Program-made: the position numbers and the translations under genes
Notes under the pieces: generated by a model
Seen by the model: the letters and a program-made list of their open reading frames with translations, nothing else
Told to the model about the DNA's origin: nothing
The model's database searches: none
Shown: one piece after another, positions 1-64,000 of the stretch
Layout of the letters: every line of letters starts with the position of its first letter
How positions within the stretch are numbered: the first letter of the stretch is position 1
NCBI GenBank assembly: GCA_902611845.1
Contig: CACMAX010000001.1
Location: 209,445 to 273,444 of the forward strand
Length of the DNA: 64,000 bases
Direction of reading: 5' to 3'
Source: an uncultured Pelagibacteraceae bacterium
GTDB taxonomy: Bacteria > Pseudomonadota > Alphaproteobacteria > Pelagibacterales > Pelagibacteraceae

Positions 1-2250
1 GACTTCAACATTCATACCTATTTCTGAATGACCTACATCAATTCTACACAATGCAATATTTTTATTCAAAGTAGGAGACAGACATCCACTTGTAACAACG
101 CCAACCTGGGATCTTCCAATATGAACGCAATCACCGTGATTAGCTTTTTCTTTGCCTACAAGTTCTAATCCAACTAATTTCTTTTGTGGATTTTCTTTTC
201 TCTTTATTAATGCTTCTTTCCCAATGAAATCTGCTGTTTTTGTTTTTAAAGGAACCGTAAATCCAACACCAGCTTCAAACGGGTCAACTTGGCCATCAAA
301 TTCATTACCAAATAATATTAGACCAGCTTCAATTCTTAATAAATCTAATGCTCCAAAACCAGCAGGTATTAATCCTTCATCTTTACCAGCTTCCACAAGC
401 ACATCCCAAACTGCTGGTGCATCAGAAGGGTGACACCATATTTCATATCCTAACTCACCTGTATATCCTGTTCTAGAAACCATTAATGGAATTCCGCTAA
501 GCTCTTTTACTCTGCAGATTGTAAACCTAAACCATTGTAATTCTGAAATAGAAGGTTGTGTTGGTGGAGTAAAAATAAACTTTTCTAAAATTTTTCTACT
601 ATTTGGCCCTTGTAGAGAAATATTATTTATTTGATCAGTAGAGTTTTTAACTAAAACATTAAATTTTTTCTTTTTTGCCTGTTCTTTTAACCATTCACCT
701 GCATATTCATCACCACATACCCATCTAAATCCATGATCACTCATTTTTAACAATGTTCCATCATCAAACATAGAACCATTTTCATAACACATCGAAGAAT
801 AAACAATTTGTCCAACTGACAATTTTTTAACATTTCTAGTTAAAGTATAGTCCATCAATTCTTCTGCATCTGGACCTAATATTTCAAATTTTCTTAAAGA
901 AGATAAATCAATTAAAACTGCTTTTTCTCTACACGCTGTATATTCATTTATTACCCCGTGTTTAGTGTAATCATTGGGCAACCAATATCCTCTAGCATCA
1001 ACAAAGTTTCTTGTTAATTTAGAAGTTCTTTCATGAAATCCTGTATTTTTTGTCAGTTTTAATTCTGAGTCTGGTTTCATTCTAAATGCAAAAGATTTTG
1101 TAAATTCTCTTTTTTTTTCATAAGTTCTAACAAAAATATCTGTAGGGTTCCATGAATTACATGGATCTATATCACTTGGACAGGCTGATGTTCCGCAGGT
1201 TAAATCTTTTAAAGCTCTTAATATTACATAATCTCCAGGTCTAGCAAATGACTCATCAGAAAGTACAGTATTCAAACCTCCTGCCGAAGTATTAAAAAAT
1301 AAATTTATAGCGTGCCATCCTTTTTGTCTATTAACCCCAAAATTTTCCATAGCACCACTTAAGTTATCTGAGCAATTTGGATGCCCAAAATAACCCGCAT
1401 CTTCGTAATACTTTGATGTACAAGCAAGATTAAAAGTGTCATGTCTACCAACGGTATCTCTTATTACCTCTACTAAAGGTTCATGATCTGTGTCAAAAAA
1501 TTTTGAATATAATCCCGGCCCTGGAAAAGTATTACCCATAAAGGTCCTGGTTGTTTGCCAATCTAAACCTTTCTCTACACCTTTACCTAATTTAGCTGTA
1601 TCGAAAGCAACAAAATCTGAACATTGTCTACCAGTTGGACAAATTATTTGAATATAATCTCCTTCTTTAACCTCAAAAGAAATCGCTGATTGTTTTGCAA
1701 TATTTTTTTCGTCTAGAGGATCAAAAATTGGATCTGGAATTATTCTATGTTCTTTATAATCAACAATATTATTTCTTTTAATAAATAAAGTTAGTTCAGT
1801 AGGAGGATTTTGTTCATGAACTAACATATCATTGCCAGGCGCAGCAAAAATACAATAACATTTATCTTTTGAGCTTATTTTAATTTTTTCTCCTGGTGGA
1901 GTGTCTTTATCAAAAAGGATTGAAGATTTAGACTTTGCAATTTTAAGATTTCTTTTTTCTAATTGACGTAATGCAATTTTTGAACTTTCTTCATTTCTAT
2001 TTAAAATTTTAATTATGTCATTTTCTGATTTAGAAGATTTTAAATTTAAAATCGATGGATCTGAATTTCCATCAGAATTAAAAACAACTATTTCGCAAAT
2101 TTGATTTCCTTCATTATTAATAATTTCAATTTCATCATCTGGAAAAATCTGAACTCCTGTAAGTCCACCACCATTAATTACGTATCTTTCAACCCCAGGT
2201 GGCAAAACATTTAATCCAGGTTCATTTATTCTTAAATTTTCTTCTAACAT
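1..2250 (-). CDS. tdm: Trimethylamine N-oxide demethylase Tdm (DUF1989 + GcvT-like domains); 3' end runs off the window
   Basis: Not in the ORF track because there is no stop inside the window. Hand translation from the ATG at 2250 gives MLEENLRINEPGLNVLPPGVERY..., the DUF1989 motifs DTVGRHDTFNLACTSKYYEDAGYFGHPNCSDN and SACPSDIDPCN, then GcvT-like TGYTGELGYE. It is divergent from a TmoX-like binding protein. Confidence 0.88.
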   Translation of the reverse strand, partial: MLEENLRINEPGLNVLPPGVERYVINGGGLTGVQIFPDDEIEIINNEGNQICEIVVFNSDGNSDPSILNLKSSKSENDIIKILNRNEESSKIALRQLEKRNLKIAKSKSSILFDKDTPPGEKIKISSKDKCYCIFAAPGNDMLVHEQNPPTELTLFIKRNNIVDYKEHRIIPDPIFDPLDEKNIAKQSAISFEVKEGDYIQIICPTGRQCSDFVAFDTAKLGKGVEKGLDWQTTRTFMGNTFPGPGLYSKFFDTDHEPLVEVIRDTVGRHDTFNLACTSKYYEDAGYFGHPNCSDNLSGAMENFGVNRQKGWHAINLFFNTSAGGLNTVLSDESFARPGDYVILRALKDLTCGTSACPSDIDPCNSWNPTDIFVRTYEKKREFTKSFAFRMKPDSELKLTKNTGFHERTSKLTRNFVDARGYWLPNDYTKHGVINEYTACREKAVLIDLSSLRKFEILGPDAEELMDYTLTRNVKKLSVGQIVYSSMCYENGSMFDDGTLLKMSDHGFRWVCGDEYAGEWLKEQAKKKKFNVLVKNSTDQINNISLQGPNSRKILEKFIFTPPTQPSISELQWFRFTICRVKELSGIPLMVSRTGYTGELGYEIWCHPSDAPAVWDVLVEAGKDEGLIPAGFGALDLLRIEAGLILFGNEFDGQVDPFEAGVGFTVPLKTKTADFIGKEALIKRKENPQKKLVGLELVGKEKANHGDCVHIGRSQVGVVTSGCLSPTLNKNIALCRIDVGHSEIGMNVEV

Positions 2251-2254
2251 TTTA

Positions 2255-2313
2255 AATCAATGATTACTTATGTTTGAGAATAAATCAGTACTGATTAATT
2301 GTATATATAAATT
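2255..2313. promoter_or_regulatory. Palindromic candidate operators in the tdm/tmoX divergent promoter
   Basis: Perfect 14-bp palindrome AATCAGTACTGATT (2283-2296), AATCA-A-TGATT (2255-2265) and near-palindrome TTAGTACCAA (2304-2313). Confidence 0.45.
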
Positions 2314-2391
2314 TTAGTACCAACTTCTGTTGACTGTAAGATTAAATTTAAGGATAATTAAACACTTAATATATTAAGAGAGGAGAAATAA

Positions 2392-3336
2392 ATGAAGAAA
2401 CTTTTATCAATAATTTCTGCTTTTTTGATTACATTTGCTCTAAGTTTTACAGGTGCGAATGCAGATAAAAGCGGAGTTGTTAAAATCCCAACACACAATT
2501 GGTCAAGTCAATTAGTTGGAGCTGAAGTTGTTGGTGAATTGCTAAAAATGGTAGGTGAGAAAGTAGAGTATATTAATATGGACTCACAAGCAGTATACCA
2601 AGCAATGGCAGACGGTGATATTGATCTAGTTCATGAAATTTGGGAAGGTGCGTTTGGAGCATCTTATGAAAAAGCAAAAGCTGGTGGTGGAATTGAAGAA
2701 ATTCTTACTCACGATGCTGTAACTAGAGAGGACTGGTGGTATCCAAACCATGTTGAAAAACTTTGTCCTGGTCTACCAGATTGGAAAGCTCTAAATAAAT
2801 GTGCAGATCTTTTTGCAAGAGCAGACTCTGGAGGTAAGGGAGTGTTTATCGGTGGTCCTGTTGATTGGTTAAAACATGATGCTGAAAAAGTTGAGGCTCT
2901 AGGAATGAACTTCATGGTGAAAAATGCAGGTTCTGCAGATGCAATTTGGGCTGAATTAGATGCAGGTGTAGCGCAAGGAAAAGCTGTAGTTGTTTTTAAC
3001 TGGTCACCAAATTTCATCGGTGCAAAATATCCAGGTAAGTTTGTTGAGTTTCCTAAACATGATCCAGCTTGTACAAAGGATCCTTCATGGGGAATCAATA
3101 AAACTGCACTTTATGATTGTGGAAACCCAGCAAGTGGTTATTTAAAATTAGCAGTCAATGCTGATTTCAAAAAAAATCATCCTGCGGGATATAAGTTGTT
3201 GAAACAGATGAATTTTTCTGGTCCAGACATTGACAAAATGGCTAACTACAAGGACACGGATGGTTTAGAAGTATCAGCAGCTGCTCAAAAATGGTTAGAT
3301 GATCACAAATCTAAATGGAGCAATTGGATTAAATAA
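2392..3336 (+). CDS. tmoX: TMAO/betaine-type ABC transporter substrate-binding protein (TmoX-like, OpuAC family)
   Basis: Signal peptide, motifs HNWSSQ, HEIWE, REDWWYP and CPGLPDWKALN, strong SD (AGGAG), and position next to tdm. Confidence 0.85.
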   Translation: MKKLLSIISAFLITFALSFTGANADKSGVVKIPTHNWSSQLVGAEVVGELLKMVGEKVEYINMDSQAVYQAMADGDIDLVHEIWEGAFGASYEKAKAGGGIEEILTHDAVTREDWWYPNHVEKLCPGLPDWKALNKCADLFARADSGGKGVFIGGPVDWLKHDAEKVEALGMNFMVKNAGSADAIWAELDAGVAQGKAVVVFNWSPNFIGAKYPGKFVEFPKHDPACTKDPSWGINKTALYDCGNPASGYLKLAVNADFKKNHPAGYKLLKQMNFSGPDIDKMANYKDTDGLEVSAAAQKWLDDHKSKWSNWIK

Positions 3337-3352
3337 TTTTTAGTCTATTTAT

Positions 3353-3393
3353 AAACGAACCGACATAATCTTAAGTCGGTTCGTTTTTTTTTT
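3353..3393 (+). terminator. Intrinsic terminator/stabilising hairpin after tmoX
   Basis: Stem AAACGAACCGAC-(10 nt)-GTCGGTTCGTTT followed by a long T run. Confidence 0.8.
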
Positions 3394-3426
3394 ATTTTAT
3401 GTTAAGCTCTCTTAAATTTTTTTATT

Positions 3427-4455
3427 ATGAATGATCAAATCAAAATTTCATGTTCAAATATTTGGAAATTATATGGAGAAAATCCAGAAAAGTTTTTAAA
3501 AGAAAATAATAATAATCCATCAACCGAACAACTAAAATCAAATAAATATATACCTGCGGTAAGAGATGCATCTATCGATGTAAAAACTGGAGAAATATTG
3601 GTTATTATGGGATTGAGTGGATCTGGTAAGTCAACATTATTAAGATGTATGTCTAAACTTATTCAACCAACTGATGGTCAAGTTTTTTTTGAGGGTAAAG
3701 ATTTATTAAAAGCTAGCGATAAAGAGTTAATCGAAATAAGAAGACATAAAATGGGAATGGTATTTCAGCATTTTGCTTTATTACCTCACAGAACAGTTTT
3801 ACAAAATGTTGCATTTCCTTTAGAGGTGCAAGGAATAGAGCCTATTAAAAGAGAAGATAGAGCAAAAGAGGTCATTAAATTAGTTGGTCTTGAGGGTAGA
3901 GAAAAATATTATCCTAGAGAACTTTCAGGAGGTCAACAACAAAGAGTTGGACTAGCAAGGTCTTTAGCGGTTGAACCAGATGTTTGGTTTTTAGATGAAC
4001 CTTTTTCAGCTTTAGATCCATTGATTAGAAAAGAGATGCAAAACGAGTTTTTGAGACTTCAAAATATGCTTAAAAAGACAATTGTTTTTATAACCCATGA
4101 TTTTGATGAAGCTATACGATTGGCAGATAGAATAGCAATAATGTATGAAGGGTTAATAGTCCAAGTAGGCACTCCTGAAGAATTAATCACGAAACCAGCT
4201 ACTGATTATGTTGCAGAATTTACAAAAGATATTCCTAGATCTAAGTTATTAAATGCTGAAAGTGTTATGAATAATGAGGATAAAAAACTCTATGATAATA
4301 CTGTTAACTGTAAAGAAAAAATTGAAAAAATCGCATCAAAAGTTTTAAAATCCGAAGGATCTTACTCTGTTATTGATGAAAATAAAAAAGTTATTGGTTC
4401 ATTAAGCAAAAAAGAAATAATCAAAGCTTTATTTGCCGAAGATAAGAATGAATAA
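3427..4455 (+). CDS. tmoW: Quaternary-amine ABC transporter ATP-binding subunit (ProV/OpuAA family)
   Basis: Walker A GLSGSGKS, signature LSGGQQQRVG, Walker B FLDEPFSALD. Confidence 0.85.
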   Translation: MNDQIKISCSNIWKLYGENPEKFLKENNNNPSTEQLKSNKYIPAVRDASIDVKTGEILVIMGLSGSGKSTLLRCMSKLIQPTDGQVFFEGKDLLKASDKELIEIRRHKMGMVFQHFALLPHRTVLQNVAFPLEVQGIEPIKREDRAKEVIKLVGLEGREKYYPRELSGGQQQRVGLARSLAVEPDVWFLDEPFSALDPLIRKEMQNEFLRLQNMLKKTIVFITHDFDEAIRLADRIAIMYEGLIVQVGTPEELITKPATDYVAEFTKDIPRSKLLNAESVMNNEDKKLYDNTVNCKEKIEKIASKVLKSEGSYSVIDENKKVIGSLSKKEIIKALFAEDKNE

Positions 4456-6460
4456 AATTAAAACCATTTTTAAAGGAAAATTTTTATTTATTTTTGGACC
4501 ATTCTTTTTGTTATGGTTGCTTCGTTATATTGTTCCTAATTATACGATTTCATCTAAAACACCACATTGGGCTTATATACCTCCAAAAAGTTGCTTGGGA
4601 GGATGCGGATCAATAGATGGATTTATACCTTTTGTAGATTGGACAAATGCATTAATTCAATTTCTGAGAAAGTATGAAATTTTCGGTTTGTTTACTTTTA
4701 GAGATTTCACAAGAGGTATAGCGAACTACGTCGATAAATTTTTAGATTTTACAGAAGCAGTCTTGCACAAAGGTTTTCCAAGCTACGAAATAGGACCTTT
4801 GCCTTGGATATTTATAATAACTCTTACAGTGATTTTAGGTTTTTATTTGAGAGGTTGGAGATTGGCATTGTTGGGAGGAACATGTTTTGCGTACTTAATA
4901 TTATTTAGTAAACGGGGAATATGGGAACTATCAATGAAATCTTTAGCAGCTATTTCTGTCTCTGCACCTTTGGCTGCATTAATAGGATTGTGTTTGGGTA
5001 TACTTGCGGTCAAGAGAAAAAAATTTGCAAACTTTCTATGGCCAATGTTAAATATTTTACAATCTTTACCTCATTTTTCTTATTTAATTCTGGTTGTTAT
5101 ATTTGTTGGAATAGGGACTAAAGCTGGAGTTATTGCAACCGTAATATTTGCATTTCCACCAATGGCTAGATTAACTATTTTAGGATTACAAAATATATCA
5201 CAAGAAATAAAAGAAGCTGGTGTGATGGCTGGTTGCACAAAGTGGCAAATGTTATTTAAAGTTGAAATTCCGGCAGCTAGATCTCCAATTATGCTGGGAA
5301 TAAATCAAGTTATAATGCAATGTCTTGCAATGATAGTTATAGCAGCATTTATTGGACAACCTGGTTTAGGTCATGACTTGTTAATTAGATTACAAGGCTT
5401 AAGGCTAGGTGAGGCTTTTGAAATTGGTGTTGCAGTTGTTTTGATCGCAATTACACTTGATAGGTATAGTCAAGCTTTAGCATTAAAAGAACCAGAGCGA
5501 AGAGAGGGAAATTTTGTAAAGAGAAATCCATATTTGTGTGCAACTTTTTTTGCAATTATAATTTGCTCTATCTTAGTTTTTCTTTTTCCATTTTTTAATG
5601 AATATCCAAAGGAGTTAACAGTTTCAGCATCTGTATATTTAGATAATGCCATTAAATCATTTACAAGATCTTTGTTTGTACCGTTAGGAATATTTAGAGA
5701 TTGGATGTTAATATATTTTTTGATGCCTCTTAAAGCTGTATTTCAATCTATGCCATGGACTGGAGTAATTTTATTTGTCGGAGCAATTGGGTGGAAGCTT
5801 GGTAAAATGAGACTGGCATTAACAGTTATGTTATTCGTATTTTTTATAGCATCATCTGGTTATTGGGTAAGAGCAATGATTACTTTATATATGGTATTTG
5901 CATCATTAGTAATATGTGCACTTATTGGAATTCCTTTGGGGATATGGGCATCAAAGAAAGAGAGCAGAACAAAGTTAGTTTTAAATATTTGTGATATTTT
6001 TCAAACATTTCCATCATTTATTTATCTACTTCCAGCAATAATGCTATTTCAAATAAGTGATGTTTCAGCAATATTTGCAATAGTTATATATTCCTCAATA
6101 CCAATGATAAGATATACTGTTTTTGGATTAAGAAATGTTCCACAACAAATTATAGAGGCATCTATAACCTCTGGATGTACAGAAAGACAATTATTATGGA
6201 AAGTAAAAATGCCTTTAGCCTTTCCAGAAATTATACTAGGTGCAAATCAAACATTAATGTTTGCTTTATTTATGGTAATGATAGCTGGATTTATTGGAAC
6301 TGTTGATTTGTCGCAAGAAATATTTAGGGCATTGTCTTTTAGTGACGGTGGCAAAGGTTTAATAATAGGATTATGTGTTGCATTTATAGGTTTGACTGCA
6401 GATAGATTGTTAGTTGAATGGTCAAATCAAATGAAGAAAAAATTAGGATTTATCAACTAG
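4448..6460 (+). CDS. tmoV: Quaternary-amine ABC transporter permease with two fused ProW-type modules
   Basis: Two permease repeats with EAA-like loops (IKEAGVMAGCTKWQML; IIEASITSGCTERQLL). The start is placed at ATG 4448, overlapping the upstream stop. Confidence 0.82.
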   Translation: MNKIKTIFKGKFLFIFGPFFLLWLLRYIVPNYTISSKTPHWAYIPPKSCLGGCGSIDGFIPFVDWTNALIQFLRKYEIFGLFTFRDFTRGIANYVDKFLDFTEAVLHKGFPSYEIGPLPWIFIITLTVILGFYLRGWRLALLGGTCFAYLILFSKRGIWELSMKSLAAISVSAPLAALIGLCLGILAVKRKKFANFLWPMLNILQSLPHFSYLILVVIFVGIGTKAGVIATVIFAFPPMARLTILGLQNISQEIKEAGVMAGCTKWQMLFKVEIPAARSPIMLGINQVIMQCLAMIVIAAFIGQPGLGHDLLIRLQGLRLGEAFEIGVAVVLIAITLDRYSQALALKEPERREGNFVKRNPYLCATFFAIIICSILVFLFPFFNEYPKELTVSASVYLDNAIKSFTRSLFVPLGIFRDWMLIYFLMPLKAVFQSMPWTGVILFVGAIGWKLGKMRLALTVMLFVFFIASSGYWVRAMITLYMVFASLVICALIGIPLGIWASKKESRTKLVLNICDIFQTFPSFIYLLPAIMLFQISDVSAIFAIVIYSSIPMIRYTVFGLRNVPQQIIEASITSGCTERQLLWKVKMPLAFPEIILGANQTLMFALFMVMIAGFIGTVDLSQEIFRALSFSDGGKGLIIGLCVAFIGLTADRLLVEWSNQMKKKLGFIN

Positions 6461-7419
6461 TGAAAGAAATATTAATAATAGGTGGAGGGGCAATGGGATC
6501 AGCTTTTACTTTTCCATGTATTGATAATAAAAACAAAGTAATAATAACAGAGCCATATAATAAAGTTTTTATTAAAAATTTATCTTCAAATAATAAATAT
6601 CATTCAAGTTTGAAAAAAAATTTACCTAGTAAGTTAAAGTATAAAAAATATTCAACAAACTTACTAAAAAAAAAATATGATTTAGTTGTTATTGCTTTAA
6701 GTTTATCAGGAATAAAATTTATAAGTGAAGAATTCAAACAATCAAAAATCAAAAGTCCAGTTCTAATTCTTACTAAAGGCTTAAAGTATGATAGAAAAAA
6801 GCAAAAAATTTATACTATTTCTGAAGATATAAAAAAAAATAATAAAAATATAAACATATCTGTCTTAAAAGGACCTTGTTTAGCAAAAGAACTTTCTAAT
6901 AAAAAACAAACAAGTGTTGTTGTTGCTAATAAAAATATAAAAACTGCAAAGAATATATGCAAAATGATTTCTACAAAATATTACGTAACAGAGACTTCAA
7001 AAGATATTATTGGAATAGAAATTTGTTCAGCAATAAAAAATATTTATTCTATGATAATTGGAGCTGGAGATAGTTTAAATATGTCATCAAGTTTATTCAA
7101 AAAATCTATTAATGAGATGATATATATTACTAAATATTTTAAAGGAAAAATTGAAACCGCTCTTGGATTAGCTGGAGTTGGAGATCTATACGTCAGTGCT
7201 GCAGGAGGTAGAAATAGTAAAATGGGAGGGTACCTGGGGCAAGGCTATACATTTAATAATGCTAAAAGAAAATTTATGCCAAATGAAACTGTAGAGGGAG
7301 AGCAACTTGCAAGAGAAATTGCTCCATTTATACTAAAAAAAATACAACAAAAAAAAATCCCTTTGATGACAAAATTAATTAAATCTATAATTAACAATAA
7401 AAAATTAATATTAAATTAA
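6460..7419 (+). CDS. gpsA: NAD(P)H-dependent glycerol-3-phosphate dehydrogenase family protein (divergent GpsA)
   Basis: Motifs IIGGGAMGS, TKGL, GPCLAKE, AIKNIY, GVGDL, GRNSKMG and VEG. The GTG start at 6460 overlaps the tmoV stop. Confidence 0.72.
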   Translation: MKEILIIGGGAMGSAFTFPCIDNKNKVIITEPYNKVFIKNLSSNNKYHSSLKKNLPSKLKYKKYSTNLLKKKYDLVVIALSLSGIKFISEEFKQSKIKSPVLILTKGLKYDRKKQKIYTISEDIKKNNKNINISVLKGPCLAKELSNKKQTSVVVANKNIKTAKNICKMISTKYYVTETSKDIIGIEICSAIKNIYSMIIGAGDSLNMSSSLFKKSINEMIYITKYFKGKIETALGLAGVGDLYVSAAGGRNSKMGGYLGQGYTFNNAKRKFMPNETVEGEQLAREIAPFILKKIQQKKIPLMTKLIKSIINNKKLILN

Positions 7420-7421
7420 AA

Positions 7422-8507
7422 ATGGCGAGTATTAAAATAGATAAAGTAAATAAGTATTTTGGAAGTACACATGTTATCAAAGATGTTTCTCTTGATATAA
7501 AGAGCGAGTCTTTTACTGTTCTAGTAGGACCAAGTGGTTGTGGTAAATCTACAATTTTAAGAATGATTGCTGGTTTAGAAGAAATTAATTCTGGCACAAT
7601 ATCTATTGATGATAAAGTTGTTAACGATTTACCACCTAAAGAAAGAAATATTGCAATGGTATTTCAATCTTATGCCCTTTACCCGCATATGACAGTATTT
7701 GACAATATGGCTTTTGGTTTAAAGATTGAAAAAAAATCGAAAGAAGAAATAGAGCAAAGAGTAATGGAAGCTGCTAAAATTCTACAAATTGAGGAGTATC
7801 TTGAGAGAAAACCCAAACAATTATCTGGAGGACAACGTCAAAGAGTAGCCATAGGTAGAGCTATTACAAGAAAACCGAAAGTTTTTTTATTCGATGAACC
7901 ATTATCTAACTTAGATGCGGCTTTAAGAGTACAAATGAGAGTAGAGTTGGCAAAACTACATGATCAACTTAATGCAACAATGATTTACGTAACTCATGAT
8001 CAGACTGAAGCCATGACACTCGCAAATGATATTGTTGTATTGGATCAAGGTATAGTTTCACAAAAGGGATCACCAATGAATTTATATAATAACCCAGATA
8101 ATTTATTTGTTGGAGGTTTTATCGGGTCTCCAAAAATGAATTTTATAGATAGTAAAGTTTTAAGTAAAAGCTCAAAGAGTTCTGAAGTAGATATAATGGG
8201 GACTGGAAAGTTAAATGTACCAAAAATTTCTGAAAATACTCAAGAAGGGGATAGTATAAAAATTGGTATAAGACCAGAGCACTTGATATTAAATGCAAAA
8301 ACAGACTCATTATGGGAAAGTAAAGTGTTCGTTGTAGAAAAATTAGGGTCAGGAACATATTTATATTTAGAGAAAGAGGGAGACCCTCTTGTTGTACAAA
8401 CTGATGGGGACACGAATATTAAAGTAGGTGATACTGTTAAAATAGGTTTTGATCCATTTAGATGCCATTTATTTGATAATAAAGGTATTTCTTTTAAAAA
8501 TTCCTAA
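7422..8507 (+). CDS. Carbohydrate ABC transporter ATP-binding protein (MalK/UgpC family)
   Basis: GPSGCGKS, VFQSYALYPHM, LSGGQRQRVAIGRA, DEPLSNLDA and a C-terminal TOBE-like region. Confidence 0.93.
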   Translation: MASIKIDKVNKYFGSTHVIKDVSLDIKSESFTVLVGPSGCGKSTILRMIAGLEEINSGTISIDDKVVNDLPPKERNIAMVFQSYALYPHMTVFDNMAFGLKIEKKSKEEIEQRVMEAAKILQIEEYLERKPKQLSGGQRQRVAIGRAITRKPKVFLFDEPLSNLDAALRVQMRVELAKLHDQLNATMIYVTHDQTEAMTLANDIVVLDQGIVSQKGSPMNLYNNPDNLFVGGFIGSPKMNFIDSKVLSKSSKSSEVDIMGTGKLNVPKISENTQEGDSIKIGIRPEHLILNAKTDSLWESKVFVVEKLGSGTYLYLEKEGDPLVVQTDGDTNIKVGDTVKIGFDPFRCHLFDNKGISFKNS

Positions 8508-8520
8508 ATCAATCTCAGGT

Positions 8521-8542
8521 AGTATTGTATAATATACATACT
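8521..8542. promoter_or_regulatory. Candidate operator upstream of the sugar-binding protein gene
   Basis: Perfect 6-1-6 inverted repeat TGTATA-A-TATACA (8526-8538), flanked by AGTA/TACT. Confidence 0.45.
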
Positions 8543-8619
8543 TGTTATTCCTCTTTTAAATGTTCATTATGTGATAATTTTTAAATAACTTTAAAAAACA
8601 CGAAAAAAGAGGGGAATAT

Positions 8620-9948
8620 ATGTTTAAAAATATATTAATAACAATCTCTGCAATAGCTTTTGTTTTTAATTCAATTGCATTTGCAGATATCAAATTCTGG
8701 ACGACAGAAACTCAACCAGCAAGAATGGCTAAACAAGAAGAGATGGCTAAAGCTTTTGAAGCTAAAACTGGAATTGGAGTTGAAGTTATTCCGATTGATG
8801 AAAAAGATTTAGGAACAAGAGCTACTGCAGCAGCAGCAGCGGGAGATCTTCCTGATGTAATTTATCATACACTTCAATATGTATTACCATGGGCTGAAGC
8901 TGGAATTTTAGATGTTGATGCAAATAATGATGTCGTTAATTCACTTGGAAAGAAAACTTTTGCTCCTGGTGCTTTAAAGATGGCTAAAAAAGGTGGCAAA
9001 ATTGCTGCTGTGCCAGTAGATGGCTGGACTCAAATGGTCGTTTACAGAAAAGATTTATTTGCAGCTGCTGGTTTAGAACCACCAACGACTTATGCAAATA
9101 TAGAGAAAGCAATTGATGCTTTATCTAGCAATGAGATGTTTGGATTTGTTGCGGCAACTAAAACTGACGAAAACTTTATGAGTCAGGTTTTGGAACATGT
9201 TTTTCTTGCAAATGGCGTAAACATAGTAAAAAAAGGTGGAACAAAAAAACAAGGAAGAGCTTTAAAAAATTCTTTACAGTTTTATAAAAAATTAGCTAAG
9301 GCTAGCCCTCCAGGAGAACTTTATTGGAAACAATCAAGAGAACTTTATTTCGCTGGTAAAACTCCAATGATAATATGGTCACCGTTTATTATGGATGAAT
9401 TAGCTGGTTTAAGAGACTCAGCTCCACCAACAATTAATAGTGATCCTACATCACCTGAATTGGCATCTAAAACTGGTTTTATAACTAATTTTAGTGGACC
9501 AAATAATGTAAAAGGTGCAGCTTGGGCAGATGTTAGATACTTTGGTATAACTGCAGATGCAGATACTGATGAAGCTAAGCAGTTTATTCTTTATTCAATG
9601 GATGAAGGATACACAAGCACTTTATCTATAGCACCAGAAGGTAAGTTCCCTGTAAGAAGAGGTAATGCAAGTGATCCAAATGCATTTACAACAGCTTGGA
9701 GTAAACTGCCTGTTGGAGTTGATAGAAAAGCTCCTTTAACAGATCTATATTCTGCAGATGTAATAAATAATATTGTTGCTGGTTTAGATACTGCTAACAG
9801 ATGGGGAGTAAAAGAAGGTGAACTATCTAGAGCATCTAAAATTATTAACAATAAGTTTATAAATAGAATCACTAGACAATATATTGACGATCAATTGACG
9901 CTAGATGAAGCAGTAACTGAAATTAACACTGTGCTAGCTAGCTTCTAA
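8620..9948 (+). CDS. Carbohydrate ABC transporter solute-binding protein (family 1 type)
   Basis: Signal peptide (SIAFA-D), FEAKTGIGVEV, GDLPDVI, VPVDGWTQMVVYRKDLF, and SD GAGGGG. Confidence 0.9.
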   Translation: MFKNILITISAIAFVFNSIAFADIKFWTTETQPARMAKQEEMAKAFEAKTGIGVEVIPIDEKDLGTRATAAAAAGDLPDVIYHTLQYVLPWAEAGILDVDANNDVVNSLGKKTFAPGALKMAKKGGKIAAVPVDGWTQMVVYRKDLFAAAGLEPPTTYANIEKAIDALSSNEMFGFVAATKTDENFMSQVLEHVFLANGVNIVKKGGTKKQGRALKNSLQFYKKLAKASPPGELYWKQSRELYFAGKTPMIIWSPFIMDELAGLRDSAPPTINSDPTSPELASKTGFITNFSGPNNVKGAAWADVRYFGITADADTDEAKQFILYSMDEGYTSTLSIAPEGKFPVRRGNASDPNAFTTAWSKLPVGVDRKAPLTDLYSADVINNIVAGLDTANRWGVKEGELSRASKIINNKFINRITRQYIDDQLTLDEAVTEINTVLASF

Positions 9949-9962
9949 TAATTTAAATTATT

Positions 9963-9998
9963 AAAAAAGCGGGTAATATTAATTATCCGCTTTTTTTT
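9963..9998 (+). terminator. Hairpin + T run between the SBP and permease genes
   Basis: AAAAAAGCGGGTAAT-ATTA-ATTATCCGCTTTTTTTT, ending immediately at the ATG at 9999. Confidence 0.75.
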
Positions 9999-11258
9999 AT
10001 GAGTTCAAAACTTGCAAAAATTGAAAAAAGAACAGCTTATTTATTAATATTACCATCGGTTCTTTTAGTATTTTCTATAATTTTATTTCCAATATTTTCC
10101 AACATTTGGATCAGCTTTAAAAATGTAGAGCTTAAAGATTTGAGAATTCCTGAACCAAGAGCAAAAAAATTAGTAAAATCAATTAAGGATAATCCAAATC
10201 AAATAAAAGTAATTTATAAATTAAGAAATAGTTCTCTTACACAAGAAATTACTAATGTAAAATTTAAAGATAAATATCCAGATGATATCGAACCAATAGA
10301 TTTAGACAATAAATGTCAATTTAAATCAAATTTACTTAAATGCGAACTAGGTAATTGGCCAAAAAAATATCGAGAAAATTTAGAAATAGTTTTTCAAAAT
10401 ACTAATAATCAAGAAATTTCTAAGAAGGAACTAAAATCCTTTAAACCTAAACTCTCAGGTAAGTCACAAAATATATTATTAACCTATGAATTTACGTTAA
10501 ATAATTTCAAAAAAGTAATCAAAGATAAAGCTTTCATAGATCTATTATCAACAACTTTTTATTATACTTTTTTTGGAACCATAGGTGCAATAGTTTTTGG
10601 AATTTTGGCAGCACAAATGGTAAATCAAAAATTTTTTGGAAGAACATTTATGAGAAGTGTTCTTTTATTTCCTTATGTTGCACCAGTTGTTGCTCTTGCT
10701 TATACCTGGGAACTTTTACTTGATCCAACAAGTGGAACTTTAAATAATTTATTAATTAATTATCAAATTATTGATGGACCAATAAATTTACTAGGACAAA
10801 AATATGTAACTTTAAATATACTTGGTTTTGATTTTAAGTTGAGGCTAGCATTAACAACAGTAATTATTTTTGAAATTTGGAGATATTTTCCTTTAGCATT
10901 TTTATTTATTCTTGCTCGTCTTCAAGCAGTTCCAAAAGAACTTTATGAAGCAGCTGATGTTGATGGCGCAAATCCTATTCAAAAATTTCTTAACATAACT
11001 TTACCCCAGATATTAGCAGTGATTTCAATTCTATTTATGATTAGATTTATTTGGAATTTTAATAAATTTGAAGACATCTTCTTACTCACTGGCGGAGCAT
11101 CAGGAACAAGAACATTACCAATCAATGTATATCAACAAGGTTTTTCAATCGGGGATATTGGTATGGGTTCTGCAGTTTCTATTGTAATTGTAGTATTTCT
11201 GTTAATTTTTATGTTTATCTATTTTAAACTTTTAGGAAAAAGAGCGGATGAAAATTAA
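9999..11258 (+). CDS. Carbohydrate ABC permease (MalF-like) with a large soluble insert
   Basis: EAA loop LYEAADVDGA, motifs RSVLLFPY and WNFNKFEDIFLLTGG, and a ~110-aa hydrophilic insert after TM1. Confidence 0.9.
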   Translation: MSSKLAKIEKRTAYLLILPSVLLVFSIILFPIFSNIWISFKNVELKDLRIPEPRAKKLVKSIKDNPNQIKVIYKLRNSSLTQEITNVKFKDKYPDDIEPIDLDNKCQFKSNLLKCELGNWPKKYRENLEIVFQNTNNQEISKKELKSFKPKLSGKSQNILLTYEFTLNNFKKVIKDKAFIDLLSTTFYYTFFGTIGAIVFGILAAQMVNQKFFGRTFMRSVLLFPYVAPVVALAYTWELLLDPTSGTLNNLLINYQIIDGPINLLGQKYVTLNILGFDFKLRLALTTVIIFEIWRYFPLAFLFILARLQAVPKELYEAADVDGANPIQKFLNITLPQILAVISILFMIRFIWNFNKFEDIFLLTGGASGTRTLPINVYQQGFSIGDIGMGSAVSIVIVVFLLIFMFIYFKLLGKRADEN

Positions 11259-12441
11259 AAATATATTAACTTATTGTGTTATCTCATCATTATTTTTGTT
11301 TTCATTAATTTGTATTTGGAAAATCTTAGTTACATTACAAGGAATTGAATTAATAAATTTTAACTTTAATAAATTATTTATCTTTGGAATAATTCTTTGT
11401 GTAATAAATCTTCTTGTTGGAAAAAAATTCAATTTAAATATCAAAATAACTTTACTTGCTCTTTTATTTTCTATTTTTGATTATTTCATCTCAATAAATT
11501 TACCTATTTGGTACAGTTTTGGTATATTCTTAATCTCACTGTTTTTCTTTAATACTATAAAAAACTACGACAAAAAATTTTTGTCAAAAAATCACTCGTC
11601 TCAAAAATTATTCTTTAATTTTTTAACACTGTTTGGGATTACACTTTTCTCTTTTGTAATTCTTTTCCCTTTTTACATGATGTTAGTTACAAGCTTTAAA
11701 ACTCAAGCATTATTATTATTAAACCCATTAGACTTTAGTATTAACTTTGCACAAGGATTGCCAGAATTATTCAAATCTTATTTTATAGTATTCAAAGATT
11801 ATAATTTTGGAAGATATATGCTTACTAGCACAATAGTCTCTTTAGGCACAGTCATTATAACACTAATATTTGCAATTCCGGCTGCTTACGCAGTTGCAAG
11901 ACTTAAATTCTTTGGAAAAAATTTTTTATCAACATCAATATTGATAATTTATTTGTTTCCAGCGATAGTTTTGGTGATACCTTTATATACAATTTTTAGT
12001 CAACTTGGTTTGAGAAATTCTATTGAAGGTTTGTTAATAGTTTATACAGCTACGACTTTACCAGTAGCAATTTATATGCTGCAAGGTTACTTTAAAAGCA
12101 TACCAAAAGAACTTGAAGAAGCTGGAATTATAGATGGTCAAAATTGGCTTGGTATAATTTTTAAAATTATACTTCCGCTAAGTTTACCTGCAATATCATC
12201 AGTAGCTTTGTATGTATTTATGATAGCTTGGAATGAATTTTTATTTTCATTAATGTTTTTAGACAGACCAAATACATTCACATTATCAAGAGCTATTCAG
12301 TTTCTGAATGTTGGAGCTGAAACACCCAGACAATATTTGATGGCAGGATCTGTAGTAGTAACTTTGCCTATTTTAATAATTTTTGTTTATTTTGAAAAAT
12401 ATTTAGTAAGTGGTCTTACTGCAGGAAGTGTTAAAGGATAA
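11248..12441 (+). CDS. Carbohydrate ABC permease (MalG-like) with an extra N-terminal hydrophobic extension
   Basis: PAAYAVARLKF, EAA loop LEEAGIIDG, AWNEFLF, SGLTAGSVKG. Confidence 0.9.
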   Translation: MKIKNILTYCVISSLFLFSLICIWKILVTLQGIELINFNFNKLFIFGIILCVINLLVGKKFNLNIKITLLALLFSIFDYFISINLPIWYSFGIFLISLFFFNTIKNYDKKFLSKNHSSQKLFFNFLTLFGITLFSFVILFPFYMMLVTSFKTQALLLLNPLDFSINFAQGLPELFKSYFIVFKDYNFGRYMLTSTIVSLGTVIITLIFAIPAAYAVARLKFFGKNFLSTSILIIYLFPAIVLVIPLYTIFSQLGLRNSIEGLLIVYTATTLPVAIYMLQGYFKSIPKELEEAGIIDGQNWLGIIFKIILPLSLPAISSVALYVFMIAWNEFLFSLMFLDRPNTFTLSRAIQFLNVGAETPRQYLMAGSVVVTLPILIIFVYFEKYLVSGLTAGSVKG

Positions 12442-13709
12442 TGCCAAATAGACTTGAAGAAGCAAAAAAAGTTTTATTAGGTAACAGAAAAAATGGTTAT
12501 ACACTACCCACTAATAACAAATTATATCCTGCTCAATGGAATTGGGACTCAGCTTTTATAGCGCTCGGTTATTCTTACTTTAATTTAGATTTTTCAATTA
12601 CAGAAATTGAAACATTACTTGATGGCCAGTGGGATGATGGAATGGTGCCACATATTCTTTTTCATGAAAAAGATACATCTTATTTTCCAAATCATACTAC
12701 TTGGAAATGCGGAAAAAAAATACCATCATCAGGAATTACTCAGCCACCTGTACTAGCTATTATACTAAAGAAAATTATAGAAAATAATCAATTAAATGAT
12801 GATCAAAATTCAAGAATTTTAAAAATTTTAATAAAAATAAAAAAATACCATGAATGGTTTATAAAATTCAGAGATCCAAATAAAACTGGATTAGTATCTA
12901 TTTTACATCCATGGGAAAGCGGTTATGACAATTCACCAATTTGGGACGAACCTATGAGTAATATTTTAGTTGATAAAGAACTAAATTATCAAAGAAGAGA
13001 TTTAGAGGTATCTAATTCAGACGAGAGACCTCTTAAAAAAGATTATGACAGATATGTTACTATCAGGGATCAATTTAGAGATGTTAATTATGACCCTAAT
13101 AAATTATATGAACTATCAATATTTAACGTAGTTGACGTTGGGTTTAATTCACTTTTTTTAAAAGCAAATAAAGATTTAGTTAATTTGTTGAAAAAATTTA
13201 AATTAAATTATGATGAATTAGATTTCTTTATTTCAAAAAGTGAAAGTGAAATAATTAAATTATATAATTATGATAGTGATGAATTTGTATCAAAAGATTT
13301 AAATACTAATAAAGATATTCTAATTCCTTCGATTACTAACTACTTTACTTTAATTGCTGATTTAAAAAATGATAAATTAAATAAAAAAATAATAAATAAT
13401 TTAAAAAACTATAATTTAAATGAGAAATATATTTTTTCTACAATAAAATCTGATCATCAAACTTTCGAAGAGAAAAGATATTGGCGAGGTCCAGTTTGGA
13501 TAAATTGCAATTGGTTAATTTATGAAGGGACAAAAAACAAAGATAAAGAGTATTCAATTAAAATTAAAAATGAAACAATATCTTTAATTGAAAATAAAGG
13601 TTTTCACGAATACTATAGTTGTAATGATGGTTCAGTTATGGGGGCAAACAATTTTTCTTGGAGTGCTGCCTTATACTTAGATCTAGTGATGCAAAAAAAT
13701 GAAAATTAA
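12441..13709 (+). CDS. GH63/MGH1-like glycoside hydrolase (glucosylglycerate/mannosylglycerate hydrolase-like)
   Basis: Motifs YPAQWNWDSAF, GMVPHI, GITQPP, HPWESGYDNSP, YWRGPVW, GFHEYY and FSWSAA. Confidence 0.82.
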   Translation: MPNRLEEAKKVLLGNRKNGYTLPTNNKLYPAQWNWDSAFIALGYSYFNLDFSITEIETLLDGQWDDGMVPHILFHEKDTSYFPNHTTWKCGKKIPSSGITQPPVLAIILKKIIENNQLNDDQNSRILKILIKIKKYHEWFIKFRDPNKTGLVSILHPWESGYDNSPIWDEPMSNILVDKELNYQRRDLEVSNSDERPLKKDYDRYVTIRDQFRDVNYDPNKLYELSIFNVVDVGFNSLFLKANKDLVNLLKKFKLNYDELDFFISKSESEIIKLYNYDSDEFVSKDLNTNKDILIPSITNYFTLIADLKNDKLNKKIINNLKNYNLNEKYIFSTIKSDHQTFEEKRYWRGPVWINCNWLIYEGTKNKDKEYSIKIKNETISLIENKGFHEYYSCNDGSVMGANNFSWSAALYLDLVMQKNEN

Positions 13710-14856
13710 TTGGAATTATCCTACTACAATTTGGGTTGGAGAGAACAGAATTCAAGATTTAAGCATAGCATGTAAAAATTTGAAAATTAATAAACCATTA
13801 TTTGTCACAGATAAGGATTTAATTAATCTAAAAATGGTTCAAGATATAATTAAAGATTTAAAAAAAACCCATAATCATCTTCAAGTTTTTTCAAATTTTT
13901 CAGGTAATCCTGTAGGTGAGAATGTGGAAGAGGGAGTAGGGGAGTTTAAGAAATTAGGTTGTGATGGAGTTATTGCATTTGGTGGTGGCAGCGGTCTTGA
14001 TGTAGGTAAAGCTATTGCTTTCATGTCAGGACAGTCAAGACCAATATGGGATTTTGAAGATATAGGTGATTATTGGAAAAGAGCAGATGAAACTAACATT
14101 GCACCTATTATTGCTGTACCCACTACAGCGGGGACAGGATCAGAAACTGGAAGAGCCTCAGCTATAATTAATAAACAAACAGGTATAAAAAAAATTATTT
14201 TCCACCCAAAATTTTTACCTTCAATAGTAATTTTAGATCCTAATTTAACTTTAGATCTTTCTCCAAGATTGACAGCAGCGACAGGCATGGATGCTTTGGC
14301 GCACAATTTAGAAGCTTTTTGTGCACTTGGATTTCATCCGATGGCTGATGGAATTGCGATTGAGGGAATGAAGTTAATTAAAAACTCGTTAATTAAAGCA
14401 GTTAAAAACGGTAAAGATTTAAATGCTAGAGCAGAATTATTAGCTTCAGCTAGTATGGGTTCTACTGCTTTTCAAAAAGGGCTTGGCGCTATTCATTCTT
14501 TAAGTCACCCTATTAATGCGCAATTTAATGTTCACCACGGTTTATCAAATGCTATCTTTATGCCTTATGTATTAACTTTTAACAAAGAAATGATTGAAAA
14601 AAGGATAATTTCTATATGTGATTATCTCGAACTGAATAAAAGTTTTGATAGTTTTTTACAATGGATTTTAGAACTAAGAAAAGAATTAAATATACCTCAT
14701 AAATTATCAGAAATTATTGATGTAAATAAAATAAATTTAGAGCAGTTATCAGTTATGGCATTAGAAGATCCTTCAACTTCTACCAATCCAAGGACAATGA
14801 GCAAGGATGACATGAAAGCACTTTATGAACATAGCATTTCAGGTAAATTATTTTAA
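13699..14856 (+). CDS. Iron-containing alcohol dehydrogenase family protein
   Basis: GGGSGLDVGK, PTTAGTGSE, GMDALAHNLE, GAIHSLSH and HHGLSNA. Confidence 0.92.
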   Translation: MKINWNYPTTIWVGENRIQDLSIACKNLKINKPLFVTDKDLINLKMVQDIIKDLKKTHNHLQVFSNFSGNPVGENVEEGVGEFKKLGCDGVIAFGGGSGLDVGKAIAFMSGQSRPIWDFEDIGDYWKRADETNIAPIIAVPTTAGTGSETGRASAIINKQTGIKKIIFHPKFLPSIVILDPNLTLDLSPRLTAATGMDALAHNLEAFCALGFHPMADGIAIEGMKLIKNSLIKAVKNGKDLNARAELLASASMGSTAFQKGLGAIHSLSHPINAQFNVHHGLSNAIFMPYVLTFNKEMIEKRIISICDYLELNKSFDSFLQWILELRKELNIPHKLSEIIDVNKINLEQLSVMALEDPSTSTNPRTMSKDDMKALYEHSISGKLF

Positions 14857-15638
14857 TGAAAAGAATTCTTATAGTTGAAGGTAATCTTAGAGAAGAAAAT
14901 CAAAGCTTTACTGATGGTGGAATTAAAACACATACTGAAAGTTTAAAAGATAGTATTAGTTATTTTACAGATCAATTAGATATTGATGTTGTAAATCCTT
15001 CATCTGATGAAAATATTAGTGAAGTAGCTAAAGATTTAACTAAATATAATGGAATGATATGGGGCGGTAGTAGTTTAAATATTTACAATGATACTCCAGA
15101 AATAAGAAGACAAATAAACTTTATGAGGGAATGTCAAAAGAATATAAAAAATATATTTGCAATATGTTGGGGAATGCAAGTTGCTGTAACTGTTGCTGGT
15201 GGTGAAGTAAAGAAATGCCCCATTGGTGCACATAGGGGAATAGCTCATGACATAGAAATAAACGAAAACGGCCTTAAACATCCGCTTTATAAAAATAAAA
15301 ATAAAAAATTTAATACCCCTGCGTTTAATTTTGATGAGGTTGTAAAATTACCTGAGGGCTCTACATTACTTTCATCAAACCCAATAAATAAAGTCATGGG
15401 TATAAATTTTAACGTTGGTCAAACCAATGTATGGGGAATTCAATATCACCCAGAGATAACTTATGCCAAAATGATAAGCTTAATTCATTTTAGGAAAGAT
15501 CGACTGTTAGAAAAAAAAGCCTTTATTGACCAAATGGAAATAGACTCTCATGTAAAAATTATAGAAGAAGAAAATAAAATTTCTAATAAAGATGCAAGGA
15601 TGAAAGAATTAGAAAATTGGCTAAATAACTTAAATTAG
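14856..15638 (+). CDS. Class I glutamine amidotransferase-like protein (possible gamma-glutamyl hydrolase)
   Basis: Oxyanion GGSS, nucleophile ICWGMQ and QYHPE (Cys-His-Glu triad). Confidence 0.85.
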
Positions 15639-17314
15639 AATAAGCCTTCTATTTCACCTTTTTCATTAAGCTTAATAGAGTCTGCTGCAGGAACTCTTGG
15701 AAGTCCAGGCATTGTCATGATGGCTCCACATATAACAACAATAAATTCTGCACCTGAAGATAATCTTACTTCTCTAATTGGTAATGAGTGACCTGTTGGA
15801 GCACCTTTTGCATTTGGATCAGTAGAAAAACTATATTGTGTTTTAGCTACACATATCGGTAAATTTCCATAACCCGCTTCTTCAAAAGATTTTAATTGAT
15901 CTTTTATTTTACTGTCAGCAACAACTTCGTTTGCTCGATAAATTTCTTTTGCAACAGTCTCAACTTTCTTCAACAAAGGTGTTTTTTCATCATATAAAAA
16001 TTTAAAATTTCCTTTTTTTTGATCAATTAAATCTACGACATGTGAAGCAAGTTCTTTTGTTCCTTCACCACCATTTGACCAATGAGTGCATAAAGTAGCT
16101 TTAACTCCCATATTATCACAAGCATTTATTAACTCTTTCACTTCATTATCAGTATCTGCAACAAAATGATTAACAGCAACCGCTACCGGTAAACTAAATT
16201 TTTTTACGTTTTCAATGTGTCTTTCTAAATTTACTAAACCTTTTTTTAACGCGTCTACATTTTCATTTTTTAAATCATCTTTAGCTACACCACCGTGCAT
16301 TTTTAATGCTCTAATTGTTGCAACAATAACTACACACTCAGGTTTTAAATTTGATTTTCTACATTTAATATCTAAAAATTTTTCTGCTCCAAGGTCTGCT
16401 CCAAATCCAGCTTCAGTTACAACATAATCTGCTAGTTTTAAACCTGCTTTAGTTGCTATTACAGAGTTACAACCGTGCGCAATGTTTGCAAAAGGACCAC
16501 CATGAATAATTGCTGGATTATTTTCTAACGTTTGAGTTACGTTAGGCCTGATTGCTTCCTTTAATAAAACAGTCATTGGTCCGTGAGCATTTAAATCTTT
16601 TGCAAAAATAGGCTTTCTATCTCTTGTATAAGCAACTGTAATATTACCGATTCTCTTTTCCAAATCTCCCAGATCATTTGCTAAACAAAAGATAGCCATT
16701 ATCTCAGATGCTACCGTAATATCAAAACCGTCTTCTCTTGGAAAACCATTAGCAACTCCACCTAAATTAATATTGATAGATCTTAAAGATCTATCATTCA
16801 TATCCATAACTCTTCTCCAAACTACTCTTCTTACATCTATATTTAATTTATTTCCCCAATAAATATGATTATCAATTAAGGCTGACAATAAATTGTGAGC
16901 CGATGTAATTGCATGGAAGTCTCCCGTAAAATGTAAATTGATTTGTTCCATTGGAACAACTTGAGCATATCCTCCACCTGCTGCTCCACCTTTCATTCCA
17001 AATGAAGGACCTAAACTAGGTTCACGTAAACACACTATAGAATTTTTACCAATTTTATTTAATCCATCATTTAAACCAACTGAAGTAGTAGTTTTTCCCT
17101 CCCCTGCAGGAGTTGGCGTAATAGCAGTAACTAAAATTAATTTTCCATTTTGTTTATCTTTTAAACTATCTAAATATTCTAAATTTATTTTAGCAATATG
17201 ACGTCCCATAGGGCTAAAAGCACTCGGTTCGTCTGGAACATTAATTTTACCCAAAATCTCATTTATGGGTTTCATTTTTGCTTCTCGTGCAATTTGGATA
17301 TCTGATTTTGACAT
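15635..17314 (-). CDS. fhs: Formate--tetrahydrofolate ligase
   Basis: [41 protein letters not shown]. Confidence 0.98.
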
Positions 17315-17435
17315 AAATCTAATTACTTATTAATGAGCAGAATTACTATCCTTTTTTGTCACGTATTTAAACATCTAAAAAATATATATAAAAAAAATTA
17401 GCAAAAACTTATATTTAATTTTATAAAACTTACGG

Positions 17436-18692
17436 ATGCAGAAATATTCAGTATTTAGTCTAATCAAAAATGCTTTCTCCAATCACCAAAATTGGGAAGT
17501 TGCTTGGAAAGATCCAACTCCAAAAAGTGAATATGATGTAGTCATCATTGGAGGAGGAGGACATGGTCTTGCTACTGCATATTATTTAGCAAAAGAACAT
17601 AACATTAGAAATGTAGCTATCATTGAGAAAGGCTGGATTGGTGGTGGAAATGTTGGTCGAAATACAACGATCATAAGATCAAATTTTATGTACGATGCTA
17701 ATGCAAGATTTAATGAATTTGGAATGGATTTATGGAGAAACTTAAGTCAAGAACTGAACTTTAATGTGATGTTTTCTCCAAGGGGAATATTAAACTTAGC
17801 CCACTCAGATGCTCAAATGAACGCCTACGCTCGAAGAGGAAACTCTATGAGATTAAATGGAATAGATGCAAAATTATTAGATAGAGAAGAAGTTAAAAAA
17901 TTAATTCCAATGGCTGACTTTAGTGATGAAGTACGTTTCCCAATTTTTGGAGGCTTAATGCAACCAAGTGCTGGTACCGCAAGACATGATGCAGTTGCTT
18001 GGGGTTATGCACGTCAAGCAGATGATATGGGAGTAGATATTATACAACATTGTGAGGTCACTGGTTTTGATGTTGTTAATGGAAAGATAAAAGGAATTAG
18101 GACTTCAAGAGGAGATATTAAAGCAAAAAAAGTTGGATTATGTGTTGCAGGTAGCACAAATATATTAGCTGAAAAATTAAATATGACACTGCCAATAGAA
18201 ACTCATGTACTGCAAGCTTGTGTTTCAGAACCTGTAAAACCATTATTAGACGGAGTAGTAACTTTTGGTGCAGGCCACTTTTATATAAGTCAATCAGATA
18301 AAGGTGAGATGGTAATGGGTGGTGATCTTGATGGATATAATAGTTATGCTCAAAGAGGTAACTTGCCAACTATACAACATGTATTGACAGGCGGCTTAGC
18401 TTTGTTTCCATTTTTAAGTAGATTAAAAATGTTAAGGACATGGGGAGGGATCATGGATATGTCAATGGATGGTTCTCCAATAATTGATAAAACTCATATT
18501 GAAGGTTTATATTTAAACTGCGGATGGTGTTATGGAGGTTTTAAATCAACTCCTGTCTCAGGTTGGACATTTGCTCATACAATTGCGCAAGATCAAGTTC
18601 ATGAATTAAATTCAGAATTAAGATTAAATAGATTTTCTACAGGCCATCTTTTAGATGAAAAAGGTTTAGGAACTAAAACCTGGATTGGTTAA
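17436..18692 (+). CDS. soxB: Sarcosine oxidase beta-family subunit (N-methylglutamate dehydrogenase MgdA-like)
   Basis: GGGGHGLATAYYLAK, GGGNVGRNTTIIRSN, RHDAVAWGYA and GWCYGGFK. The C-terminus DEKGLG differs from the canonical SoxB GAAAVAH. Confidence 0.88.
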   Translation: MQKYSVFSLIKNAFSNHQNWEVAWKDPTPKSEYDVVIIGGGGHGLATAYYLAKEHNIRNVAIIEKGWIGGGNVGRNTTIIRSNFMYDANARFNEFGMDLWRNLSQELNFNVMFSPRGILNLAHSDAQMNAYARRGNSMRLNGIDAKLLDREEVKKLIPMADFSDEVRFPIFGGLMQPSAGTARHDAVAWGYARQADDMGVDIIQHCEVTGFDVVNGKIKGIRTSRGDIKAKKVGLCVAGSTNILAEKLNMTLPIETHVLQACVSEPVKPLLDGVVTFGAGHFYISQSDKGEMVMGGDLDGYNSYAQRGNLPTIQHVLTGGLALFPFLSRLKMLRTWGGIMDMSMDGSPIIDKTHIEGLYLNCGWCYGGFKSTPVSGWTFAHTIAQDQVHELNSELRLNRFSTGHLLDEKGLGTKTWIG

Positions 18693-18695
18693 AAA

Positions 18696-18965
18696 ATGTT
18701 ATACATCAAATGTCCTTATTGTGGTTTAAGAGCACAAAAAGAATTTTCATATGGAGGTGATGCAACTGTAAAAAGACCTAATATAAATGAAGAAGTATCA
18801 AGTGAGGAGTGGGATAATTTTGTTTATATGAGAAAAAGTCCAAGAGGGAAACATGTAGAGTTATGGCAACATATAGCAGGATGTAGACAATGGATTAAAG
18901 TGCAAAGAGATACCGCTACACATGAAATTTTCCAAACAGCAAAAGTCACAGAAGAAATAAGATGA
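18696..18965 (+). CDS. soxD: Sarcosine oxidase delta-family subunit
   Basis: CPYCG, EFSYGG, WQHIAGCRQW Zn motif. Confidence 0.93.
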   Translation: MLYIKCPYCGLRAQKEFSYGGDATVKRPNINEEVSSEEWDNFVYMRKSPRGKHVELWQHIAGCRQWIKVQRDTATHEIFQTAKVTEEIR

Positions 18966-21958
18966 GCCAACCATTCAGATTAAATAAAGAGGGATTAATT
19001 AATCGAAACAAAAAAATATCTTTTACTTTTAATGGTAAAAAATTATTTGGATATGAGGGAGATACGATTGCATCTGCTTTGATTGCAAATGGAATACACC
19101 TAGTTGGTAGAAGTTTTAAGTATCATAGACCCAGAGGTTTTTTTGGAGCAGGAGTAGAGGAACCAAACGCAAAGCTTCAAGTAGAATTCAATGGTCATTC
19201 AGAGCCAAATGTTAATGCAACAGAAATGGAACTCGTTGAAGGTTTGTCCGCAACAAGTCAAAATTGTTGGCCATCAGTTAATTTTGATGTTGGTGCAATT
19301 AATAATTTTTTAAAAATGTTTTTCCCTGCAGGGTTTTATTACAAAACATTTATGTGGCCTAAAAGTTTCTGGTATAAAATTTACGAACCTTTCATTAGAA
19401 AAGCCGCAGGATTAGGGGTTGCTTCGATAGAAAAAGATAAAGAGAGATATGAACATAAATTTGAGTATTGTGATTTGTTAGTTACTGGATCTGGACCCTC
19501 TGGATTAGCAAGTGCTTATGCTGCTGCAAAAAATGGAGCAAAAGTAATTTTAGCCGAGGATAAACCAAGATTTGGAGGAACACTTTTAACTGATGACGTA
19601 AGTATCGATAATTTATCAGGAAAAGATTGGGCAGAAAAAATAATTACTGAATTAAAATCTATGCCTAATGTCACTGTAAAAAATAGATCTCAAGTTTTTG
19701 GTTACTATGATCATAACATGCTGGTAATGTTTGAGAGAGTTAGTGATCATTTAGAGACAAAATCAAAATTCACCCCAAGACAAAGACTTTGGTATATTAG
19801 GGCCAAAGAAACAATTTTATCAACGGGTTCAATTGAAAGACCAATTGTGTTTGGCAACAATGATACTCCAGGAATTTTTTTATCAGCAGCTGCAAAAGAA
19901 TATATGAAAGTCTATGGAGTTTTAGTAGGAAAGAAACCTTTAATATTTACTAATAACGATAGTGCATATGAAACAGCTTTAGAGTTCAAAAAAAATAATG
20001 TTGAACCAATTATATTAGATACTAGAGAAGAACATTCATCAGAATTAATCGATGAAGCTAAATCAAAAGGAATTGATATAAGATTTTCCCACGGTGTTAT
20101 TGTCGCTAATGGATACAAAAAAGTTAAATCTGCAAAAATTGGCAAACTGAATAAAGATAAAAATTCTTTTGAGAAAATAGAAACTGTAGATTGTGATTGT
20201 ATTTGTGTATCTGGATTTTGGACACCATCTGTACATTTAGCATCACAGTCAGGAAATAAACTTAAGTATGAAGAAAAAATTGATGCATTTATTCCAGATA
20301 AGAAAAAACAACATGAGACCTCAGTTGGCGCAGCAAATGGATCATTCACATTAGAAGAAAGTTTAAAACATGGTTTTGAAAATGGTTCAAATCTTTCCGC
20401 AAAAATTACAGAGACTAAAACAGAAATCTCAATTCCAAATGTAAATGAAAAGAAATACGGAGCTCATGATAAATTTTGGTGTATGCCGTTACCTAAAAAT
20501 GAAAATCCAAAAAGATTTGTTGACTTTCAGAATGATGTATCTGTCTCTGATATAGAAATCGCACTAAGAGAAGGTTACAGATCAATAGAGCACGTCAAAA
20601 GATATACAACGCTTGGAATGGCAACAGATCAAGGCCGTACAAGTAATTTAAATGGTCTTCAGTTGGTATCTAATATAGAAAATAAAATAGTTCCTGAAGT
20701 GGGACACACAACATTTAGACCACCTTTCACACCAATTACAATCGGGACAATAGTTGGTCGTGAAGTAGGTATGGAATACATGCCAACTAGAAAAACTCCA
20801 ATGCATGAATGGCATGAGAAAAATAATGCTGTATTTGTTGATGCGGGTGCTTGGAAAAGACCTCGATATTACAAACAAGGAAATGAAACTTTATTTGAAG
20901 CCTCAAAGAGAGAGGCAAAAAATGTTAGAGAGAATGTTGGTATATGCGATGTAACAACATTAGGAAAAATTGATATTAAAGGCCCAGATGCAGCAGAATT
21001 TTTAAATAGAGTTTATACAAATGCTTGGATGAAATTACCTGTCGGAAAAGCAAGATATGGATTAATGCTTAGAGAAGATGGAATTGTCATGGACGATGGA
21101 ACAACAACAAGAATTTCAGAAAATCATTATCATATGACAACTACAACCGCACAAGCTGCAAATGTTTTATCTCACTTAGAATATTATCTTCAAATTGTTT
21201 GGCCAGAATTAAACGTAAACGTTGTATCTACAACTGAGCAATGGGCAGGGGCTGCAATTGCCGGACCTAAATCTAGAGACATGTTATCAAAATTATATCC
21301 GGACTTAGATGTTTCAAATGATGCATTGCCTTTTATGGGCTATAAAGAAGCAGAATTTTTTGGTGTTCCATCAAGAATTTTTAGAATTTCATTTTCTGGT
21401 GAGCTTGCATATGAGATTAATGTCAAATCAGATCATGGTTTGTTCATGTGGGAGAAAATGATGGAAGTAGGAAAAGAATTTGGAAATCAGCCTTACGGAA
21501 CTGAAGCTTTATCAACATTAAGAATTGAAATGGGACACGTTGCAGGACCAGAATTAGATGGCCGAACAATCCCATCAGATGTTTCATTAAATGGATTAGT
21601 TTCAAAGAAAAAAGATTTTATTGGCAAAAATTCTTTAGGAAGAGAAGCATTTAATGTTGAGAGAAGACAAAAAATTGTTGGACTTATTCCAATTGATAGA
21701 AAGTCTAGTATTCCTGAAGGATCTCATATTGTTCAAGATCAGAATGCAAAATTACCTAATCCTAAACTTGGTCACGTTTCTTCTTCTTGTTGGAGTGTAG
21801 AAAATAATAATCCATTTTCTCTAGCAATTATGAAAGATGGAAAAAACATGATAGGTAAAAAGTTTTTTGCAGTATCACCATTAAAAAATAAATCAATAGA
21901 AGTAGAAGTTATATCTTCACATTATGTTGACCCAGAAGGAAAAAGAGTTAGATCATGA
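18962..21958 (+). CDS. soxA: Sarcosine oxidase alpha-family subunit
   Basis: GRSFKYHRPRG, EHVKRYTTLGMATDQG, TTFRPPFTP and a C-terminal GcvT domain. Confidence 0.95.
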   Translation: MSQPFRLNKEGLINRNKKISFTFNGKKLFGYEGDTIASALIANGIHLVGRSFKYHRPRGFFGAGVEEPNAKLQVEFNGHSEPNVNATEMELVEGLSATSQNCWPSVNFDVGAINNFLKMFFPAGFYYKTFMWPKSFWYKIYEPFIRKAAGLGVASIEKDKERYEHKFEYCDLLVTGSGPSGLASAYAAAKNGAKVILAEDKPRFGGTLLTDDVSIDNLSGKDWAEKIITELKSMPNVTVKNRSQVFGYYDHNMLVMFERVSDHLETKSKFTPRQRLWYIRAKETILSTGSIERPIVFGNNDTPGIFLSAAAKEYMKVYGVLVGKKPLIFTNNDSAYETALEFKKNNVEPIILDTREEHSSELIDEAKSKGIDIRFSHGVIVANGYKKVKSAKIGKLNKDKNSFEKIETVDCDCICVSGFWTPSVHLASQSGNKLKYEEKIDAFIPDKKKQHETSVGAANGSFTLEESLKHGFENGSNLSAKITETKTEISIPNVNEKKYGAHDKFWCMPLPKNENPKRFVDFQNDVSVSDIEIALREGYRSIEHVKRYTTLGMATDQGRTSNLNGLQLVSNIENKIVPEVGHTTFRPPFTPITIGTIVGREVGMEYMPTRKTPMHEWHEKNNAVFVDAGAWKRPRYYKQGNETLFEASKREAKNVRENVGICDVTTLGKIDIKGPDAAEFLNRVYTNAWMKLPVGKARYGLMLREDGIVMDDGTTTRISENHYHMTTTTAQAANVLSHLEYYLQIVWPELNVNVVSTTEQWAGAAIAGPKSRDMLSKLYPDLDVSNDALPFMGYKEAEFFGVPSRIFRISFSGELAYEINVKSDHGLFMWEKMMEVGKEFGNQPYGTEALSTLRIEMGHVAGPELDGRTIPSDVSLNGLVSKKKDFIGKNSLGREAFNVERRQKIVGLIPIDRKSSIPEGSHIVQDQNAKLPNPKLGHVSSSCWSVENNNPFSLAIMKDGKNMIGKKFFAVSPLKNKSIEVEVISSHYVDPEGKRVRS

Positions 21959-22533
21959 AAAATGTTTCTGCACTAGAAAATATTCATAAACATGGATTGT
22001 TTGGCAATCACGATAGTAAAGATGAGCTAATAAATATTAGAGAAATCAAAGATGTTTTGATTTATCAAATTGTTAAATATAAAAAATCTTCAATTAGTAT
22101 TGATAAAATAAAAATAGATAATTTAAATTTACCTGAGACACTTTTGGTTTCTTCAAATAAAAATACAAGAATTTTATGGATGGGACCTGATAATTGGTTA
22201 GTCTTTTCAAAAAATAAAGAAATAGAAAAATCTATTTTAGAGAACATAAGTCATGATGATTTTGCATTAACAGATCTATCTCATTCAAGAACAATACTGG
22301 AATTGGAAGGTTCTTTAGTAGATGAAGTATTGAAAAAAGGTTGTCCGTTAAATTTAGATGGTCTTGATGAAGGAAAATGTTCTAATTCTGCTTTTCATGC
22401 AATTACAATAACTATTGATTTTATAAGTTCAAATCCAAGAAAAGTAAGAATATTTGCTTTAAGAAGTTTTGGTGAATCTCTTTATCATTCAATAACTGAT
22501 GCTTGTTTAGAATTTGGCTATAAAGCTGAATAA
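21955..22533 (+). CDS. soxG: Sarcosine oxidase gamma-family subunit
   Basis: WMGPDNWL, DLSHSR, KGCPLNL, RSFGESL; ATGA overlap with soxA. Confidence 0.88.
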   Translation: MKNVSALENIHKHGLFGNHDSKDELINIREIKDVLIYQIVKYKKSSISIDKIKIDNLNLPETLLVSSNKNTRILWMGPDNWLVFSKNKEIEKSILENISHDDFALTDLSHSRTILELEGSLVDEVLKKGCPLNLDGLDEGKCSNSAFHAITITIDFISSNPRKVRIFALRSFGESLYHSITDACLEFGYKAE

Positions 22534-22536
22534 AAA

Positions 22537-24153
22537 TTATTCTGAAGTTTTAAATTTAGTTTTTTGAATAATAACCACAAACACAATTGGAATTATTAAA
22601 GTTATTAGTGTTACTGTTATCAACAAAATACCTAGATCTGAATAATCGGCAGTGGTAAGAATAGCATTTGTTACCTTATCTTTTACCTCTCTAGTAATAA
22701 CATAAATTTCATTTAAATATTTAGTCCCTAAAGCACTTGCTGATAAAGCAAGATTTGTAAAAGATGCGAATACTGCAAAGAAAGTTGCTTTTAAGTGCGA
22801 AGGCGCATTTTTAGCAATCCATGCAAGCAAAGGTATCATTGAGACTTGTCCCAAAGGTGACTCAAGTGCAGTATTTAATATTGCAATAAACTTGGCATCA
22901 ACAACTCCATTAGTAATTGATGATGTCCAATTGTGAAATCCATAATACATACCAACACTTGGTAAAAATAAAATTGCACCTGCAATGGATAAAATCACTA
23001 TTATTTTAGCTATTGAGTTGTTTGCCATAAATGGTCTTAATAAGATAATCCCTACAAGGGTTAAAACTGAAGCAATAAGTGATAACACTGAAAAAAATTG
23101 TTCATTGAATTCAAGTACATCAATTTCAAACCAAGATAAACCTGGACCAGGTCCTGGCATTGCTCTAAAAATAAAAATTATTATTGCTGTACCTACAACA
23201 GTAAGTCTTAAATCCTGAGGAAGTTCTTTAACTAATTTACTCATTAAAAATAGAATAATTGCCATTGAACCTACGAAAACAATTTCTTGAGCAAAAGGCA
23301 CTTTGAATGATCCAATACCTAAAGTGAAAATAACAAAAACCAAGCTTCCACCTAATATCCACCAGTTAACTTCAGTTTTTTCTGAAGGAGCATAATCTTG
23401 GTCACCCTCTAAACCTTGTTCAATAAGCTTTCTTTTCTTTTGATTTTTTAGATATGAAGCAAGAAATATTCCTAGTACAGATACAATTGGAATAATTAAA
23501 GCATATATATAAATTGAACCGTATAAACTTATCTTATCTGCTTGTTCAAGTTCGTCTACTCCTTTAAAGAGGATAACGTTAGCTAAAGCAACTAAAACAG
23601 TTCCACCAATTATTGCAAATCTTCCAAGAGTTTGCATTGTTGTATGCATAAGTTTGATTTCATCTCTTGAAAATTTATTTCCACTATCATCAACTAAAGG
23701 AACTGCTTCTACAGTCATAGCATCAGCTACAACATCTTGCACAACATAACCAATCGGAGCAAGCAAAACACTAATCACAAACCATGTTTCAACTGAAAGA
23801 ATTGAGGACATCCATTCAGTATGAATTATTAAACCGTACATTATAATTAAACTTAATGAGATTAAGGAAGCTCCTACAAAAACCATGTAATTTTTTTTAT
23901 TCCAGATAAGATCAACAAGATGACCTAAAGGCATCTTTAGTGCCCATGGAATTCCAGCCCAAAAACCCAGTCCAGCAAGAAAAGCAGCAGATAAGTTTAG
24001 ATAGTCTTTAACAAAAAAAGTTCCAACAATACCTGTTAGTCCTGAAATACCAGCAGCAAGATAAATCATCAATGGTGGTAGATAGGTCCATTTAAACTGT
24101 CTTCCTAAATCTATTAAAGTACTATCTATAAATCTCAAAATTTTATTACTCAT
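22537..24153 (-). CDS. BT1/FBT-family (folate-biopterin transporter-like) MFS permease
   Basis: IPWALKMPLGHLVD, QDVVADAMTVE, ATFFAVFASFTNL, and about 12-13 hydrophobic segments. Confidence 0.72.
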   Translation of the reverse strand: MSNKILRFIDSTLIDLGRQFKWTYLPPLMIYLAAGISGLTGIVGTFFVKDYLNLSAAFLAGLGFWAGIPWALKMPLGHLVDLIWNKKNYMVFVGASLISLSLIIMYGLIIHTEWMSSILSVETWFVISVLLAPIGYVVQDVVADAMTVEAVPLVDDSGNKFSRDEIKLMHTTMQTLGRFAIIGGTVLVALANVILFKGVDELEQADKISLYGSIYIYALIIPIVSVLGIFLASYLKNQKKRKLIEQGLEGDQDYAPSEKTEVNWWILGGSLVFVIFTLGIGSFKVPFAQEIVFVGSMAIILFLMSKLVKELPQDLRLTVVGTAIIIFIFRAMPGPGPGLSWFEIDVLEFNEQFFSVLSLIASVLTLVGIILLRPFMANNSIAKIIVILSIAGAILFLPSVGMYYGFHNWTSSITNGVVDAKFIAILNTALESPLGQVSMIPLLAWIAKNAPSHLKATFFAVFASFTNLALSASALGTKYLNEIYVITREVKDKVTNAILTTADYSDLGILLITVTLITLIIPIVFVVIIQKTKFKTSE

Positions 24154-24156
24154 AAA

Positions 24157-24597
24157 TTATTCTGTTAAATTTAATAATATTAATGCATTTTGTTTAGTTT
24201 CTTTACACCAAAGTTCATAACTTTCACAAACTCTCCACAAATGATCAAATGCTCTTTGAGATAATTCTAAAGGAAAGTGACTTTTTGCATAATATAATTT
24301 TGGGATTTTCATTAGTTGTTTAATCATAGAATCTTTTTGTATTTGTAAAAGTCTTATAGTTTCTTGATTAATCTTTTTTTTTGTAGATTTATCTATGTAG
24401 TCATTATTCTCAAGTTCTTTAAACCATTTATCATGAAAATTTCCTGAGCTAATTTCATTATAATCATCTGATGCAATAAATATTTCAAAAGCTTGAATAT
24501 TGGTTAAATTTGGATTTTTAATCTTGATTTCATATATCTTTTGATAAATGATTTCAGCAACATATAATACAAATGGTCTTGATTTATCAGTTTCCAA
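24157..24597 (-). CDS. Hypothetical protein
   Basis: 146-aa ORF filling the gap between co-oriented genes; SD-like GGAG upstream; no recognisable motif. Confidence 0.7.
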   Translation of the reverse strand: METDKSRPFVLYVAEIIYQKIYEIKIKNPNLTNIQAFEIFIASDDYNEISSGNFHDKWFKELENNDYIDKSTKKKINQETIRLLQIQKDSMIKQLMKIPKLYYAKSHFPLELSQRAFDHLWRVCESYELWCKETKQNALILLNLTE

Positions 24598-24607
24598 ACT
24601 AAACTCC

Positions 24608-25063
24608 TCAAATGTCTACTGAATAATAGCACGAATTAGGATCGTCTTTATAGTGCGCAAAAGGCCCACACTCTTTAAAACCAAAACTTTTAAAAAGTTT
24701 TCTAGCGGGCGCAAAAAAATCACCCGCACCAGTTTCGACACTTAGTTTAGTAATTCCTATTTGTTTAGATTTTTCAATAAGATGTGAAATTATTTTTCCA
24801 CCATATTTTTTATTTCTAAATTTATCTGAAACTCTTATAGATTTAAATTCTCCATGCGTTTCATCAAATAATTTTAAAGCTCCACAACCAATTAATTCAT
24901 TATTTTCCCACAAACTCCAGAATTTTATACTTGGATCCTTTAATCCAGGTATATCTAATACATGCGAACTCCCCTCAGGAGAAACTGATCTCAATTCAAT
25001 AAAATGCTTAGTTAGCAACTCATTTACTTGCGGATCATCAAAATTATTTTCTATTGATTTCAT
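24608..25063 (-). CDS. GNAT family N-acetyltransferase (YsnE-like)
   Basis: SPEGSSHVLD, GCGALK, GEFKSIR, LSVETG and FGFKECGPFAHY. The start is placed at MKSIEN (25063). Confidence 0.88.
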   Translation of the reverse strand: MKSIENNFDDPQVNELLTKHFIELRSVSPEGSSHVLDIPGLKDPSIKFWSLWENNELIGCGALKLFDETHGEFKSIRVSDKFRNKKYGGKIISHLIEKSKQIGITKLSVETGAGDFFAPARKLFKSFGFKECGPFAHYKDDPNSCYYSVDI

Positions 25064-25114
25064 AGTTTCGAAAAACATATAATCTAAATTTAGATTAAAC
25101 CAAGAAAATTAAAT

Positions 25115-25738
25115 ATGTGTGGAAGATACGTAATAACTAGCCCCGTTACAAAAACAAAAAAACTTGTTAAGTCAGCTATACAAGTTGAAGATAATGAAAA
25201 TTATAATGCACATCCATTTCAAAAATTACCTGTAATTAAAAAATATAATAATGGAAATACTCTAGAAAATTTAAAGTGGGGAGTAGTACCTAGCTGGGCT
25301 AAGCAAAAAGATTTTAAACCTTTAATAAATGCAAGACTAGAAACTATAGATGAAAAAGTGTCTTTCAAAAAATTAATTCGACTACATAGATGTGTAGCTG
25401 TAGCAGATGGTTTTTATGAGTGGAAAAGAGAAAAAGAAAATAAAACACCTTATTATTTTTTAAGAGAGGATAAAAAGCTTATGTATTTAGCGGCTATTTA
25501 TGACAACGATCAATTTTGTTTAATAACCGAGGATGCAGATGAAAATATTAAAGAAATACATCATAGACAGCCTGTTATAATCAATGAAAATGATGTTAAT
25601 AGATATTTAAATCTTGAATTAACAGGATCGAGTTTTCTGAAAGAGTGTAAAAAAACAAAATTAAACTTTCATGAAGTTTCAAAGGAAGTTAACAAACCCA
25701 CAAACAATAATATTTCTTTGATCCAAACAATTTCTTAA
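25115..25738 (+). CDS. SOS response-associated peptidase (SRAP/YedK/HMCES family, abasic-site crosslinking)
   Basis: N-terminal MCGRY, INARLET, ADGFYEWK, IHHRQPVI. Confidence 0.92.
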   Translation: MCGRYVITSPVTKTKKLVKSAIQVEDNENYNAHPFQKLPVIKKYNNGNTLENLKWGVVPSWAKQKDFKPLINARLETIDEKVSFKKLIRLHRCVAVADGFYEWKREKENKTPYYFLREDKKLMYLAAIYDNDQFCLITEDADENIKEIHHRQPVIINENDVNRYLNLELTGSSFLKECKKTKLNFHEVSKEVNKPTNNNISLIQTIS

Positions 25739-25740
25739 AA

Positions 25741-26784
25741 CTATTTTTCTATAGTTGTTAAATGTCCCATTTTCCTTTTAGCTTTAACTTCTTTTTTTAA
25801 ATAATCATAAAAAAATTCATTTTCTTTAAATTTTTTATTTTTATATTCTAATATATCTTCACCAATCAAATTAAGCATTTTTGCATTATAAATTTTTTTT
25901 GTTTCTAATTTTTCAAGCCCACATACAGCTCTTATATGATTTTCAAATTGGCTAATGTTGTGCGAATTTATAGTTAGATGTCCAGAATTATGTACTCTTG
26001 GTGCAACTTCATTAGCATATAAATTATTATTTTTATCTATAAAGAATTCAACGCACATTGTACCAATATAATCAAGCTCTTCAGCCACTGTTTTTGCCCA
26101 GTCCAATGCTTTATTTTTAATTTCATCACTTATATCGGCTGGAATTTTGGAGTGTTTTAAAATCTGGTCTTCATGATAATTTTCAATTGGATCATAAATT
26201 TCATATTTTTGATGACCAAATCTTGTAACCACTACTGAAATTTCTTTTTTTAAATTTACTATCTTTTCTAAGATGTAGCCTTTTGAAAAATCAAAATCTT
26301 CATTTAAATCATTTGCATTATTTATTTTATATTGGCCCTTTCCATCATAACCAAGTGTACAAGTTTTTAATAAGCCAGGTATTAATCTATCGTTTATTTT
26401 TATATCATCTAAATCGTTAATACTTACAAACTGTGTTGTAGTTATATTATTTTTATTTAAAAACTCTTTTTCAGACATTCTATTTTGAATTAATTTATTT
26501 ATTTCTGGGCTTGGTAATACAGATTTGGTTTCATTAATTTTTTTCAATATATCATATGGGATATTTTCAAATTCATAAGTAACAAGATCAACTTTTTCTA
26601 AAAAGTTATTGATAATATTTATGTCTTGGTAGTCTCCATAAATAAATTCATCTGCAAAATTGATTGCGGGTGCATCTTTATCATCTGATAAAATAACAGT
26701 TTTAATATTAAGTTTTTTTGCTGCGGATGCTAATAGACTTCCTAATTGTCCTCCACCTATTATTCCTAGATCAGGTTTAGACAT
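25741..26784 (-). CDS. purK: N5-carboxyaminoimidazole ribonucleotide synthase
   Basis: GIIGGGQLG, TYEFEN, GYDGKGQ, APRVHNSGH, KRKMGH. Confidence 0.96.
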   Translation of the reverse strand: MSKPDLGIIGGGQLGSLLASAAKKLNIKTVILSDDKDAPAINFADEFIYGDYQDINIINNFLEKVDLVTYEFENIPYDILKKINETKSVLPSPEINKLIQNRMSEKEFLNKNNITTTQFVSINDLDDIKINDRLIPGLLKTCTLGYDGKGQYKINNANDLNEDFDFSKGYILEKIVNLKKEISVVVTRFGHQKYEIYDPIENYHEDQILKHSKIPADISDEIKNKALDWAKTVAEELDYIGTMCVEFFIDKNNNLYANEVAPRVHNSGHLTINSHNISQFENHIRAVCGLEKLETKKIYNAKMLNLIGEDILEYKNKKFKENEFFYDYLKKEVKAKRKMGHLTTIEK

Positions 26785-26787
26785 TAA

Positions 26788-27282
26788 TTACTTTGGTTTT
26801 TTTTTTACTTTTGATGTTTGTTTTTTTCGCCAATTTAAAAGTGTTTTTTTTACATTGTTATCATACGTAGCTATAATTGAAGCAGCATATAAACCAGCAT
26901 TGATTGCACCATCTTCACCAATTGCAACTGTGCCAACAGGAATTCCTTTAGGCATTTGAGCAATTGATAGAAGGCTATCTAAGCCTTTTAACTTTTTACT
27001 TTCAATAGGAACACCTATTACTGGAATTCTAGTTATTGCAGCAATCATACCAGGTAAATGTGCTGATCCTCCTGCCCCAGCAATAATAATAGAAATATTA
27101 TTATTTTCTGCTTTCTTTGCATAAGTATATAGTCTATCAGGCGTTCTGTGTGCAGAGACGATATTTGTCTCATAATTAACTTTTAAAATCTTAAGAACTT
27201 TTTCACAATTCTTCATTGTTTTGTAATCAGACTGACTGCCCATTACAATTGATACTTTATGTGATTTTTTTTTGTATTTCAT
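26788..27282 (-). CDS. purE: N5-carboxyaminoimidazole ribonucleotide mutase
   Basis: MGSQSD, SAHRTP, AGAGGSAHLPGM, MPKGIPVGT. Confidence 0.98.
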   Translation of the reverse strand: MKYKKKSHKVSIVMGSQSDYKTMKNCEKVLKILKVNYETNIVSAHRTPDRLYTYAKKAENNNISIIIAGAGGSAHLPGMIAAITRIPVIGVPIESKKLKGLDSLLSIAQMPKGIPVGTVAIGEDGAINAGLYAASIIATYDNNVKKTLLNWRKKQTSKVKKKPK

Positions 27283-27386
27283 GAAACCAATATCAATTTA
27301 CAGATATTTCCCTTAAATTGCAATTTTTAGCTAAGGACAGTTTAAGTTAGTGACAATCATAATAATAATAATAGTGTATACCAAAT

Positions 27387-28355
27387 ATGAATTATCGAAT
27401 TGATAATCTTCAGTATTGTAAATGGTCTAGAGAAATCTTTGAAATAAATAATAAAGCTGGATTAAATGCGGTTCACGTAACGTTAGTTTATCATGAGGAC
27501 TATGATGAATTACAACAAAGAATACAAGAGTGGAATAAACATTTTGAAGAAAATAAAGATCTTATATTTCTAGGCAATAACTACAATGATATTACAAAAG
27601 CAAAAGAAGAAAATAAAACTGCAATTTTTTTTGGATTTCAAAATTGTTCTCCAATTGAAGATGACATAAGTCTTATAGAAAAAGTACACTCACAAGGTTG
27701 TCGATTTATGCAATTAACTTATAACAACCAATCATTATTAGCCACCGGATGTTATGAAAAAAATGATAGCGGAGTTACTAATTTTGGAAAAGAGGCTATT
27801 AAAGAAATGAATAGAGTAGGTATCGTTGTTGACATGTCTCATTCAGCAGAGAAAAGTACACTTGATGCAATTGAAATTAGCCAAAAACCTATTGCGATCA
27901 CTCATGCAAATCCAACTTTTTGGTTTGAAGCTAAAAGAAATAAATCTACAGAATTATTAAAAGTTTTATCCGATAGTGGAGGAATGTTAGGGTTATCATT
28001 GTATGCTCATCATTTAAAAGATGGAACGAATTGTAAAATAGAAAGTTTTTGTGAAATGGTTGCAAGAACAGTTGAAATTATGGGTATTAATAATGTTGGA
28101 ATAGGATCAGACTTATGTTTGAACCAACCAGACAGTGTAGTTGAGTGGATGAGAAATGGAACTTGGTCAAAATCAAAAAATTTTGGTGAAGGCAGTAAAG
28201 ATAAACCTGGTTTTCCAAAACAACCAGATTGGTTTTTGGATGCAAGAGGATTTAATAATTTAAGTACAGAACTAAAAAATAAAGGTTTTCAGGAAGAAGA
28301 GATAAATAAGATACTTGGCAATAACTGGTTTAATTTTTATAAAGGAATTAATTAA
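27387..28355 (+). CDS. Membrane dipeptidase (M19) family amidohydrolase with an altered metal site
   Basis: QLTYN, VDMSH, ITHAN and GIGSD are present, but IDNLQY and FGFQN replace the usual DGHND and EG motifs. Confidence 0.8.
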   Translation: MNYRIDNLQYCKWSREIFEINNKAGLNAVHVTLVYHEDYDELQQRIQEWNKHFEENKDLIFLGNNYNDITKAKEENKTAIFFGFQNCSPIEDDISLIEKVHSQGCRFMQLTYNNQSLLATGCYEKNDSGVTNFGKEAIKEMNRVGIVVDMSHSAEKSTLDAIEISQKPIAITHANPTFWFEAKRNKSTELLKVLSDSGGMLGLSLYAHHLKDGTNCKIESFCEMVARTVEIMGINNVGIGSDLCLNQPDSVVEWMRNGTWSKSKNFGEGSKDKPGFPKQPDWFLDARGFNNLSTELKNKGFQEEEINKILGNNWFNFYKGIN

Positions 28356-30007
28356 TGCAAGTTCCACTAAGAGATCCTAAAATTGTAATGAAACTTTCTA
28401 GGCTTGGATCGTTTCATCAATCTAAATTATCTTTTCTAAGATCATTTTTAAATGAGTTCAAAGATTGGAGATATAACAGAGATTTGTTTGACTTGAATGA
28501 TAGGGGATATGGAGTTGCTATTTATTCATTTTCAAAAGATAAAAAAACATATTCTTTAGTTTGTTTTGCTAATGAACTTAAAGATGAGGAAAGATCTGAT
28601 AGAGTAATAGCAACTAAATGGGATGCTGCATTTGCTTTGTATGATGGCATTCCTTCAAAAATTGATATTGATAGACTTTCACAAAATGTCCCTAAACAAG
28701 AAGTAGGGAGACTTTCTTATAAAGAACTTACTCTTTCAAGAGCAAATAGATCAGTTAGAGCATTTAATTATGTGGTTGAGTGTTTATCAAAAGGCATCCA
28801 GCCCAATACTAATGAGCTTTCAAAAGTTGGATATTTGTACAGAACAACTGCAGTATATGGCTCAGGAAAATTTGGACTAGCAGACAGGTTTAGAATTAAA
28901 AATAGAGATGAAATAAATGGTCCTTTTAGATTGGAAATGATGTTAGTTTACCTTGTAAGACAATTCACTTTCGATCAAGTCAATCATATAGCAAAACATA
29001 AAAATCCTAAAGATGCTGTAGAATTAGACTTGGATATTTGCAGAAATTTAGGAATTGGAAATTCAACTGGATTAGGAATGGCACCATTTATTGTTAACCA
29101 CCCTTCATTATTAAATAATTGGATTCTCGCTAAAGAGACAGCTTTAAAAAAAATAAGAGAAATAGAAAAAGTATCAGAAGAAGAGTTTAAAATTTTTTAC
29201 AATTGTTTAACAAAATCTTTAAAAAATGTAACTTCATGGAATACTGACAGCGAATACCAAAAGAAAAAAATAAACAATTTAATTAATGATTTACAGCATT
29301 TAATTAATTATTTGAAAGATAATATTGATAAATCAAATTTTTATATATTTGATAAATTATATAACTGGGCAGAGGAAAATTTATCTGAAGAAGGAGTTGA
29401 GTATTTGGTTTCTATAATGATGGAGCCATATAATGAAATAACTGATCCTTTAATTTCTCAAATGAGTTCAGACGAGGATAGTAGTTTTAATATACCTGTA
29501 GACAGAACTATAAATGACCTAAGAGAAATAATTGAGAAAAATTATTCAGATATTTTAAAAATTGATTTTTCAAAAAATGAAAACAATAAAAAATTTTGGT
29601 TCATTTCAAAAAATAAAGAAGAACCTAGGATTGGAGATCGGTTTGAAGATAATGGCTCAGAACTTGAGCAGCCTACAGCTATTGCTAGAGATATTAAAAA
29701 ACTTTATGAAACTATTTTTACATTAAAAAACAGCTTAAAGATTGGCAATTTTCTAGTACAGAACAATGATTTAAGACATATTGTAAGAAGAGTGTTTATA
29801 ACAGAGAAATATCCATATTCTGAAATTCAAGATAACACCATTGGCTCAAAATTAGTTCCTATTGATATGCTAAGACTTAAACTATCTTTTTTTGGGGCGG
29901 TAAAGTTTGATCCAAGATCTGATAAATGGTTAAGGATTTGTATGTTTCAAGGAGCTCCATTACCAAATGAACTGAATTCATTTAATCAATATTGGATATA
30001 TAACTAA
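28355..30007 (+). CDS. Conserved-looking hypothetical protein (550 aa)
   Basis: Long ORF with a TAATG overlap to the dipeptidase; enzyme-like blocks RANRS, RTTAVYGSGKFG, GIGNSTGLGMAPF and FFGAVKFDPRSDKW. Confidence 0.75.
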   Translation: MQVPLRDPKIVMKLSRLGSFHQSKLSFLRSFLNEFKDWRYNRDLFDLNDRGYGVAIYSFSKDKKTYSLVCFANELKDEERSDRVIATKWDAAFALYDGIPSKIDIDRLSQNVPKQEVGRLSYKELTLSRANRSVRAFNYVVECLSKGIQPNTNELSKVGYLYRTTAVYGSGKFGLADRFRIKNRDEINGPFRLEMMLVYLVRQFTFDQVNHIAKHKNPKDAVELDLDICRNLGIGNSTGLGMAPFIVNHPSLLNNWILAKETALKKIREIEKVSEEEFKIFYNCLTKSLKNVTSWNTDSEYQKKKINNLINDLQHLINYLKDNIDKSNFYIFDKLYNWAEENLSEEGVEYLVSIMMEPYNEITDPLISQMSSDEDSSFNIPVDRTINDLREIIEKNYSDILKIDFSKNENNKKFWFISKNKEEPRIGDRFEDNGSELEQPTAIARDIKKLYETIFTLKNSLKIGNFLVQNNDLRHIVRRVFITEKYPYSEIQDNTIGSKLVPIDMLRLKLSFFGAVKFDPRSDKWLRICMFQGAPLPNELNSFNQYWIYN

Positions 30008-30015
30008 AGTAATTA

Positions 30016-30624
30016 ATGAGAAGTTATAGTGAAATTGACACGATTGTTAAACGTTCAACAAAAGCGAAAGGTTTCTCCTGGGGAGTTGCAGAAGAAATAG
30101 GAAAGAACATTAAGCAACTCGAGTTATTTGGTTTACCAGGAATAAAAAACATAAACCAATATTTTAAGATTTTTAATAATGAGAATTTTGAAAATTGCCA
30201 ATCTTTTAACAAAAGCAACAGACCTCAAAACTTTTACTGTCCAATTAAACTTGGATTAAGTTTTTTTGATCAATCTATCTCTATCCAAGAACTAAATGAT
30301 ATAGAAATTGAAAAAATGGCTTACCCTTTGATATTTTTGCCGTTTGTCAGCAGATCTTCTGAAATAATAGGAAAGAGAATTTTTTTAAAGATAGATCAAA
30401 AAGAATTTTTATTAAATTTCAATCAATCAATTTATTCAAATTATTTAAGTAGTGAGGTTGTAGAAAAAGCCGATGTAATTAAAATCCAATTCTTAGAAAA
30501 CAAGAATAATTTTTCCGAAGAAGATTGGAAAGAATTAACAAAATTATCTGAAAACACATTTGTTGAAGAAACAGATGAATTAAAACAAAAAACTGCAGGA
30601 GCAGGATTAATAGATAATGACTGA
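30016..30624 (+). CDS. DUF3726-like protein
   Basis: N-terminus RSYSEIDTIVKRSTKAKGFSWGVAEE and C-terminus ETDELKQKTAGAG fit my recollection of this family; not verified by HMM. Confidence 0.6.
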   Translation: MRSYSEIDTIVKRSTKAKGFSWGVAEEIGKNIKQLELFGLPGIKNINQYFKIFNNENFENCQSFNKSNRPQNFYCPIKLGLSFFDQSISIQELNDIEIEKMAYPLIFLPFVSRSSEIIGKRIFLKIDQKEFLLNFNQSIYSNYLSSEVVEKADVIKIQFLENKNNFSEEDWKELTKLSENTFVEETDELKQKTAGAGLIDND

Positions 30625-30784
30625 TAACTTTGAATATAAATCGGACAAATCAGATAAAAATGAATTAAATGATATTTGTGATGAATGTAAAAAAGAAGAT
30701 GAGACAGTAACTCAAAATTTAATACTCACAGGATATAAACTTTGTAACTCCTGCAGAACATCAAAAACTTTATTTCCACTTTAA
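30617..30784 (+). CDS. Small CxxC-x18-CxxC zinc-finger-like protein (55 aa), missing from the ORF track
   Basis: Hand translation MTDNFEYKSDKSDKNELNDICDECKKEDETVTQNLILTGYKLCNSCRTSKTLFPL. The start overlaps the upstream gene, and the TAA overlaps the stop of the convergent gene (TTAA). Confidence 0.7.
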   Translation: MTDNFEYKSDKSDKNELNDICDECKKEDETVTQNLILTGYKLCNSCRTSKTLFPL

Positions 30785-31326
30785 ATATTCGTACTAATAG
30801 GTAACGAATTAATTTTTGTCATTACGAAAGAAATTGTCAAAAAAGAAATAATTAAAAAAGACAAAAATACAATTCCAAATGCTTTTAAATTTGATTTTAA
30901 ATTTAAAATATGTCGTGTTGCAATGATTAATGAAGCAAAAATCCAAAATTGAGTAAGAAAAATAATTAAAAGCACTAATTCTGGCGTGACAGCAAAAAAT
31001 CTTATTAGTCCTGGAGCATGTGCGTACCCAACGGCTATAAGGACTCTTTTAAATGGAATTTTTCTATCTTTATCAGGAAAAATTTTAACTCCAATTACAA
31101 ATATAAAAATTGCCCATACCAGCCAAGTTAATAATGCTGTTAAACCAGATATACCAACAGACGTTTTAACAATTGTGTTCGCTGCAATAGCACCAGCAAC
31201 CCCATCTAAAATCATGATAAGAATTGCAAAATAAATTCCAGCTTCTCCATAATATCTTGGAGTTCTATAAAGAGTTTTATCAAGCTTTAACGATTTAAAA
31301 ACAATATCTAAAAACTGAGCAAACAT
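30781..31326 (-). CDS. YIP1-family membrane protein
   Basis: About five TM segments and the motif VGYAHAPGL. Confidence 0.65.
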   Translation of the reverse strand: MFAQFLDIVFKSLKLDKTLYRTPRYYGEAGIYFAILIMILDGVAGAIAANTIVKTSVGISGLTALLTWLVWAIFIFVIGVKIFPDKDRKIPFKRVLIAVGYAHAPGLIRFFAVTPELVLLIIFLTQFWIFASLIIATRHILNLKSNLKAFGIVFLSFLIISFLTISFVMTKINSLPISTNI

Positions 31327-31433
31327 TAATTATCTTTATTTTTTTTTTGCGCCTTATATGAAACGATTAATGGGAATATTATTAGAGCAATAGCGATTAT
31401 AATGCAAACAACTATGAAAAAGGTTTTCGTCAT
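31326..31433 (-). CDS. 35-aa single-pass membrane microprotein, missing from the ORF track
   Basis: Hand translation MTKTFFIVVCIIIAIALIIFPLIVSYKAQKKNKDN; its TAA overlaps the YIP1 ATG (TAATG). Confidence 0.6.
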   Translation of the reverse strand: MTKTFFIVVCIIIAIALIIFPLIVSYKAQKKNKDN

Positions 31434-31434
31434 A

Positions 31435-31461
31435 TTTAGGGGGAATTAAATTCCCCCTAAA
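31435..31461. terminator. 12-bp stem hairpin downstream of the aminomethyltransferase gene
   Basis: TTTAGGGGGAAT-TAA-ATTCCCCCTAAA; there is no U-tract 3' of it on the minus strand, so a terminator role is uncertain. Confidence 0.5.
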
Positions 31462-31471
31462 AAAATTTTTA

Positions 31472-32827
31472 TCACTTACTGACTACTTCTCTTGTATTTG
31501 CGTTGTAAGATTCTGTAAATGGAATATCAACTACAACTGCATCAACTGGTTCCCCAGGTTTATCAGAATATTTTTCTGGTAGATGGACTTTAAATTTCGA
31601 TCCAACTTTACCTCTTGGAAAACCATTTGCATTTAGCGTGCCATCAAATGGAACATATCCCATAGCAATATTTTTCCCCTTTTCTGGGTGATACCATGGA
31701 GAAGTTATAAATCCTACAGGCTCACTGCCGTTTTCTGAAATTAACCAAAAATCTGGAGCATATTCTTCAATAGGTTTTCCTCCTAATTCAAGTCCAACTA
31801 ATTGAAGTTTGTAAGGTTTATGACCTGCTTTTAAATCAGCTTTCATTTTCTCGAGAGCTTTTTTACCAATGTAATCTGCTTTTTTGTTCCATTCACCTTT
31901 ACCAGATAAAGAAACTTGATATCCAAGATTACATTGAAATGGATTATGCTCATGATCCATATCTTGTCCCCATGAAAGAATTCCAGCTTGTATCCTTCTA
32001 TGGTGTGCAGGAGCAATTACCATTAAGTTATGTTTTTTACCTGCTTCAAGAACAGCATTCCACATATCTTCGGCATATAAAGTTGCTTCTCTTAAATATA
32101 TTTCAAATCCAGACTCGCCTGAAAAACCTGTTTGAGAAATTATACAACTTCTTCCACCAACTTTTGCAGAAGCCAATCCATAAAAAGGCATGTTATCAAT
32201 ATCAACTTCACTTCCACAAAGATCTTTCATCAAAGCTTTTGCTTTAGGACCTTGAATTTGTACAGGACAAGCATCTATTTCATTAATTTGAACATTAAAC
32301 CTTTCATCTGCATTTACTCCTTGCAGATATAATCCTATATCACTATCTGATAAACTAAACCAAAATTCATCTTTAGAAATTCTTAAAAGAATAGGATCAT
32401 TTAATACTCCTCCATAAGAATTACACAAAATTACATATCTTCCTCTCATTGGAGAAATTTTTGTAGCATCTCTTGTAATTACATAATCAACAAATTTTTC
32501 TGCATCTGGTCCTTTAACTTGTATTTGTCTTTCAACTGCAACATTCCACATTGTTACATGGTTTTTAATTGCTTCGTACTCAACCATTGCACCACCATCT
32601 TCAGGTTTAACATAACCTCTTGGATGATAAATTCTGTTATAAACAGTTGCTCTCCAACATCCTGCTTTCATAGATAAATGCCAGTATGGAGATTTCCTTA
32701 CTCTTGTTGATATTAGCATCTCAACTTTAGTAGGTCCGCTTTGTCTCAAATTATATGGTACTTTTCTATCAGACTGATCTACTGATGTTGTATGTCTTAG
32801 TTTACTATAGTCAAATTCATTAGACAT
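31472..32827 (-). CDS. GcvT-family THF-dependent aminomethyltransferase/demethylase (DmdA/LigM-like, substrate unknown)
   Basis: TRVRKSPY, MWNVAVERQ, NDPILLR, QTGFSGESGFEIY, RRIQAGILSWGQD, NPFQCNLG. Confidence 0.88.
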   Translation of the reverse strand: MSNEFDYSKLRHTTSVDQSDRKVPYNLRQSGPTKVEMLISTRVRKSPYWHLSMKAGCWRATVYNRIYHPRGYVKPEDGGAMVEYEAIKNHVTMWNVAVERQIQVKGPDAEKFVDYVITRDATKISPMRGRYVILCNSYGGVLNDPILLRISKDEFWFSLSDSDIGLYLQGVNADERFNVQINEIDACPVQIQGPKAKALMKDLCGSEVDIDNMPFYGLASAKVGGRSCIISQTGFSGESGFEIYLREATLYAEDMWNAVLEAGKKHNLMVIAPAHHRRIQAGILSWGQDMDHEHNPFQCNLGYQVSLSGKGEWNKKADYIGKKALEKMKADLKAGHKPYKLQLVGLELGGKPIEEYAPDFWLISENGSEPVGFITSPWYHPEKGKNIAMGYVPFDGTLNANGFPRGKVGSKFKVHLPEKYSDKPGEPVDAVVVDIPFTESYNANTREVVSK

Positions 32828-33548
32828 AGTTATTCTCCTTCAACCACTTGTTAGTTTCCTTCAAGCCGCCGAATGTATAAATGTGGAAATAATCAGTATG
32901 CGATTTAACTTTCCCAATTAAATCATTAGGGTCTTTAGGTTTCAATAAATCCAACGCCTTACTAAAATTAGATTTAAGAAAGTTAATGGAATTTTTTGCC
33001 CCTACAATATTAGCAAATTTAATTAAGCTAGATATTTTCATTGGCCCAGTTATTCCAACATGAACTGGTATTGTTTGTTTTGAGATAAAATCTATAATAG
33101 GCTGAGTATCCATTAGCCACTGTGTAACTATATAATCAGCATAAGGCTTTTTATCTATCATAGCTTTTTCTAAATCAGAGTCGGATATATCAGGACTCCC
33201 CTCGGGATGTCCAGCAATTCCAATCTTGATACCATCAAAAAACCCTGTCTCAAGCATTTGATATGAGCTATCAAATTTTCCGATTGGGTCACGACTTCCG
33301 CCTATCACCAAGACCTGCTTAACACCCAAATCTTTACATCTAGAAACATAATCTTTCAGCTGATTTTCATTATTTATTGACCTTGCAGGGAAGTGAGGAA
33401 CTGGATTAAATCCCTCTTTAACTAACTCCCCAGACTGTTGAGCTGTCTCTTTATAATCACCTCCAGGTAGCATTGTAACATAAACATCTTTTACCTTTGG
33501 CAACGTGCTTAAATCAGTTTTAGGACCTATTTCTAAAGAAAAATTCAT
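32820..33548 (-). CDS. metF: Short methylenetetrahydrofolate reductase-family flavoprotein
   Basis: PVPHFPAR, LVIGG, GIAGHPEG, IVTQ, HIYTFGG; 242 aa; overlaps the AMT start. Confidence 0.82.
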   Translation of the reverse strand: MNFSLEIGPKTDLSTLPKVKDVYVTMLPGGDYKETAQQSGELVKEGFNPVPHFPARSINNENQLKDYVSRCKDLGVKQVLVIGGSRDPIGKFDSSYQMLETGFFDGIKIGIAGHPEGSPDISDSDLEKAMIDKKPYADYIVTQWLMDTQPIIDFISKQTIPVHVGITGPMKISSLIKFANIVGAKNSINFLKSNFSKALDLLKPKDPNDLIGKVKSHTDYFHIYTFGGLKETNKWLKENNYV

Positions 33549-33652
33549 AAGTAAATTCTTAATTATTTTATATTCCGTGTCTATAAAAATATTAAACAGC
33601 TGAACACATTGTAACCCATTGTCATGATCTGAAAATTTAATTAAATTTAGTC

Positions 33653-34870
33653 ATGGAAAATAAATTATCTCAAATTACAGAATTATTCTCCAAAACAAGA
33701 CAACAAACTCTATCCCTGTGCGAGAACTTAGAGGCTGAGGATATGGTCATACAGCCCAGTAAAAATGTCAGTCCTCTTAAGTGGCATCTTGGTCACACCA
33801 CATGGTTCTTCGAAAAATTCATCTTGTCAGAATTGGATGAAAGTTACAAACCTTTTAACAAAGATTACAATTACATATTTAATTCGTATTATAATTCTGT
33901 GGGTGAGTACAATCCTCGAAATAAGAGAGGTTCACTAAATAGACCCATCTTAAAAGATGTTGTAAAATATAGACACTATGTAACTGAAAATATTATTGAT
34001 TTTTTAAAAAGGACAAAAAATAACAGGACATCATTTTTAGTTGAACTAGGTTCAAATCACGAACAACAGCATCAAGAATTAATGTTAATGGATATTAAAA
34101 ATATTTTTTACAATAATCCATTGATGCCGACTTATAATTCTAACGATGATAAACCAACTGCTAAAGAAGAAAATGAATTGACATTAGAAACTAGTAAAAA
34201 ATTTAAATATGGAAACAACGAGGATATTTTTTGTTACGATAACGAATTACCAGTATCAGAAATACAATTAGATCCTTTTAAAATATATTCATTTGTTACC
34301 AATGGAGAGTGGAAAGAATTCATTAATGATGGAGGATATAAAAACCATGAGTATTGGTTATCTGATGGATGGGATTTTGTAAATAATAACAAATTACAAA
34401 AACCAATGTATTGGATAGATAATAACAATTATTTTACATTAAATGGTGTAAAAAAAATTGATAATGAAAAGCCAGTTTCTCATATAAGTTTCTATGAAGC
34501 AGATGCATTTGCAAGATACAAAAACAAAAGATTACCAACTGAATTTGAACTAGAGTATTTTTTAAAACAATCTAAGAAAAAAGGTAATTTTTTAGAAAAT
34601 AAAATTTTCCGTGAAGTGGAAGAAAAAGCAGACGATGTTTATGGAAATTTATGGGCTTGGACAAGTAGTAATTACACACCTTACAAAAAATACAAACCTT
34701 ATGAAGGAAATCTAGGAGAATATAATAATAAGTTCATGTGCAATCAGTTTGTCTTAAAAGGCGGCTCACATTCTACGTCTATTAATCATGTCAGAGCATC
34801 TTATAGAAATTTCTTTTACCCAAGTGATACTTGGCAGTTTTGTGGCGTCAGACTAGCTGATGACATCTAG
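33653..34870 (+). CDS. egtB: Ergothioneine sulfoxide synthase EgtB (DinB_2 + FGE-sulfatase domains)
   Basis: SPLKWHLGHTTWFFE, FNSYY, HEQQHQEL (3-His Fe triad), YNNKFM, RASYRNFF. Confidence 0.92.
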   Translation: MENKLSQITELFSKTRQQTLSLCENLEAEDMVIQPSKNVSPLKWHLGHTTWFFEKFILSELDESYKPFNKDYNYIFNSYYNSVGEYNPRNKRGSLNRPILKDVVKYRHYVTENIIDFLKRTKNNRTSFLVELGSNHEQQHQELMLMDIKNIFYNNPLMPTYNSNDDKPTAKEENELTLETSKKFKYGNNEDIFCYDNELPVSEIQLDPFKIYSFVTNGEWKEFINDGGYKNHEYWLSDGWDFVNNNKLQKPMYWIDNNNYFTLNGVKKIDNEKPVSHISFYEADAFARYKNKRLPTEFELEYFLKQSKKKGNFLENKIFREVEEKADDVYGNLWAWTSSNYTPYKKYKPYEGNLGEYNNKFMCNQFVLKGGSHSTSINHVRASYRNFFYPSDTWQFCGVRLADDI

Positions 34871-35832
34871 TGACTAATTTAAAATTAATAAACATAAACA
34901 ATCAAATTCAAGATGATAAAAAATTAATCTTACAAGGATTATTAAATAAAAAACAAAAATATTTACTACCTAAATATTTTTATGATGAAAAAGGTTCGAA
35001 GTTATTTAATAAAATTACAAACCTTAAAGAATATTACCCAACAAACAAAGAGTTAGAAATACTAGGTAGTTCACAAAAAGAGATAAGAAAGAAATTACCA
35101 ATTAATTCAACAATTGTAGAATTTGGTAGTGGCTCAAATAAAAAAATTAATAAATTTATAAATTCATTAAGTGAACCCAAAGAATATATTCCTATAGATA
35201 TTAGTAAGGAATATTTGTTTGAAAATGCATCGATAATTGCAAAAAAATTCTCAGATTTAAAGGTAACAGCAATATGTGCTGACTTTAGTCAGACCGATAG
35301 ATTAAATAAAATTTTAAAAAATAAAAAAAAAATAGTCAGTTTTTTTCCAGGATCGACCATAGGAAATTATTTACCCAAAAATGCAAAAAAAATATTAAAA
35401 AATTTTTCAAAAATCATAGGTAAAAATTCTTATTTAGTAATTGGGGTAGATTTAATAAAAAATAAGAAGACCCTTGAAAATGCTTACAATGATAAATCGG
35501 GAGTTACAGCAAAATTTAATAAAAATATATTAAATGTAGTAAACAAAATTTGTAATTCAAATTTTCAAACAAAAAATTTTGATCATAAAGCATTTTACAA
35601 TTTAAAAAAAAACAGAATTGAAATGCATCTTATTTCAAAGAAAAATTTCACGTTAAAAATTAATAAAAAGAATATTAAATTTACTAAAGATGAAACCATT
35701 CATACTGAAAATTCTCACAAATATTCAAAAAATAACTTTGTTAAATTAGTTAATAAATCTGGATTTAAAGTCTTAAAATATTTTGCAGATAAAAAAAATT
35801 ATTTTGGAGTTTTTTTGTTAAAAGTGAAGTAA
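34870..35832 (+). CDS. egtD: L-histidine N-alpha-trimethyltransferase EgtD
   Basis: PKYFYDEKGSKLF, EYYPT, EFGSGS, PIDIS, FPGSTIGN, AYND, HTENSHK; the GTG start overlaps the egtB stop. Confidence 0.92.
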   Translation: MTNLKLININNQIQDDKKLILQGLLNKKQKYLLPKYFYDEKGSKLFNKITNLKEYYPTNKELEILGSSQKEIRKKLPINSTIVEFGSGSNKKINKFINSLSEPKEYIPIDISKEYLFENASIIAKKFSDLKVTAICADFSQTDRLNKILKNKKKIVSFFPGSTIGNYLPKNAKKILKNFSKIIGKNSYLVIGVDLIKNKKTLENAYNDKSGVTAKFNKNILNVVNKICNSNFQTKNFDHKAFYNLKKNRIEMHLISKKNFTLKINKKNIKFTKDETIHTENSHKYSKNNFVKLVNKSGFKVLKYFADKKNYFGVFLLKVK

Positions 35833-35840
35833 GTTTTATT

Positions 35841-36470
35841 ATGGCTCAAAAAGACGTAGGTAACAAAATTCCCATTTATAAGTTAAAAGACACCGATGAA
35901 GTGATGAAATATTACGATGAATGGGGAGATGGTAATAAATATGATAAGGATATGGTCGATTGGAATTATACAGGACCAAAAGAAACAACAAAAGTATTTT
36001 CAGAATTCCAAAAAAACAAAGACGCAAAAATTTATGATGCTGGTTGTGGAACTGGATTGGTGGGTGTTGAATTAAAAAAATATGGTTTTAAAAATTTTCA
36101 TGGGGCAGATCTTTCAAAAAAGTTATTAGAATTAGTACCAAATGATCTTTATGAAAAGCTTGAACAAGTAGACTTGAATAAACCCATTAATAAAAAAGAT
36201 GACGAATATGACTCTGTTATGTGTGTTGGTACATTTACTTTTGGACATGTAAAGCCACCAGCTTTGGAGGAATTTATCAGGATTACAAAGAATAATGGAT
36301 TTATCTGTTTTACTATTAATGAGGGAATACATGAAGAATATGGTTTTGATAAAAAAATTGAGCAACTTAAAGAGCAAAATAAATGGAAAGAAATAAAATT
36401 TTTTAAATCAGATTACATTGCGAGCAAAGACGTAAATGCTTGGTTAGGGTTATATCAAGTGATAAAATAA
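35841..36470 (+). CDS. Class I SAM-dependent methyltransferase, substrate unknown
   Basis: Motif I IYDAGCGTGLVG, GADLS, CVGTFTFGHV. Confidence 0.88.
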   Translation: MAQKDVGNKIPIYKLKDTDEVMKYYDEWGDGNKYDKDMVDWNYTGPKETTKVFSEFQKNKDAKIYDAGCGTGLVGVELKKYGFKNFHGADLSKKLLELVPNDLYEKLEQVDLNKPINKKDDEYDSVMCVGTFTFGHVKPPALEEFIRITKNNGFICFTINEGIHEEYGFDKKIEQLKEQNKWKEIKFFKSDYIASKDVNAWLGLYQVIK

Positions 36471-36473
36471 ACC

Positions 36474-37649
36474 ATGTCAGAAATTTACAATATTATAGAT
36501 AAACAAAAGTTAGATATTGTATCTAAACCAATTAGTGAAGCTCATGGTTTACCAAATGAATGCTACATCAGTAAAGAATATACTTTAATTGAAAGAAAAA
36601 AATTATTTGAAGATAAGTGGATCGTCATTGGAGTTGGAAGTTCTATTCCAGATGAAGGTGATGTGAAACCAATTGATTTACTTGGAATACCCTTACTTAT
36701 TGTTAGAACAAAAAATAAAGAAATAAAAGTTTTTCATAATATTTGTAGTCATAGAGGAGTTAAATTAGTTAAAGAAGCTGGCAAAATTAGAAATGTTATG
36801 AGGTGCTCATATCATTCATGGTCATATGACTTAGAAGGAAAATTAGTAGCTACACCTCATATAGGAGGCATGAATATTCATCAAACACCTGAATTTGATA
36901 AATCAAAAAGTAATTTAAAAGAGATAAGATCATATATTTGGTTAGATCTAATTATGATTAACATTAACAACAATGAAATTTCATTTGAGGATTATATCAG
37001 TCCTTTAAGTCAAAGATGGGAAAAATTTTGGCCCTTAAAAGATAGAGAATTAATTTATCATGCAAATGATTATGGTTATTTTAAATTAGATGCAAAATGT
37101 AATTGGAAATTTGCAATTGAAAATTATTGTGAAAGCTATCATTTGCCTTGGGTTCATCCAGGATTAAATTCTTATTCAAAGTTAGAAGATCACTATCATA
37201 TTCAAGGTCTTCCAAATCGTTTCGCCGGACAAGGAACAGTGGTCTACAATCCAAGGTTTGAAGGAAAAGAAAAATTTCCTTGCTTTCCTAACTGGCCAAA
37301 AGATAAGGAAAATATAGCTGAGTATGTAGCACTATTTCCAAATGTTATGTTAGGAATTCACAAAGATCATTATTATGCTTATTGGTTAGAGCCAATCAAT
37401 CATGAGCTTACAGTAGAACATATGGAAATTTATTATGTTGGAGATGAAGCGGCAACTTCAACAAAGTATAAAACTTTAAGACAAAAAAATCACAAACAAT
37501 GGGAAGACATTCAAAAAGAAGATGTAGATATAATTCAAAGTATGCAAATAGGCAGAAACTCACCAGCTTATAATGGTGGTAATTTTTCTCCAAAGATGGA
37601 CAATCCAACACATCATTTTCATAAGTGGGTTGCTGGTAATTTAATTTAA
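36474..37649 (+). CDS. Rieske non-heme iron oxygenase alpha subunit (choline monooxygenase/betaine demethylase-like)
   Basis: Rieske motifs CSHRG and CSYHSW; mononuclear site NWKFAIENYCESYHLPWVHP and EDVD. Confidence 0.9.
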   Translation: MSEIYNIIDKQKLDIVSKPISEAHGLPNECYISKEYTLIERKKLFEDKWIVIGVGSSIPDEGDVKPIDLLGIPLLIVRTKNKEIKVFHNICSHRGVKLVKEAGKIRNVMRCSYHSWSYDLEGKLVATPHIGGMNIHQTPEFDKSKSNLKEIRSYIWLDLIMININNNEISFEDYISPLSQRWEKFWPLKDRELIYHANDYGYFKLDAKCNWKFAIENYCESYHLPWVHPGLNSYSKLEDHYHIQGLPNRFAGQGTVVYNPRFEGKEKFPCFPNWPKDKENIAEYVALFPNVMLGIHKDHYYAYWLEPINHELTVEHMEIYYVGDEAATSTKYKTLRQKNHKQWEDIQKEDVDIIQSMQIGRNSPAYNGGNFSPKMDNPTHHFHKWVAGNLI

Positions 37650-37664
37650 AGTTAAAACCTAAAA

Positions 37665-38075
37665 ATGAAAATTATACTAATCATGGGACTTCCAGGCGCA
37701 GGAAAAACTACATTAGCTGATGAACTTGCCCCATTGTTAAATGCAAAAAGATTAAATGCAGATGAAGTAAGAAAAGCTGCAAACGATTGGGATTTTTCAG
37801 AAGAGGGAAGAACAAGACAAGCAAAAAGAATGGCTTACTCTGCATTACAATTAAAAAATGAAGGAAATTATGTGATTGCAGATTTTATTTGTCCAACTCC
37901 AAAGGCAAGAAGTTTATTTCCTGCAGATTATATAGTCTGGGTAGACACAATAAAAGAAGGTAGATTTGATGATACTAATAAAATGTTTGTTAAACCAGAA
38001 AAATATGATTTTCATGTTACCACACAAGATGCTAAGTCTTGGGCACCAAAGATTTTAAAGGAGATAAAAAAATGA
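37665..38075 (+). CDS. Small P-loop kinase, adenylyl-sulfate kinase (CysC)-like
   Basis: GLPGAGKTT, LNADEVRK, WDFSEEGRTRQAKRM, IADFICP; only 136 aa. Confidence 0.7.
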   Translation: MKIILIMGLPGAGKTTLADELAPLLNAKRLNADEVRKAANDWDFSEEGRTRQAKRMAYSALQLKNEGNYVIADFICPTPKARSLFPADYIVWVDTIKEGRFDDTNKMFVKPEKYDFHVTTQDAKSWAPKILKEIKK

Positions 38076-38446
38076 CGTACCAATGGGACAATAAAAAACC
38101 AACAGCTCAAATGTTAGGAAGATGGCAACCGTTTCATGATGGTCACTATACTCTATTTAAGGAAATTATAAAAAAAACAGGACAAGTATGTATTCAAATT
38201 AGAGATGTACAAGGTGTTGATGATAACCCATTTGATTTTGAAACTGTCAAAAAAAATATTGAGGAAAAACTTAATCCAGAGTTTGAGGGTAGGTTCAAAA
38301 TTATGCTTGTCCCTAATATTACAAATATTTGTTATGGAAGAGGTGTTGGATATAAAATTGAAGAAATAGTTTTACCTGAAGAAATTCAAAAAATTTCAGC
38401 AACTAAAATTAGAGCTAAGATGAGAGAAGAAGGTAAATTAAAATAA
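38072..38446 (+). CDS. Small HxGH-motif nucleotidyltransferase (cytidylyltransferase-like superfamily)
   Basis: GRWQPFHDGH, DNPF, ISATKIR; ATGA overlap with the kinase and AGGAG SD. Confidence 0.78.
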   Translation: MTYQWDNKKPTAQMLGRWQPFHDGHYTLFKEIIKKTGQVCIQIRDVQGVDDNPFDFETVKKNIEEKLNPEFEGRFKIMLVPNITNICYGRGVGYKIEEIVLPEEIQKISATKIRAKMREEGKLK

Positions 38447-39220
38447 GTGACTGTAAAAATAAATAAATTATCACCTGGTGTTAAAAGAGTTTTAATTAAT
38501 GATCCAAAAACTTATAATTCCTTATCATACAATACTCTTTCGTCTTTATTAAAAGCATTCAAAAAATTAGATAACGACAAAGAGACTAGAGTTATTATTT
38601 TAGAAGGGGCTGGTAAAGGATTTAGTGCAGGCCATAACTTAAAAGAGGTAAGAGGTATAAAAAATAGATCTAATCATTTAAAACTATTTAAACTTTGTTC
38701 AAAACTAATGATGCAAATAGTAGAAGGAAACAAACCAGTAATAGCAAAAGTTCATGGTGCTGCTTATGCAGCTGGTTGTCAATTAGCAGCTAGTTGTGAT
38801 CTTGCATATAGTACAAACTCAGCAACATTTGCTACACCTGGAGTAAAAATTGGATTATTTTGTAGTACACCAATGGTAGCTGTCAGTCGAAAAATTAGTA
38901 GAAAAAGAATGATGGAAATGCTCTTAACTGGAGATCCAATTACTGCAAAATATGCAAAGGAAATAGGTTTGATAAATGATCATTACAGTCCAAAAACTTT
39001 GAATAAAAAAGTTTTAGATATTGCAAAAAAAATATCTTCAAAATCAAATTTAACCATCAAAATAGGTAAAAAAGGTTTTTATAAACAATTAGAAATGCCA
39101 TTAGGTAAAGCTTACGATTACACAAGTAAGATGATGACACTTAATATGTCATCTTATGATGCTAAAGAAGGTATTAGTGCATTTATCGAAAAAAGAAATC
39201 CAAGTTGGAAAAACAAATAA
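38447..39220 (+). CDS. Enoyl-CoA hydratase/isomerase family protein
   Basis: FSAGHNLKE, AKVHGAAYAAGCQLAASCD, TPGVKIGLFC. Confidence 0.92.
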   Translation: MTVKINKLSPGVKRVLINDPKTYNSLSYNTLSSLLKAFKKLDNDKETRVIILEGAGKGFSAGHNLKEVRGIKNRSNHLKLFKLCSKLMMQIVEGNKPVIAKVHGAAYAAGCQLAASCDLAYSTNSATFATPGVKIGLFCSTPMVAVSRKISRKRMMEMLLTGDPITAKYAKEIGLINDHYSPKTLNKKVLDIAKKISSKSNLTIKIGKKGFYKQLEMPLGKAYDYTSKMMTLNMSSYDAKEGISAFIEKRNPSWKNK

Positions 39221-39280
39221 CCATTAAGTTGAAGTCACTTAAAAAAAAGATTAAGTTGTAATCAAAGGAGAAAATCAATC

Positions 39281-40633
39281 ATGGATGGATGCTGTGGCCC
39301 TGGATATGCTAGTCCTGCAGAAGCAATAAAAGCACCAAAAGAAAAGCTTTTATATACAATAGCTATCTACACAGGGACGGGAATACAAAAACCAGACTAT
39401 TTAGCAACAGTTGATGTTGATCCTCAAAGCCCAACTTATTCTAAAGTAATTCATAGACTTGAAATGCCAGGTATTGGTGATGAATTGCATCACATGGGAT
39501 GGAATGCATGCTCTTCTTGTCATGGCGACTCAAATATGAGCAGAAAATATTTGTTAGTTCCAGGTGTTAGATCAAATAACATTTATGTAGTTGATACTGC
39601 ATCTGATCCTAGGGCTCCTAAAATACATAAAGTAGTTGATGGATCTGAAATAAAGAAAAAAACTAATTTATCAGGACCGCATACAGTTCATTGCCTAGGT
39701 TCTGAAATTATCATTTCTTTTCTTGGAGATGCTCGAGGAGAAGCTCCAGGAGGATATTTACATTTAAATAAAGATTTTGAAATTGTAGGTAGATGGGAAA
39801 ATTCAATGGGAGACATACCTTTTAGTTATGACTTCTGGTATCAACCAAGACACAATGTAATGGTTAGTTCTGAATGGGCTGCTCCTAATACATTCATGCC
39901 TGGATTTGATTTAGAGGAAGTTGGTCATTTAAAATATGGAAGAAGACTTCATGTTTGGGATTTTAAAAAAAAAGAGCCAGTTCAAACGATGTATTTAGGT
40001 GAAGACGGTTTAATACCTTTAGAAGTAAAATTTATGCATAATCCTGATAGTAGTCATGGATTTTGTGGTGCTGCGCTAAGTGCAAATGTAATTCATTTTT
40101 GGAAATCAAAAGAAGGTAAATGGGAATGGGAAAAAATAATTGATGTTGAAAATGAACCACATCCTGATTGGCCAATTCCTGTACCTGGAGTTATGTCGGC
40201 AATATTGGTTTCTATGGATGATAAATATCTCTATATAAATAATTGGCTTCATGGAGATATGAGACAATACGATATTTCAGATCCGCACAATCCTAAATTA
40301 ACTGGTCAAGTTTGGATGGGTGGATTGTTAGGAAAGGCTCCAGAAGTAAATGGTGTTAAAATTGCTGGTGGTCCTCAAATGTATCAATTATCTTTAGATG
40401 GTAAAAGGATGTATGTAACAACATCATTATTTTCTACTTGGGATAATCAATTTTATCCTGAAATAAGAAAACAGGGGGGAGCAATGATTATGATTGATTG
40501 TGATGTTGAAAATGGTGGGATGAAAATTAATAAAGATTTTATTGTTGATTTTGGTAAAGAGCCAAATGGACCTAGTAGGTGCCATGAAAGTAGATATCCA
40601 GGTGGAGATTGCACAAGCGACATCTGGCTATGA
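39281..40633 (+). CDS. SBP56/SELENBP1-type protein, candidate cytoplasmic methanethiol oxidase
   Basis: CCGPGYASP, DELHHMGWNACSS, HTVHC, YDFWYQPRHNVM, PLEVKF, GGPQMYQLSLDGKR, RYPGGDCTSDIWL; no signal peptide. Confidence 0.9.
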   Translation: MDGCCGPGYASPAEAIKAPKEKLLYTIAIYTGTGIQKPDYLATVDVDPQSPTYSKVIHRLEMPGIGDELHHMGWNACSSCHGDSNMSRKYLLVPGVRSNNIYVVDTASDPRAPKIHKVVDGSEIKKKTNLSGPHTVHCLGSEIIISFLGDARGEAPGGYLHLNKDFEIVGRWENSMGDIPFSYDFWYQPRHNVMVSSEWAAPNTFMPGFDLEEVGHLKYGRRLHVWDFKKKEPVQTMYLGEDGLIPLEVKFMHNPDSSHGFCGAALSANVIHFWKSKEGKWEWEKIIDVENEPHPDWPIPVPGVMSAILVSMDDKYLYINNWLHGDMRQYDISDPHNPKLTGQVWMGGLLGKAPEVNGVKIAGGPQMYQLSLDGKRMYVTTSLFSTWDNQFYPEIRKQGGAMIMIDCDVENGGMKINKDFIVDFGKEPNGPSRCHESRYPGGDCTSDIWL

Positions 40634-40995
40634 CAAAGATTACAATCTCAAACAGAAATAACAGTGCATTTGAAGTCAGTGGAAAAAAACCTTTATTAAA
40701 CGAATTAAGAGATCAAGGTGTCGATCTTCCATACGGATGTCAGTATGGAGGATGTATTACATGTGCAGCTAAACTAATAAATGGGGAAGTAGATCAACGT
40801 TCTCAAGTTGCTTTAAATAACAGACAAATAAATGATGGATATATTATTTTATGTGTTGCTAAAGCAAAAACAGATTGCACAATTGAGATAGGAGTTGAAA
40901 GTCATGATAAATTATACCGAAATCCTTTTCTTGATCCTTTAGAGCCACACGAATTAAAAGCAGATATTGCAAGTAAAAAGGATGAAAAAAAATAA
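40630..40995 (+). CDS. Plant-type 2Fe-2S ferredoxin
   Basis: LPYGCQYGGCITC...LCVA; ATGA overlap with the SBP56 stop. Confidence 0.9.
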   Translation: MTKITISNRNNSAFEVSGKKPLLNELRDQGVDLPYGCQYGGCITCAAKLINGEVDQRSQVALNNRQINDGYIILCVAKAKTDCTIEIGVESHDKLYRNPFLDPLEPHELKADIASKKDEKK

Positions 40996-40997
40996 AA

Positions 40998-41447
40998 ATG
41001 AACCATAACGAACCTTATAGCGCTGAATATTTAAAAGATATTTTAAGCTCAGTTAAGACAATTGCTATGGTTGGTGCTAGCCCTGATAAAACTAAATTTA
41101 GTTATGGTGTATTAAGAGTTTTGCACGAAACTGGCTATGATATGATACCTGTAAACCCTAAACCAGGTATAAAGGAAATTAGAAATTTAAAAGTTTATCC
41201 AAATTTATCTGCTATCGATAGACCCGTTGATATGGTTGAAGTATTTAGAAAATCAGAGGATCTTTATGGAATTGCTGAAGAGGCAATATCAATTGGAGCA
41301 AAGGTTTTGTGGGGACAAATCGGTGTAATTAATCATGATGCAGCAAAAATTGCTGAAGATGCAGGTTTAAAAGTAGTTATGAATAGATGTCCAAAAATTG
41401 AACTCTTCAGACCATTTTGGAAACCGCGACTAGATCTTAAAATTTAA
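40998..41447 (+). CDS. CoA-binding domain protein (YccU-like), copy 1
   Basis: TIAMVGASP, IPVNP, VDMVEVFR, LWGQIG, VVMNRCPKIE. Confidence 0.88.
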   Translation: MNHNEPYSAEYLKDILSSVKTIAMVGASPDKTKFSYGVLRVLHETGYDMIPVNPKPGIKEIRNLKVYPNLSAIDRPVDMVEVFRKSEDLYGIAEEAISIGAKVLWGQIGVINHDAAKIAEDAGLKVVMNRCPKIELFRPFWKPRLDLKI

Positions 41448-41455
41448 ATCAAATT

Positions 41456-41881
41456 ATGGATACAACACTTTTAGATGAAAAAATAAAAGAACTATATTTA
41501 AGTTATAGGACGATAGCAATTGTTGGAGCAAGCCCAGACTCAAAAAAAACTTCCAATATAATAATGAAATATTTAAGAAATACAGGTTACAAAGTTTTTC
41601 CCGTTAATCCAGTAACAGATAATAAAATTATACATGGTGAACCAGTTTATAAAAAACTAACGGATATTAAAGATCATGTTGGAATTGTTAATGTTTTTAG
41701 ACCTAGTGAGGAGGCTGAGGAAATAGCAAAACAAACAATAGAAATTGGTGCAAATGTATTATGGTTGCAATTAGGAATTCACAACGAAAATGCAGCTAAA
41801 TTAGTCTCTCAAAATAAAATTTATTATATCTCTAATAAATGTATTAAAAACGAATACGATAGATTATTCAAAACTATATAA
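41456..41881 (+). CDS. CoA-binding domain protein (YccU-like), copy 2
   Basis: TIAIVGASP, FPVNP, IVNVFRP, LWLQLGI, NKCIKNE. Confidence 0.88.
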   Translation: MDTTLLDEKIKELYLSYRTIAIVGASPDSKKTSNIIMKYLRNTGYKVFPVNPVTDNKIIHGEPVYKKLTDIKDHVGIVNVFRPSEEAEEIAKQTIEIGANVLWLQLGIHNENAAKLVSQNKIYYISNKCIKNEYDRLFKTI

Positions 41882-41947
41882 TATCAAATTATTAAGTGTG
41901 ATATTAAGACCTTTTATTTCATTTTAAATTTAAGATAAATTTAAAAT

Positions 41948-42409
41948 ATGAAATCCAAAATTTTATTTTTTTTAATTACATTTTTTTATTTTAATTCTTC
42001 ATTTGCCGATGTTTTAAAACCAAGTGTGAATATAGATCCAAAACAAGTTGTTTTAATTCAATTAAAGGCATTAATGAAAAATGACAGTCCATATAAAGAT
42101 AGAGGGATTGAGCAAACATGGGAATTTGCACATCCAAATAATCAAAGGATGACAGGTCCATTAGATAGATTTAAAAGAATGTTAAAAGGGGCTTCATACT
42201 CGATGCTGATTGATCACAAAGAAAATACAGTAACTGAAATTTACAAATCAAGTTCAATGGCAACTTATGAAGTTGTTGTCTTGGATAAGGACAAACAATA
42301 TTTTAAATTTAAATGGAAAGTTGAAAAGAATAATAAAGAAGGCAATCTTTTAGATTGCTGGCTAACAACAGCGGTTTCACAACCAATACCAATGGGATCA
42401 TCAATATAA
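41948..42409 (+). CDS. Exported protein, DUF4864-like
   Basis: Signal peptide (SSFA-D), WEFAHP, GPLDRFKRM, CWLT. Confidence 0.6.
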   Translation: MKSKILFFLITFFYFNSSFADVLKPSVNIDPKQVVLIQLKALMKNDSPYKDRGIEQTWEFAHPNNQRMTGPLDRFKRMLKGASYSMLIDHKENTVTEIYKSSSMATYEVVVLDKDKQYFKFKWKVEKNNKEGNLLDCWLTTAVSQPIPMGSSI

Positions 42410-42612
42410 TGAAAAAGCCTCCAATGTATATTAGGTATGCAATTCTAATGTTTATATTATGCTTTCCAACAATTTCATCCACTCAACTTGGGTGGTATTT
42501 TTGGGGAAGTGAAGTTGGGATTAATATTGGCATGGTAGTAGGTACAATTTCCGTCATAGTTGCCGCTTATTTAATGTTCAGAATGGGCTGGCGTGACGCA
42601 GATGATGAATAA
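42409..42612 (+). CDS. Small two-TM membrane protein (67 aa)
   Basis: MKKPPMYIRYAILMFILCFP...GWRDADDE; TAATG overlap with the upstream gene. Confidence 0.65.
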   Translation: MKKPPMYIRYAILMFILCFPTISSTQLGWYFWGSEVGINIGMVVGTISVIVAAYLMFRMGWRDADDE

Positions 42613-42658
42613 TAGAATTTTGTTTCGTTAGTAATTAAAATTTAGTAGGAATCTGATA

Positions 42659-45091
42659 ATGAAATCCAAAGCAAAAGTTGTTGTAGTGGGTGGTGGAGTA
42701 GTAGGAGTTAGTGCACTCTATCACTTAGCAAAAAAAGGTTGGTCAGATGTTGTTTTAATTGAAAGAAAAGAATTAACATCAGGCTCAACTTGGCATGCGG
42801 CTGGCTTATTACCATTATTTAATATGAGTTATTCTGTGGGACAACTTCATAAGTATGCTGTCAATTTGTATAAAACTTTAGAAGAAGAGACAGGCAAGAA
42901 TGTAGGTTTCAGCGTTGTATCTAATATTAGATTAGCAAGCACTAAAGATAGAATGGATGAATACTTTCAATACGCTGGTGTTGCTCAAACAATAGGTGTT
43001 GATGTAAAATTTTTAACTCCAGATCAAGTTAAGGAAATATGGCCATTATGCAATACATCAGATTTAGTTGGTGCAATACAACACCCTGAAGATGGATATA
43101 TCCAACCAGCAGATTTAACTCAAGCACTTGCAACAGGTGCAAGAAATAGAGGAGCAGAAATTTATAGAAATACAAATGTTGTTGGAATGAAACAAACTAA
43201 AGATGGCTGGGTTGTTGAAACAGATAAAGGGTCCATAGAATGTGAACATATTATTTCTTGTTCAGGAAATTTTGCAAGACAAACTGGAAAGATGGTTGGA
43301 TTAGATATTCCAGTTATTCCAGTAGAACATCAATACATTGTTACTGAACCCCATCCAGAAATTCAAAAAAGAAAAAAAGATGGATTACCAGAGATGGGAG
43401 TTTTAAGGGATAGTGATAGCAGATGGTATATGAGAGAAGAAGCAGGTGGATTAATTTTAGGACCATATGAAGATGGTGCACCAGCTTGTTATGTAGATGG
43501 ACCATCAAAAGATTCTGAATATGAATTATTTCAGGAAGATTTGGATAGATTGGCTCCACACATTGAAGGTGCGATACATAGAGTCCCTGCTTTTGGAGAA
43601 GTGGGAGTTAAGAAAGTTTATAACGGTGCAATTTGTTATACACCTGATGGTAACCCAATTGTTGGTCCTGCTTGGGGATTGAAAAATTTTTGGATAAATG
43701 AAGGTCATAGCTTTGGTATCACTGCAGCAGGTGGAGCAGGATGGCAACTTGCTGAATGGATTGTAGATGGTGAACCCACAATTGATATGCTTGGTGTTGA
43801 ACCAAGAAGGTATGGAGATTATTGCTCTAAATCATATTTAAAAGCTAAAAATGAAGAAGCCTACAGTCACGTTTTCATAACTCACTTCCCTGATGAAGAA
43901 AGACCAGCAGCAAGACCATTAAGAACAGCACCATGTTATGACAGAATTAAAAATTTAGGAGCAGTGTTTGGTCAAAAATTTGGATGGGAACGACCTAACT
44001 TTTTTGCAACTGATGGAATGGAGCAAAAGGATGATTGGTCATTTAGAAGATCAAAATGGTTCAATGCAATGGAAAAAGAATGCAAAAATGTAAAAGAAAA
44101 TGTAGGTCTTTTGGATATGACTGCATTTGCAAAATGTAGAATTAAAGGACCTGGTGCTGAAGAATTTTTAGATAATTTAGTTGCAAACAAATTACCAAAA
44201 AAAGTTGGAAGAATTAATTTATGTCACGCTTTAAATACTAAAGGTGGAGTTCATTCTGAATTTACTATTATGAGAGAGTCACATGATAGCTTTTATTTAG
44301 TATCAGCAGGAGCTTTCCAAAGATTAGATCATGATTGGATTTTAAAATGGATGCCTTCAGATGGTTCAGTGCAGTTTGAAAATTTAACTAATAGTAATGG
44401 AGTTTTGGTTGTTTCAGGTCCAAAAGCAAGAGAGTTAATGCAAAGAGTTTCAAAAGATGATTTTTCAAATGAAAACTTTAAATGGCTAAGTGCAAAAATG
44501 GTTGATGTAGGGTACGCACCAGTAAATGCTATGAGAGTTAATTTTGTTGGTGAATTAGGATGGGAACTTCATCACCCAATTGAATATCAAAATCATATTT
44601 TTGATAAACTTATGGAAGCAGGACAAGATCTTGGGATAAAGCCTTATGGTATTAGAGCTATGAATAGTTTGAGAGTAGAAAAATCATATAAATTAGTTGG
44701 AACAGAATTATCGATTGAATACTCACCTTATGAAAGTGGTCTTGATAGATTTATACACCCTAATAAAGGAAGTTTTATTGGACTTGAAGCATTGAACAAG
44801 TGGAGAGAAAAAGGTTTTGATAACAAACTTGTTACCTTAGAAGTTCACAATCCAAAAGATGCAGATGTTTTGGGCAATAACCCAATTTATGAAAATGGAA
44901 GTGTAATAGGAAGAGCAACAGGTGGAGATTTTGGTTTTAGAATTGGAAAATCTTTAGCATTAGGAATGGTTAAACCAGAATTAGCAAATGTTGGACAAAA
45001 ACTTAAAATTGAAATATTAGGTGAGAAATATGATGCAACAATTTTAGATGAAAGTCCTTACGATCCTGAAAACAATTTATTAAGAGCTTAA
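42659..45091 (+). CDS. GcvT-family FAD-dependent oxidoreductase (dimethylglycine dehydrogenase-like)
   Basis: [33 protein letters not shown], and a C-terminal GcvT domain. Confidence 0.9.
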
Positions 45092-45840
45092 TGAAAATAT
45101 TAGTCGCTGTTAAAAGAGTTATTGATTACAACGTTCAAATACGAGTTAAAGAAGATGGCTCAGGTGTTGTTACTGACAACGTTAAAATGTCAACAAATCC
45201 ACCAGATGATAATGCGATAGAAGAAGCAGTAAAAATTAAAGAGGCTGGCAAAGCTAAAGAAATAGTTGCAATTACAATTGGTGAAGAAAAAGCTCAAGAA
45301 ACAGTTAGAAAAGCTTTAGCAGTTGGAGCGGATAGGGGAATACATGTCAAAGTTGATAATGTGATTGAACCATTAGCAGTTTCAAAAATTTTAAAAAAAA
45401 TTGTAGAAAAAGAAAATCCTGATTTAGTATTTATGGGAAAACAAGCAATTGATGATGACTGTAATCAAACTGGTCAGATGCTTGCAGCTTTATTAAATTG
45501 GCCTCAAGCAACTTTTGCATCTAAAATTGAAGTAAAAGATAATGCATTAGAGGTAACACGTGAAATTGACGAAGGTTTGGAAACCATTGAAGTGAATGTT
45601 CCAGCAATTGTTACATGTGATTTAAGATTAAATGAACCAAGATATGCTTCACTTCCAAATATTATGAAAGCTAAGAAAAAACCAATAGAACAGATAAATG
45701 CTTCAGATTTAGGAGTTGATATCAATCCAAGAATCGAACAAATTAAAGTTGAAGAGCCACCAAAAAGAAAAGCTGGAATAAAAGTCGCTAGTGTAGAAGA
45801 ATTAGTGCAAAAATTAAAAAATGAGGCTAAGGTAATTTAA
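45091..45840 (+). CDS. etfB: Electron transfer flavoprotein beta subunit
   Basis: [33 protein letters not shown]. Confidence 0.97.
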
Positions 45841-46794
45841 ATGTCGGTATTATTAATTGCAGAACATAACAATAAAGAAGTAAGACCATTTACATATAAT
45901 GCTATTACAGCAGCTTCTCAAATAAACGAGGATCTTCATGTTTTGGTTTTAGGTCATCAGGCTGACGAAGTTGCAAAATCTTTATCTGAAGTTCCAAGTG
46001 TAAAAAAAGTTATTCATGTCGATAATGAGATTTACGAAAACTATATCGCAGAAAATTATACATCAGCAATAATTAAGCATGCAGAAAATTATTCACACAT
46101 TGTAAGCTCAGCAAATACATTTGGCAAAAATTTAATGCCAAGAATCGCAGCATTACTAGATACGTCTCAAGTAAGCGATATAATTAAAGTTATTTCTGAA
46201 GATACTTTTTTAAGACCAATTTATGCAGGAAATGCTTTTGCTACGGTTAAAAGTAATGACAAAAAAAAATGTGTTACTATTAGACCGACGTCGTTTGACC
46301 CTGCTGATAAGAGTGGTGGATCTGCTGAAATTACAAAATCTGATCCAGCAGAAGCTAGTTCATCTACTAAATTTCTAAAGAAAGAAGAAGTTAAGTCAGA
46401 CAGACCAGAGCTTGGAACAGCCAGAATAGTAATTTCTGGTGGCAGAGGAATGCAAAATGGTGAAAATTTCAAATTAATCAGTGATATTGCTGATAAACTT
46501 AATGCAGCAATTGGAGCATCAAGAGCAGCAGTTGATGCTGGTTATATCACTAATGATCATCAAGTAGGACAAACGGGAAAAGTTGTGGTTCCAGATTTAT
46601 ATATTGCAGTTGGAATTTCAGGTGCGATACAGCACTTAGCAGGAATGAAAGAAAGTAAAGTTATTGTAGCTATAAATAAAGACGGTGAAGCTCCAATTTT
46701 TAGTGTCGCAGATTACGGATTAGAAGCAGATCTTTTTGAGGCGCTTCCTCAGTTTTTGTCAGAATTGAACAAATTAAACACTATACAAAAATAG
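45841..46794 (+). CDS. etfA: Electron transfer flavoprotein alpha subunit
   Basis: RPIYAGNA, SGGRG, GASRAAVDAG, QVGQTGK, GISGAIQHLAG. Confidence 0.97.
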   Translation: MSVLLIAEHNNKEVRPFTYNAITAASQINEDLHVLVLGHQADEVAKSLSEVPSVKKVIHVDNEIYENYIAENYTSAIIKHAENYSHIVSSANTFGKNLMPRIAALLDTSQVSDIIKVISEDTFLRPIYAGNAFATVKSNDKKKCVTIRPTSFDPADKSGGSAEITKSDPAEASSSTKFLKKEEVKSDRPELGTARIVISGGRGMQNGENFKLISDIADKLNAAIGASRAAVDAGYITNDHQVGQTGKVVVPDLYIAVGISGAIQHLAGMKESKVIVAINKDGEAPIFSVADYGLEADLFEALPQFLSELNKLNTIQK

Positions 46795-46818
46795 CAAATA
46801 CTGTAAGAAATTATCATT

Positions 46819-48438
46819 ATGTCCAGAGAAGTGATGGAATACGATGTTGTCATCGTAGGTGGTGGACCATCAGGACTTTCAACTGCAATTAAATTAAAGC
46901 AGTTAAATCCAGATATTAATGTCTGCCTTTTAGAGAAAGCATCTGAAATAGGTGCACATATTTTATCAGGGAACGTGTTTGAAACACGTGCTTTAGACGA
47001 ACTAATACCTAATTGGAAAGAATTAAATGCTCCAATAAAAACAAAAGTTACAAAAGAAAAATTTTTATTTTTAGGAAAACAAAAATCATTAAGTTGGCCA
47101 ACATGGTTGCTTCCCAAGGTTCAACAAAATCATAACAATTATATTATAAGTCTTGCAAATCTTTGCAGATGGTTAGCAGAGCAGGCTGAGGGATTAGGAG
47201 TTGAAATATTTCCAGGATTTCCAGCAAGTGAAGTTTTATATAATGATGATGGATCAGTTAAAGGTATTGCAACCCAAGATATGGGTATCGACAAAGAGGG
47301 AAATAAAAAAGATACTTATGAACCAGGAATGGAATTACATGCAAAAGTTACAGTCTTTGCAGAAGGATGCAGAGGTCACTTAGGAAAAGAATTAATTAAG
47401 AAGTTTGAGTTGGATAAAGGTAAAAATCCTCAACAATATGGAATTGGTTTTAAAGAAATTTGGGAGATAGATGAAAAAAATCATACAGAAGGTTTAGTAA
47501 TGCATACTGCTGGATGGCCTTTAGACAATAACACCTACGGTGGAAGTTTTATGTATCATGCAGAAAATAAACAAGTTTTTCTTGGTTACGTAATTGGATT
47601 AGATTACCAAAATCCTCATCTCTCACCTTTCGATGAATTCCAAAGATTTAAAACTCATCCAGATATAAAAAAAATAATTGAAGGTGGAAAAAGAATTACT
47701 TATGGTGCAAGAGCTTTAATTGAGGGAGGTATACAGAGTTTACCTCAGATGTTTATGCCAGGTGCTTTGTTAGTTGGATGTGACGCGGGAACGTTAAATA
47801 TGCCTAAAATAAAAGGGTCTCATACTGCAATGAAAAGTGGAATGATCGCTGCAGAAACAATTTATGAGCATCTTACAAAAAATATAAATTTATCTACATA
47901 TGAACAAAAATTTAAAGAAAGTTGGGTTTACAAAGAATTATATGAGGCGAGAAATGTAAAACCAAGTTTCTCTTGGGGTTTAATTCTAGGTATATTATTT
48001 ACTGGAATTGACCAGATTTTATTTAGAGGAAAGCTTCCTTTCACATTAAAGCATAAACACGCTGATCATGAAGCTTTAAAACCAGCAGATAAAATGCCAA
48101 AAATTGATTATCCTAAGCCTGATAACGTTATTACTTTTGATAAAACTAGTTCGGTTTATTTAACAGGTACAATTCATGATGATAATCAGCCAGTCCACTT
48201 AAAACTTAAAGATCCAGATTTGCCAATAAAATATACTTTAGAAAAATTTAATGAGCCTGCACAAAGATATTGTCCAGCAGGAGTTTATGAAGTTCAAGAA
48301 GTAAATTCTGTTCAAAAATTTGTAATAAATGCACAAAATTGCATACATTGTAAAACTTGTGATATTAAAGAGCCATCTCAAAATATTACTTGGGTCACAC
48401 CAGAAGGCGGAGGTGGACCTAAATACGGAAATATGTAA
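46819..48438 (+). CDS. ETF-ubiquinone oxidoreductase
   Basis: VGGGPSG, GAHILSG, KIKGSHTAMKSG, RYCPAGVYE, NCIHCKTCDIK. Confidence 0.96.
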   Translation: MSREVMEYDVVIVGGGPSGLSTAIKLKQLNPDINVCLLEKASEIGAHILSGNVFETRALDELIPNWKELNAPIKTKVTKEKFLFLGKQKSLSWPTWLLPKVQQNHNNYIISLANLCRWLAEQAEGLGVEIFPGFPASEVLYNDDGSVKGIATQDMGIDKEGNKKDTYEPGMELHAKVTVFAEGCRGHLGKELIKKFELDKGKNPQQYGIGFKEIWEIDEKNHTEGLVMHTAGWPLDNNTYGGSFMYHAENKQVFLGYVIGLDYQNPHLSPFDEFQRFKTHPDIKKIIEGGKRITYGARALIEGGIQSLPQMFMPGALLVGCDAGTLNMPKIKGSHTAMKSGMIAAETIYEHLTKNINLSTYEQKFKESWVYKELYEARNVKPSFSWGLILGILFTGIDQILFRGKLPFTLKHKHADHEALKPADKMPKIDYPKPDNVITFDKTSSVYLTGTIHDDNQPVHLKLKDPDLPIKYTLEKFNEPAQRYCPAGVYEVQEVNSVQKFVINAQNCIHCKTCDIKEPSQNITWVTPEGGGGPKYGNM

Positions 48439-48813
48439 TTAAGATAAATCGATTGCAAACTTTTTTAAGGTTTCAATTGGAATAAGCTTTAAAGTGTTTT
48501 TATGAGTTTTTTTTAAATAAATTGGACATCCTTTTCCAGCTTCTAAAGCTCGAGCATACCAGCCTGCACACACGCACCAACTATCTCCATCTTTTAAACC
48601 TGGAAAACCAAACTCAGGATGAGGTGTAATTAAATCATTGCCTGCTTCTTTACACCATTCTAAAAATTCAGTATTTACTTTTGCACAAACAGTGTGCACA
48701 CCATGATCATTTTCATCTGTATTGCAACATCCGTCTCTATACCATCCTGTTAAAGGATCATTTGAACATAACTCTAAGTCTTCGTCTAAAACGTTTTTTT
48801 GTTTATCAGCCAT
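48439..48813 (-). CDS. DUF2237 family protein
   Basis: PLTGWYRDGCC, HTVCA, GNDL, PGLKDGDSWCVCA. Confidence 0.88.
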   Translation of the reverse strand: MADKQKNVLDEDLELCSNDPLTGWYRDGCCNTDENDHGVHTVCAKVNTEFLEWCKEAGNDLITPHPEFGFPGLKDGDSWCVCAGWYARALEAGKGCPIYLKKTHKNTLKLIPIETLKKFAIDLS

Positions 48814-49414
48814 GAAACAATCTTGTTAATTTTTTATCAATATCTATGTTAAAAGAAAATGATCTTCTTTCACCATCAGATTTAAATGGATATGCAGTAT
48901 GCATTAAATTATTTGGGAATAAGATAAGATCACCAACTCTTGGTTTATGATTAAATATAGAATTATTTAAAAAAGATTTAGAACCATAAATAAAATCAAT
49001 TGTTCCGTTAGTTTTAATTTTTTTATGTCCCTTTGTTAAATTGTTTGGAATTTTTAAATAACCAACTCCAGAAACATTGCCATCATGAAAATGTACAGGG
49101 TTATAATCATTTTTAAATTGTCTTACGACCCATAAATTCTTAATTTTAATATTTTTTGACTTCTTATTAAGATTTTTTTTTAAATATTGATTTACACTTT
49201 TAAAAATAAAACTTTTTAAATTTTTTTTAATAAATTTATTTTTTAATTCAATTTCTTGCTCAACTTGACCTACTAACTTTTTTGAGTAGTCATTTGATTT
49301 CAATTTTTTTTTATCTTTGATAATACTTTCAACTTCATCATTAATTTTTTTTACCAAATTTAATGGAATTTTAACAACAGCAATTTTTGGTCCAAACGGA
49401 CTTAAAACTTTCAT
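48806..49414 (-). CDS. Putative 2OG-Fe(II) oxygenase
   Basis: YNPVHFH, SGVGYL, GDLILFP, LMHTAYP, RRSFSFN. The start is placed at MKVLSPFGP (49414) to avoid overlap with hisI. Confidence 0.75.
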   Translation of the reverse strand: MKVLSPFGPKIAVVKIPLNLVKKINDEVESIIKDKKKLKSNDYSKKLVGQVEQEIELKNKFIKKNLKSFIFKSVNQYLKKNLNKKSKNIKIKNLWVVRQFKNDYNPVHFHDGNVSGVGYLKIPNNLTKGHKKIKTNGTIDFIYGSKSFLNNSIFNHKPRVGDLILFPNNLMHTAYPFKSDGERRSFSFNIDIDKKLTRLFHG

Positions 49415-49421
49415 TAATTTT

Positions 49422-49889
49422 TTATATTTTTGTTGGATTAGGTTGTCCTTTATAAACAACTTCTGGATCGAATTTTTTTTCTTCTTCTTCAAATTTCATT
49501 TCGATTTGTCTTGCATTATCAATTTTACCCAAAGGAACAGATCTGTAAAAACAGGATCTGTACCCAACGTGGCAACTAGAACCTTCGCCAATATCTACAG
49601 TCATCCACACTGCATCTTGATCATCATCAATTCGAATCTCTTTTACTTTTTGAACAAACCCACTTGTTTTTCCTTTATGCCAAATTGATTGCCTTGATCT
49701 GCTCCAGTAATGTGCTTCTTTGGTTTCAATAGTTAACTTGAAGGCTTCGACATTCATATACCCATGCATTAATATTTCTTTTGTTTTTGAGCATGTTGTA
49801 ATGACGGGAATCAATCCATCATTGTCGAATTTAGGAGATAAAAGCTTGCCTTCTTCTATTTCTGCTACATTTTCTCTTTTTTTAAACAT
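49422..49889 (-). CDS. hisI: Phosphoribosyl-AMP cyclohydrolase
   Basis: GLIPVI, HYWSRSR, WHKGKTSG, DDDQDA, SCHVGYRSCF. Confidence 0.92.
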   Translation of the reverse strand: MFKKRENVAEIEEGKLLSPKFDNDGLIPVITTCSKTKEILMHGYMNVEAFKLTIETKEAHYWSRSRQSIWHKGKTSGFVQKVKEIRIDDDQDAVWMTVDIGEGSSCHVGYRSCFYRSVPLGKIDNARQIEMKFEEEEKKFDPEVVYKGQPNPTKI

Positions 49890-49967
49890 ATATGTGGAAT
49901 TATCTAACATAATAATAAATATAATAAATATTTTAAAATTAAGGTTTTATATATATAAAAGCACGTC

Positions 49968-50570
49968 ATGAAATTAGTAAAAAACGAAAACGAAAAAAAA
50001 ATTAACGAAGTAACAGACAAGGAAGCTGAAGAAGCTTTCGTTAAAATTCTTAAGTGGTTAGGTGAAGATCCTACCAGAGAAGGTTTATTGGAAACTCCAA
50101 AAAGAGTAACAAAAGCATTTAAAGAATATTTCAAGGGATACAAAGAAGATCCTAAAGCAGTTTTAGATAAAACATTTGGTGATGTTGAAGGCTATAGCGA
50201 TATGGTTGTTCAGAAAAATATTTCAGTTCAAAGTCATTGCGAACATCACATGGCACCAATTATAGGAATTGCTCATGTAGCATACATTCCAAATCAAAGA
50301 GTTGTAGGATTAAGTAAAATAGCAAGAGTAGTAGAAGTATTTTCTAAAAGATTACAAACACAAGAAAGATTAACTGTTCAGATCGCTAATACTTTAATGG
50401 AGTCGTTGGATGCAAAAGGAGTTGCGGTAACAATAGATTCAACTCATCAGTGTATGACTATGAGAGGTATAAAAAAAGAGCAAGCTACCACAGTTACAAA
50501 TTTTTATCTTGGACAGTTTAAAGACGATTTAAGTTATCAAAATAGATATTTGCGATTTATTGCAAAATAA
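49968..50570 (+). CDS. folE: GTP cyclohydrolase I (type IA)
   Basis: REGLLETPKRV, SHCEHH, GLSKIAR, RLQTQE, HQCMTMRG. Confidence 0.97.
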   Translation: MKLVKNENEKKINEVTDKEAEEAFVKILKWLGEDPTREGLLETPKRVTKAFKEYFKGYKEDPKAVLDKTFGDVEGYSDMVVQKNISVQSHCEHHMAPIIGIAHVAYIPNQRVVGLSKIARVVEVFSKRLQTQERLTVQIANTLMESLDAKGVAVTIDSTHQCMTMRGIKKEQATTVTNFYLGQFKDDLSYQNRYLRFIAK

Positions 50571-50585
50571 TATTTACTGATAAAC

Positions 50586-51587
50586 ATGGCGGACTCATTT
50601 AAAGCAGTTGTAATAAACAATCAGAACGAAAATTTTACAAGAGAAGTCAAAGAACTAAGTTTAGATCATTTTAAAGATGGTGAGGTGCTAGTTAAGATAG
50701 ATTATTCCGATCTTAATTGGAAAGATGCAATGATACTAAAAGATGGTGGTAAATTAGTTAAAGAGTATCCAAGAATACCTGGTATTGATTTTTCTGGAAC
50801 TGTTGCACAAGGAGATGGTGAAGAATTTAAAGAAGGAGACAGAGTTATATTAACAGGTTGTAGAGCAGGTGAACTTTTTGATGGTGGATATTCTCAATAT
50901 GCAAAAGTTAAAAAGGATCATATTACAAAAACACCTGAGGGAATGACAAATAAACAAGCTATGATTTTAGGAACTGCTGGTCTTACAGGTTTGTTATGTG
51001 CCTTTGCAGTTAAAGCAAGAGAGGAACTATTGATGCAATCAAAAGTAAATGATGTGTTGGTAACAGGTTCTACAGGTGGAGTTGGAATGGTGGCAGTAAT
51101 GGTTCTTGCAAAGATGGGAATTAATGTAACAGCTGTAACTGGTAAACCAGATAAAGCAGATTATCTAAAAGAACTTGGTGCTAAAAACGTTATAGATCGT
51201 AAAGAATTTGAAGGTGAAGCAAGATTAATAGATAAAGGAACATGGGATGGTGTTGTAGATACTGTGGGTGGTAACATTTTATCTAATGCAATAGCTCAAA
51301 CTAAACCAAAAGGAATTGTTGCCATATGTGGAAATGCTAGTGGCAATAAATTAAATACCTCAGTAATTCCATTTATTTTAAGAGCAGTCAAATTATGGGG
51401 AGTAGACTCGGTTAATATTAGTAAAAAAAGAAAAGAGTTTGTATGGGGAGAATTTCCTGCTTTGCTAGATTTTAATATTTTAGAAAAATCAGTAAATACT
51501 ATTGGATTAGATGAATTATTAAATGTCTATCCTGATATATTAAAAGGAAATTTAAAAAATAAAATAGTAGTGGATGTAAATAAATAA
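50586..51587 (+). CDS. acuI: YhdH/AcuI-family acryloyl-CoA reductase-like MDR oxidoreductase
   Basis: YSDLNWKD, IPGIDFSGTV, GTAGLT, TGSTGGVG, VDTVGG, PFILRAVKLWGVDSV. Confidence 0.72.
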   Translation: MADSFKAVVINNQNENFTREVKELSLDHFKDGEVLVKIDYSDLNWKDAMILKDGGKLVKEYPRIPGIDFSGTVAQGDGEEFKEGDRVILTGCRAGELFDGGYSQYAKVKKDHITKTPEGMTNKQAMILGTAGLTGLLCAFAVKAREELLMQSKVNDVLVTGSTGGVGMVAVMVLAKMGINVTAVTGKPDKADYLKELGAKNVIDRKEFEGEARLIDKGTWDGVVDTVGGNILSNAIAQTKPKGIVAICGNASGNKLNTSVIPFILRAVKLWGVDSVNISKKRKEFVWGEFPALLDFNILEKSVNTIGLDELLNVYPDILKGNLKNKIVVDVNK

Positions 51588-52477
51588 TGGATTGGGATAA
51601 ATTAAAGATATTTCATGCAGTTGCTGAGGCAGGTAGCTTTACTAGTGCAACAGTAATTCTAAATCTAAGTCAATCTGCAATTAGTAGACAAATTCAATCT
51701 TTAGAAGAAGATTTAAAAGTTAAATTATTTGAACGTCATGCTAGAGGTTTAACACTAACTGAAAATGGTGAATATGTATTTAAAACAGCTCATGAAGTTA
51801 TCTCCAAATTAAAAGAGGTAGAAACAACTTTAGGAGATAAAAAACATAAACCATCCGGAAAACTATCAGTAACAACCGTTGTTAGTTTTGGAACAACTTG
51901 GCTGACGCCAAGAATACAAGAATTTATGCAATTAAATCCAGAAATTGAAGTTGAACTCATATTTGATGATAGGGAGTTAGATTTAAGCACAAGACAAGCA
52001 GATATTGGAATATTTATGAGAAGACCGAAACAACTTAATTATATTCAAAAAAAGCTCATAGATATCAATTATCACATCTACGGATCACCAAAATACTTAG
52101 AAAAACATGGATATCCCAAGACAGTTAATGACCTAAATAAGCACAACTTTATTTCATTTGGTAGAGGAGCTCCATCACCAGTTTATAATCCAGATTGGGC
52201 ATTAAAACTTGGAATGAAAGATAATAAAAAAAGAAAAACTGTAATGAGAGTGAATAGTGTTTATGGTTTACTATTAGCTGTTCAAAGTGGTGTAGGATTA
52301 GCTGCAATTCCAGATTACTTAACTGTGAAACAACCAAATATTGTTAAAGTTTTACCAAGCGTTCAAGGTCCAACTACCGAGGCACACTTTGTATATCCTC
52401 AATCACTTAAAAATGTTGCTAGAGTTCAAGCTTTTAGAAACTTCCTTTACAGTAAAATTTCTGAGTGGGAATTTTAA
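51587..52477 (+). CDS. LysR-family transcriptional regulator (LsrB/VtlR-like N-terminus)
   Basis: MDWDKLKIFHAVAEAGSFT HTH, LSQSAISRQI, LFERHARGL. Confidence 0.93.
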   Translation: MDWDKLKIFHAVAEAGSFTSATVILNLSQSAISRQIQSLEEDLKVKLFERHARGLTLTENGEYVFKTAHEVISKLKEVETTLGDKKHKPSGKLSVTTVVSFGTTWLTPRIQEFMQLNPEIEVELIFDDRELDLSTRQADIGIFMRRPKQLNYIQKKLIDINYHIYGSPKYLEKHGYPKTVNDLNKHNFISFGRGAPSPVYNPDWALKLGMKDNKKRKTVMRVNSVYGLLLAVQSGVGLAAIPDYLTVKQPNIVKVLPSVQGPTTEAHFVYPQSLKNVARVQAFRNFLYSKISEWEF

Positions 52478-52510
52478 ATAATTTATCCAAAAAACAGTAC
52501 TAATTGCGAT

Positions 52511-52569
52511 TGATTATCAATTGCGACAATATTGCAATTGATAATCATTTTCATTGAGAATAGTTATCA
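52511..52569. promoter_or_regulatory. Fur-type iron boxes / 14-bp inverted repeat upstream of the Fe(III)-binding protein gene
   Basis: TGATTATCAATTGC-N9-GCAATTGATAATCA. GCAATTGATAATCATTTTC matches the 19-bp Fur consensus at 15/19. TGAGAATAGTTATCA matches the 7-1-7 consensus at 12/14. Confidence 0.72.
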
Positions 52570-52622
52570 TCCGCATTGCAGGACTAATTACGTTTAATAT
52601 AAATATAAATTTAAGGAGTAGA

Positions 52623-53645
52623 ATGATAAAATTGACAATAATTTCATTGTTTTTCGCTTTAATTTCAAGTTTTACGATTGCAGCTGAGGTCAATATTTTT
52701 AGTGCAAGACACTATGATTCTGACATTCAATTATATGAAAAGTTCACAGCAGCAACAGGAATTAAAGTAAACGTAGTATCAGGTAAGGATAAAGCCCTGC
52801 AGAAAAGAATTACAGAAGAGGGAGCAGACTGTGTTGGAGATTTATACATCACAGCTGATGCTGGAAGATTAGGTGCATTTGCAGCCAAAGGCATGATGCA
52901 AAACGCTGGTTGGTCAAAAGCTATTAAGGATGCTGTACCTGCACAATTTAGATCTGCTAAATGGACTGGAATAGCTAAGAGAGCAAGAATAATTTATTAT
53001 TCACCTGAAAGAGTAAATGCAAATGAACTAAATGGCATGACTTACGAAGGTCTAGCTGATCCAAAATGGAAAGGTAGATTAGTAATAAGAAAATCTAATA
53101 ACATTTATAACCAGTCTTTAGTTGCTTCACTAGTTAAGAATAATGGTAAAGCAAAAACTGCAGAATGGTCTAAAGCTGTTGTGGCAAATATGGCCAGAAC
53201 TCCAAAAGGTAACGATCGTGCTCAAATCATGGCTGTAGCTGCTGGAGAAGCTGATATAGCTGTTGCAAACACATACTATCATGCATTGATGTTATCTGGA
53301 AAAAAAGGTGCTGAACAACAAGAAGCAGCAAAAAAAGTAATGCCTTTTTTCCCTAATCAACAAGATAGAGGAACGCACATTAATATTAGTGGAGCTGGTA
53401 TGCTTAAACATGCACCAAACAAAGCTAATGCTGTAAAATTAGTTGAGTTTTTATTATCAGAAGAGGCTCAAAATCATATTGTGAATAATACTTTTGAGTA
53501 TCCAATGATCGGTGGTGTAACACCTAATGATTTAGTTCCAGGTAAAGAGATGAACTTTGTAATGGATACTAAAACAAGTGTTAAGTCATACGGTGCAAAA
53601 CAAGCAGATGCATTAGAAGTAATGTTGGCTGCAGGTTGGAAATAA
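52623..53645 (+). CDS. Fe(III) ABC transporter substrate-binding protein (FutA/FbpA-type)
   Basis: SARHYDSD, ITADAGRL, KRARIIYY, SNNIYNQSL, GNDRAQI, ANTYY; SD AAGGAG before ATG 52623. Confidence 0.93.
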   Translation: MIKLTIISLFFALISSFTIAAEVNIFSARHYDSDIQLYEKFTAATGIKVNVVSGKDKALQKRITEEGADCVGDLYITADAGRLGAFAAKGMMQNAGWSKAIKDAVPAQFRSAKWTGIAKRARIIYYSPERVNANELNGMTYEGLADPKWKGRLVIRKSNNIYNQSLVASLVKNNGKAKTAEWSKAVVANMARTPKGNDRAQIMAVAAGEADIAVANTYYHALMLSGKKGAEQQEAAKKVMPFFPNQQDRGTHINISGAGMLKHAPNKANAVKLVEFLLSEEAQNHIVNNTFEYPMIGGVTPNDLVPGKEMNFVMDTKTSVKSYGAKQADALEVMLAAGWK

Positions 53646-53819
53646 ATGATAGCTGTTAAAAAAAAATTTACTACGGAAGTTGATTATAATAAATCTTCCA
53701 AAGCCTGTCCTGCATGTGCTTCGGAGTGTGAAAAAATCAATAAACGTGTAAATAATAGAAAATTGTCTGAAATTAAAACTAAGGAGGTTCCGCATATCCT
53801 AAAAGTATTTAATTTTTGA
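53646..53819 (+). CDS. 57-aa basic CPACxxxC microprotein, missing from the ORF track
   Basis: Hand translation MIAVKKKFTTEVDYNKSSKACPACASECEKINKRVNNRKLSEIKTKEVPHILKVFNF; the ATG directly follows the SBP TAA. Confidence 0.62.
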   Translation: MIAVKKKFTTEVDYNKSSKACPACASECEKINKRVNNRKLSEIKTKEVPHILKVFNF

Positions 53820-53832
53820 TTTTCTAAAGTTT

Positions 53833-53870
53833 GTGCCTATGGTTTGGTCTCCTAAGCCATGGGCACTTTT
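53833..53870 (+). terminator. Hairpin + T run between the Fe-SBP unit and the permease
   Basis: GTGCCTATGGTTT-(8 nt)-AAGCCATGGGCAC-TTTT, a 13-bp stem with two G-U pairs. Confidence 0.7.
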
Positions 53871-53902
53871 GATTTTCATGATTATAAGGCGGATTATAAT
53901 AT

Positions 53903-55513
53903 ATGAAATTTAATTCCTGGTACCTTTCTTCATTTTTAGTTTCATTTGTTGTTGCAATTCCAATTTTAACTGTGTTTGCAAGTTTCTTCCAAGAAACAAC
54001 TAATTACTTTGATATTTTAAAAAATACATTTTTAATTGAATATATTTATAATTCCTTGATATTACTTTTAGGAGTTTTAGTTCTTACATTATTATTAGGT
54101 GTTGGCAGTGCATATGTAGTTTCATTTTATGATTTTCCAGGCGTTAAATTTTTTAAATGGGCTTTAATATTATCTTTTGCAGTACCTGCTTACATTTATG
54201 CTTATTCATTAACTGCTTTTTTTGAAAACTTTGGAACACTATACTCAATAATGAAATCTTTATTTGGACCTGGTGAATATAATCAATCCATTCCAAAATT
54301 TGATGGTATGCTTGGTGCTATTTTATCTATTTCTTTTTCACTATTTGGATATGTTTACGTTTTAACTAGAGCATCTTTTCATTATCAGTCTCAAAATTTA
54401 ATAGAATTAGGACAAAATCTAGGTTTTTCAAAATATAAGTCTTTCTTTAAAATCATTTTACCATCTGCAAGACCAGCGATAGTTGCGGGTTTGGCATTAG
54501 TTGCTATGGAAACTTTATCAGATTTTGGAGCAGTATCATTTTTTGGAATAGCGACTCTTACTACTGGAATATATGATTCATGGATATCTTTTGATGATTT
54601 AGCTTTTGCAAATCAACTCTCATTTTTTTTATTATTATTTATTCTAGTACTTTTTTTTATAGAGAATATCTCAAGAAAAAAAGCTCAATATCACTCTCCA
54701 GTTAAGGGAGGAATTAAAGAAAAGAAGAAAATTAAATTAAACTTTTCAAAAGGGTTTTTAGCATTCGGATTTTGTTTTTTAGTTTTTTTAGTCAGTTTTT
54801 TATTCCCTGTTTTACAAATGTTGTATTGGACAATAATTTTTCCAAAAAATTTATTTGATTTAAATACTTTTCAATTATTTATAAACACAATTTACCTAGT
54901 ATTTTTATCAAGTGTAGTTCTAGTAATTTTTTCATTTATTTCAAATTATGGAAACAGAGTAACTAAAAGTAAATTCTTAAATTATCTTACAACATTTTCT
55001 ATTACTGGTTATGCAATCCCTGGTGTAATTTTAGCTGTAGCATTCATCACTTTTATTGCTTGGTTTGATAATACTTTTATAAAAGCCTTTGAATTTAATT
55101 CTATAAAAAGAGTATTTATAGGATCTATTTTTGGTTTAGTAATAGTTTATTTTATCAGATTTTATTCATTAGCTTATAACGGTTTGAAAACTGGTTATGA
55201 AAGACTAAATAGGTCAATTGATGAAAGTTCTTATCTTCTTGGTTACTCGAAAATAAAAACTTTTTTAGGAATTCATGTTCCTTATTTAAAAAATTCTGTT
55301 TTTCTTATAGGGATATTGATTACTATAGAAGTAATAAAAGAATTACCTATAACTTTGATATTGAGACCATTTAACTTTGAAACATTCGCTACAACAGCAT
55401 ATATTTTTGCATCTCAAGATCTTTTAGAGGCTGCAGCAGTTCCATCATTATTCTTGATATTAATTGCAAGTGCATTTATTTTGATTACGTCTAAATTTAT
55501 TTTGAAAGACTAA
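53903..55513 (+). CDS. Fe(III) ABC transporter permease (FbpB-type)
   Basis: LSFAVPAYIYAY, ARPAIVAG, METLSDFG, GYAIPG, KELPITLILRPFNFET. Confidence 0.93.
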   Translation: MKFNSWYLSSFLVSFVVAIPILTVFASFFQETTNYFDILKNTFLIEYIYNSLILLLGVLVLTLLLGVGSAYVVSFYDFPGVKFFKWALILSFAVPAYIYAYSLTAFFENFGTLYSIMKSLFGPGEYNQSIPKFDGMLGAILSISFSLFGYVYVLTRASFHYQSQNLIELGQNLGFSKYKSFFKIILPSARPAIVAGLALVAMETLSDFGAVSFFGIATLTTGIYDSWISFDDLAFANQLSFFLLLFILVLFFIENISRKKAQYHSPVKGGIKEKKKIKLNFSKGFLAFGFCFLVFLVSFLFPVLQMLYWTIIFPKNLFDLNTFQLFINTIYLVFLSSVVLVIFSFISNYGNRVTKSKFLNYLTTFSITGYAIPGVILAVAFITFIAWFDNTFIKAFEFNSIKRVFIGSIFGLVIVYFIRFYSLAYNGLKTGYERLNRSIDESSYLLGYSKIKTFLGIHVPYLKNSVFLIGILITIEVIKELPITLILRPFNFETFATTAYIFASQDLLEAAAVPSLFLILIASAFILITSKFILKD

Positions 55514-56568
55514 TGGCTATTAATTTTTTTGAAATTGAAAATGTATCTTTTGCTGCTGGCGGGAAAAATAAAGTTAATAATGTTTCTTTAAAAATTGAAA
55601 ATGAAGGAGAAATTGTATGTTTACTTGGCCCCTCCGGCATAGGTAAAACCACAATATTAAGAACTATTGCAGGTTTAGAAAAAATTAATAAAGGTAAAAT
55701 TAATCTAAAAGGTAGAACAATTTCTTCTGAAAATATTCATATCGAACCAGAAAATCGTAATATTGCTCTATCATTTCAAGAGAACAGCTTATTTCCTCAT
55801 TATAATATAGAAAAAAATATTAATCTTGGTTCAGATAGAGTGAAAGATGATAAAAAAATACAAACTAAAGAAGTAATTAATTTTTTAAACTTAAACAAAA
55901 TATTAAATAAATTTCCACATGAGATTAGTGCCGGTGAAGCCCAAAGAGCTTCTTTAGCAAGGTCATTGGTCTCTCAACCAGATTTACTAATGCTTGATGA
56001 GCCATTATCTAATGTAGATCAAAGTTTTAAGGAGGAAATTCAAGTTGAATTAAAGCAAATTTTAACAAATTCTAAAATAACAACAATAATTGTAACACAC
56101 GATTCTTATGAAGCTTTTTATCTTGGCAGTAAATGTGGAATAATATTAGATGGTGAATTAAAACAATATGATGATCCATATAACGTTTATCATTTACCAA
56201 ATTCAGTAGAAGTAGTTAATTTTTTAAATAGAGGTACATTAATACCAGCAGAAGTTACCAGTCCGAAAAGTCTTGAAAATGAAGATTTAGGTACAATAAC
56301 TGGAAATTTCGCTAGACCGTTTCCAATAGGATCTAAAGTAAAATTATTAATACAACCAGAGGACTTACAGCATGATGATGCGAGTAATCTCAAACTTGAA
56401 GTAGTAGATAGAAAATTTAGAGGATCAAATTTTATTTATACATTAAAAACATTAAGCAATAAATTAATACCAGTTTTTGTGCATTCTCATCATATTCATC
56501 AACATGAAGTTGATGAAAAATTTGGTATAAAAAGACCCATTCACATCGATCATATTGTTTGCTTTTAA
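55513..56568 (+). CDS. Fe(III) ABC transporter ATP-binding protein (FbpC-type)
   Basis: GPSGIGKT, FQENSLFPH, ISAGEAQRASLAR, LDEPLSNVD. Confidence 0.9.
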   Translation: MAINFFEIENVSFAAGGKNKVNNVSLKIENEGEIVCLLGPSGIGKTTILRTIAGLEKINKGKINLKGRTISSENIHIEPENRNIALSFQENSLFPHYNIEKNINLGSDRVKDDKKIQTKEVINFLNLNKILNKFPHEISAGEAQRASLARSLVSQPDLLMLDEPLSNVDQSFKEEIQVELKQILTNSKITTIIVTHDSYEAFYLGSKCGIILDGELKQYDDPYNVYHLPNSVEVVNFLNRGTLIPAEVTSPKSLENEDLGTITGNFARPFPIGSKVKLLIQPEDLQHDDASNLKLEVVDRKFRGSNFIYTLKTLSNKLIPVFVHSHHIHQHEVDEKFGIKRPIHIDHIVCF

Positions 56569-56594
56569 ATTTAATTGTATAAATTACATTAAGT

Positions 56595-59033
56595 ATGAAG
56601 GAGTTACCAAAAAGTACTAAAGTAGTAGTTATTGGCGGAGGTGTTGCAGGAACATCTTGCGCCTATCATTTAGCTAAATTTGGTTGGAAAGATGTAATAT
56701 TACTTGAAAGAGATCAATTAACATCAGGAACTACTTGGCACGCCGCAGGTCTTCTAGGTCAATTAGGTGCATCATCTACAATTACCAAAATTAGAAAATA
56801 CTCTTTAGATCTTTATAAAGAATTAGAAAAGACTACAGGATTATCAACTGGGATGAAGCAAAATGGTGCAATTACAGTTGCATCTACTAAAGAAAGAATG
56901 CAAGAATTGCTAAGACAAGCAACGACTGCACAATTGTCTGATGTTGAAGTAGAAGTCTTAGATCATAAAAGACTAAAAGAATTATATCCAGTGATTCATA
57001 GTGAAGATCTTGTAGGTGGTGTTTACATGCCAAAAGATGGACAAGCAGATCCTGTTGGAGTTACTAACGTGCTTGCAAAAGCTGCAAGAATGGAAGGTGC
57101 TCAAATTTTTGAAAAAACTCCTGTAAAAAAAATACTTACAAAGAATTCAAGAATAAGTGGAGTTGAAACAAAAAAAGGTATTATAGATTGTGAGTATGTA
57201 GTTATGGCTACAGGAATGTGGTCTAGACAATTAGGGGAAGAAATTAATGTTAGCGTTCCTTTATACCCAAATGAACATTTTTATATAATCACTGAACCGA
57301 TGAAAGATTTACCTCAAAACCTTCCTGTCTTAAGAGATTATAATGCTTGTTTATATTTAAAAGAAGATGCTGGAAAAATGCTTGTAGGTATTTTTGAACC
57401 AAATGCAAAACCAGCATTTAAGGAGACAGGGAGAGTACCTGATGATTTTTCTTTTGGCGAACTTCCAGATGATTTTGATCATTTTGAACCGTATTTAGAA
57501 AAGTCATTTCATAGATTACCAATGTTAGAGAGTGCAGGAATTAGAAAATTTTTCTCAGGCCCAGAATCTTTTACTCCAGATACGCAATACTTATTAGGAG
57601 AAACTCCTGAGGTAAAAAATTTATACACTTGTTGTGGCTTTAATAGCATCGGAATTGCTAGCTCAGGTGGAGCGGGCAGAGTAACAGCTGAATGGATGAT
57701 GAACGGACATATAAATGAGGATTTATTTTCATTAGATATTAAAAGATTTCAGAAATTTCACTCTTCAAAAAACTTTATTATGGAAAGAGTTACAGAAACA
57801 CTCGGTGATTTGTATGGAATGCATTGGCCATTTAAACAGCACAATACATCAAGAAATCAAAAGCTTTTACCTTATCACGAGGAATTAAAAAATGCTGGAG
57901 CTTGTTTTGGAGTTGCAGGAGGTTTTGAAAGACCAATGTGGTATTCATTAAATGGTAAAGAGCCTAAATACGAATATAGTTTTAATTATCAAAATTGGTA
58001 CCCATCAGCAAAGCATGAAACTTTAAATGCAAGAAAAAATGTTGGACTTTTTGATTTTTCAACTTTTTCAAAGTTTGATTTAAAAGGGGAAAAAACTCAT
58101 CAAGAACTTCAAAAGTTATGTACTGCTAACATTAAAAACGAAATTGGTAAAACAACATATACCCATATGCTGAATGAAGATGGTGGAATAGAAACAGATT
58201 TAACTGTTGTATGTATGGATAAAAACTTTTTTAGAGTTGTAAGCTCTGCAGCTACAAGAGAACACGATAAATATCATATATTAAAATATTTAGATGAAGG
58301 CGTATCTTTTAAAGATGTAACAGAAGATATTTGTTGTTTAGGATTGTTTGGTCCAAAGAGTAGAGAGATGATCTCGAAAATAAGCAATGATGATTTTAGT
58401 AAGGATAAATTTAAGTTTGGAACTGGAAAGTTCATAATGATTAATGGTGTTAAAGTTTGGGCCCAACGACTTTCTTACGTTGGTGAATTAGGATTTGAGC
58501 TTTATGTTGAATCAAGTTTTGCTAAGAATTTATATGAAATTCTGATTGATGAGGGTAAAAACTTTGAACTGTCTCATTGTGGAATGCATGCAATGGATAT
58601 TATGAGAATGGAAAGTGGATTTGTTCACTGGGGACATGATATTTCACCTGAAGAAAATCAGTATCAAGCAGGTTTAAAATTTGCAATTAGTTATAAAAAA
58701 AATGTCAACTTTATTGGAAAAGACGCTTTATTGAAAATTAAAGACCAAAAATTAGATAAGAAGATGATGATGTTTACTCTTAAAGACAGCAAACCTGGTG
58801 AGCCACTTTTACTACATGAAGAACCTATCTATATGGATGACAAAATAATTGGTAGAACAACTTCAGGAAATTATTCTTTTTGTTATGATAAAAATCTTTC
58901 ATTTGGATATGTCAATTCTGGAAATACAGTTGAAACATTAAAAGACAAAAATATATATATTGAAATTGAAAAACAAAAATATCCAGTTGAGGTGTTAGAA
59001 AAACCTTTAAACAATAAAAATTTTAAGAACTAA
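56595..59033 (+). CDS. GcvT-family FAD-dependent oxidoreductase (sarcosine dehydrogenase-like)
   Basis: GGGVAG, LTSGTTWHAAG, DGQADP, GPESFTPD, SYVGELGFE. Confidence 0.9.
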   Translation: MKELPKSTKVVVIGGGVAGTSCAYHLAKFGWKDVILLERDQLTSGTTWHAAGLLGQLGASSTITKIRKYSLDLYKELEKTTGLSTGMKQNGAITVASTKERMQELLRQATTAQLSDVEVEVLDHKRLKELYPVIHSEDLVGGVYMPKDGQADPVGVTNVLAKAARMEGAQIFEKTPVKKILTKNSRISGVETKKGIIDCEYVVMATGMWSRQLGEEINVSVPLYPNEHFYIITEPMKDLPQNLPVLRDYNACLYLKEDAGKMLVGIFEPNAKPAFKETGRVPDDFSFGELPDDFDHFEPYLEKSFHRLPMLESAGIRKFFSGPESFTPDTQYLLGETPEVKNLYTCCGFNSIGIASSGGAGRVTAEWMMNGHINEDLFSLDIKRFQKFHSSKNFIMERVTETLGDLYGMHWPFKQHNTSRNQKLLPYHEELKNAGACFGVAGGFERPMWYSLNGKEPKYEYSFNYQNWYPSAKHETLNARKNVGLFDFSTFSKFDLKGEKTHQELQKLCTANIKNEIGKTTYTHMLNEDGGIETDLTVVCMDKNFFRVVSSAATREHDKYHILKYLDEGVSFKDVTEDICCLGLFGPKSREMISKISNDDFSKDKFKFGTGKFIMINGVKVWAQRLSYVGELGFELYVESSFAKNLYEILIDEGKNFELSHCGMHAMDIMRMESGFVHWGHDISPEENQYQAGLKFAISYKKNVNFIGKDALLKIKDQKLDKKMMMFTLKDSKPGEPLLLHEEPIYMDDKIIGRTTSGNYSFCYDKNLSFGYVNSGNTVETLKDKNIYIEIEKQKYPVEVLEKPLNNKNFKN

Positions 59034-59904
59034 CTTTCCTTTTTCTACTTTCGGCCTGAACAAATAAAACTCCAAAAACAATTATTCCAATAACTCCAAA
59101 AGTTTTATTAAAATCAAAAGGTACTCCAAATATATAAAAATTGATTAATGTTGACCAAATTAGTTGTGAATATTGAAAATTAGTAACAAAAGATAAATTT
59201 GATAGCTGAATTGCAAATATAATTAAAAGGTGGCTAGTAAAACCTAATACACCTAGAAATACTAACCATACCCATAACTTTTTATTCTCAATAGGTGTCC
59301 AGTCTAGTATTACATAAATAGAGAAAACAATGGCCCCAACAACAGCAGCATAAAATAACGCCACTAAAGGATCATTATTACCAGAAATAAATTTTGTAAA
59401 AAATTGATATAAAGCCCAACATACTGGTGGCACCAAAGGAAAAATTAAGTCTAAACTTAAGACTTTCATACTAGGACTCATTGAATAAATTATACACCCG
59501 AAGCTTAATAACATTAAAATTATACCTTTAGATGAAAGAATATCTTTTAAAAACAATGCAGTTAAAATTGATACTATTAATGGAGCTGAGAAGAAAACTA
59601 CATAGATATCGACAAGGTCAAATTTTTGTAAAGAATGAATGAAAAAAAAAGTAGCAAAAACCATTAATATAGATCTAATAATATTAATTTTAAAATTGCT
59701 TTTTAAGTTTAACTTAGGTTTCAATATTGCAAATAAAATTAAAATAATAATAAAGTGAAAAAAAAATCTGCCCCAAATTACTTGATTTAATGGCATTAAT
59801 GTTCCCAGATATTTTGCAGTAGAATCTTGGCAAACTAAAATAAAAAATCCAGATATAGATAAAATTATAACTTTGGTAATAGATTTATTTTTAAGAAAAT
59901 TCAT
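59023..59904 (-). CDS. DMT/EamA-family transporter
   Basis: About 10 TM segments, QDSTAKYL, QVIWGRF, FQYSQLIWS. Confidence 0.85.
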   Translation of the reverse strand: MNFLKNKSITKVIILSISGFFILVCQDSTAKYLGTLMPLNQVIWGRFFFHFIIILILFAILKPKLNLKSNFKINIIRSILMVFATFFFIHSLQKFDLVDIYVVFFSAPLIVSILTALFLKDILSSKGIILMLLSFGCIIYSMSPSMKVLSLDLIFPLVPPVCWALYQFFTKFISGNNDPLVALFYAAVVGAIVFSIYVILDWTPIENKKLWVWLVFLGVLGFTSHLLIIFAIQLSNLSFVTNFQYSQLIWSTLINFYIFGVPFDFNKTFGVIGIIVFGVLFVQAESRKRKVSS

Positions 59905-59919
59905 AATTTCGATTAAATT

Positions 59920-60993
59920 TTAGACTGAACTAAGATTATCTAAAATTCTTTTTGAGCACTGTTCTGTATTACTAGAGCCTTGAAGATCTTTTGTTCGACT
60001 GTCTTTATCTTTAAGAGTTAATTCAATTGATTTTACTATTCTATCAGAAGCTTCTTTCTCACCCAAGTACTCTAGCATCATTGCAGCTGACCAAATCTGT
60101 CCCACTGGATTGGCTATTCCTTGGCCCGCAATATCTGGCGCAGATCCATGTACAGGTTCGAATAATGATGGGTATTTATTTGTTGGATTAATATTTCCAG
60201 ATGGTGCAATTCCAATAGTTCCAGTACAAGCTGGTCCTAGATCAGATAGAATATCCCCAAAAAGGTTTGATGCGACTATCACATCAAAACGTTCAGGACT
60301 TAGAACAAATCTAGCAGCTAATATATCAATATGGTATTGATCAGTTTCTATATCAGAAAAATTTTTTTTATTCTCATTAAATCTTTCATCCCAATAAGGC
60401 ATTGTAATTGATATTCCATTTGATTTTGTTGCACTTGTTAGTTTTTTTCTTTTTCTTTTTTTAGCTAATTCAAAAGCAAATTGTTGAACTCTATCTATTC
60501 CATATTTTGACATTATTGTTTCTTGAATAACCACCTCTCTATCAGTTCCCTGATACATTCTTCCACCGACTGATGAATATTCACCTTCAGTATTTTCTCT
60601 TACAATTATCATGTCAATATCACCTGGCTTTTTATTAGCTAATGGAGCATTTACACCTTCAAAAAGTTTTACAGGTCTTAAGTTAATAAATTGATCAAAC
60701 TCTCTTCTAAATTTTAACAATGATCCCCAAAGTGTTATGTGGTCAGGGTATTTATCTGGCATACCAACTGCACCAAAGAAAATTGCATCATGTTTCGTGA
60801 GCTTTTCCTTCCAATCATCTGGCATCATTTTTCCATGTTTTTGATAATAATCACATGATGCAAAATCATAATCCTCAATATTTAATTTAAATTGATGTTG
60901 TTGTGAAATTTCTTTTAATATTTTTTGTGCTTCAGGTACAACTTCTTTGCCAATGCCGTCACCAGCAATAGAAGCTATAGAATATTCTTTCAT
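59920..60993 (-). CDS. ttuC: Tartrate dehydrogenase / D-malate dehydrogenase (decarboxylating)
   Basis: GDGIGKEV, DHITLWG, RREFDQFINLRP, RENTEGEY, TKSNGI, FEPVHGSAPDIAG. Confidence 0.85.
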   Translation of the reverse strand: MKEYSIASIAGDGIGKEVVPEAQKILKEISQQHQFKLNIEDYDFASCDYYQKHGKMMPDDWKEKLTKHDAIFFGAVGMPDKYPDHITLWGSLLKFRREFDQFINLRPVKLFEGVNAPLANKKPGDIDMIIVRENTEGEYSSVGGRMYQGTDREVVIQETIMSKYGIDRVQQFAFELAKKRKRKKLTSATKSNGISITMPYWDERFNENKKNFSDIETDQYHIDILAARFVLSPERFDVIVASNLFGDILSDLGPACTGTIGIAPSGNINPTNKYPSLFEPVHGSAPDIAGQGIANPVGQIWSAAMMLEYLGEKEASDRIVKSIELTLKDKDSRTKDLQGSSNTEQCSKRILDNLSSV

Positions 60994-62028
60994 CTATTTA
61001 GCGAATGTGTCGTTAAATTGCTTAGTAACTCTGACAAAAGTTGTGCACTTGCTTAATTGTTTTAAAGAGGGTGCCCCAACATATGTACAACTACTTCTTA
61101 CACCACCTAAAATATTTAAAATGGTATCATTAATTTTACCACGGTACTTAACTCTTACTGTTCTACCTTCACTACTTCTGTAGTCTGATAGTCCACCATA
61201 ATGTTTGTTATTTGCAGTTTCAGAACTTGATCCGTAAAATTCAACATACTTTGATCCATTAGTTTTTACTAATTTTCCTTCACCTTCATCATGACCTGCA
61301 AACATTCCTCCAAGCATAACAAAATCAGCTCCACCACCAAATGCTTTAGCAACATCACCTGGACATGTGCATCCGCCATCTGCAATTATATGTGCACCTA
61401 ATCCATGAGCTGCATCAGCACACTCTATTACCGCACTTAACTGAGGATAGCCAACTCCAGTTTGTATACGTGTTGTACAAACACTTCCTGGTCCAATTCC
61501 AACTTTGACAATATCAGCACCTGATAAAATTAATTCTTGAGTCATGTCAGCAGTAACAACGTTTCCTGCAATAATTGTTTTTGTTGGATATTTATCTCTA
61601 ACAGATTTTAAAAATTTACTAAAATGCTCTGAGTAACCGTTTGCTACATCAATACAAATGAACTTAATGAAACTAAATTCTTTTAAAACTTTATCTAAAT
61701 TTTGGAAATCTTCTTTTTTAGTGCCAATACTTAAAGCTACATTTGTATATATTGATTTTATTTTTTTAAATTTTTTGATTTTTTTTACGTCATGCTGTTT
61801 TGTTAAGCATGTAATCATCCCATATTCTGATAACTTTTGTGCAACACCTAGCTCTCCAACACCATCCATGTTAGCAGCCATAATAGGAATTCCAGACCAT
61901 TCGTTTTTACTGTATTTAAAACGATAAGTTCTCTTTAGATTTACATCTTTTCTACTTTTAAGAGTGCTTCTTTTAGGTCTAAAAAGTACATCGGAATAAT
62001 CTAGTTTTAGCTCTTCTTCAATTCTCAC
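60994..62028 (-). CDS. guaC: GMP reductase
   Basis: [48 protein letters not shown]; probable GTG start at 62028. Confidence 0.96.
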
Positions 62029-62150
62029 AAAAATGAAGGTATACATCCAATGAATGATAATTCAATTTAATAATTGATCTTATTAACGTTGTATTTTAAC
62101 AATTTTAAAATTACTGATTGAATTATAAAAATATAAATTAAAATAAATAA

Positions 62151-63026
62151 ATGTTTGAAGGTTTTAAGAGTAAATACGTACAAGTTAAGAAAGGAAAAGT
62201 GTTCTGTAAAATTAAAGGAGACGGACCGCCTTTATTATTACTACATGGTTATCCTCAAACACATTTAATGTGGCACAAAACGGCTCCTGAGTTATCAAAA
62301 AGCTTTACTGTAGTTGCAGCAGACTTAAGAGGTTATGGAAACAGTTTAGCTCCACCATCTGATAATAAACATTATAATTATTCAAAACGAGAAATGGCGA
62401 GTGACATGAAACAAATGATGGTAAAATTAGGGTATAGTAAATTTTATGTTGCAGGCCATGATAGAGGTGGAAGAGTTGCTCATAGATTGGCAAGAGACCA
62501 CAGAAAAAACGTACTCGCTCTTAGCGTTTTAGATATTTGTCCAACTTTAGACATGTACGAACTAACAACTAGAGATTTTGCAAAAGCTTACTTTCATTGG
62601 TTTTTCTTAATTCAACCAAAATGGTTACCAGAAAGAATGATAATGAGTGATCCAAGAAAATGGATGAAGTATTGTCTAGATAAATGGTCTGGCAATCATA
62701 AATTTGGAAAGGTTGAGGAGGGTTATCTAAAGTGCTTTAAGCAACCAGAGAGAATTCATGGATCATGTGAGGATTATAGAGCATCTGCTACTATTGATCT
62801 TGATCATGACAGATACGATCGAAAGAAAAAATTAAATATTCCTATTCAAGTTTTATGGGGAAAAAATGGAGTAATAGGAAAACAATTTAAACCAATCAAA
62901 ATTTGGCAAAATTACTCAAATAAAAAAGTTGTTGGAGCTGCAGTTAAATCTGGACATTTTATACCAGAGCAAAATCCCAAAGAAACAATTAAACAATTAA
63001 AAAGTTTCTTATTAAAAAATGCTTAA
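62151..63026 (+). CDS. Alpha/beta hydrolase, haloacetate/fluoroacetate dehalogenase type
   Basis: HGYPQT, GHDRGGRV, LDICPT, YFHWFF, EDYRA, GHFIPE. Confidence 0.82.
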   Translation: MFEGFKSKYVQVKKGKVFCKIKGDGPPLLLLHGYPQTHLMWHKTAPELSKSFTVVAADLRGYGNSLAPPSDNKHYNYSKREMASDMKQMMVKLGYSKFYVAGHDRGGRVAHRLARDHRKNVLALSVLDICPTLDMYELTTRDFAKAYFHWFFLIQPKWLPERMIMSDPRKWMKYCLDKWSGNHKFGKVEEGYLKCFKQPERIHGSCEDYRASATIDLDHDRYDRKKKLNIPIQVLWGKNGVIGKQFKPIKIWQNYSNKKVVGAAVKSGHFIPEQNPKETIKQLKSFLLKNA

Positions 63027-63807
63027 AATTATTCCTAATAAAAAAAATATAGGTGCAGAATTAATCTGTGATTTAAATAAAATTAATAATTCTACATTAA
63101 AAAAAATAAAATCTGCTCTCTCAAAATATGGGATGATTTATTTTAGAAACCAAAAATTGAATTCTGATCATTATGTAAAATTTGCAAAAAAATTTGGAAA
63201 ACTCGCAAACTATCCAAGACTTAAAGGATTGAATAAAAAATATCCTCAAATTACTGTTGTTCAAAGAAAATCTACAGATAAAGGCCCTAGTTTTGGTGAA
63301 CAATTTCATACAGACTCAATTTATACTAAAAAACCACCAAGATTTACTATGCTGCTATCGAAATTAGTTCCAAAAAAAGGTCAGGCTAATACAGATTTCT
63401 GTTCCCAATATTTAGCTTATGAAAAATTACCAGCCAACTTTAAAAGAAAGTTTAAAAATGAAAAATGTGTATTTTCATCAGAAGGACCTATTTCTGTAAC
63501 AAGATTAGAAAGAGAGAAAGAAAAAGGGAAAAAAGCTAAAGAACTTATTTCAAAGCATAAATTAATAAGAAAAATAGATAATAAATATACTTTATATTGT
63601 AGCCCAGGTCATTTTATTCGTTTTGATAACAGTAAAATTGATAAAAAATTTAAAACTTATTTATTCAAACACCAAGTAAAAAAAAGTTTTCAATATTCTT
63701 TAGAATGGGAAAAGAACCAATTAGCCATTTGGGACAATAGATCTATGCTTCATCAAGCAACAGCTTTTAAAGGAGATAGAATTATGTATAGAATTACTGT
63801 CCAATAA
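63019..63807 (+). CDS. TauD/TfdA-family 2OG-dependent dioxygenase
   Basis: FHTDSIY (HxD), WDNRSMLH, RITV. Confidence 0.9.
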   Translation: MLKIIPNKKNIGAELICDLNKINNSTLKKIKSALSKYGMIYFRNQKLNSDHYVKFAKKFGKLANYPRLKGLNKKYPQITVVQRKSTDKGPSFGEQFHTDSIYTKKPPRFTMLLSKLVPKKGQANTDFCSQYLAYEKLPANFKRKFKNEKCVFSSEGPISVTRLEREKEKGKKAKELISKHKLIRKIDNKYTLYCSPGHFIRFDNSKIDKKFKTYLFKHQVKKSFQYSLEWEKNQLAIWDNRSMLHQATAFKGDRIMYRITVQ

Positions 63808-64000
63808 TGTTTCAGGTCTTTCTAGGGTTAACACCATTTATAGGCATTACTCTTATTGGATATCTTTTAGGATATATTAAAATTTTTGATTTACAAAAGG
63901 CTAGAATTTTTAATTTATTTTCATTTTATATCGCAGTTCCTGCTTTAATTATAAAATTAGTTGCGCAAAGTGATGTTGGGGAAATAGATGTATCTCAAAT
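63807..64000 (+). CDS. AEC (auxin efflux carrier)-family transporter, 5' fragment truncated by the window end
   Basis: Hand translation MFQVFLGLTPFIGITLIGYLLG...FSFYIAVPALIIKLVAQ; TAATG overlap with the tauD-like gene. Confidence 0.68.
   Translation, partial: MFQVFLGLTPFIGITLIGYLLGYIKIFDLQKARIFNLFSFYIAVPALIIKLVAQSDVGEIDVSQ

Follow-up and report, generated by a model that had tools for sequence, protein, structure and literature searches.

Six open reading frames on the plus strand occupy positions 6418-13709 of the window, the 64,000-nucleotide stretch of DNA from an uncultured Pelagibacteraceae bacterium that was analyzed here. They encode a GpsA-like protein, an ABC-type ATPase, a substrate-binding protein (SBP), two permeases and a GH63-like enzyme, and Pfam and NCBIfam assignments are concordant for all six. 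The gene for the MalK/UgpC-type ATPase (7422-8507), assigned by Pfam domains ABC_tran, OB_MalK and TOBE_2 and by synteny, is followed by genes for a periplasmic SBP of 442 aa with a Sec signal peptide (8620-9948; SBP_bac_1/8), a MalF/UgpA/YcjO-type permease of 419 aa (9999-11258), a MalG/YcjP-type permease of 397 aa (11248-12441), both with BPD_transp_1 domains, and a cytoplasmic GH63 hydrolase of the MgH/GgH subgroup (12441-13709; 422 aa; PF22422). These five genes constitute the core unit. The original prediction of a contiguous, overlapping run is correct with regard to gene content but not with regard to complete overlap: the MalG/YcjP-type permease gene shares 11 nt with the preceding permease gene and 1 nt with the hydrolase gene, whereas the SBP gene is set off by gaps of 112 nt before and 50 nt after it. 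The predicted combination of an importer with a cytoplasmic MgH/GgH-type hydrolase is borne out by Pfam/NCBIfam domains and sequence motifs.

The unit is flanked by two genes that we do not assign to it. The NAD(P)-dependent glycerol-3-phosphate (G3P) dehydrogenase-like protein is encoded at 6418-7419 (plus strand), and the true start is probably near 6460 because database homologues have a length of 319 aa. Both NAD_Gly3P_dh domains (N and C) are present, the protein stays below every NCBIfam GpsA cut-off (best score 141.7 bits vs a cut-off of 257) and its nearest solved relative is the archaeal G3P dehydrogenase 1TXG from A. fulgidus. In this lineage just 2 nt separate the gene from the ATPase gene that follows. 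It had been counted as a member of the module, a view that we abandon: it adjoins the module in a single SAR11 sublineage and is found next to it neither in the third SAR11 group nor in the orthologous modules of other bacteria. Downstream, a gene matching iron-containing alcohol dehydrogenases (Fe-ADH; 13699-14856, plus strand) belongs to the SAR11 C1-oxidation region, with amidotransferase and fhs genes following; the Fe-ADH/SAR11_1286/fhs region has been described in HTCC1062 (PMC3160333). In a second SAR11 group a flavin monooxygenase gene on the opposite strand is inserted between the hydrolase gene and Fe-ADH, and in the third group Fe-ADH is absent at the module. Both genes are lineage-specific neighbours outside the unit.

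The transporter is a CUT1-type ABC importer: its SBP_bac_1/8 protein is secreted, both permeases belong to BPD_transp_1 and the MalK-type ATPase carries a C-terminal OB/TOBE domain. The ATPase scores almost equally with the NCBIfam models for MalK (488 bits) and UgpC (474 bits); its identity drops to 52-55% with the counterpart in the third SAR11 group and to about 50% with the ATPases of modules in Ruegeria, Maritalea and Thalassospira. The signal peptide of the SBP reads MFKNILITISAIAFVFNSIAFA, with cleavage before D. Its best PDB matches are YcjN proteins (7V09, 1e-25; 8VQK, 9e-20), the identity amounting to 23% over 335 residues with the C-terminal quarter unaligned. According to hydropathy analysis, TM1 and TM2 of the MalF/UgpA/YcjO-type permease are separated by a hydrophilic insert of some 150 residues; this permease is 34% identical to E. 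coli YcjO and shares 41-45% identity over its full length with permeases of 411-414 aa from the Ruegeria, Maritalea and Thalassospira modules. By the same analysis, the MalG/YcjP-type permease is extended at its N-terminus by about 120 residues with some four additional hydrophobic segments, and the MalG model covers its residues 124-397 only; this protein is 37% identical to YcjP and 54-64% identical to orthologues of about 400 aa.

Transcription of the unit is strikingly uneven. In seven seawater metatranscriptomes, contig depth is far greater at the SBP gene than anywhere else in a 15-kb stretch, although depths of assembled contigs reflect expression poorly. The RNA/DNA ratio of the SBP gene in seawater metatranscriptomes is about 100-2000 times as high as the ratios of the permease and hydrolase genes; in the one seawater sample sequenced for both RNA and DNA it amounts to 0.84, compared with 0.83 for proX, with the permease and GH genes at 0.0004-0.01. 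In seawater, transcription of the SBP gene is about on a par with that of glycine-betaine proX. The region upstream of the SBP gene (8508-8619), over which RNA depth climbs from the ATPase gene towards the SBP gene, has TATAAT at 8528-8533 with TG in front of it. It also has a strong ribosome-binding site (GAGGGGA), and this alone is conserved across SAR11 loci; we regard the promoter in this region as putative. An intrinsic terminator or attenuator hairpin (9963-9998, plus strand; 15-bp stem plus T-run, -16.8 kcal/mol) resides in the 50-nt gap behind the SBP gene and is kept, together with its T-run, in 75 of 75 SAR11 loci. At the hairpin RNA depth drops at least 100-fold and DNA depth about 2-4-fold, and a conserved terminator at this position fits the RNA drop towards the permease and hydrolase genes. 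Transcription of the SBP gene appears to start in its own upstream region and to be mostly stopped at the hairpin, which would leave far more message for the SBP than for the permeases and the hydrolase.

The hydrolase aligns with the complete PF22422 profile (MGH1-like_GH; residues 29-408, profile positions 1-356 of 356) with 270.9 bits at a cut-off of 27. It matches most closely the MgH TTHA0978 from Thermus (E = 1.5e-92) and then the GgH from M. hassiacum (MhGgH; E = 2e-55), with identities of 38 and 28%, respectively. Since it remains below the NCBIfam GgH equivalog NF047898 (301.2 bits vs a cut-off of 550), naming it GgH by equivalence is unwarranted and, judged by these comparisons, it resembles the MgH type more closely. 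As had been noted, the translation contains the motifs YPAQWNWD (29-36), HPWESGYDNSP (156-166), YWRGPVW (347-353) and EYY (390-392) and the N-terminus, MPNRLEEAKKVLL..., is devoid of a signal peptide. Catalytic residues D163 and E390 (Asp182 and Glu419 in MhGgH) are invariant in all 78 SAR11 copies, and so are Y29, W33, Y81, R196 and Y347, equivalent to Tyr36, Trp40, Tyr88, Arg216 and Tyr375 that contact glycerate in solved MhGgH (PMC6608630). Altogether, 15 MhGgH substrate contacts (Tyr36, Trp40, Trp42, Asp43, His78, Tyr88, Gln115, Trp177, Gly180, Arg216, Tyr222, Tyr375, Trp376, Trp381 and Trp436 in MhGgH numbering) are invariant in 78/78 copies, although overall identity drops to 63%.

In 80 of 80 SAR11 species loci the order ATPase-SBP-permease-permease-GH63 is kept as far as the contigs reach, the module residing in three different genomic contexts; all 71 loci with sufficient contig have the ATPase gene immediately before the SBP gene. 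HIMB2250, HIMB1444 and HIMB1456 are examples of SAR11 isolates that possess the module. dN/dS values of 0.01-0.25 across the five genes (0.05-0.10 for the SBP and 0.10-0.21 for the hydrolase gene) demonstrate purifying selection. Neither glycerate kinase nor mannose isomerase nor hexokinase was detected in the window or in the regions flanking the 80 SAR11 loci, including by a Pfam survey. Other marine Alphaproteobacteria share the transporter, with equally oversized permeases and SBPs 60-68% identical to that of SAR11 in the orthologous modules of Ruegeria, Maritalea, Thalassospira, Limimaricola and Paroceanicella. A gene for glycerate 2-kinase adjoins the orthologous GH63 module downstream in Maritalea and upstream in Limimaricola. 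In Paroceanicella, the SAR11-type transporter occurs without GH63 and is instead accompanied by a GH13 enzyme with 43% full-length identity to the E. coli glucosylglycerate phosphorylase YcjM and with PYELN and TETN motifs; on the basis of this identity and the two motifs, the latter taken from a secondary source, it is probably a glucosylglycerate rather than a glucosylglycerol phosphorylase. Marine GH63 loci with different transporters encode D-lyxose/D-mannose isomerase and glycerate kinase in Loktanella and glycerate kinase and an AGE-family isomerase in Catenovulum.

We found no account of the module in the literature searched, in agreement with the original prediction of an undescribed system, but parts of it resemble known ones. 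Among the closest are the MgHs from Thermus thermophilus (TTHA0978; PDB 2Z07, 4WVA-C), Rubrobacter radiotolerans and Selaginella. The Thermus enzyme is a GH63 MGH1-like protein that aligns over the full length, has the same catalytic Asp/Glu and pocket, lacks a signal peptide and, like the SAR11 hydrolase, carries Phe at the position of MhGgH Gln434; MgHs hydrolyze mannosylglycerate (MG) and glucosylglycerate (GG) alike and the Thermus enzyme, in contrast to the role proposed here, breaks down the cell's own osmolyte (PMC5381378). The Rubrobacter gene does not form part of an ABC importer locus, unlike that of SAR11, where the overlap with the permease gene suggests translational coupling. MhGgH (PDB 5OHC and others) has all 17 catalytic and substrate-contact residues, including the glycerate set, in common with the SAR11 hydrolase, differs by wild-type Gln434 and functions in recovery from nitrogen starvation, not in uptake. 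In the E. coli ycjM-ycjNOP(V) cluster, the gene for a GG-cleaving enzyme adjoins putative ABC importer genes with ycjN directly following ycjM; among solved proteins, those of the YcjN type are most closely related to the SBP, and Paroceanicella couples a SAR11-type transporter with a YcjM-like enzyme. However, the SBPs are just 23% identical, the Ycj permeases are of normal size and cleavage is by GH13_18 phosphorolysis rather than GH63 hydrolysis. We take Synechocystis GgtABCD plus GghA (Slr1670) to follow the same logic, in which a heteroside osmolyte is taken up by an ABC importer and split by a cytoplasmic hydrolase, but GghA, set apart by its published family, is GHL5-type and unrelated to GH63, and its aglycone is glycerol, not glycerate. 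E. coli MngA/MngB is a dedicated route for MG uptake and cleavage to glycerate that employs PTS uptake with phosphorylation and a GH38 alpha-mannosidase; none of its components is known to be homologous to the SAR11 module.

Pocket conservation together with glycerate 2-kinase, YcjM-like and mannose isomerase partners points at hexosyl-glycerates (GG and/or MG) as the substrate class, making the glycerate glycosides the best-supported part of the predicted substrate range. Glucosylglycerol had been proposed as well. It, or another glycerol glycoside such as floridoside, would be cleaved to hexose and glycerol, with the GpsA-like enzyme feeding glycerol into metabolism, a reading in line with the vicinity of that gene to the ATPase gene, with glycerol-type ABC transporters near the Ruegeria and Maritalea modules (with glpK in the latter), with DAK-family kinases near those of Paroceanicella and Ruegeria, with the presence of glucosylglycerol phosphorylases within GH13_18 and with the use of glucosylglycerol as a compatible solute by cyanobacteria. 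We nevertheless consider it quite improbable. The known glucosylglycerol hydrolase GghA is not a GH63 enzyme, the activity of MhGgH towards glucosylglycerol is strongly reduced, with the Tyr36 contact lost in the case of this analogue (PMC6608630), the glycerate-contacting arginine (MhGgH Arg216) and tyrosines are invariant in SAR11, four independent loci have glycerate 2-kinase rather than glycerol kinase as their immediate neighbour, no glycerol kinase adjoins the SAR11 module and the GpsA-like gene is missing from the modules of the third SAR11 group and all other taxa.

Other alpha-glycosides, be it kojibiose, nigerose, trehalose, sucrose, a larger glycerate glycoside such as mannosylglucosylglycerate or another hydroxy-acid glycoside, appear unlikely. 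Homologues of the hydrolase are automatically annotated as 'trehalase family glycosidase' or 'neutral trehalase', the protein falls below the GgH equivalog cut-off, kojibiose phosphorylase is also encoded in the YcjN cluster and a Streptomyces relative of the SBP adjoins GH63-like and debranching-like genes without glycerate kinase. On the other hand, similarity to YgjK-type glucosidase is limited to about 75 C-terminal residues, the entire MgH/GgH pocket is kept, the linkage with glycerate kinase recurs, and GG is the sole substrate efficiently hydrolyzed by GgH among a tested set including glucosylglycerol, trehalose and sucrose, with trehalose, sucrose and isomaltose not being hydrolyzed (PMC5381378). 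Least probable in our opinion is that the hydrolase mainly recycles GG made by SAR11 itself, as in mycobacteria after nitrogen starvation, with the transporter serving re-uptake of leaked solute or another purpose. While MhGgH and Thermus MgH act on internal pools, hydrolase transcripts are very scarce in seawater and GG synthesis genes have been reported for offshore Pelagibacteraceae genera (PMC12636525), that report's claim is not traceable in its supplements, the window and flanks contain no synthesis genes, the hydrolase gene is coupled to permease genes in all SAR11 loci and four other alphaproteobacterial genera and the SBP is secreted and highly transcribed.

We infer ligand and enzyme activity from sequence and, on this basis, the five-gene module probably serves the uptake and cleavage of hexosyl-glycerate solutes, i.e. 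2-O-alpha-glucosylglycerate, MG or both. The secreted SBP, for which GG and/or MG is the predicted ligand, would catch the solute in the periplasm for import by the permease pair together with the MalK-type ATPase, and the cytoplasmic GH63 enzyme would release glucose or mannose and D-glycerate by inverting hydrolysis involving Asp and Glu, as in MgH and GgH. The solutes may originate from picocyanobacteria in the case of GG or from algae in the case of MG.

Six forward-strand open reading frames occupy positions 6418-13709 of the window, which has a G+C content of about 30% and is most closely related to Pelagibacteraceae (SAR11) genomes from single cells and isolates. According to Pfam and NCBIfam they encode a glycerol-3-phosphate-dehydrogenase-like protein (GpsA-like, 6418-7419), a MalK/UgpC-type ATPase (7422-8507), an SBP_bac_1/8 solute-binding protein (SBP, 8620-9948) with a Sec signal peptide in its translation, two BPD_transp_1 permeases (9999-11258 and 11248-12441) and a hydrolase of 422 residues (12441-13709) that is a full-length match to Pfam MGH1-like_GH (271 bits). 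These families agree exactly with the six assignments of the original prediction, and the hydrolase motifs quoted there were found in the translation, which lacks a signal peptide. The genes had also been described as a contiguous, overlapping run; all are present on the plus strand as listed, but they do not overlap throughout, as a genuine intergenic gap lies on either side of the SBP gene.

A search of species-representative genomes with the hydrolase yielded 383 confirmed loci, which puts the module in at least 383 species-level genomes. Gene order was examined in the best 80 of these 383 by mapping each window protein onto them. All 80 stem from Pelagibacteraceae except for one MAG labelled only as Alphaproteobacteria. 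The order ATPase-SBP-permease-permease-GH63 is kept in 80/80 loci as far as the contigs reach, while three types of surroundings occur. The window belongs to a group with the GpsA-like gene upstream of the module and an iron-containing alcohol dehydrogenase gene (Fe-ADH, 13699-14856) downstream. In a second SAR11 group, the hydrolase and Fe-ADH genes are separated by an oppositely oriented flavin monooxygenase gene. In one such locus, L009, it encodes a 444-residue flavin-containing monooxygenase (11270-12604, minus strand) that, judged by eye, is probably the trimethylamine monooxygenase Tmm. In the third group, which includes isolates HIMB2250, HIMB1444 and HIMB1456, the module has SnoaL-like genes on one side and a histidinol-dehydrogenase-like gene on the other, and both the GpsA-like gene and Fe-ADH are absent. 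Fe-ADH, an amidotransferase and fhs make up the published methanol/C1-oxidation region of SAR11, and in strain HTCC1062 the fhs/Fe-ADH region runs on into ssdH and an SDR gene and not into the module (PMC3160333). The synteny of the three groups together with the published C1 context of Fe-ADH thus delimits a unit of five genes and speaks against Fe-ADH as a glycerol or glycerate dehydrogenase of the module.

The GpsA-like gene, originally counted as a component of the system, is not part of this unit, as it accompanies the module in a single SAR11 sublineage only. A homologue search with the protein returned only copies that are at least 89% identical. Its nearest solved relative is the glycerol-3-phosphate dehydrogenase from Archaeoglobus (1TXG), and it scores under every curated GpsA cut-off. 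As listed, the reading frame shares 43 nt (6418-6460) with the 3' end of the permease gene before it; given that database homologues comprise 319 residues, the start probably resides about 14 codons downstream, by the upstream stop codon.

All five module genes are under purifying selection (dN/dS 0.01-0.25). When the window lineage is compared with the second SAR11 group (L009 and L004), dS is 1.25 for the hydrolase gene (12441-13709) and 0.17-0.36 for the four transporter genes and Fe-ADH, with dN/dS staying near 0.1. Such a mosaic would fit an allele replacement or a recombination event bounded by the junction of permease and hydrolase genes. Between SAR11 groups (L017-type loci versus L043-L080), the ATPases are just 52-55% identical and the SBPs 84-88%, and in other Alphaproteobacteria the ATPase gene follows the hydrolase gene and does not precede the SBP gene. 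It seems that the ATPase gene was exchanged or moved independently.

The closest solved structure to the hydrolase is the mannosylglycerate (MG) hydrolase TTHA0978 from Thermus thermophilus (E = 1.5e-92), followed by the glucosylglycerate (GG) hydrolase from Mycolicibacterium hassiacum (E = 2e-55). With YgjK-type glucosidases, similarity is confined to about 75 C-terminal residues. Functional residues were taken from the structural study on GG hydrolase (GgH; PMC6608630), and 78 SAR11 copies were aligned with both solved enzymes. Although these copies diverge by up to 37% overall, both catalytic residues and all 15 of the 15 substrate-contact residues checked, including the five that hold the glycerate moiety, are invariant in 78/78 copies. 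The position of Gln434 in wild-type GgH is taken by Phe in both the SAR11 and the Thermus enzymes, which places the SAR11 hydrolase with the MG hydrolase (MgH) type. The NCBIfam equivalog cut-off for GgH is missed (301 versus 550 bits), and we therefore assign the protein to the MgH/GgH subgroup without naming it GgH. MgHs hydrolyze MG and GG alike. Of the compounds tested with GgH, among them trehalose, sucrose and glucosylglycerol, GG was the sole one to be cleaved efficiently (PMC5381378).

Among solved structures, the SBP is closest to 7V09 and 8VQK, the YcjN proteins of Enterobacter and Escherichia coli (PMC11543891). Similarity to the E. coli system is modest (SBP 23%, permeases 34-37%). 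In E. coli K-12 (locus L081, 4217-8933), ycjM, annotated and cited as glucosylglycerate phosphorylase, is situated directly upstream of ycjN-ycjO-ycjP. A published ligand screen with YcjN found nothing, GG being absent from the panel (PMC11543891), and the SAR11-type loci suggest GG as the missing ligand. An AlphaFold2 model of the SBP, built on a 22-sequence alignment of close homologues, had a mean pLDDT of 44.8, too low to be used.

Much closer relatives of the SBP (60-68% identity) are encoded on annotated plasmids or chromids of five marine Alphaproteobacteria, i.e., Ruegeria conchae, Maritalea myrionectae, Thalassospira marina, Limimaricola variabilis and Paroceanicella profunda. The first four share the arrangement LacI-SBP-permease-permease-GH63-ATPase, and both of their permeases are unusually long (about 400-434 residues), as in SAR11. 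The two SAR11 permeases (9999-12441) exceed the usual length of the family by about 120-130 residues, one through some 150 hydrophilic residues inserted behind TM1 and the other through approximately four additional N-terminal hydrophobic segments. Both extensions are common to the Ruegeria, Thalassospira and Maritalea orthologues and absent from YcjO/P and Rhizobium-type permeases. In Maritalea, a gene for a MOFRL-type glycerate 2-kinase is located directly downstream of the module, and in Limimaricola a gene of this MOFRL type resides directly upstream and adjoins a mannose-isomerase-like gene of the AGE family. Paroceanicella has the same transporter without GH63; here, the neighbor is a 566-residue GH13 enzyme, 43% identical to YcjM over its full length, in which the motifs PYELN and TETN, as described for glucosylglycerate phosphorylases, are present. 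A different transporter is found in Loktanella salsilacus, where SBP-permease-permease-ATPase-GH63 is followed by genes for a D-lyxose/D-mannose isomerase and a glycerate kinase. Marinovum algicola features the same arrangement minus the kinase, and Catenovulum adriaticum, isolated from an alga, has genes for a glycerate kinase, a symporter and a TonB receptor beside GH63 and an AGE-family isomerase.

The occurrence of glycerate kinase next to four independent loci and the substitution of a GG phosphorylase for the hydrolase point to hexosyl-glycerates, which we consider the likely substrate class. GG is supported by the phosphorylase case and MG by the isomerase cases, and the enzyme type takes both. 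The original interpretation is supported in part, namely as to the coupling of importer and hydrolase and the glycerate glycosides as likely substrates. The same does not apply to glucosylglycerol, which had been proposed alongside. Glycerol-related genes do occur near some modules, but GghA, the hydrolase known to act on glucosylglycerol, is from a different family (PMC5002435) and the activity of GgH on glucosylglycerol is highly reduced (PMC6608630), so that this compound is a substrate of low probability. The module could also serve internal recycling of GG made by the cells themselves, as offshore SAR11 genera have been reported to carry genes for GG synthesis (PMC12636525). The SAR11 genes behind this report were not found in the text or supplements of that paper, and recycling therefore stays a minor rival to uptake of external hexosyl-glycerates. 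Regarding the fate of the products, tblastn with the Maritalea enzyme detected no glycerate kinase in the window or the 80 SAR11 loci, Pfam matches for most of the larger reading frames elsewhere in the window included neither a glycerate kinase nor a hexose kinase, and neither mannose isomerase nor hexokinase nor glycerate kinase was found in the window or the flanks of the SAR11 loci.

The 50-nt gap 3' of the SBP gene contains a hairpin with a 15-bp stem and a T-run behind it (-16.8 kcal/mol), and an equivalent hairpin follows the SBP gene in 75/75 SAR11 loci. The only Rfam hit within 6000-14500, an L20_leader on the terminator hairpin, is sub-threshold (30.5 versus 58.7 bits) and was treated as chance. 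In seven seawater metatranscriptomes, contig depth reaches thousands over the SBP gene and drops almost to zero across the genes for the permeases and the hydrolase. Raw depth put SBP RNA at 10-25 times that of proX, the gene for the glycine-betaine binding protein; this estimate was dropped after a DNA control in which the module recruited far more contigs than proX. As metagenome depth over the conserved module exceeds that over proX, raw RNA depth overstates expression, and we used RNA/DNA ratios instead, calculated from assembler contig depths rather than read counts for one sample with both RNA and DNA runs. In this single sample, the ratio is 0.84 for the SBP gene and 0.83 for proX, 0.05 for the ATPase gene, about 0.001-0.01 for the permease genes and 0.0004 for the hydrolase gene. 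By these assembler depths, SBP message per gene copy is thus about that of the glycine-betaine binding protein and about 100-2000 times that of the rest of the module.

The module is set in a neighborhood of osmolyte and C1 catabolism (2392-6460, 17436-22533, 42659-48438 and 56595-59033), comprising genes for a glycine-betaine ABC transporter, sarcosine oxidase subunits, ETF alpha and beta, ETF-QO, fhs and two DAO+GCV_T dehydrogenases of the dimethylglycine/sarcosine type. At 33653-35832, an FGE-sulfatase/DinB_2 (EgtB-like) gene adjoins a Methyltransf_33 gene (EgtD-like, histidine-specific SAM methyltransferase; 328 bits), and another methyltransferase and a Rieske oxygenase follow. EgtB/EgtD pairs make hercynine and ergothioneine. 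The 450-residue protein encoded at 39281-40633 is a full-length match (693 bits) to the 56-kDa selenium-binding protein family, to which methanethiol oxidase belongs. Downstream of an M19 dipeptidase gene lies a 550-residue reading frame (28355-30007) that Pfam leaves unassigned at E values up to 1e-4, and next to it a gene for a DUF3726 protein (30016-30624).

A CUT1-type ABC importer and a GH63 hydrolase of the MgH/GgH type are already familiar; new are the predicted substrate of the importer, the spread across SAR11, the very high oceanic transcript level of the SBP and the oversized permeases. Full-text literature searches retrieved no description of the system in SAR11 or its Roseobacter relatives and no paper that gives the SBP a ligand. 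When SAR11 binding proteins were studied systematically, two SBPs of HTCC1062 resisted expression and stayed uncharacterized (PMC11485210). Comparative genomics has narrowed the ligand to one small compound class. Hexosyl-glycerates are accumulated at high concentration by picocyanobacteria and algae, and GG is a nitrogen-free osmolyte of marine picocyanobacteria. It is conceivable, albeit rather doubtful, that the SBP is a very high-affinity GG receptor and GG a major overlooked carbon currency passing from Prochlorococcus and Synechococcus to SAR11. If so, an SBP transcript level equal to that of proX would mark GG as a major carbon flow between these organisms, and the glycerate half would feed C3 needs, meeting those for pyruvate and perhaps for serine/glycine. 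SAR11 is the most abundant heterotroph of the surface ocean, and the cargo of its few transporters largely sets which dissolved organic carbon it consumes. With cultured carriers at hand and 60-68% identical orthologues in easily grown Roseobacter relatives, a specific cross-feeding link becomes directly testable.

Follow-up and report, generated by a model that had tools for sequence, protein, structure and literature searches.

In the genome of an uncultured Pelagibacteraceae (SAR11) bacterium, a short metF-like gene overlaps a gene for an aminomethyltransferase (AMT) – raising the question of which methyl group this pair handles and what becomes of it. An initial annotation of the surrounding window – the whole 64,000-nucleotide stretch of DNA analyzed here – proposed an orphan tetrahydrofolate (THF)-dependent demethylase that acts on an S-, N- or O-methyl compound and is paired with a catabolic-type MetF. 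We examined the two genes, their conservation and their genomic context.

Anatomy of the locus and family placement of its genes

The initial annotation described metF and the AMT gene as a single overlapping unit, with fhs elsewhere in the window, and both open reading frames and fhs were found as described (Table 1). The overlap between the metF-like gene (hereafter the MTHFR gene) and the AMT gene implies translational coupling. A hairpin past the AMT gene likely marks the end of the two-gene unit, as a terminator or attenuator; it has a good T-run for the + strand but a poor one for the - strand, and a role for the AMT transcript is therefore presumed. Promoter-like hexamers on the - strand of the divergent intergenic region (33583-33555 and 33635-33608) were no more frequent than in shuffled sequence, and an Rfam search of the whole window returned zero family matches and no riboswitch.

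Table 1. Features of the MTHFR/AMT locus and of fhs, with positions in the window.
Feature	Position	Strand	Description
MTHFR-like gene	32820-33548	-	242 aa; type-4 (S6MTHFR-like) MTHFR homologue, predicted methyl-THF oxidase
AMT gene	31472-32827	-	451 aa; DmdA-fold, 'family X'; predicted onium-methyl:THF methyltransferase
MTHFR stop/AMT start overlap	32820-32827	-	8 nt, ATGTCTAA across junction; read from sequence
AMT N-terminal extension codons (residues ~15-40)	32707-32785	-	family-specific motif SVDQSDRKVPYNLRQSGPT
Perfect 12-bp palindromic hairpin	31435-31461	.	10 nt past AMT stop codon; consensus scan and sequence
Divergent intergenic region, MTHFR gene to egtB	33549-33652	.	104 nt; presumed promoter region of the pair
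fhs	15638-17308	-	within window

The MTHFR is short, as initially annotated, and carries the PHxxAR and GHPEG motifs (PHFPAR at residues 51-56 and GHPEG at residues 113-117 of 242 aa), though its match to the Pfam MTHFR model is weak (PF02219; 25.5 bits against a cut-off of 24). Its closest match in the PDB was S6MTHFR of Sphingobium lignivorans SYK-6 (7XG9, E 1.6e-31; next PDB matches, E ~0.009), which belongs to the ligM-metF-ligH system that the initial annotation had cited when calling this MetF catabolic. An AF2 model (pLDDT 90.2) contained the eight strands of a TIM barrel, and Foldseek ranked 7XG9/7XLF first (TMq 0.86-0.87), with the other listed solved MTHFRs at 0.65-0.79. S6MTHFR oxidizes CH3-THF and barely uses NADH, the binding of which is blocked by its protruding Leu48-Pro49, and MTHFRs of this type (type 4) pair with THF-dependent demethylases (Yu et al. 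2025, PMC11868366). We place the 242-aa protein in the type-4 S6MTHFR family as a trimmed member of the catabolic type, and we infer its reaction direction, FAD cofactor and electron acceptor.

Residue by residue, V-T25-M-L27-P28-G aligned with V-T46-F-L48-P49-G of S6MTHFR (loop beta2-alpha3), and P28 and G29 were nearly invariant across an alignment of 31 homologues. E6 and Q143, the counterparts of the catalytic Glu21 and Gln175, were invariant in the family alignment. In helix alpha-8, F178 matched Phe215 and V182 stood in place of Cys219, where most alphaproteobacterial homologues retain Cys; in loop beta8-alpha11, Y224-T225-F226-G-G corresponded to Y267-P268-F269-G-G, with Thr for Pro and the rest retained. 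D87, the sole nearby Asp, aligned by HMMER two positions past Asp107, a column that depends on gap placement. These departures of the SAR11 MTHFR from the published type-4 motifs (V182, T225 and the D87 offset) weigh against the reading of the pair that we favor below.

The 451-aa AMT consists of GCV_T (141.7 bits) and GCV_T_C Pfam domains. Consistent with the initial doubt that it is GcvT proper, it fell below the cut-offs of the GcvT NCBIfam models (159.3 against 300, 138 against 235.85 and 123 against 459), and it likewise fell below those of the DmdA model (NF009133; 239.5 bits against an equivalog cut-off of 410) and the LigM/DesA models (36.7 against 580 for NF047885 and 42.8 against 800; fold TM ~0.6). 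Its nearest relatives, too, are every one of them under the DmdA cut-off. We call the family of this AMT family X. A quick maximum-likelihood tree of 72 rows separated family X from the DmdA clade (SH-aLRT 99 each) and grouped it with methyl-transferring DmdA-like enzymes, not with GcvT. The AF2 model (pLDDT 90.2) best matched 3TFH (TMt 0.94, rmsd 2.2), which has the three-domain GcvT/DmdA fold, a fold common to GcvT and the folate domains of DMGDH.

An N-terminal extension of about 40 aa had also been noted. Residue 40 of the AMT aligned with residue 9 of P. ubique DmdA, which confirms an extension of ~30-40 aa. Inside it lies a conserved motif: R21, V23, P24, L27, R28, Q29, S30 and G31 were invariant in a 10-sequence family X alignment, though AF2 confidence across the extension was only 53-75. 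We defined family X by an R-x-V-P-x-N/Q-L-R-Q-S/T-G N-terminal motif, a Y-H-P-R-x-Y-x-x-x-E-x-G-G insertion and an identity of 50% or more across almost the entire protein. The 451-aa AMT falls within this definition; both motif features are missing from DmdA-like relatives and present in Haloarcula, where Q29-T replaces Q29-S. Strongly conserved family X orthologues range across SAR11, HIMB59 and other Alphaproteobacteria (50-86% identity in 12 of 300 sampled alphaproteobacterial genomes) and extend to haloarchaeal megaplasmids (52-59% identity), with HAH_RS18290 on pHH400 as the orthologue in Haloarcula hispanica. The AMT is thus DmdA-like in fold yet lies outside the DmdA, GcvT and LigM groups, and it represents a distinct family.

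Calling the AMT an orphan, as the initial annotation did, requires some qualification: its genome also encodes two DmdA-class proteins (both past the DmdA cut-off, one at 530.2), another unassigned AMT, a 368-aa GcvT-like protein on a separate contig, C9 (Pfam GCV_T 271.5), and two DMGDH-like, two SoxA-like and one Tdm-like proteins. The DMGDH, Sox and Tdm proteins have folate domains of their own. As the sole PF02219 match in the genome, the 242-aa MTHFR probably also serves DmdA. Searching the genome for other fates of methyl-THF, we found zero B12-binding domains above the cut-off, a single pterin-binding protein and, as the only MetE-like sequence, a short frame with a weak match; MetH and MetE are reported to be absent from SAR11 (PMC12478193). 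No methyl-THF sink other than the 242-aa MTHFR is evident in the genome.

Conservation, gene neighbors and co-occurrence

We compared the best 80 loci of a contig scan, all from Pelagibacteraceae and with one genome per species. The MTHFR gene lay upstream of the AMT gene with the identical 8-nt overlap in 78 of the 80 loci, and the other 2 end at a contig edge; the pairing is far beyond chance. In HTCC1062, the mRNAs of SAR11_1264 and SAR11_1265 vary in concert (Smith et al. 2016, PMC5069961). Such invariant coupling to an MTHFR gene is consistent with the AMT being a demethylase that yields methyl-THF, as had been suggested from sequence. In ~38 of the 80 loci, genes for an OpuAC-type binding protein and a ProW/ChoW-type permease stand directly upstream on the same strand, and a homocysteine S-methyltransferase gene and a DMGDH-like gene are divergent from these transporter genes.

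The betaine-transporter genes of other SAR11 loci are absent from the locus in the present genome, where the pair is flanked by egtBD on one side and a homarine cluster on the other. The upstream flank carries egtBD, a methyltransferase gene and a GbcA-like Rieske oxygenase gene. We rejected a functional tie to egtBD, a neighborhood present in only ~5 of 80 SAR11 loci. A tie to the homarine cluster was also rejected: the published pathway retains the N-methyl group until N-methylglutamate, and the cluster is convergent with the pair, beyond the hairpin and a Yip1 gene. Flanks of this kind, with betaine transporters lacking, weigh against a glycine betaine reading.

Outside SAR11, HIMB59 encodes soxBDAG-DMGDH-MTHFR-AMT on one strand throughout, and a DMGDH-like gene, a sox operon or both adjoin 8 of 13 non-SAR11 alphaproteobacterial loci. 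On haloarchaeal megaplasmids, the MTHFR gene accompanies the AMT gene at a distance of 1-3 genes in all four loci read, and three of the four have two DMGDH-like oxidoreductases (~850 aa) by the AMT; glyA, ilvA, a BCCT transporter gene, fhs, folD and fdhF also lie near it.

To place these neighborhoods in a wider context, we recorded co-occurrence in 300 alphaproteobacterial genomes, taking PF16350 as a marker of DMGDH and PF06253 as a marker of MttB/MtgB; the figures ignore phylogeny. PF16350 was present in 12 of 12 family X carriers (96 of 300 genomes overall), and PF06253 in 0 of 12 (64 of 300 overall). The 96 DMGDH holders divided into 62 with MttB, 12 with family X, 0 with both and 22 with neither (Fisher p 9e-7, without phylogenetic correction), an exclusion that does not single out glycine betaine, since PF06253 spans methyltransferases for several quaternary amines. 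Among genomes with a type-4 MTHFR, 48 of 56 also have MttB or family X; conversely, the type-4 MTHFR was undetected in 5 of 12 non-SAR11 family X carriers. Proteins with a homocysteine S-methyltransferase domain (PF02574, which cannot split BHMT from MetH or MmuM) occur in SAR11 and every other carrier, and these could include BHMT, so a folate route for glycine betaine is not strictly required. A search for the GbcA family matched nothing, its controls included, and thus carries no weight either way.

Together, the neighbors across three distant lineages and the co-occurrence test point to glycine betaine. This comparative context narrows the S-, N- or O-methyl compound of the initial annotation to a betaine, most likely glycine betaine.

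Proposed function and alternatives

We consider it fairly probable that the two genes form a methyl-harvesting unit, in which an onium-methyl:THF methyltransferase, whose most likely substrate is glycine betaine, is coupled to methyl-THF oxidation. The more specific and more general reading – that family X transfers methyl from glycine betaine to tetrahydrofolate independently of cobalamin, as a single DmdA-fold protein in place of MtgBCD, and that with a type-4 MTHFR it serves to oxidize the first methyl group of glycine betaine in SAR11, HIMB59, other Alphaproteobacteria and haloarchaea – strikes us as an even bet. Both the substrate and the methyl-THF product of the AMT are ones that we infer. 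The AMT would transfer the activated methyl group of an onium osmolyte to N5 of tetrahydrofolate, converting glycine betaine, a quaternary amine and the most probable substrate, to dimethylglycine; as in DmdA, this step would be redox-neutral, and cobalamin would not be needed. The co-translated 242-aa flavoprotein would then oxidize 5-methyl-THF to 5,10-methylene-THF. The methyl carbon could next be oxidized via FolD, Fhs (encoded in the window) and formate dehydrogenase – FolD and formate dehydrogenase were not located here – or could enter serine synthesis. Further breakdown of dimethylglycine would fall to DMGDH-like and Sox-like enzymes, whose genes also lie in the window.

Among the alternatives, the one we take most seriously, as a minority possibility, keeps the chemistry (methyl transfer to THF, then methyl-THF oxidation) and changes the onium substrate. 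Candidates are a DMSP analogue or other sulfonium, proline betaine, beta-alanine betaine, choline, carnitine or gamma-butyrobetaine, trigonelline and hercynine. The nearest characterized relative of the AMT does use the sulfonium DMSP, transporters of the OpuAC and BCCT types accept many different onium solutes, and the MttB superfamily that excludes family X covers several quaternary amines. Hercynine, a trimethyl betaine, is also the product of EgtD, and here the pair lies beside egtBD and near the GbcA-like oxygenase gene; those egtBD neighbors, however, are a minority insertion (~5 of 80 loci). Against a different onium substrate, two proteins past the DmdA cut-off are already present in the genome, and the recurrent partners – DMGDH-like proteins, sarcosine oxidase, glyA and ilvA – trace a route that begins at dimethylglycine and leads via glycine and serine to pyruvate. 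A narrower proposal, that the AMT carries out the second demethylation of DMSP by converting methylmercaptopropionate (MMPA) to mercaptopropionate, came with the observation that it is a close paralogue of dmdA with comparable abundance in ocean metagenomes (Sun et al. 2011, PMC3160333). Yet family X also occurs in haloarchaea and large-genome Alphaproteobacteria together with DMGDH-type enzymes, and none of dmdB, dmdC and dmdD was seen in the annotated loci. By established chemistry, moreover, the methyl group of a thioether lacks the activation needed for transfer to THF, and we regard conversion of MMPA as very improbable.

Two further explanations would separate the AMT from its neighbor. 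The AMT could resemble GcvT or the folate domain of DMGDH in function, capturing a formaldehyde-level unit from a partner oxidase as 5,10-methylene-THF, with the MTHFR adjacent for other reasons, such as serving DmdA. Its fold is shared with GcvT and the DMGDH folate domains, the only MTHFR found in the genome must also handle DmdA-made methyl-THF, and 5 of 12 carriers are without a type-4 MTHFR. This is nonetheless an unlikely account: the 8-nt coupling is invariant in SAR11 (78 of 78 testable loci), the MTHFR gene stays within 1-3 genes in the haloarchaeal loci (4 of 4), the DMGDH, Sox and Tdm proteins bring folate domains of their own, and the tree places family X with DmdA-like methyl-transferring enzymes rather than GcvT. 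Alternatively, the 242-aa protein could be a trimmed biosynthetic MetF that reduces methylene-THF, functionally unlinked to the AMT; NCBI annotates it plainly as methylenetetrahydrofolate reductase, and it retains the invariant MTHFR Glu and Gln. We give this very little credence, as the genome has no evident methionine synthase that uses methyl-THF, the protein retains the Leu-Pro pair by which S6MTHFR blocks NADH binding, and 48 of 56 holders of this MTHFR type have a system that produces methyl-THF.

Significance and comparison with known systems

Glycine betaine is among the main nitrogen-containing osmolytes passed between phytoplankton and bacteria, and SAR11 oxidizes its methyl groups to CO2. 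In 2025 the first step of glycine betaine demethylation in marine bacteria was termed elusive, and SAR11 was assigned only a predicted BHMT (PMC12478193). A cobalamin-independent family X route is missing from these current schemes, in which BHMT alone is given for SAR11. If our reading of the pair is true, it would explain how betaine methyl groups yield energy in organisms without an evident cobalamin-dependent enzyme, supply a marker gene for tracking betaine turnover through ocean metagenomes, and broaden the reach of the 'demethylase plus type-4 MTHFR' design, known from degraders of lignin and dicamba, to haloarchaea and the ocean's most abundant heterotrophs. Should the substrate differ, a highly conserved and abundant enzyme – the pair is near-universal in SAR11 – would still gain a function.

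The combination of a metF homologue with a DmdA-like AMT in SAR11 was first described in 2011, as SAR11_1264 (metF) and SAR11_1265 (gcvT-like AMT) of HTCC1062 (Sun et al. 2011, PMC3160333). The present pair fits that description, so it is not new as an observation; nothing of substance differs, and we regard it as that locus carried by a further SAR11 lineage. The case for orthology with the HTCC1062 genes draws on their description in print and on SAR11 homologues with 85-93% identity. The upstream flank described above (egtBD, methyltransferase, Rieske oxygenase) does differ from that of the SAR11_1264/1265 locus.

The 242-aa MTHFR resembles S6MTHFR (7XG9/7XLF) in its TIM barrel, its TxLPG loop with Leu-Pro, the Phe of alpha-8, the Y-x-F-G-G loop, the catalytic Glu and Gln, and its partnership with a THF-dependent demethylase. 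It differs in length (242 versus 288 aa, ~46 shorter, with the N-terminus and loops trimmed), in overall sequence (31% identity) and in having Val for Cys219, Thr for Pro268 and an Asp two positions off. Its partner is a DmdA-fold enzyme, whereas the type-4 partners described in PMC11868366 are LigM/DesA, CmuAB and Dmt; the main text of that paper mentions neither SAR11 nor DmdA.

The closest characterized sequence relative of the AMT is P. ubique DmdA (3TFH), with which it shares the three-domain GcvT fold and probably the chemistry, a redox-neutral transfer of methyl from an onium center to N5 of THF. Unlike DmdA, from which it stands apart as a separate clade at 26-32% identity, the AMT has an N-terminal extension, a PEDGG insertion, a C-terminal tail and lineage-specific insertions, and its neighbors are of the glycine betaine pathway type, not of the DMSP pathway as for DmdA. 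LigM-MetF-LigH of SYK-6 offers a similar arrangement, in which a GcvT-fold demethylase generates methyl-THF, a MetF oxidizes it and formyl-THF metabolism follows; LigM, however, is a distant relative of the AMT with aryl methyl ethers as substrates.

An experimentally supported route for glycine betaine demethylation is MtgBCD with MetF2 in Ruegeria pomeroyi (PMC12478193). The proposed family X route is alike in that glycine betaine and THF would give dimethylglycine and methyl-THF, followed by oxidation by a dedicated MetF paralogue, and the two systems, both linked to DMGDH, are mutually exclusive in the sampled genomes. Their proteins are unrelated: MtgBCD combines a TIM-barrel methyltransferase of the MttB type with a corrinoid protein and a pterin methyltransferase and needs cobalamin, whereas in family X a single DmdA-fold protein would transfer the methyl group without a corrinoid.

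Organization of the two-gene locus

Two open reading frames exactly fill the interval flagged by the initial annotation: a gene for a 242 amino acid MTHFR-like protein (MetF) and, downstream, one for a 451 amino acid GcvT-fold aminomethyltransferase (AMT) belonging to a distinct DmdA-like family that we refer to as family X. The genes overlap by 8 nt – the junction is spanned by ATGTCTAA – and a perfect 12-bp hairpin lies 10 nt 3′ of the AMT stop codon. A 104-nt upstream region separates the pair from a divergent egtB. G+C content of the window is ~30%, no Rfam family matched anywhere in its 64 kb, and the first window proteins searched matched thousands of Pelagibacter sequences, which places the genome in SAR11. 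Both motifs previously read from the short protein are present (PHxxAR, as PHFPAR, and GHPEG), the N-terminus of the AMT does extend beyond that of DmdA (AMT residue 40 pairs with residue 9 of DmdA in the alignment), and fhs was located elsewhere in the window, as had been noted.

Coordinates of the features discussed
Feature	Location	Strand
MTHFR gene (242 aa)	window 32820-33548	-
AMT gene (451 aa, family X)	window 31472-32827	-
Small ORF (35 aa)	window 31326-31433	-
Yip1-domain gene (181 aa)	window 30781-31326	-
fhs	window 15638-17308	-
Variable upstream flank	window 33653-37649	+
Flank compared with it, fetched region L068	L068 3693-9217	
DmdA-class gene (387 aa), same genome, contig C1, outside window	L009 1171-2334	-
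Another AMT (407 aa), same genome	G000:C1:175278-175925	
MetE-like frame, same genome, outside window	G000:C10:9042-10064	+
DmdA-like AMT and type-4 MTHFR, genome G017	G017:C83:2443-4846	
Haloarcula hispanica pHH400 family X locus (L166)	226332-227708	

We fetched 80 Pelagibacteraceae (SAR11) loci from a collection searched at one genome per species. The 8-nt overlap with an upstream MTHFR gene occurs in 78, and the other two end at a contig edge. The downstream side is constant, with the hairpin, a small ORF, and a Yip1-domain gene followed by convergent homarine genes. The unannotated small ORF (MTKTFFIVVCIIIAIALIIFPLIVSYKAQKKNKDN) begins directly after the hairpin and combines a single hydrophobic helix with a basic tail; at least 55 of 77 SAR11 loci have a counterpart with conservative substitutions. 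Its stop codon (TAA) and the start codon (ATG) of the Yip1-domain gene overlap as TAATG. The Yip1-domain gene encodes a membrane protein, is found on the same strand 3′ of the pair in 77 of the 80 loci, and was not seen beside family X in the loci read outside SAR11.

The upstream side is variable across the 80 loci. In about 38, the pair is immediately preceded on its own strand by genes for an OpuAC-type binding protein and a ProW/ChoW-type permease – with no adjoining ATPase gene – and, divergent from these, there are genes for a second homocysteine S-methyltransferase and an 801 amino acid dimethylglycine dehydrogenase (DMGDH)-family enzyme. The window's locus lacks this block and in its place contains egtB-egtD, a methyltransferase, and a GbcA-like Rieske oxygenase.

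A DmdA-like family and its short MetF partner

The AMT has GCV_T and GCV_T_C domains and scores below every curated NCBIfam cut-off, including those of the DmdA model (239.5 against 410), the GcvT subfamily model (159 against 300), and the LigM model (36.7 against 580). Ten of ten nearest-neighbor sequences tested also fall below the DmdA cut-off. One of the genome's eleven GCV_T-domain genes exceeds it (530 bits); this 387 amino acid DmdA-class gene neighbors a thiolase and a 2-hydroxyacyl-CoA-lyase-like TPP enzyme, and the product of a 369 amino acid DmdA-like gene on contig C5 clusters with it phylogenetically. The earlier view that the AMT is not recognizably GcvT proper was borne out by a maximum likelihood tree with 72 sequences, obtained by a quick search with SH-aLRT values, in which the AMT occupies a well-supported separate clade. 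Both SAR11 DmdA-class proteins fall in another clade, and the GcvT-like protein, the 407 amino acid AMT, and the DMGDH-, Sox-, and Tdm-like folate domains are far removed. Its predicted structure (pLDDT 90.2, with moderate confidence only for the N-terminal extension) superimposes best on Pelagibacter ubique DmdA (3TFH, TMt 0.94), while LigM is structurally distant.

Family X is highly conserved. Identity to the AMT is 86% in a second alphaproteobacterial family of the sample and 70% in HIMB59. Several Alphaproteobacteria with genomes of 2.5-5.7 Mb have copies at 63-68%, and those of a second subgroup are at 50-54%. The family is marked by an invariant N-terminal R-x-V-P-x-x-L-R-Q-S-G motif, a PEDGG insertion, and a C-terminal tail, none of which occurs in the DmdA-like relatives compared. 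A different DmdA-like AMT (~41% identical) lies ~0.7 kb from a type-4 MTHFR gene in the alphaproteobacterial genome G017, so demethylase-MTHFR pairing recurs with other DmdA-like members.

The Pfam MTHFR model barely detects the 242 amino acid protein (25.5 bits against a cut-off of 24). Its clear relative is S6MTHFR of Sphingobium SYK-6 (PDB 7XG9/7XLF; E 1.6e-31), the next solved MTHFRs giving E ~0.01. An AlphaFold model built from 31 homologues (pLDDT 90.2) has a full eight-stranded barrel despite the protein's shortness and matches 7XG9/7XLF best (TMq 0.86-0.87, 31% identity), compared with TMq 0.65-0.79 and 13-20% identity for the other solved MTHFRs listed. S6MTHFR oxidizes CH3-THF and hardly reacts with NADH, behavior that depends on Leu48-Pro49, Phe215 and Cys219 of helix alpha-8, and a Y-P-F-G-G loop (Yu et al. 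2025, PMC11868366). T25-x-L27-P28, F178, Y224-x-F226-G-G, E6, and Q143 are retained in the SAR11 protein, but Cys219 is replaced by Val and Pro268 by Thr, and D87, its sole candidate catalytic Asp, aligns two residues off that of S6MTHFR. These features indicate that it is a trimmed, somewhat diverged member of the S6MTHFR (type-4) family.

No other MTHFR homologue was found in the genome, which has one pterin-binding protein, no B12-binding domain above cut-off, and a single weak, short MetE-like frame. This frame (387 codons, MetE catalytic domain 60.9 bits) falls far short of the length of full MetE and might encode a 'core' MetE-like protein. SAR11 has been described as lacking MetH, MetE, and the split synthase (PMC12478193). 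Oxidation by MetF is thus the only evident fate of methyl-THF from DmdA or the neighboring AMT – implying that MetF is not private to its neighbor.

Gene neighborhoods beyond SAR11 and co-occurrence in Alphaproteobacteria

In HIMB59, soxBDAG, DMGDH, MTHFR, and AMT genes are consecutive on one strand, and 8 of 13 non-SAR11 alphaproteobacterial loci adjoin a DMGDH-like gene, a sarcosine oxidase operon, or both. Family X also occurs on 16 haloarchaeal megaplasmids, among them Haloarcula hispanica pHH400, at 52-59% amino acid identity and with the N-terminal motif intact; the ~70% nucleotide identity of these copies to an alphaproteobacterial one suggests transfer between the two domains. An MTHFR gene lies 1-3 genes from family X in all four haloarchaeal loci read (30% identity to the SAR11 MTHFR in the single case compared), and three of the four encode two ~850 amino acid FAD oxidoreductases. 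Nearby are glyA, ilvA, BCCT transporter, fhs, folD, and formate dehydrogenase genes, surroundings that resemble complete islands for betaine-to-pyruvate conversion and C1 oxidation. Anderson et al. 2011 had reported haloarchaeal dimethylglycine-oxidase genes next to those of BCCT transporters, with the first step unnamed. Across lineages, the gene sets together trace a path in which betaine is taken up and demethylated three times, glycine is converted via serine to pyruvate, and C1 units are oxidized; within these sets, the DmdA-like AMT is the only candidate for the first step.

We analyzed co-occurrence in 300 alphaproteobacterial genomes from ~200 families. Family X was present in 12, type-4 MTHFR in 56 (including the unpublished genome G240, counted only here and left out of alignments), the MttB/MtgB superfamily (PF06253, which covers more than glycine betaine methyltransferases) in 64, and the DMGDH marker (PF16350) in 96. 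Every one of the 12 genomes with family X also carries the DMGDH marker, and MttB is absent from them all. The 96 DMGDH holders divide into 62 with MttB, 12 with family X, and 22 with neither, no genome combining the two (Fisher p ~9e-7, a value that ignores shared ancestry). MttB or family X accompanies 48 of the 56 type-4 MTHFRs; five family X carriers lack a type-4 MTHFR. Two sampled genomes of the window's family lack family X and matched none of the other three markers. In Ruegeria, MtgBCD acts with a dedicated MetF2 (PMC12478193). The pattern is that expected if family X and the cobalamin-dependent MtgBCD are alternative sources of methyl-THF that use a betaine and precede DMGDH.

Predicted reaction and relation to known systems

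We propose that the AMT moves a methyl group from an onium compound onto THF in a redox-neutral reaction like that of DmdA and that the coupled type-4 MTHFR then oxidizes methyl-THF. This class of chemistry is very probable. The onium compound would most probably be glycine betaine, an assignment that we favor only slightly. Several observations weigh against the proposal: the two published motif positions from which the SAR11 MTHFR departs, the missing transporter genes at the window's own locus, and the carriers without type-4 MTHFR. Homocysteine S-methyltransferase-domain proteins, which could include BHMT, occur in all family X carriers, so the folate route may be redundant.

The SAR11 gene pair is a published locus. 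In HTCC1062, the putative metF SAR11_1264 adjoins the DmdA-like AMT SAR11_1265, whose substrate was left unassigned by Sun et al. 2011 (PMC3160333), with MMPA demethylation raised as a speculation. Smith et al. 2016 (PMC5069961) listed the two genes together, both mRNAs being down ~5- to 10-fold in the same table columns; no further paper found in our search names either gene. Nor did the papers searched place the SAR11 MetF in type 4, delineate the demethylase family or its haloarchaeal spread, describe the mutual exclusion of family X and MttB, or propose a corrinoid-free betaine:THF methyltransferase. Yu et al. 2025 (PMC11868366) described type-4 enzymes as accompanying THF-dependent demethylases, with no mention of SAR11 or DmdA in the main text. 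The combination of a THF-dependent demethylase with a type-4 MTHFR has been a known module design since 2025. We hypothesize that family X serves as a corrinoid-free betaine:THF methyltransferase.

What the first reader, a model, noticed from the sequence alone, without database searches (positions are those of the whole stretch)
33653..35832. Ergothioneine biosynthesis genes egtB-egtD in a SAR11-like genome
Both genes are full length with catalytic motifs: the EgtB His triad and the EgtD F/Y/E aromatic-cage positions and GSTIGN. The FNSYY motif matches type II EgtB (Chloracidobacterium-like), which uses free cysteine. That fits the absence of egtA/egtC here, and no egtE lyase is in the window. 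Established: SAR11 lacks assimilatory sulfate reduction. Inference: spending Cys plus three SAM per molecule implies strong selection for this antioxidant, and an abundant lineage could be an unrecognised marine source of ergothioneine or hercynine. The two genes look more A-rich than their flanks, which suggests accessory status.
Basis: partly seen in the sequence, partly recalled or inferred. Interest (0 to 1): 0.7.

Follow-up and report, generated by a model that had tools for sequence, protein, structure and literature searches.

The report
Ergothioneine genes in minority SAR11 lineage
A small subpopulation of the ocean's most abundant bacterium (SAR11) carries an intact, expressed two-gene module for making the sulfur antioxidant ergothioneine; the genes are an ordinary member of a well-known family, already named in public databases, but their presence in SAR11 has not been discussed in the papers searched.

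Summary
Two ORFs lie exactly at 33653-34870 (405 aa) and 34870-35832 (320 aa, GTG start overlapping the egtB stop by 1 nt). Both exceed NCBI's curated equivalog cut-offs for EgtB and EgtD.

EgtB is about 50% identical to the solved cysteine-dependent type II enzyme from Chloracidobacterium. It matches the published EgtB-II composite active-site motif at all 14 specified positions. It fails the SenA, OvoA and EgtB-I signatures. "WAW" is not an anomaly, because that residue varies within type II. EgtD keeps every histidine-binding residue.

The genome is Pelagibacteraceae (96.5% nucleotide identity to single-cell genomes). No egtA, egtC, egtE or senBC is in the window.

The genes are accessory. 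They occupy a variable slot that, in 37 informative SAR11 metagenome contigs, holds egtBD once, nothing 23 times, and a betaine-type ABC transporter cassette 13 times. They are under strong purifying selection (dN/dS 0.03-0.11) and appear in seawater metatranscriptomes.

The C-S lyase step is unaccounted for. Carriers are a minority of SAR11, so the claim of an abundant source is overstated. This is a new member of a known kind, of moderate interest.

The parts
33653..34870 (+). egtB: type II (cysteine-dependent) hercynine sulfoxide synthase, with a DinB_2 domain and an FGE-sulfatase domain
   Evidence: TIGR03440 scores 490.8 against a cut-off of 360. Pfam finds DinB_2 and FGE-sulfatase. It scores 362 bits, about 50% identity over the full length, against CthEgtB 6qki/6o6l/8qf6, versus 115 bits for type I 4x8b. 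Its composite motif is xSHHYYRRHQH(Y)YNFF(Y), which is EgtB-II. dN/dS is 0.03-0.07. Transcript contigs cover it.
34870..35832 (+). egtD: L-histidine N-alpha-trimethyltransferase (hercynine synthase), translationally coupled to egtB by a 1-nt TAGTG overlap
   Evidence: TIGR03438 scores 351.3 against a cut-off of 290.9, and PF10017 scores 327.7 bits. It scores 154 bits against mycobacterial EgtD structures. Y38, F46, Y55, T163, N166, Y206, M252, E280 and S282 correspond to Mtb Y39, F47, Y56, T163, N166, Y206, M252, E282 and S284 (residue roles from PMC8593015). dN/dS is 0.07-0.11. RNA contigs span the egtB/egtD junction in four runs.
35841..36470 (+). Class I SAM methyltransferase of unknown substrate, 8 nt after egtD. 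It is linked to egtBD in all SAR11 carriers but is not specific to them.
   Evidence: Only generic Methyltransf_11/25/31 Pfam hits were found. The best solved relative is human METTL27 at 70.7 bits. It follows egtD in the window, L001, L003 and L081 (collinear or mapped), in L161 (82% lineage) and in L162 (75% lineage). It also occurs in some egtBD-negative contigs: L119, L135, L151, L153 and L154. No homologue lies next to egtBD outside SAR11.
33549..33652 (.). Divergent intergenic region between the MTHFR-like gene and egtB; this is the left edge of the variable slot
   Evidence: Only about 55 nt next to the MTHFR-like start codon are conserved across the egtBD, empty and ABC-cassette variants. 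The promoter scan was no better than shuffles.
32820..33548 (-). MTHFR-like gene, the conserved left border of the slot; it overlaps the downstream GcvT/DmdA-like gene at 31472-32827
   Evidence: PF02219 scores 25.5 bits. It is present next to the slot in all informative SAR11 contigs.
36474..37649 (+). Rieske/GbcA-like oxygenase, the right border of the slot
   Evidence: Pfam finds Rieske and Ring_hydroxyl_A. It abuts the MTHFR-like gene directly (121-259 nt gap) in 23 egtBD-negative contigs.

Best explanation
This is a functional two-gene ergothioneine module in a minority lineage of Pelagibacteraceae (SAR11). EgtD uses three SAM to trimethylate histidine to hercynine. The type II EgtB, a non-heme iron enzyme with a three-His site and a Tyr-Tyr catalytic pair, uses O2 to join free cysteine to C2 of hercynine, giving hercynylcysteine sulfoxide. 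An unlinked or housekeeping PLP enzyme then cleaves the C-S bond to release ergothioneine. What is shown: the gene identities, the subfamily, the active-site residues, purifying selection, transcript presence and accessory distribution. What is inferred: cysteine as the sulfur donor, the lyase step, and ergothioneine as the end product. The module sits in a flexible slot inside a conserved methylamine/one-carbon gene region. It was probably exchanged by homologous recombination through the conserved flanks.
For: Both proteins pass curated equivalog cut-offs. EgtB is closest to the solved cysteine-dependent CthEgtB (362 bits). It matches the EgtB-II composite motif of Kayrouz et al. at all 14 specified positions, and it lacks the D/R residues that type I uses for the gamma-glutamyl group. 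EgtD retains all histidine-binding residues. Immediate egtB-then-egtD adjacency is the canonical arrangement, seen in 66 of 80 egtB loci. dN/dS is 0.03-0.11 across three SAR11 lineages, similar to the housekeeping flanks. RNA contigs from four seawater metatranscriptomes cover both genes and span their junction. The same site and gene order occur in lineages whose EgtB is 98%, 82% and 75% identical. There is precedent for tandem egtBD with the lyase encoded elsewhere: Methylobacterium aquaticum 22A, where deleting egtBD abolishes ergothioneine (PMC4621440). A paper title reports that a single fungal gene suffices in yeast (PMC9502471). SAR11 relatives encode SufS, a class V PLP enzyme of the EgtE fold family (549 bits against a cut-off of 475).
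Against: No C-S lyase is in the window, and the rest of the genome could not be searched. The nearest non-SAR11 relatives (58% identity, 26%-GC alphaproteobacterial SAGs) do carry a linked class V aminotransferase after egtD. In SAR11 that slot holds a methyltransferase, so the SAR11 module may have lost its dedicated lyase. No biochemical or metabolite data exist. RNA evidence comes from assembled contigs that may include DNA carry-over; one contig crosses the divergent intergenic region.
Confidence: 0.8

Rival explanations
1. The pathway is truncated. Without a dedicated lyase, the module makes hercynine and/or hercynylcysteine sulfoxide as end products, for example as a betaine solute or a released intermediate, and not ergothioneine.
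For: No PLP lyase is in the window. Relatives at 58% identity keep a linked Aminotran_5 gene that the SAR11 version lacks.
Against: EgtB is under purifying selection as strong as EgtD, which is hard to explain if its product were a dead end. Most type II egtBD loci examined also lack a close adjacent relative of that lyase-like gene: it was found only in L004, from a single AT-rich query. Methylobacterium makes ergothioneine with the lyase encoded elsewhere. SufS-type class V enzymes exist in SAR11 relatives.
Confidence: 0.12
2. The EgtB homologue is really a selenoneine (SenA), ovothiol (OvoA) or ovoselenol (OvsA) type enzyme.
For: It gives a partial score to the SenA model (304 bits). An SBP56 'selenium-binding protein' homologue lies 3.4 kb downstream.
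Against: The SenA score is below its cut-off of 420, and the OvoA score (109) is below 400. The composite motif has S-H and the YY insert, where SenA and OvsA have N-E and a gap. PDB scores are 362 for type II, against 78 for SenA, 83 for OvsA and 57 for OvoA. No senB or senC is in the window. SBP56 is also present in egtBD-negative contigs such as L111.
Confidence: 0.02
3. The linked class I methyltransferase modifies the pathway product, for example by S- or N-methylating ergothioneine, so the SAR11 module makes a derivative.
For: The methyltransferase follows egtD with an 8-nt gap in every SAR11 carrier, across EgtB lineages of 98%, 82% and 75% identity.
Against: The same methyltransferase occurs in egtBD-negative SAR11 contigs next to the Rieske gene or the ABC cassette. 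No homologue accompanies egtBD in 77 non-SAR11 loci. Its best solved relative is METTL27, of unknown substrate.
Confidence: 0.05

Closest known systems
EgtB type II from Chloracidobacterium thermophilum (PDB 6QKI, 6O6L, 8QF6)
   Same: About 50% identity over the full length. It has the same DinB and FGE fold families. The three-His iron site (H48/H136/H140), the Tyr-Tyr pair (Y79/Y80), R89/R92, Q139, Y357 and N386-F387-F388 are all conserved.
   Different: The SAR11 protein is about 30 residues shorter, in loop regions, and has a very AT-rich coding sequence. The 'x' motif positions differ (Y350 for V378, Y389 for P417). Activity is untested.
Methylobacterium aquaticum 22A egtBD (PMC4621440)
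   Same: An alphaproteobacterium with tandem egtB-egtD and the other steps encoded elsewhere. Deleting egtBD abolishes ergothioneine and sensitises cells to heat, UV and sunlight.
   Different: Methylobacterium carries egtA, egtC and egtE homologues at other loci and has a large genome. For SAR11 the rest of the pathway is unknown, and the module is present in only a minority of the lineage.
Mycobacterial egtABCDE pathway (type I EgtB, gamma-glutamylcysteine donor)
   Same: The same overall chemistry: EgtD makes hercynine, and EgtB forms the C-S bond oxidatively.
   Different: Type I uses gamma-glutamylcysteine and needs EgtA, EgtC and EgtE. The window protein lacks the type I motif residues (D, W-D-R) and scores only 115 bits against 4X8B. 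No egtA or egtC is nearby.
egtB-egtD-Aminotran_5 operon in 26%-GC marine alphaproteobacterial single-cell genomes (L004 AG-343-F10; L163 GCA_902522465.1)
   Same: These are the nearest relatives outside the SAR11 clusters (EgtB 58%, EgtD 54%). Their EgtB and EgtD pass the same cut-offs.
   Different: They carry a linked class V PLP gene, EgtE/SufS-like but below both cut-offs, immediately after egtD. They sit in a different genomic context, among cell-envelope glycosylation genes.

Membership tests
EgtB type II (EgtB-II sulfoxide synthase) | N-terminal DinB domain plus C-terminal FGE-sulfatase domain, and a score above the curated EgtB equivalog cut-off | tested here: met
   PF12867 and PF03781 are both found. 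TIGR03440 scores 490.8 against a cut-off of 360.
EgtB type II (EgtB-II sulfoxide synthase) | Composite active-site motif xSHHYYRRHQHxYNFFx (Kayrouz et al. 2024), including the three-His iron site and the Tyr93/Tyr94 pair | tested here: met
   S40, H45, H48, Y79, Y80, R89, R92, H136, Q139, H140, Y357, N386, F387 and F388 all match. The SAR11 homologues at 82-97% identity (P0001, P0002, P0023, P0024) keep all 14; the 75%-identity P0025 has Y in place of F388.
EgtB type II (EgtB-II sulfoxide synthase) | Co-encoded with the hercynine-forming methyltransferase EgtD | tested here: met
   egtD overlaps the egtB stop codon by 1 nt. The same arrangement is seen in 66 of 80 egtB loci.
EgtB type II (EgtB-II sulfoxide synthase) | Catalyses O2-dependent C-S bond formation between hercynine and free L-cysteine | not testable with these tools
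   This is inferred from homology to CthEgtB, which prefers cysteine (PMC10903977).
EgtD (histidine N-alpha-methyltransferase, Methyltransf_33) | Score above the equivalog cut-off, plus conserved histidine-binding residues (Y39, F47, Y56, T163, N166, Y206, M252, E282, S284 in Mtb numbering) | tested here: met
   TIGR03438 scores 351.3 against a cut-off of 290.9, while the EasF model is below its cut-off. All nine residues are identical (roles; the role of M252 in specificity is from my own knowledge of the EgtD literature).
Complete ergothioneine pathway | A PLP-dependent C-S lyase (EgtE/Egt2) that converts the sulfoxide to ergothioneine | tested here: inconclusive
   None is in the 64-kb window. 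SufS occurs in related SAR11 contigs.
EgtB type I (gamma-glutamylcysteine dependent) | Motif xSDH--RRHQHYYNWDR, with egtA and egtC partners | tested here: not met
   The window protein has H45 for D, the YY insert is present, and it has F387-F388 for W-D. It scores 115 bits against 4X8B, versus 362 for type II. No egtA or egtC is in the window.
SenA (selenoneine synthase) | Motif xNEH--HRHxHYYN(F/Y)(F/Y)R, a score above the NF041186 cut-off, and clustering with senB and senC | tested here: not met
   It scores 304 against a cut-off of 420. It has S40/H45 where SenA has N/E, and the YY insert is present. No senB or senC is in the window.
OvoA (ovothiol synthase) | Motif RxYH--DxHxHYF(Y/F)AFx and a fused C-terminal methyltransferase domain | tested here: not met
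   TIGR04344 scores 108.8 against a cut-off of 400. It scores 57 bits against 8KHQ. The protein ends after the FGE domain.

The most novel reading that the evidence does not exclude
A minority SAR11 ecotype runs a stripped-down, two-gene ergothioneine pathway in which a housekeeping PLP enzyme such as SufS does the lyase step. This ecotype is a quantitatively relevant source of ergothioneine in the surface ocean for non-producing plankton, in a public-good arrangement. The variable slot would then record a trade-off between making this sulfur-costly betaine and importing other betaines.
Probability: 0.12. Interest if true: 0.65.

Novelty: new member of a known kind. Interest (0 to 1): 0.38.

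Why it matters
SAR11 depends on external reduced sulfur (established knowledge; Tripp et al. 2008, from my own knowledge) and has a minimal genome. A lineage that keeps, under strong purifying selection, a pathway costing one cysteine and three SAM per molecule therefore points to a real benefit, plausibly protection against light or oxidative stress as shown in Methylobacterium. It also gives a concrete, testable candidate bacterial source of ergothioneine in seawater. And it is a clean example of gene-cassette swapping at one slot in SAR11 populations. The enzymes themselves are ordinary. EgtB-II has more than 16,000 known members, and annotation pipelines already name these Pelagibacter proteins.

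Tried and rejected
- **SenA, OvoA, OvsA or EgtB-I identity:** rejected by cut-offs, PDB scores and the composite motif.
- **WAW as a sign of inactivity:** rejected; the residue is variable within type II.
- **Mobile-element origin:** there are no tRNA genes, Rfam hits, integrase or transposase domains, or meaningful flanking repeats.
- **Promoter and terminator scan:** no better than shuffled sequence.
- **The methyltransferase as a conserved pathway partner:** no homologue lies beside egtBD outside SAR11, and it occurs without egtBD.
- **'Make-or-take' idea:** I considered whether the alternative ABC cassette imports ergothioneine. Its binding protein best matches a glycine betaine/proline-binding protein (7yle, 163 bits), with no hit to an ergothioneine-binding protein.
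- **Composition as evidence of foreign origin:** only egtD deviates.
- **Literature searches:** searches for ergothioneine with SAR11, Pelagibacter or seawater metabolomics returned nothing relevant.
- **First read lay-down:** it failed on a filtered stretch at 35299-35343 and was repeated on a shorter span.

Full report
**Observation.** egtB is at 33653-34870 (ATG, 405 aa). egtD is at 34870-35832 (GTG, 320 aa). The egtB stop and egtD start overlap by one base (TAGTG), which is typical of translational coupling. Against NCBIfam, EgtB scores 490.8 bits on the EgtB equivalog TIGR03440 (cut-off 360). It falls below the SenA cut-off (304 against 420) and the OvoA cut-off (109 against 400). EgtD scores 351.3 on TIGR03438 (cut-off 290.9). 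Pfam shows the expected DinB_2 plus FGE-sulfatase architecture for EgtB and Methyltransf_33 for EgtD, both covering the models end to end.

**Which EgtB.** Among solved structures, the best matches are the three depositions of the cysteine-dependent Chloracidobacterium thermophilum enzyme (6qki, 6o6l, 8qf6). They score 362 bits at about 50% identity over residues 16-405. Other families score far lower: type I Mycobacterium EgtB 115 bits, OvsA 83, SenA 78, EgtB-IV 69 and OvoA 57.

Kayrouz et al. (PMC11030361) define each subfamily by a 17-position composite motif. EgtB-II is xSHHYYRRHQHxYNFFx. I mapped these positions through a MAFFT alignment that included the Cth residues printed. The window protein reads S40, H45, H48, Y79, Y80, R89, R92, H136, Q139, H140, (Y350), Y357, N386, F387, F388, (Y389). 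That matches all 14 specified positions. H48/H136/H140 are the iron ligands. Y79/Y80 correspond to the catalytic Tyr93/Tyr94 of CthEgtB (PMC10903977).

The SenA motif requires N-E at positions 2-3 and has no YY insert. The type I motif requires D and W-D-R. Neither fits.

CthEgtB has WVW, and type II relatives show A, V, L, M, C or S at that position; WEW belongs to type I.

**EgtD.** I mapped the window protein onto M. tuberculosis EgtD (7scf) using the alignment. Y38, F46, Y55, T163, N166, Y206, T213, M252, E280 and S282 are identical to Mtb Y39, F47, Y56, T163, N166, Y206, T213, M252, E282 and S284. PMC8593015 describes most of these as the histidine-binding site.

**Organism and context.** Window 25653-42867 is collinear, at 96.5% nucleotide identity, with contigs of two Pelagibacteraceae single-cell genomes, AG-905-M17 and AG-909-F14. 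The window as a whole is 30.6% GC and carries typical SAR11 methyl-group and one-carbon genes. These include an OpuAC glycine-betaine transporter, sarcosine oxidase subunits, two DMGDH-like genes, ETF and ETF-QO, and formate-THF ligase. It has no tRNA gene and no Rfam hit.

Among the 58 ORFs scanned, none is a class V aminotransferase, a glutamate-cysteine ligase, an Ntn amidotransferase, a selenophosphate synthetase or a SenB-like glycosyltransferase. So egtA, egtC, egtE and senBC are absent from the window.

**Accessory status.**

egtD is the most AT-rich gene in the window (GC 0.209, z -2.6), but egtB is average.
- *Species-representative genomes:* only three Pelagibacteraceae carry a close EgtB (98-99%). 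The next hit is 58%, and all others are below 50%.
- *Metagenome contigs:* I anchored 80 contigs on the flanking GcvT-like gene (86-99% protein identity to the window) and classified the gene next to the MTHFR-like neighbour. Of 37 informative contigs, 1 has egtB. In 23 the Rieske oxygenase directly abuts (121-259 nt gap). In 13 there is a cassette of about 2.2 kb, made of an OpuAC-type binding protein plus an ABC permease. Longer forms add BHMT-like and DMGDH-like genes.
- *Slot boundaries:* only about 55 nt next to the MTHFR-like start are shared by all variants. There are no flanking repeats or recombinase genes. Replacement by homologous recombination through the conserved flanks is therefore the likely mechanism; this is an inference.
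- *DNA depth:* in four marine metagenomes chosen because they contain the genes, summed contig depth over egtBD is roughly 0.6-17% of the depth over the conserved flanking genes at 90% identity or more (my arithmetic on the bins; contig depth is a rough measure).

Carriers are thus a minority of SAR11. The EgtB cluster still holds 757 near-identical sequences in public data.

**Is it functional?**

- *Conserved position:* the module occupies the same site, with the same gene order, in lineages whose EgtB is 98%, 82% (L161) and 75% (L162) identical.
- *Selection:* Nei-Gojobori dN/dS against these lineages is 0.03-0.07 for egtB and 0.07-0.11 for egtD, within the range of the housekeeping flanks (0.01-0.2).
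- *Transcripts:* assembled contigs from four seawater metatranscriptomes cover both genes at 92-99% identity or better. In each run at least one contig spans the egtB/egtD junction, which is consistent with co-transcription.
- *Caveat on the RNA:* these are contigs and DNA carry-over is possible. One contig crosses the divergent intergenic region.

**The missing step.** Type II EgtB produces hercynylcysteine sulfoxide, which needs a PLP C-S lyase. The nearest relatives outside SAR11 are two 26%-GC alphaproteobacterial single-cell genomes (L004 and L163). They carry egtB-egtD followed at once by a class V aminotransferase. That protein resembles EgtE and SufS but scores below both cut-offs.

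In SAR11 that position holds a class I methyltransferase, whose best solved relative is METTL27. This methyltransferase is present in all SAR11 carriers. It also occurs in some non-carriers, and never beside egtBD in 77 other loci. I therefore do not count it as part of the pathway.

There are precedents for an unlinked or non-dedicated lyase. Methylobacterium aquaticum has tandem egtBD with egtE elsewhere, and deleting egtBD abolishes ergothioneine (PMC4621440). A paper title reports that a single fungal gene enables production in yeast (PMC9502471). Related SAR11 contigs carry a sufCDSU cluster whose SufS passes its cut-off, so a class V PLP enzyme is available in the lineage. Whether it acts on the sulfoxide is untested.

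**Novelty.** Full-text searches found no paper linking ergothioneine to SAR11 or Pelagibacter. Public annotation already names cluster members 'ergothioneine biosynthesis protein EgtB' and 'L-histidine N(alpha)-methyltransferase [Candidatus Pelagibacter sp.]'. The enzymes are unremarkable members of a family of more than 16,000 sequences. What is modestly new is the setting: a sulfur-auxotrophic, streamlined organism holding the module as one of several alternative cassettes at a single slot, apparently without a dedicated lyase.

**Verdict.** This is a new member of a known kind, with interest of about 0.38.

Noticed in passing
window 33549-36473; loci L083, L085-L087, L101, L103, L110, L119, L135, L137, L154, L157, L160: The space between the MTHFR-like gene and the Rieske oxygenase is a variable slot in SAR11. 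The alternatives to egtBD are an empty slot or an OpuAC-type binding protein plus an ABC permease; longer forms add BHMT-like and DMGDH-like genes. The binding protein best matches a glycine betaine/proline-binding protein (7yle).
   Followed up: yes
L004:8001-11295 and L163:8001-11340: Two 26%-GC marine alphaproteobacterial single-cell genomes carry a three-gene operon, egtB-egtD-Aminotran_5. The third gene is EgtE/SufS-like but scores below both curated cut-offs, so it may be an undescribed lyase subtype for type II pathways.
   Followed up: partly
window 39281-40633 (+): A full-length SBP56 'selenium-binding protein' homologue (PF05694, 692 bits). It gives a weak match to methanethiol oxidase MtoX (162 bits against a cut-off of 650). 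It is also present in egtBD-negative SAR11 contigs, so it is not linked to the module.
   Followed up: partly
window 31472-33548 (-): An overlapping pair of an MTHFR-like gene and a GcvT/DmdA-like gene (DmdA model 239 bits against a cut-off of 410). It is probably a THF-dependent demethylase of unknown substrate.
   Followed up: no
window 28355-30624 (+): A 550-aa protein with no Pfam or NCBIfam match, followed by a DUF3726 protein. The pair is conserved in order across most SAR11 contigs examined.
   Followed up: no
window 37665-38446 (+): A small P-loop kinase, APS-kinase-like but below cut-offs, overlaps a 135-aa ORF. That ORF carries a GRWQPFHDGH motif reminiscent of NMN adenylyltransferases (27 bits against a cut-off of 127). 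Together they may form a split NadR-like pair.
   Followed up: partly
window 34870-35832: EgtD is compositionally extreme: 52% of its residues are F, Y, N, K or I, and its GC is 0.209. Even so, it keeps all active-site residues and has a dN/dS of about 0.1.
   Followed up: yes
L114, L136, L148 (for example L148:5994-9651): In some SAR11 contigs a sufC-sufD-sufS-sufU cluster lies about 5 kb from the GcvT-like gene, where the window has the DUF3726, 550-aa and M19 peptidase genes. This suggests a second variable region on the other side of the locus.
   Followed up: partly
window 33192-34140 (run X4): One metatranscriptome contig spans the 5' part of the MTHFR-like gene, the divergent intergenic region and the start of egtB. 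This could be DNA carry-over or antisense/read-through transcription.
   Followed up: no
L025 and L066 (Rhodanobacteraceae MAGs): A Rieske oxygenase 25% identical to the window's lies divergently next to egtB in two unrelated gammaproteobacterial MAGs. This is probably coincidence.
   Followed up: no

What the first reader, a model, noticed from the sequence alone, without database searches (positions are those of the whole stretch)
37665..38446. Miniature kinase + nucleotidyltransferase pair: split PAPS synthase or split NadR?
Two coupled (ATGA) very small proteins: a CysC-like P-loop kinase (136 aa) and an HxGH nucleotidyltransferase (124 aa, GRWQPFHDGH...ISATKIR). Established: ATP sulfurylase + APS kinase and NadR (NMN adenylyltransferase + kinase) are both HxGH plus P-loop combinations. 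The kinase motifs look CysC-like while the transferase motif looks NadM-like. No sulfotransferase or sulfate-reduction gene is nearby. Inference: an uncharacterised activate-then-phosphorylate module. I recall similar compact genes in marine phages, so phage origin is possible.
Basis: partly seen in the sequence, partly recalled or inferred. Interest (0 to 1): 0.6.

Follow-up and report, generated by a model that had tools for sequence, protein, structure and literature searches.

The report
Miniature sulfate-activating gene pair in SAR11
Two tiny overlapping genes in this SAR11 (Pelagibacter-type) genome most likely form a stripped-down, undescribed enzyme pair that makes or breaks "activated sulfate" (APS and PAPS), the ATP-sulfurylase step that papers say these very abundant ocean bacteria lack.

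Summary
A 136-aa APS-kinase-like gene (37665-38075) overlaps by ATGA a 124-aa HxGH nucleotidyltransferase (NT) gene (38072-38446).

- The two proteins are halves of one protein that is fused in phages, in other SAR11 and in soil Alphaproteobacteria.
- The NT descends from NadM-type NMNAT but has lost about 25 residues that NMNAT has.
- Elsewhere the NT is fused to full-length CysC. In one Rhizobium it is fused to a sulfotransferase plus the kinase.
- Sulfotransferases are its only recurrent neighbours in soil bacteria.
- It takes the place of canonical ATP sulfurylase in a kinase-X-pyruvate-kinase-like cassette.
- Among 151 SAR11-order genomes it never co-occurs with cysD (122 against 7, overlap 0).
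- It tracks aprA (117 genomes have both) and lies beside aprMBA in two lineages. In one of these it stands without the kinase.

This genome has aprMBA, a sulfotransferase, a CysQ-like gene, and its own CoaD and NadD. It has no sat and no cysDN.

Best reading (about 0.65): the NT is a new, minimal sulfate adenylyltransferase working with a trimmed APS kinase. No enzyme assay exists.

This scan has noted the same pair on at least ten other genomes, with the same reading.

The parts
37665..38075 (+). Trimmed APS-kinase-like P-loop kinase, 136 aa. It has the P-loop GLPGAGKT, LNAD in place of LDGD, DFSEEGRTRQ in place of FSxxDRxEN, and FICP in place of FISP. The lid segment is shortened.
   Evidence: Searches give the ORF, PF01583 at 41.5 bits and the alignment to APS kinases 2yvu and 3cr7; in the model of a fused relative the best PDB matches are APS kinases; family-invariant residues are G8 G13 K14 R36 F44 P111; nearly invariant are S45 R49 Q52 F74 C76 P77 R82.
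38072..38446 (+). Minimal HxGH (HIGH-superfamily) nucleotidyltransferase, 124 aa; candidate sulfate adenylyltransferase. Motifs are GRWQPFHDGH, VR(D) after strand 2, NPF, VPNI, YGR(D/G)VGY and ISATKIR.
   Evidence: invariant G16 R17 Q19 H22 H25 G89 R90 G93 R114; model pLDDT 93.5. Z 10.7 to PPAT, 10.0 and 9.9 to NadM and MJ0541, 8.8 to Thermus ATP sulfurylase; the family profile matches NMNAT at E 9e-13, with a deletion.
38066..38075 (+). Junction: a run of seven A (38066-38072) followed by the ATGA stop/start overlap. The NT frame is -1 relative to the kinase frame. One more A would give the in-frame fusion seen in relatives such as P0133.

Best explanation
The two genes are the separated halves of a compact sulfate-activation enzyme. 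The 124-aa NT is a reversible sulfate adenylyltransferase (ATP + sulfate <-> APS + PPi) that evolved from a NadM-type NMN adenylyltransferase by losing a segment of about 25 residues. The 136-aa protein is an APS 3'-kinase with a shortened lid (APS + ATP -> PAPS + ADP). The ATGA overlap couples their translation. In this SAR11 genome, which has no sat and no cysDN, the pair connects to the APS made from sulfite by AprMBA. It supplies PAPS to the genome's sulfotransferase, and PAP is recycled by the CysQ-like phosphatase. Running in reverse, the NT can also turn APS into sulfate plus ATP. Shown here: domain homologies, fusions, neighbourhoods and phyletic patterns. Inferred: the substrates, the direction of flux, and sulfate binding by R44 and R90.
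For: 1. One unit. Both proteins map to a single phage family, phrog_10255 (kinase = positions 1-109, NT = 126-228). They are fused at about 245-260 aa in phages, in other SAR11 and in soil Alphaproteobacteria.

2. The kinase resembles APS kinase in sequence and fold. The residues aligned to the LDGDxxR arginine, FS, DR and FISP blocks are kept.

3. The NT family is fused to full-length, high-scoring CysC in both orders: P0355 (212 bits) and P0334 (163 bits). In Rhizobium sp. BK376 a single 555-aa frame holds Sulfotransfer_2 + kinase + NT.

4. In 80 soil-bacterial loci the context varies, and sulfotransferases are the only recurrent neighbour. TPR-Sulfotransfer_3 proteins occur in 6 loci. In four of them they are directly adjacent (L034, L050, L068, L085); in L048 one gene lies between, and L058 was not resolved. 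Sulfotransfer_3 is directly adjacent in Chelatococcus caeni (L080) and in L100. In two Bradyrhizobium species a C39-ABC exporter, HlyD and two sulfotransferases precede the gene.

5. Cassette swap between two SAR11 relatives. One (G014) has TauE <> CysC-NT-PK. The other (G039) has mini-kinase - canonical Sat (PF01747, 147 bits) - PK - sulfotransferase - TauE. The PK proteins are 30% identical and the TauE proteins 33%.

6. Phyletic exclusion. In 151 genomes of the order the NT is in 122 and cysD (E<=1e-30) in 7, with no genome holding both. All four of those seven tested for PF01583 carry a 613-639-aa CysN/C next to cysD.

7. Link to APS reductase. 117 genomes have both aprA and the NT, 5 the NT only, 6 aprA only, 23 neither (counted). 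In sister family f2 the same 13 genomes have both, and in all 13 the NT match lies within about 0.4-0.7 kb of aprA (coordinates; gene order read in L104 and L106). In genus g8 the order is NT-aprM-aprB-aprA on one strand with gaps of 49-63 nt. None of the five g8 genomes checked has a credible match to the kinase profile (best 35 bits, partial, in an unrelated-length frame).

8. This genome has no PF01747, no cysD and no second PF01583. It does have aprA with aprM and aprB beside it, a PF00685 sulfotransferase between mnmE and rho, and a CysQ-like gene (196 bits to TIGR01331, below its cut-off of 228.8).

9. Published work states that Pelagibacter has aprBA but lacks sat and cysDN, and tabulates a lone 'cysC' with the same strain distribution as aprA (PMC5069961).
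Against: There is no biochemical evidence for any member of the NT family. By sequence and fold the NT is closest to NadM/NMNAT and PPAT; ATP sulfurylase comes only fifth (Z 8.8 against 10.7), and PF01747 does not match. The YGR(D/G) motif may not be homologous to the GRD loop of Sat. In the window's own genus the slot just upstream of aprM holds a HIT-family gene. That gene could be the real APS-consuming enzyme there, which would leave the pair only the PAPS branch. In the first draw of relatives, four genomes of the genus (79-92% complete) have sulfotransferases but neither the pair nor any APS kinase. In phages the fused gene sits next to a NADAR gene, a family linked to NAD/ADP-ribose metabolism. 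Related genomes are not independent samples, so the phyletic patterns overstate the support.
Confidence: 0.65

Rival explanations
1. The pair handles APS, but the NT is not an ATP sulfurylase. It only consumes APS, for instance by transferring AMP to phosphate (an ADP-sulfurylase/APAT-like reaction, APS + Pi -> ADP + sulfate) or by hydrolysing APS. The kinase is a separate branch or a regulatory partner.
For: In genus g8 the NT stands alone at the head of aprMBA, with no credible match to the kinase profile. This fits an APS-removing role in sulfite oxidation. The sulfite-oxidising direction is the one proposed for SAR11 AprBA (PMC5069961; PMC5864207).
Against: Soil bacteria and the fusions to sulfotransferases need APS/PAPS to be made, and no apr gene was seen in the neighbourhoods inspected. 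The exclusion with cysDN, which makes APS, and the swap with Sat both point to the reversible sulfurylase reaction.
Confidence: 0.1
2. The module activates something other than sulfate and then 3'-phosphorylates it. The product would be a PAPS-like donor, as the CysC homologue Cj1415 does for cytidine diphosphoramidate in Campylobacter (from my own knowledge). Candidates are another oxyanion such as selenate, or a small phosphorylated or amidated molecule.
For: The kinase is divergent: it scores far below the NCBIfam CysC cut-offs (32 against 138.7 bits) and its lid is shortened. The NT pocket is uncharacterised. APS-kinase homologues with other substrates are known.
Against: Every informative association is with sulfate enzymes: three Pfam sulfotransferase families, Sat, CysC, CysDN exclusion, AprMBA and TauE.
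Confidence: 0.1
3. It is a NadR-like NAD salvage pair: a nicotinamide riboside kinase plus an NMN adenylyltransferase.
For: The NT's best sequence matches are NadM/NMNAT. NadR is an HxGH domain plus a P-loop kinase. Phage copies lie next to NADAR, which elsewhere neighbours NAD salvage genes (PMC9503650).
Against: Between the two blocks that match M. jannaschii NMNAT, the NT has 9 residues where NMNAT has about 34. The IGSAQ block reads VR(D). The NadR model scores 15 bits against a cut-off of 341, and the NadM models 23-27 bits against 127-181. The kinase is of the APS-kinase type, and in relatives it is a full CysC. The genome has NadD (129 bits, above cut-off).
Confidence: 0.04
4. It is a phage-derived nucleotide-modifying module for defence or counter-defence, resident in the chromosome.
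For: The fused form is a PHROG family present in several phage groups, next to NADAR and MazG genes. In soil bacteria its context is highly variable, as for mobile genes.
Against: It is near-core in the genus (100 of 107 genomes) at a syntenic site after the Rieske gene. It is linked to aprMBA and to sulfotransferases rather than to defence genes. No prophage genes surround it in the window.
Confidence: 0.04
5. It is a CoA-type pair: a phosphopantetheine adenylyltransferase plus a dephospho-CoA 3'-kinase. This is the name JGI gives the NT.
For: PPAT is the top structural neighbour (Z 10.7). JGI names several cluster members PPAT. Dephospho-CoA kinase also phosphorylates a 3'-OH.
Against: The genome has a true CoaD (TIGR01510, 154 bits against a cut-off of 103). 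TIGR01510 is not among the NT's NCBIfam matches; only an archaeal PPAT subfamily model appears, at 18.8 bits against 104. No CoA gene is associated with the pair anywhere.
Confidence: 0.02

Closest known systems
Bifunctional PAPS synthases and Sat-CysC fusions (human PAPSS1/2, PDB 1x6v; Aquifex aeolicus Sat/APS kinase, PDB 2gks)
   Same: They combine an HxxH-type adenylyltransferase with an APS kinase, fused or coupled, to give sulfate -> APS -> PAPS. Both domain orders occur here too. The kinase domains are homologous.
   Different: The transferase is 124 aa rather than about 350-400 aa and does not match PF01747. It descends from NadM-type NMNAT. The kinase lacks most of the lid. The whole unit is about 250 aa against about 550-620 aa.
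NadM / archaeal NMN adenylyltransferase (MJ0541, PDB 1f9a; M. thermautotrophicum, 1ej2; Francisella NadM, 2qjt)
   Same: These are the closest sequence relatives. The GRFQPFHxGH, NPF, GY(E/K)(V/I) and SxTxIR blocks are shared; the profile matches at E 9e-13 over NT residues 10-82, and Z is 9.9-10.0.
   Different: About 25 residues are missing between the VPNI block and the GY block. The IGSAQ block reads VR(D). The invariant YGR(D/G)VGY arginine is new. The family scores far below NMNAT model cut-offs and is never seen with NAD genes in the contexts inspected.
APS kinase CysC (PF01583, TIGR00455; PDB 2yvu, 1m7g)
   Same: The P-loop, the second Asp of LDGD, the Arg, Phe and Arg that align with the APS-binding blocks, and the FISP-like turn are shared. 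APS kinases are the top structural matches.
   Different: Only profile positions 4-90 of 152 match. The protein has 136 aa against about 175-200. TIGR00455 scores 32 bits against a cut-off of 138.7. LDGD reads LNAD and FISP reads FICP.
sat-aprMBA sulfite-oxidation operons of sulfur oxidisers (e.g. Allochromatium vinosum) and CysDN/CysNC
   Same: In genus g8 the NT occupies the position ahead of aprM-aprB-aprA. Across the order it alternates with cysD-cysNC.
   Different: It belongs to neither the Sat nor the CysD family. In the window's own genus the pair lies elsewhere on the chromosome, and a HIT-family gene holds the slot before aprM.

Membership tests
APS kinase (CysC; PF01583 / TIGR00455) | Score above the curated family cut-off over the whole domain | tested here: inconclusive
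   The Pfam cut-off is met (41.5 against 21.1 bits), but only for profile positions 4-90 of 152. The NCBIfam equivalog is not met (32.3 against 138.7 bits).
APS kinase (CysC; PF01583 / TIGR00455) | P-loop plus the LDGDxxR, FSxxDRxEN and FISP blocks that hold Mg-ATP and APS | tested here: met
   GLPGAGKT, LNADEVR, DFSEEGRTRQ and DFICP align to these blocks in 2yvu and 3cr7. R36 and F44 are invariant in the family, and R49 and Q52 nearly so. The first Asp of LDGD is Asn here.
APS kinase (CysC; PF01583 / TIGR00455) | Mobile lid segment after the fourth strand | tested here: not met
   The profile match ends at position 90 of 152. The alignment with the full-length CysC fusion P0334 shows the segment shortened.
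Sat-type ATP sulfurylase (PF01747) | Sequence match to the family model | tested here: not met
   PF01747 finds nothing in the whole genome. The NT hits only PF01467, weakly.
Sat-type ATP sulfurylase (PF01747) | HxxH motif, a later GRD loop and a C-terminal ISGTxxR-type helix on a Rossmann-like core | tested here: inconclusive
   HDGH, YGRG (YGRD in most relatives) and ISATKIR occur in that order. Fold Z is 8.8 to Thermus Sat 1v47 over 117 residues, but higher to PPAT and NMNAT. The equivalence of the GRD motifs rests on my recollection of the Sat motifs and was not checked in three dimensions.
Sat-type ATP sulfurylase (PF01747) | Catalyses ATP + sulfate <-> APS + PPi | not testable with these tools
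   Only genomic association is available.
NadM-type NMN adenylyltransferase (TIGR01527, NF002243) | Score above the curated cut-off | tested here: not met
   23.3 against 181.2 bits and 27.4 against 127 bits.
NadM-type NMN adenylyltransferase (TIGR01527, NF002243) | Segment between the third strand and the GYEV block, which to my recollection contacts the nicotinamide ring | tested here: not met
   NT 82-91 corresponds to MJ0541 75-109, so about 25 residues are absent.
NadR (TIGR01526) | NMNAT domain followed by a ribosylnicotinamide-kinase domain | tested here: not met
   15.3 against 341 bits. The domain order is reversed and the kinase is of the CysC type.
Phosphopantetheine adenylyltransferase (CoaD, TIGR01510) | Match to the equivalog model; the only such gene in the genome | tested here: not met
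   TIGR01510 is not among the NT's NCBIfam matches. The true CoaD lies on contig C3 (154 bits).

The most novel reading that the evidence does not exclude
The 124-aa protein founds a third, independent class of sulfate adenylyltransferase, beside Sat and CysDN. It was carved out of an NMN adenylyltransferase and is widespread in SAR11, soil Alphaproteobacteria and phages. In SAR11 it is the 'missing' ATP sulfurylase: it closes the AprBA sulfite-oxidation route (APS + PPi -> ATP + sulfate) and, with its kinase partner, lets cells that cannot assimilate sulfate still make PAPS for sulfation.
Probability: 0.55. Interest if true: 0.85.

Novelty: new variant of a known kind. Interest (0 to 1): 0.72.

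Why it matters
SAR11 is among the most abundant organisms in the sea, and its sulfur metabolism is a textbook oddity. It needs reduced sulfur and is described as having APS reductase but no ATP sulfurylase (PMC5069961). A hidden, very small sulfurylase would have several consequences.

- It would complete the sulfite-to-sulfate route and add a substrate-level ATP yield.
- It would explain the orphan "cysC" listed in SAR11 genomes.
- It would show that these cells can sulfate their own products.
- It would be a new origin of a central enzyme, from an NAD-biosynthesis ancestor. At about 250 aa it would also be by far the smallest PAPS-forming unit, which is useful for enzymatic sulfation.
- It would correct annotations: public sources name these proteins PPAT, NMNAT, "adenylylsulfate kinase" or "kinase".

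Tried and rejected
- Complex prediction of the window's kinase and NT, each with its alignment, gave no verdict (score 0.00). It counts neither for nor against binding.
Expression, co-transcription and slippage at the A-run could therefore not be examined.
- Foldseek on the NT model gave no match at E<=0.001. The fused model's matches were all to the kinase half.
- The search for related loci with the 40-row alignment failed for lack of a conserved stretch. A 12-row alignment worked.
- Contigs carrying P0355, P0334, P0290 and P0317 were too short to show context.
- The promoter scan was at chance level, 50 sites against 50.7 expected, so no transcription unit can be claimed.
- The mini-kinase of G039 that sits beside canonical Sat is only 24% identical to the window's kinase over 89 residues. 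It is an analogue, not an orthologue.
- The 132-aa gene ahead of aprM in this genome is not an NT relative (hhalign probability 0.1). It is a HIT protein.
- The proteins upstream of the pair in family f2 gave no useful PDB match.
- Literature searches found no paper describing this family or an alternative ATP sulfurylase. The library holds only open-licence papers, so this is weak evidence of novelty.

Full report
**What is there**

On the + strand a 136-aa ORF (37665-38075) is followed by a 124-aa ORF (38072-38446). The ATG of the second overlaps the TGA of the first, as ATGA.

The first protein matches the APS-kinase family: PF01583 at 41.5 bits, and archaeal APS kinase 2yvu at E 3.5e-8. 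The match covers only the first two thirds of the domain. The P-loop is kept, and the blocks that align with LDGDxxR, FSxxDRxEN and FISP read LNADEVR, DFSEEGRTRQ and DFICP.

The second protein has GRWQPFHDGH and ISATKIR. It only grazes PF01467 (20.4 bits), and its best named matches are NadM-type NMN adenylyltransferases, far below their cut-offs.

The window belongs to a 1.26-Mb SAR11-type genome that is 91.7% complete. The pair sits in a long run of same-strand genes between a Rieske oxygenase and an enoyl-CoA hydratase. The promoter scan is at chance level, so I claim no operon.

**The two genes are halves of one unit**

- Both map to one phage protein family, phrog_10255: the kinase to positions 1-109 and the NT to 126-228.
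- In Xylella, Stenotrophomonas and Xanthomonas phages and in one Clavibacter phage they form a single gene of about 245 aa.
- Fused forms of 252-260 aa, 80-93% identical in the NT part, occur in other SAR11. Fused forms are also the rule in soil Alphaproteobacteria.
- In the window's genus the split is the norm and has several junction sequences, so it is real.
- In this window the junction is a run of seven A followed by TGA. One more A would restore the fusion seen in P0133.

**What the NT is by descent**

- A profile of 40 family members matches archaeal and NadM NMNATs at E 9e-13 over NT residues 10-82, and again over residues 91-117.
- Between those two blocks the NT has 9 residues where M. 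jannaschii NMNAT has about 34.
- To my recollection, that NMNAT segment contacts the nicotinamide ring. Its absence fits a much smaller second substrate.
- Family-invariant residues are G16, R17, Q19, H22, H25, G89, R90, G93 and R114; R44, N52-P53 and P81-N82 are nearly invariant.
- The AlphaFold model is confident (pLDDT 93.5).
- Its structural neighbours are all HIGH-superfamily nucleotidyltransferases: PPAT Z 10.7, NadM 10.0, MJ0541 9.9 and Thermus ATP sulfurylase 8.8. Fold alone does not settle the substrate.
- The genome has its own CoaD and NadD, both above their cut-offs. The NT is therefore not needed for CoA or NAD synthesis.

**Evidence that the substrate is sulfate/APS**

1. *Fusions.* One cluster joins the NT to a full-length CysC (212 bits). 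Another joins a full CysC (163 bits) to the NT. In Rhizobium sp. BK376 one 555-aa open frame holds a Sulfotransfer_2 domain, the kinase and the NT.

2. *Neighbours in soil bacteria.* In 80 loci from soil bacteria the surroundings are otherwise unrelated, and the only recurrent neighbour is a sulfotransferase.
   - TPR-Sulfotransfer_3 proteins occur in six loci. They are directly adjacent in L034, L050, L068 and L085; in L048 one gene lies between.
   - Sulfotransfer_3 genes are directly adjacent in Chelatococcus caeni (L080) and in a Stellaceae genome (L100).
   - In two Bradyrhizobium species a C39-peptidase ABC exporter, a HlyD protein and two sulfotransferases precede the gene. To my recollection this layout resembles the RaxST-RaxA-RaxB system.

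3. *Cassette swap.* One SAR11 relative (G014) has TauE <> CysC-NT-pyruvate-kinase-like. Another (G039) has mini-kinase - canonical Sat - pyruvate-kinase-like - sulfotransferase - TauE. The flanking proteins are homologous: 30% and 33% identity.

4. *Exclusion with cysD.* In 151 genomes of the order (all at least 85% complete) the NT is in 122 and cysD in 7, and no genome has both. Four of those seven lie in the sister family, and all four carry a CysN/C fusion next to cysD.

5. *Link to APS reductase.* From I count 117 genomes with both the NT and aprA, 5 with the NT only, 6 with aprA only, and 23 with neither.
   - In the sister family f2 the same 13 of 20 genomes have both. In all 13 the NT match lies within about 0.4-0.7 kb of aprA. 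In the two loci I read, L104 and L106, the pair and the apr genes converge.
   - In genus g8 the order is NT-aprM-aprB-aprA on one strand with short gaps. None of the five g8 genomes checked has a credible match to the kinase profile.
   - An NT standing alone at the head of aprMBA is where sulfur oxidisers keep sat.

**The situation in this genome**

- Not found: sat, cysD, or a second APS kinase.
- Present: aprA on contig C6, with aprM and aprB beside it.
- Present: a PF00685 sulfotransferase between mnmE and rho.
- Present: a CysQ-like phosphatase, 196 bits to TIGR01331, below its cut-off of 228.8.
- Smith et al. 2016 (PMC5069961) state that Pelagibacter has aprBA but lacks sat and cysDNCHIJ. 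Their Table 3 nevertheless lists a "cysC" in exactly the strains that have aprA. That "cysC" is probably this kinase.
- Mehrshad et al. (PMC5864207) spell out that ATP gain from AprBA needs a second, APS-to-sulfate step.

**Most likely mechanism**

The NT catalyses ATP + sulfate <-> APS + PPi, and the kinase converts APS to PAPS.

In SAR11 the APS pool can also be fed from sulfite by AprBA. The pair can then drain APS to PAPS for sulfation, and the NT can drain it to sulfate plus ATP.

The homologies, fusions, neighbourhoods and distributions are shown. The chemistry, the direction of flux, the sulfate-binding role of R44 and R90, and any physical contact between the two proteins are inferred.

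**Reservations**

- No member of the family has been assayed.
- In the window's own genus the gene just before aprM is a HIT-family protein. HIT enzymes can, to my knowledge, break down APS. It may do that job here and leave the pair only the PAPS branch.
- Four genomes of the genus in the first draw (79-92% complete) have sulfotransferases but neither the pair nor any APS kinase. Missing sequence may explain this, since 100 of 107 better genomes carry the NT.
- Phage copies sit beside a NADAR gene. One phage has, two genes upstream, a protein with a sub-threshold sulfotransferase match. The role in phages is open.
- Related genomes share ancestry, so the counts are not independent tests.

**Comparison with what is known, and novelty**

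- The pair works like a PAPS synthase or Sat-CysC fusion, but its transferase is not a member of the Sat family, and by descent it belongs with NadM.
- The kinase is a trimmed CysC relative that fails the curated CysC thresholds.
- I found no paper describing the family. Public names for it are inconsistent: PPAT, NMNAT, adenylylsulfate kinase, kinase.
- I rate it a new variant of a known kind: known chemistry carried out by a new enzyme lineage and a new minimal architecture.

**Earlier notes from this scan**

I consulted the sequence and word look-ups only after reaching this reading. They show that the same pair has been flagged on at least ten other genomes. The follow-up agents reached the same conclusions, including the HIT-or-NT alternation before aprMBA and the exclusion with cysD-cysNC. 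These notes agree with my reading but are not independent evidence.

Noticed in passing
window 38064-38075: The kinase ends ATA AAA AAA TGA. A_AAA_AAA is a classic -1 slippery heptamer in the right frame, and a -1 shift there would read ATG ACG... and give exactly the fused protein found in relatives. The run is absent in the complete genome G013 (junction TAATG), so it is probably not required.
   Followed up: partly
own genome contig C6, L115:7570-7968 (outside the window): A 132-aa HIT-family protein (E 2.7e-14 to PDB 2eo4) lies directly upstream of aprM-aprB-aprA, in the slot that holds the mini nucleotidyltransferase in genus g8. It is a second candidate APS-consuming enzyme.
   Followed up: partly
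L115:11248-11598; L108:11243-11593; L104:5168-5518: A conserved 116-aa protein of unknown function follows aprA in three SAR11 lineages (70% identity between the two compared).
   Followed up: no
L019:6578-7561; L021:7981-9327; L112:545-1495: A pyruvate-kinase barrel-domain protein recurs next to kinase-NT or kinase-Sat cassettes in marine genomes. The protein in L019 is too short (328 aa) to hold the usual C-terminal domain. Its role in sulfate activation is unexplained.
   Followed up: partly
L092:6726-8393 (Rhizobium sp. BK376): A single 555-aa open frame combines a Sulfotransfer_2 domain, the trimmed APS kinase and the mini nucleotidyltransferase. L071 has a similar 563-aa protein with an unassigned N-terminal 300 residues.
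   Followed up: partly
L068 and L085 (Bradyrhizobium acaciae, B. uaiense), about 1-8400: The gene order is C39-peptidase ABC exporter, HlyD, two TPR-sulfotransferases, then the fused kinase-NT. The layout recalls the RaxST/RaxA/RaxB sulfated-peptide system.
   Followed up: partly
L001:4963-6732 (Xylella phage Sano gp33-gp35): The phage's fused kinase-NT is preceded by a NADAR-domain gene (92 bits) and, before that, by a 195-aa protein with a sub-threshold Sulfotransfer_4 match (20.7 bits against a cut-off of 22.8). A MazG gene and a gene annotated 'cysteine dioxygenase' lie upstream.
   Followed up: partly
L104:1363-4220; L108:6344-7561: In the sister family an ABC exporter and a HlyD-type protein lie directly upstream of the pair. 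In genus g8 a 405-aa gene of the same length as that HlyD-type protein, not itself scanned, precedes the lone NT. This may hint at export of a sulfated product.
   Followed up: no
G048:C1:283940-284289: In one complete genome of the genus the NT match is broken into two frames (73 and 90 aa). In G148 it carries an internal TAA. These may be occasional pseudogenes.
   Followed up: no
window 33653-37649 against L105 (G013): The egtB-egtD genes and the methyltransferase upstream of the Rieske gene are absent at the syntenic site of the complete genome G013, where the metF-aminomethyltransferase pair abuts the Rieske gene. Five other genes separate the NT from the enoyl-CoA hydratase there.
   Followed up: partly
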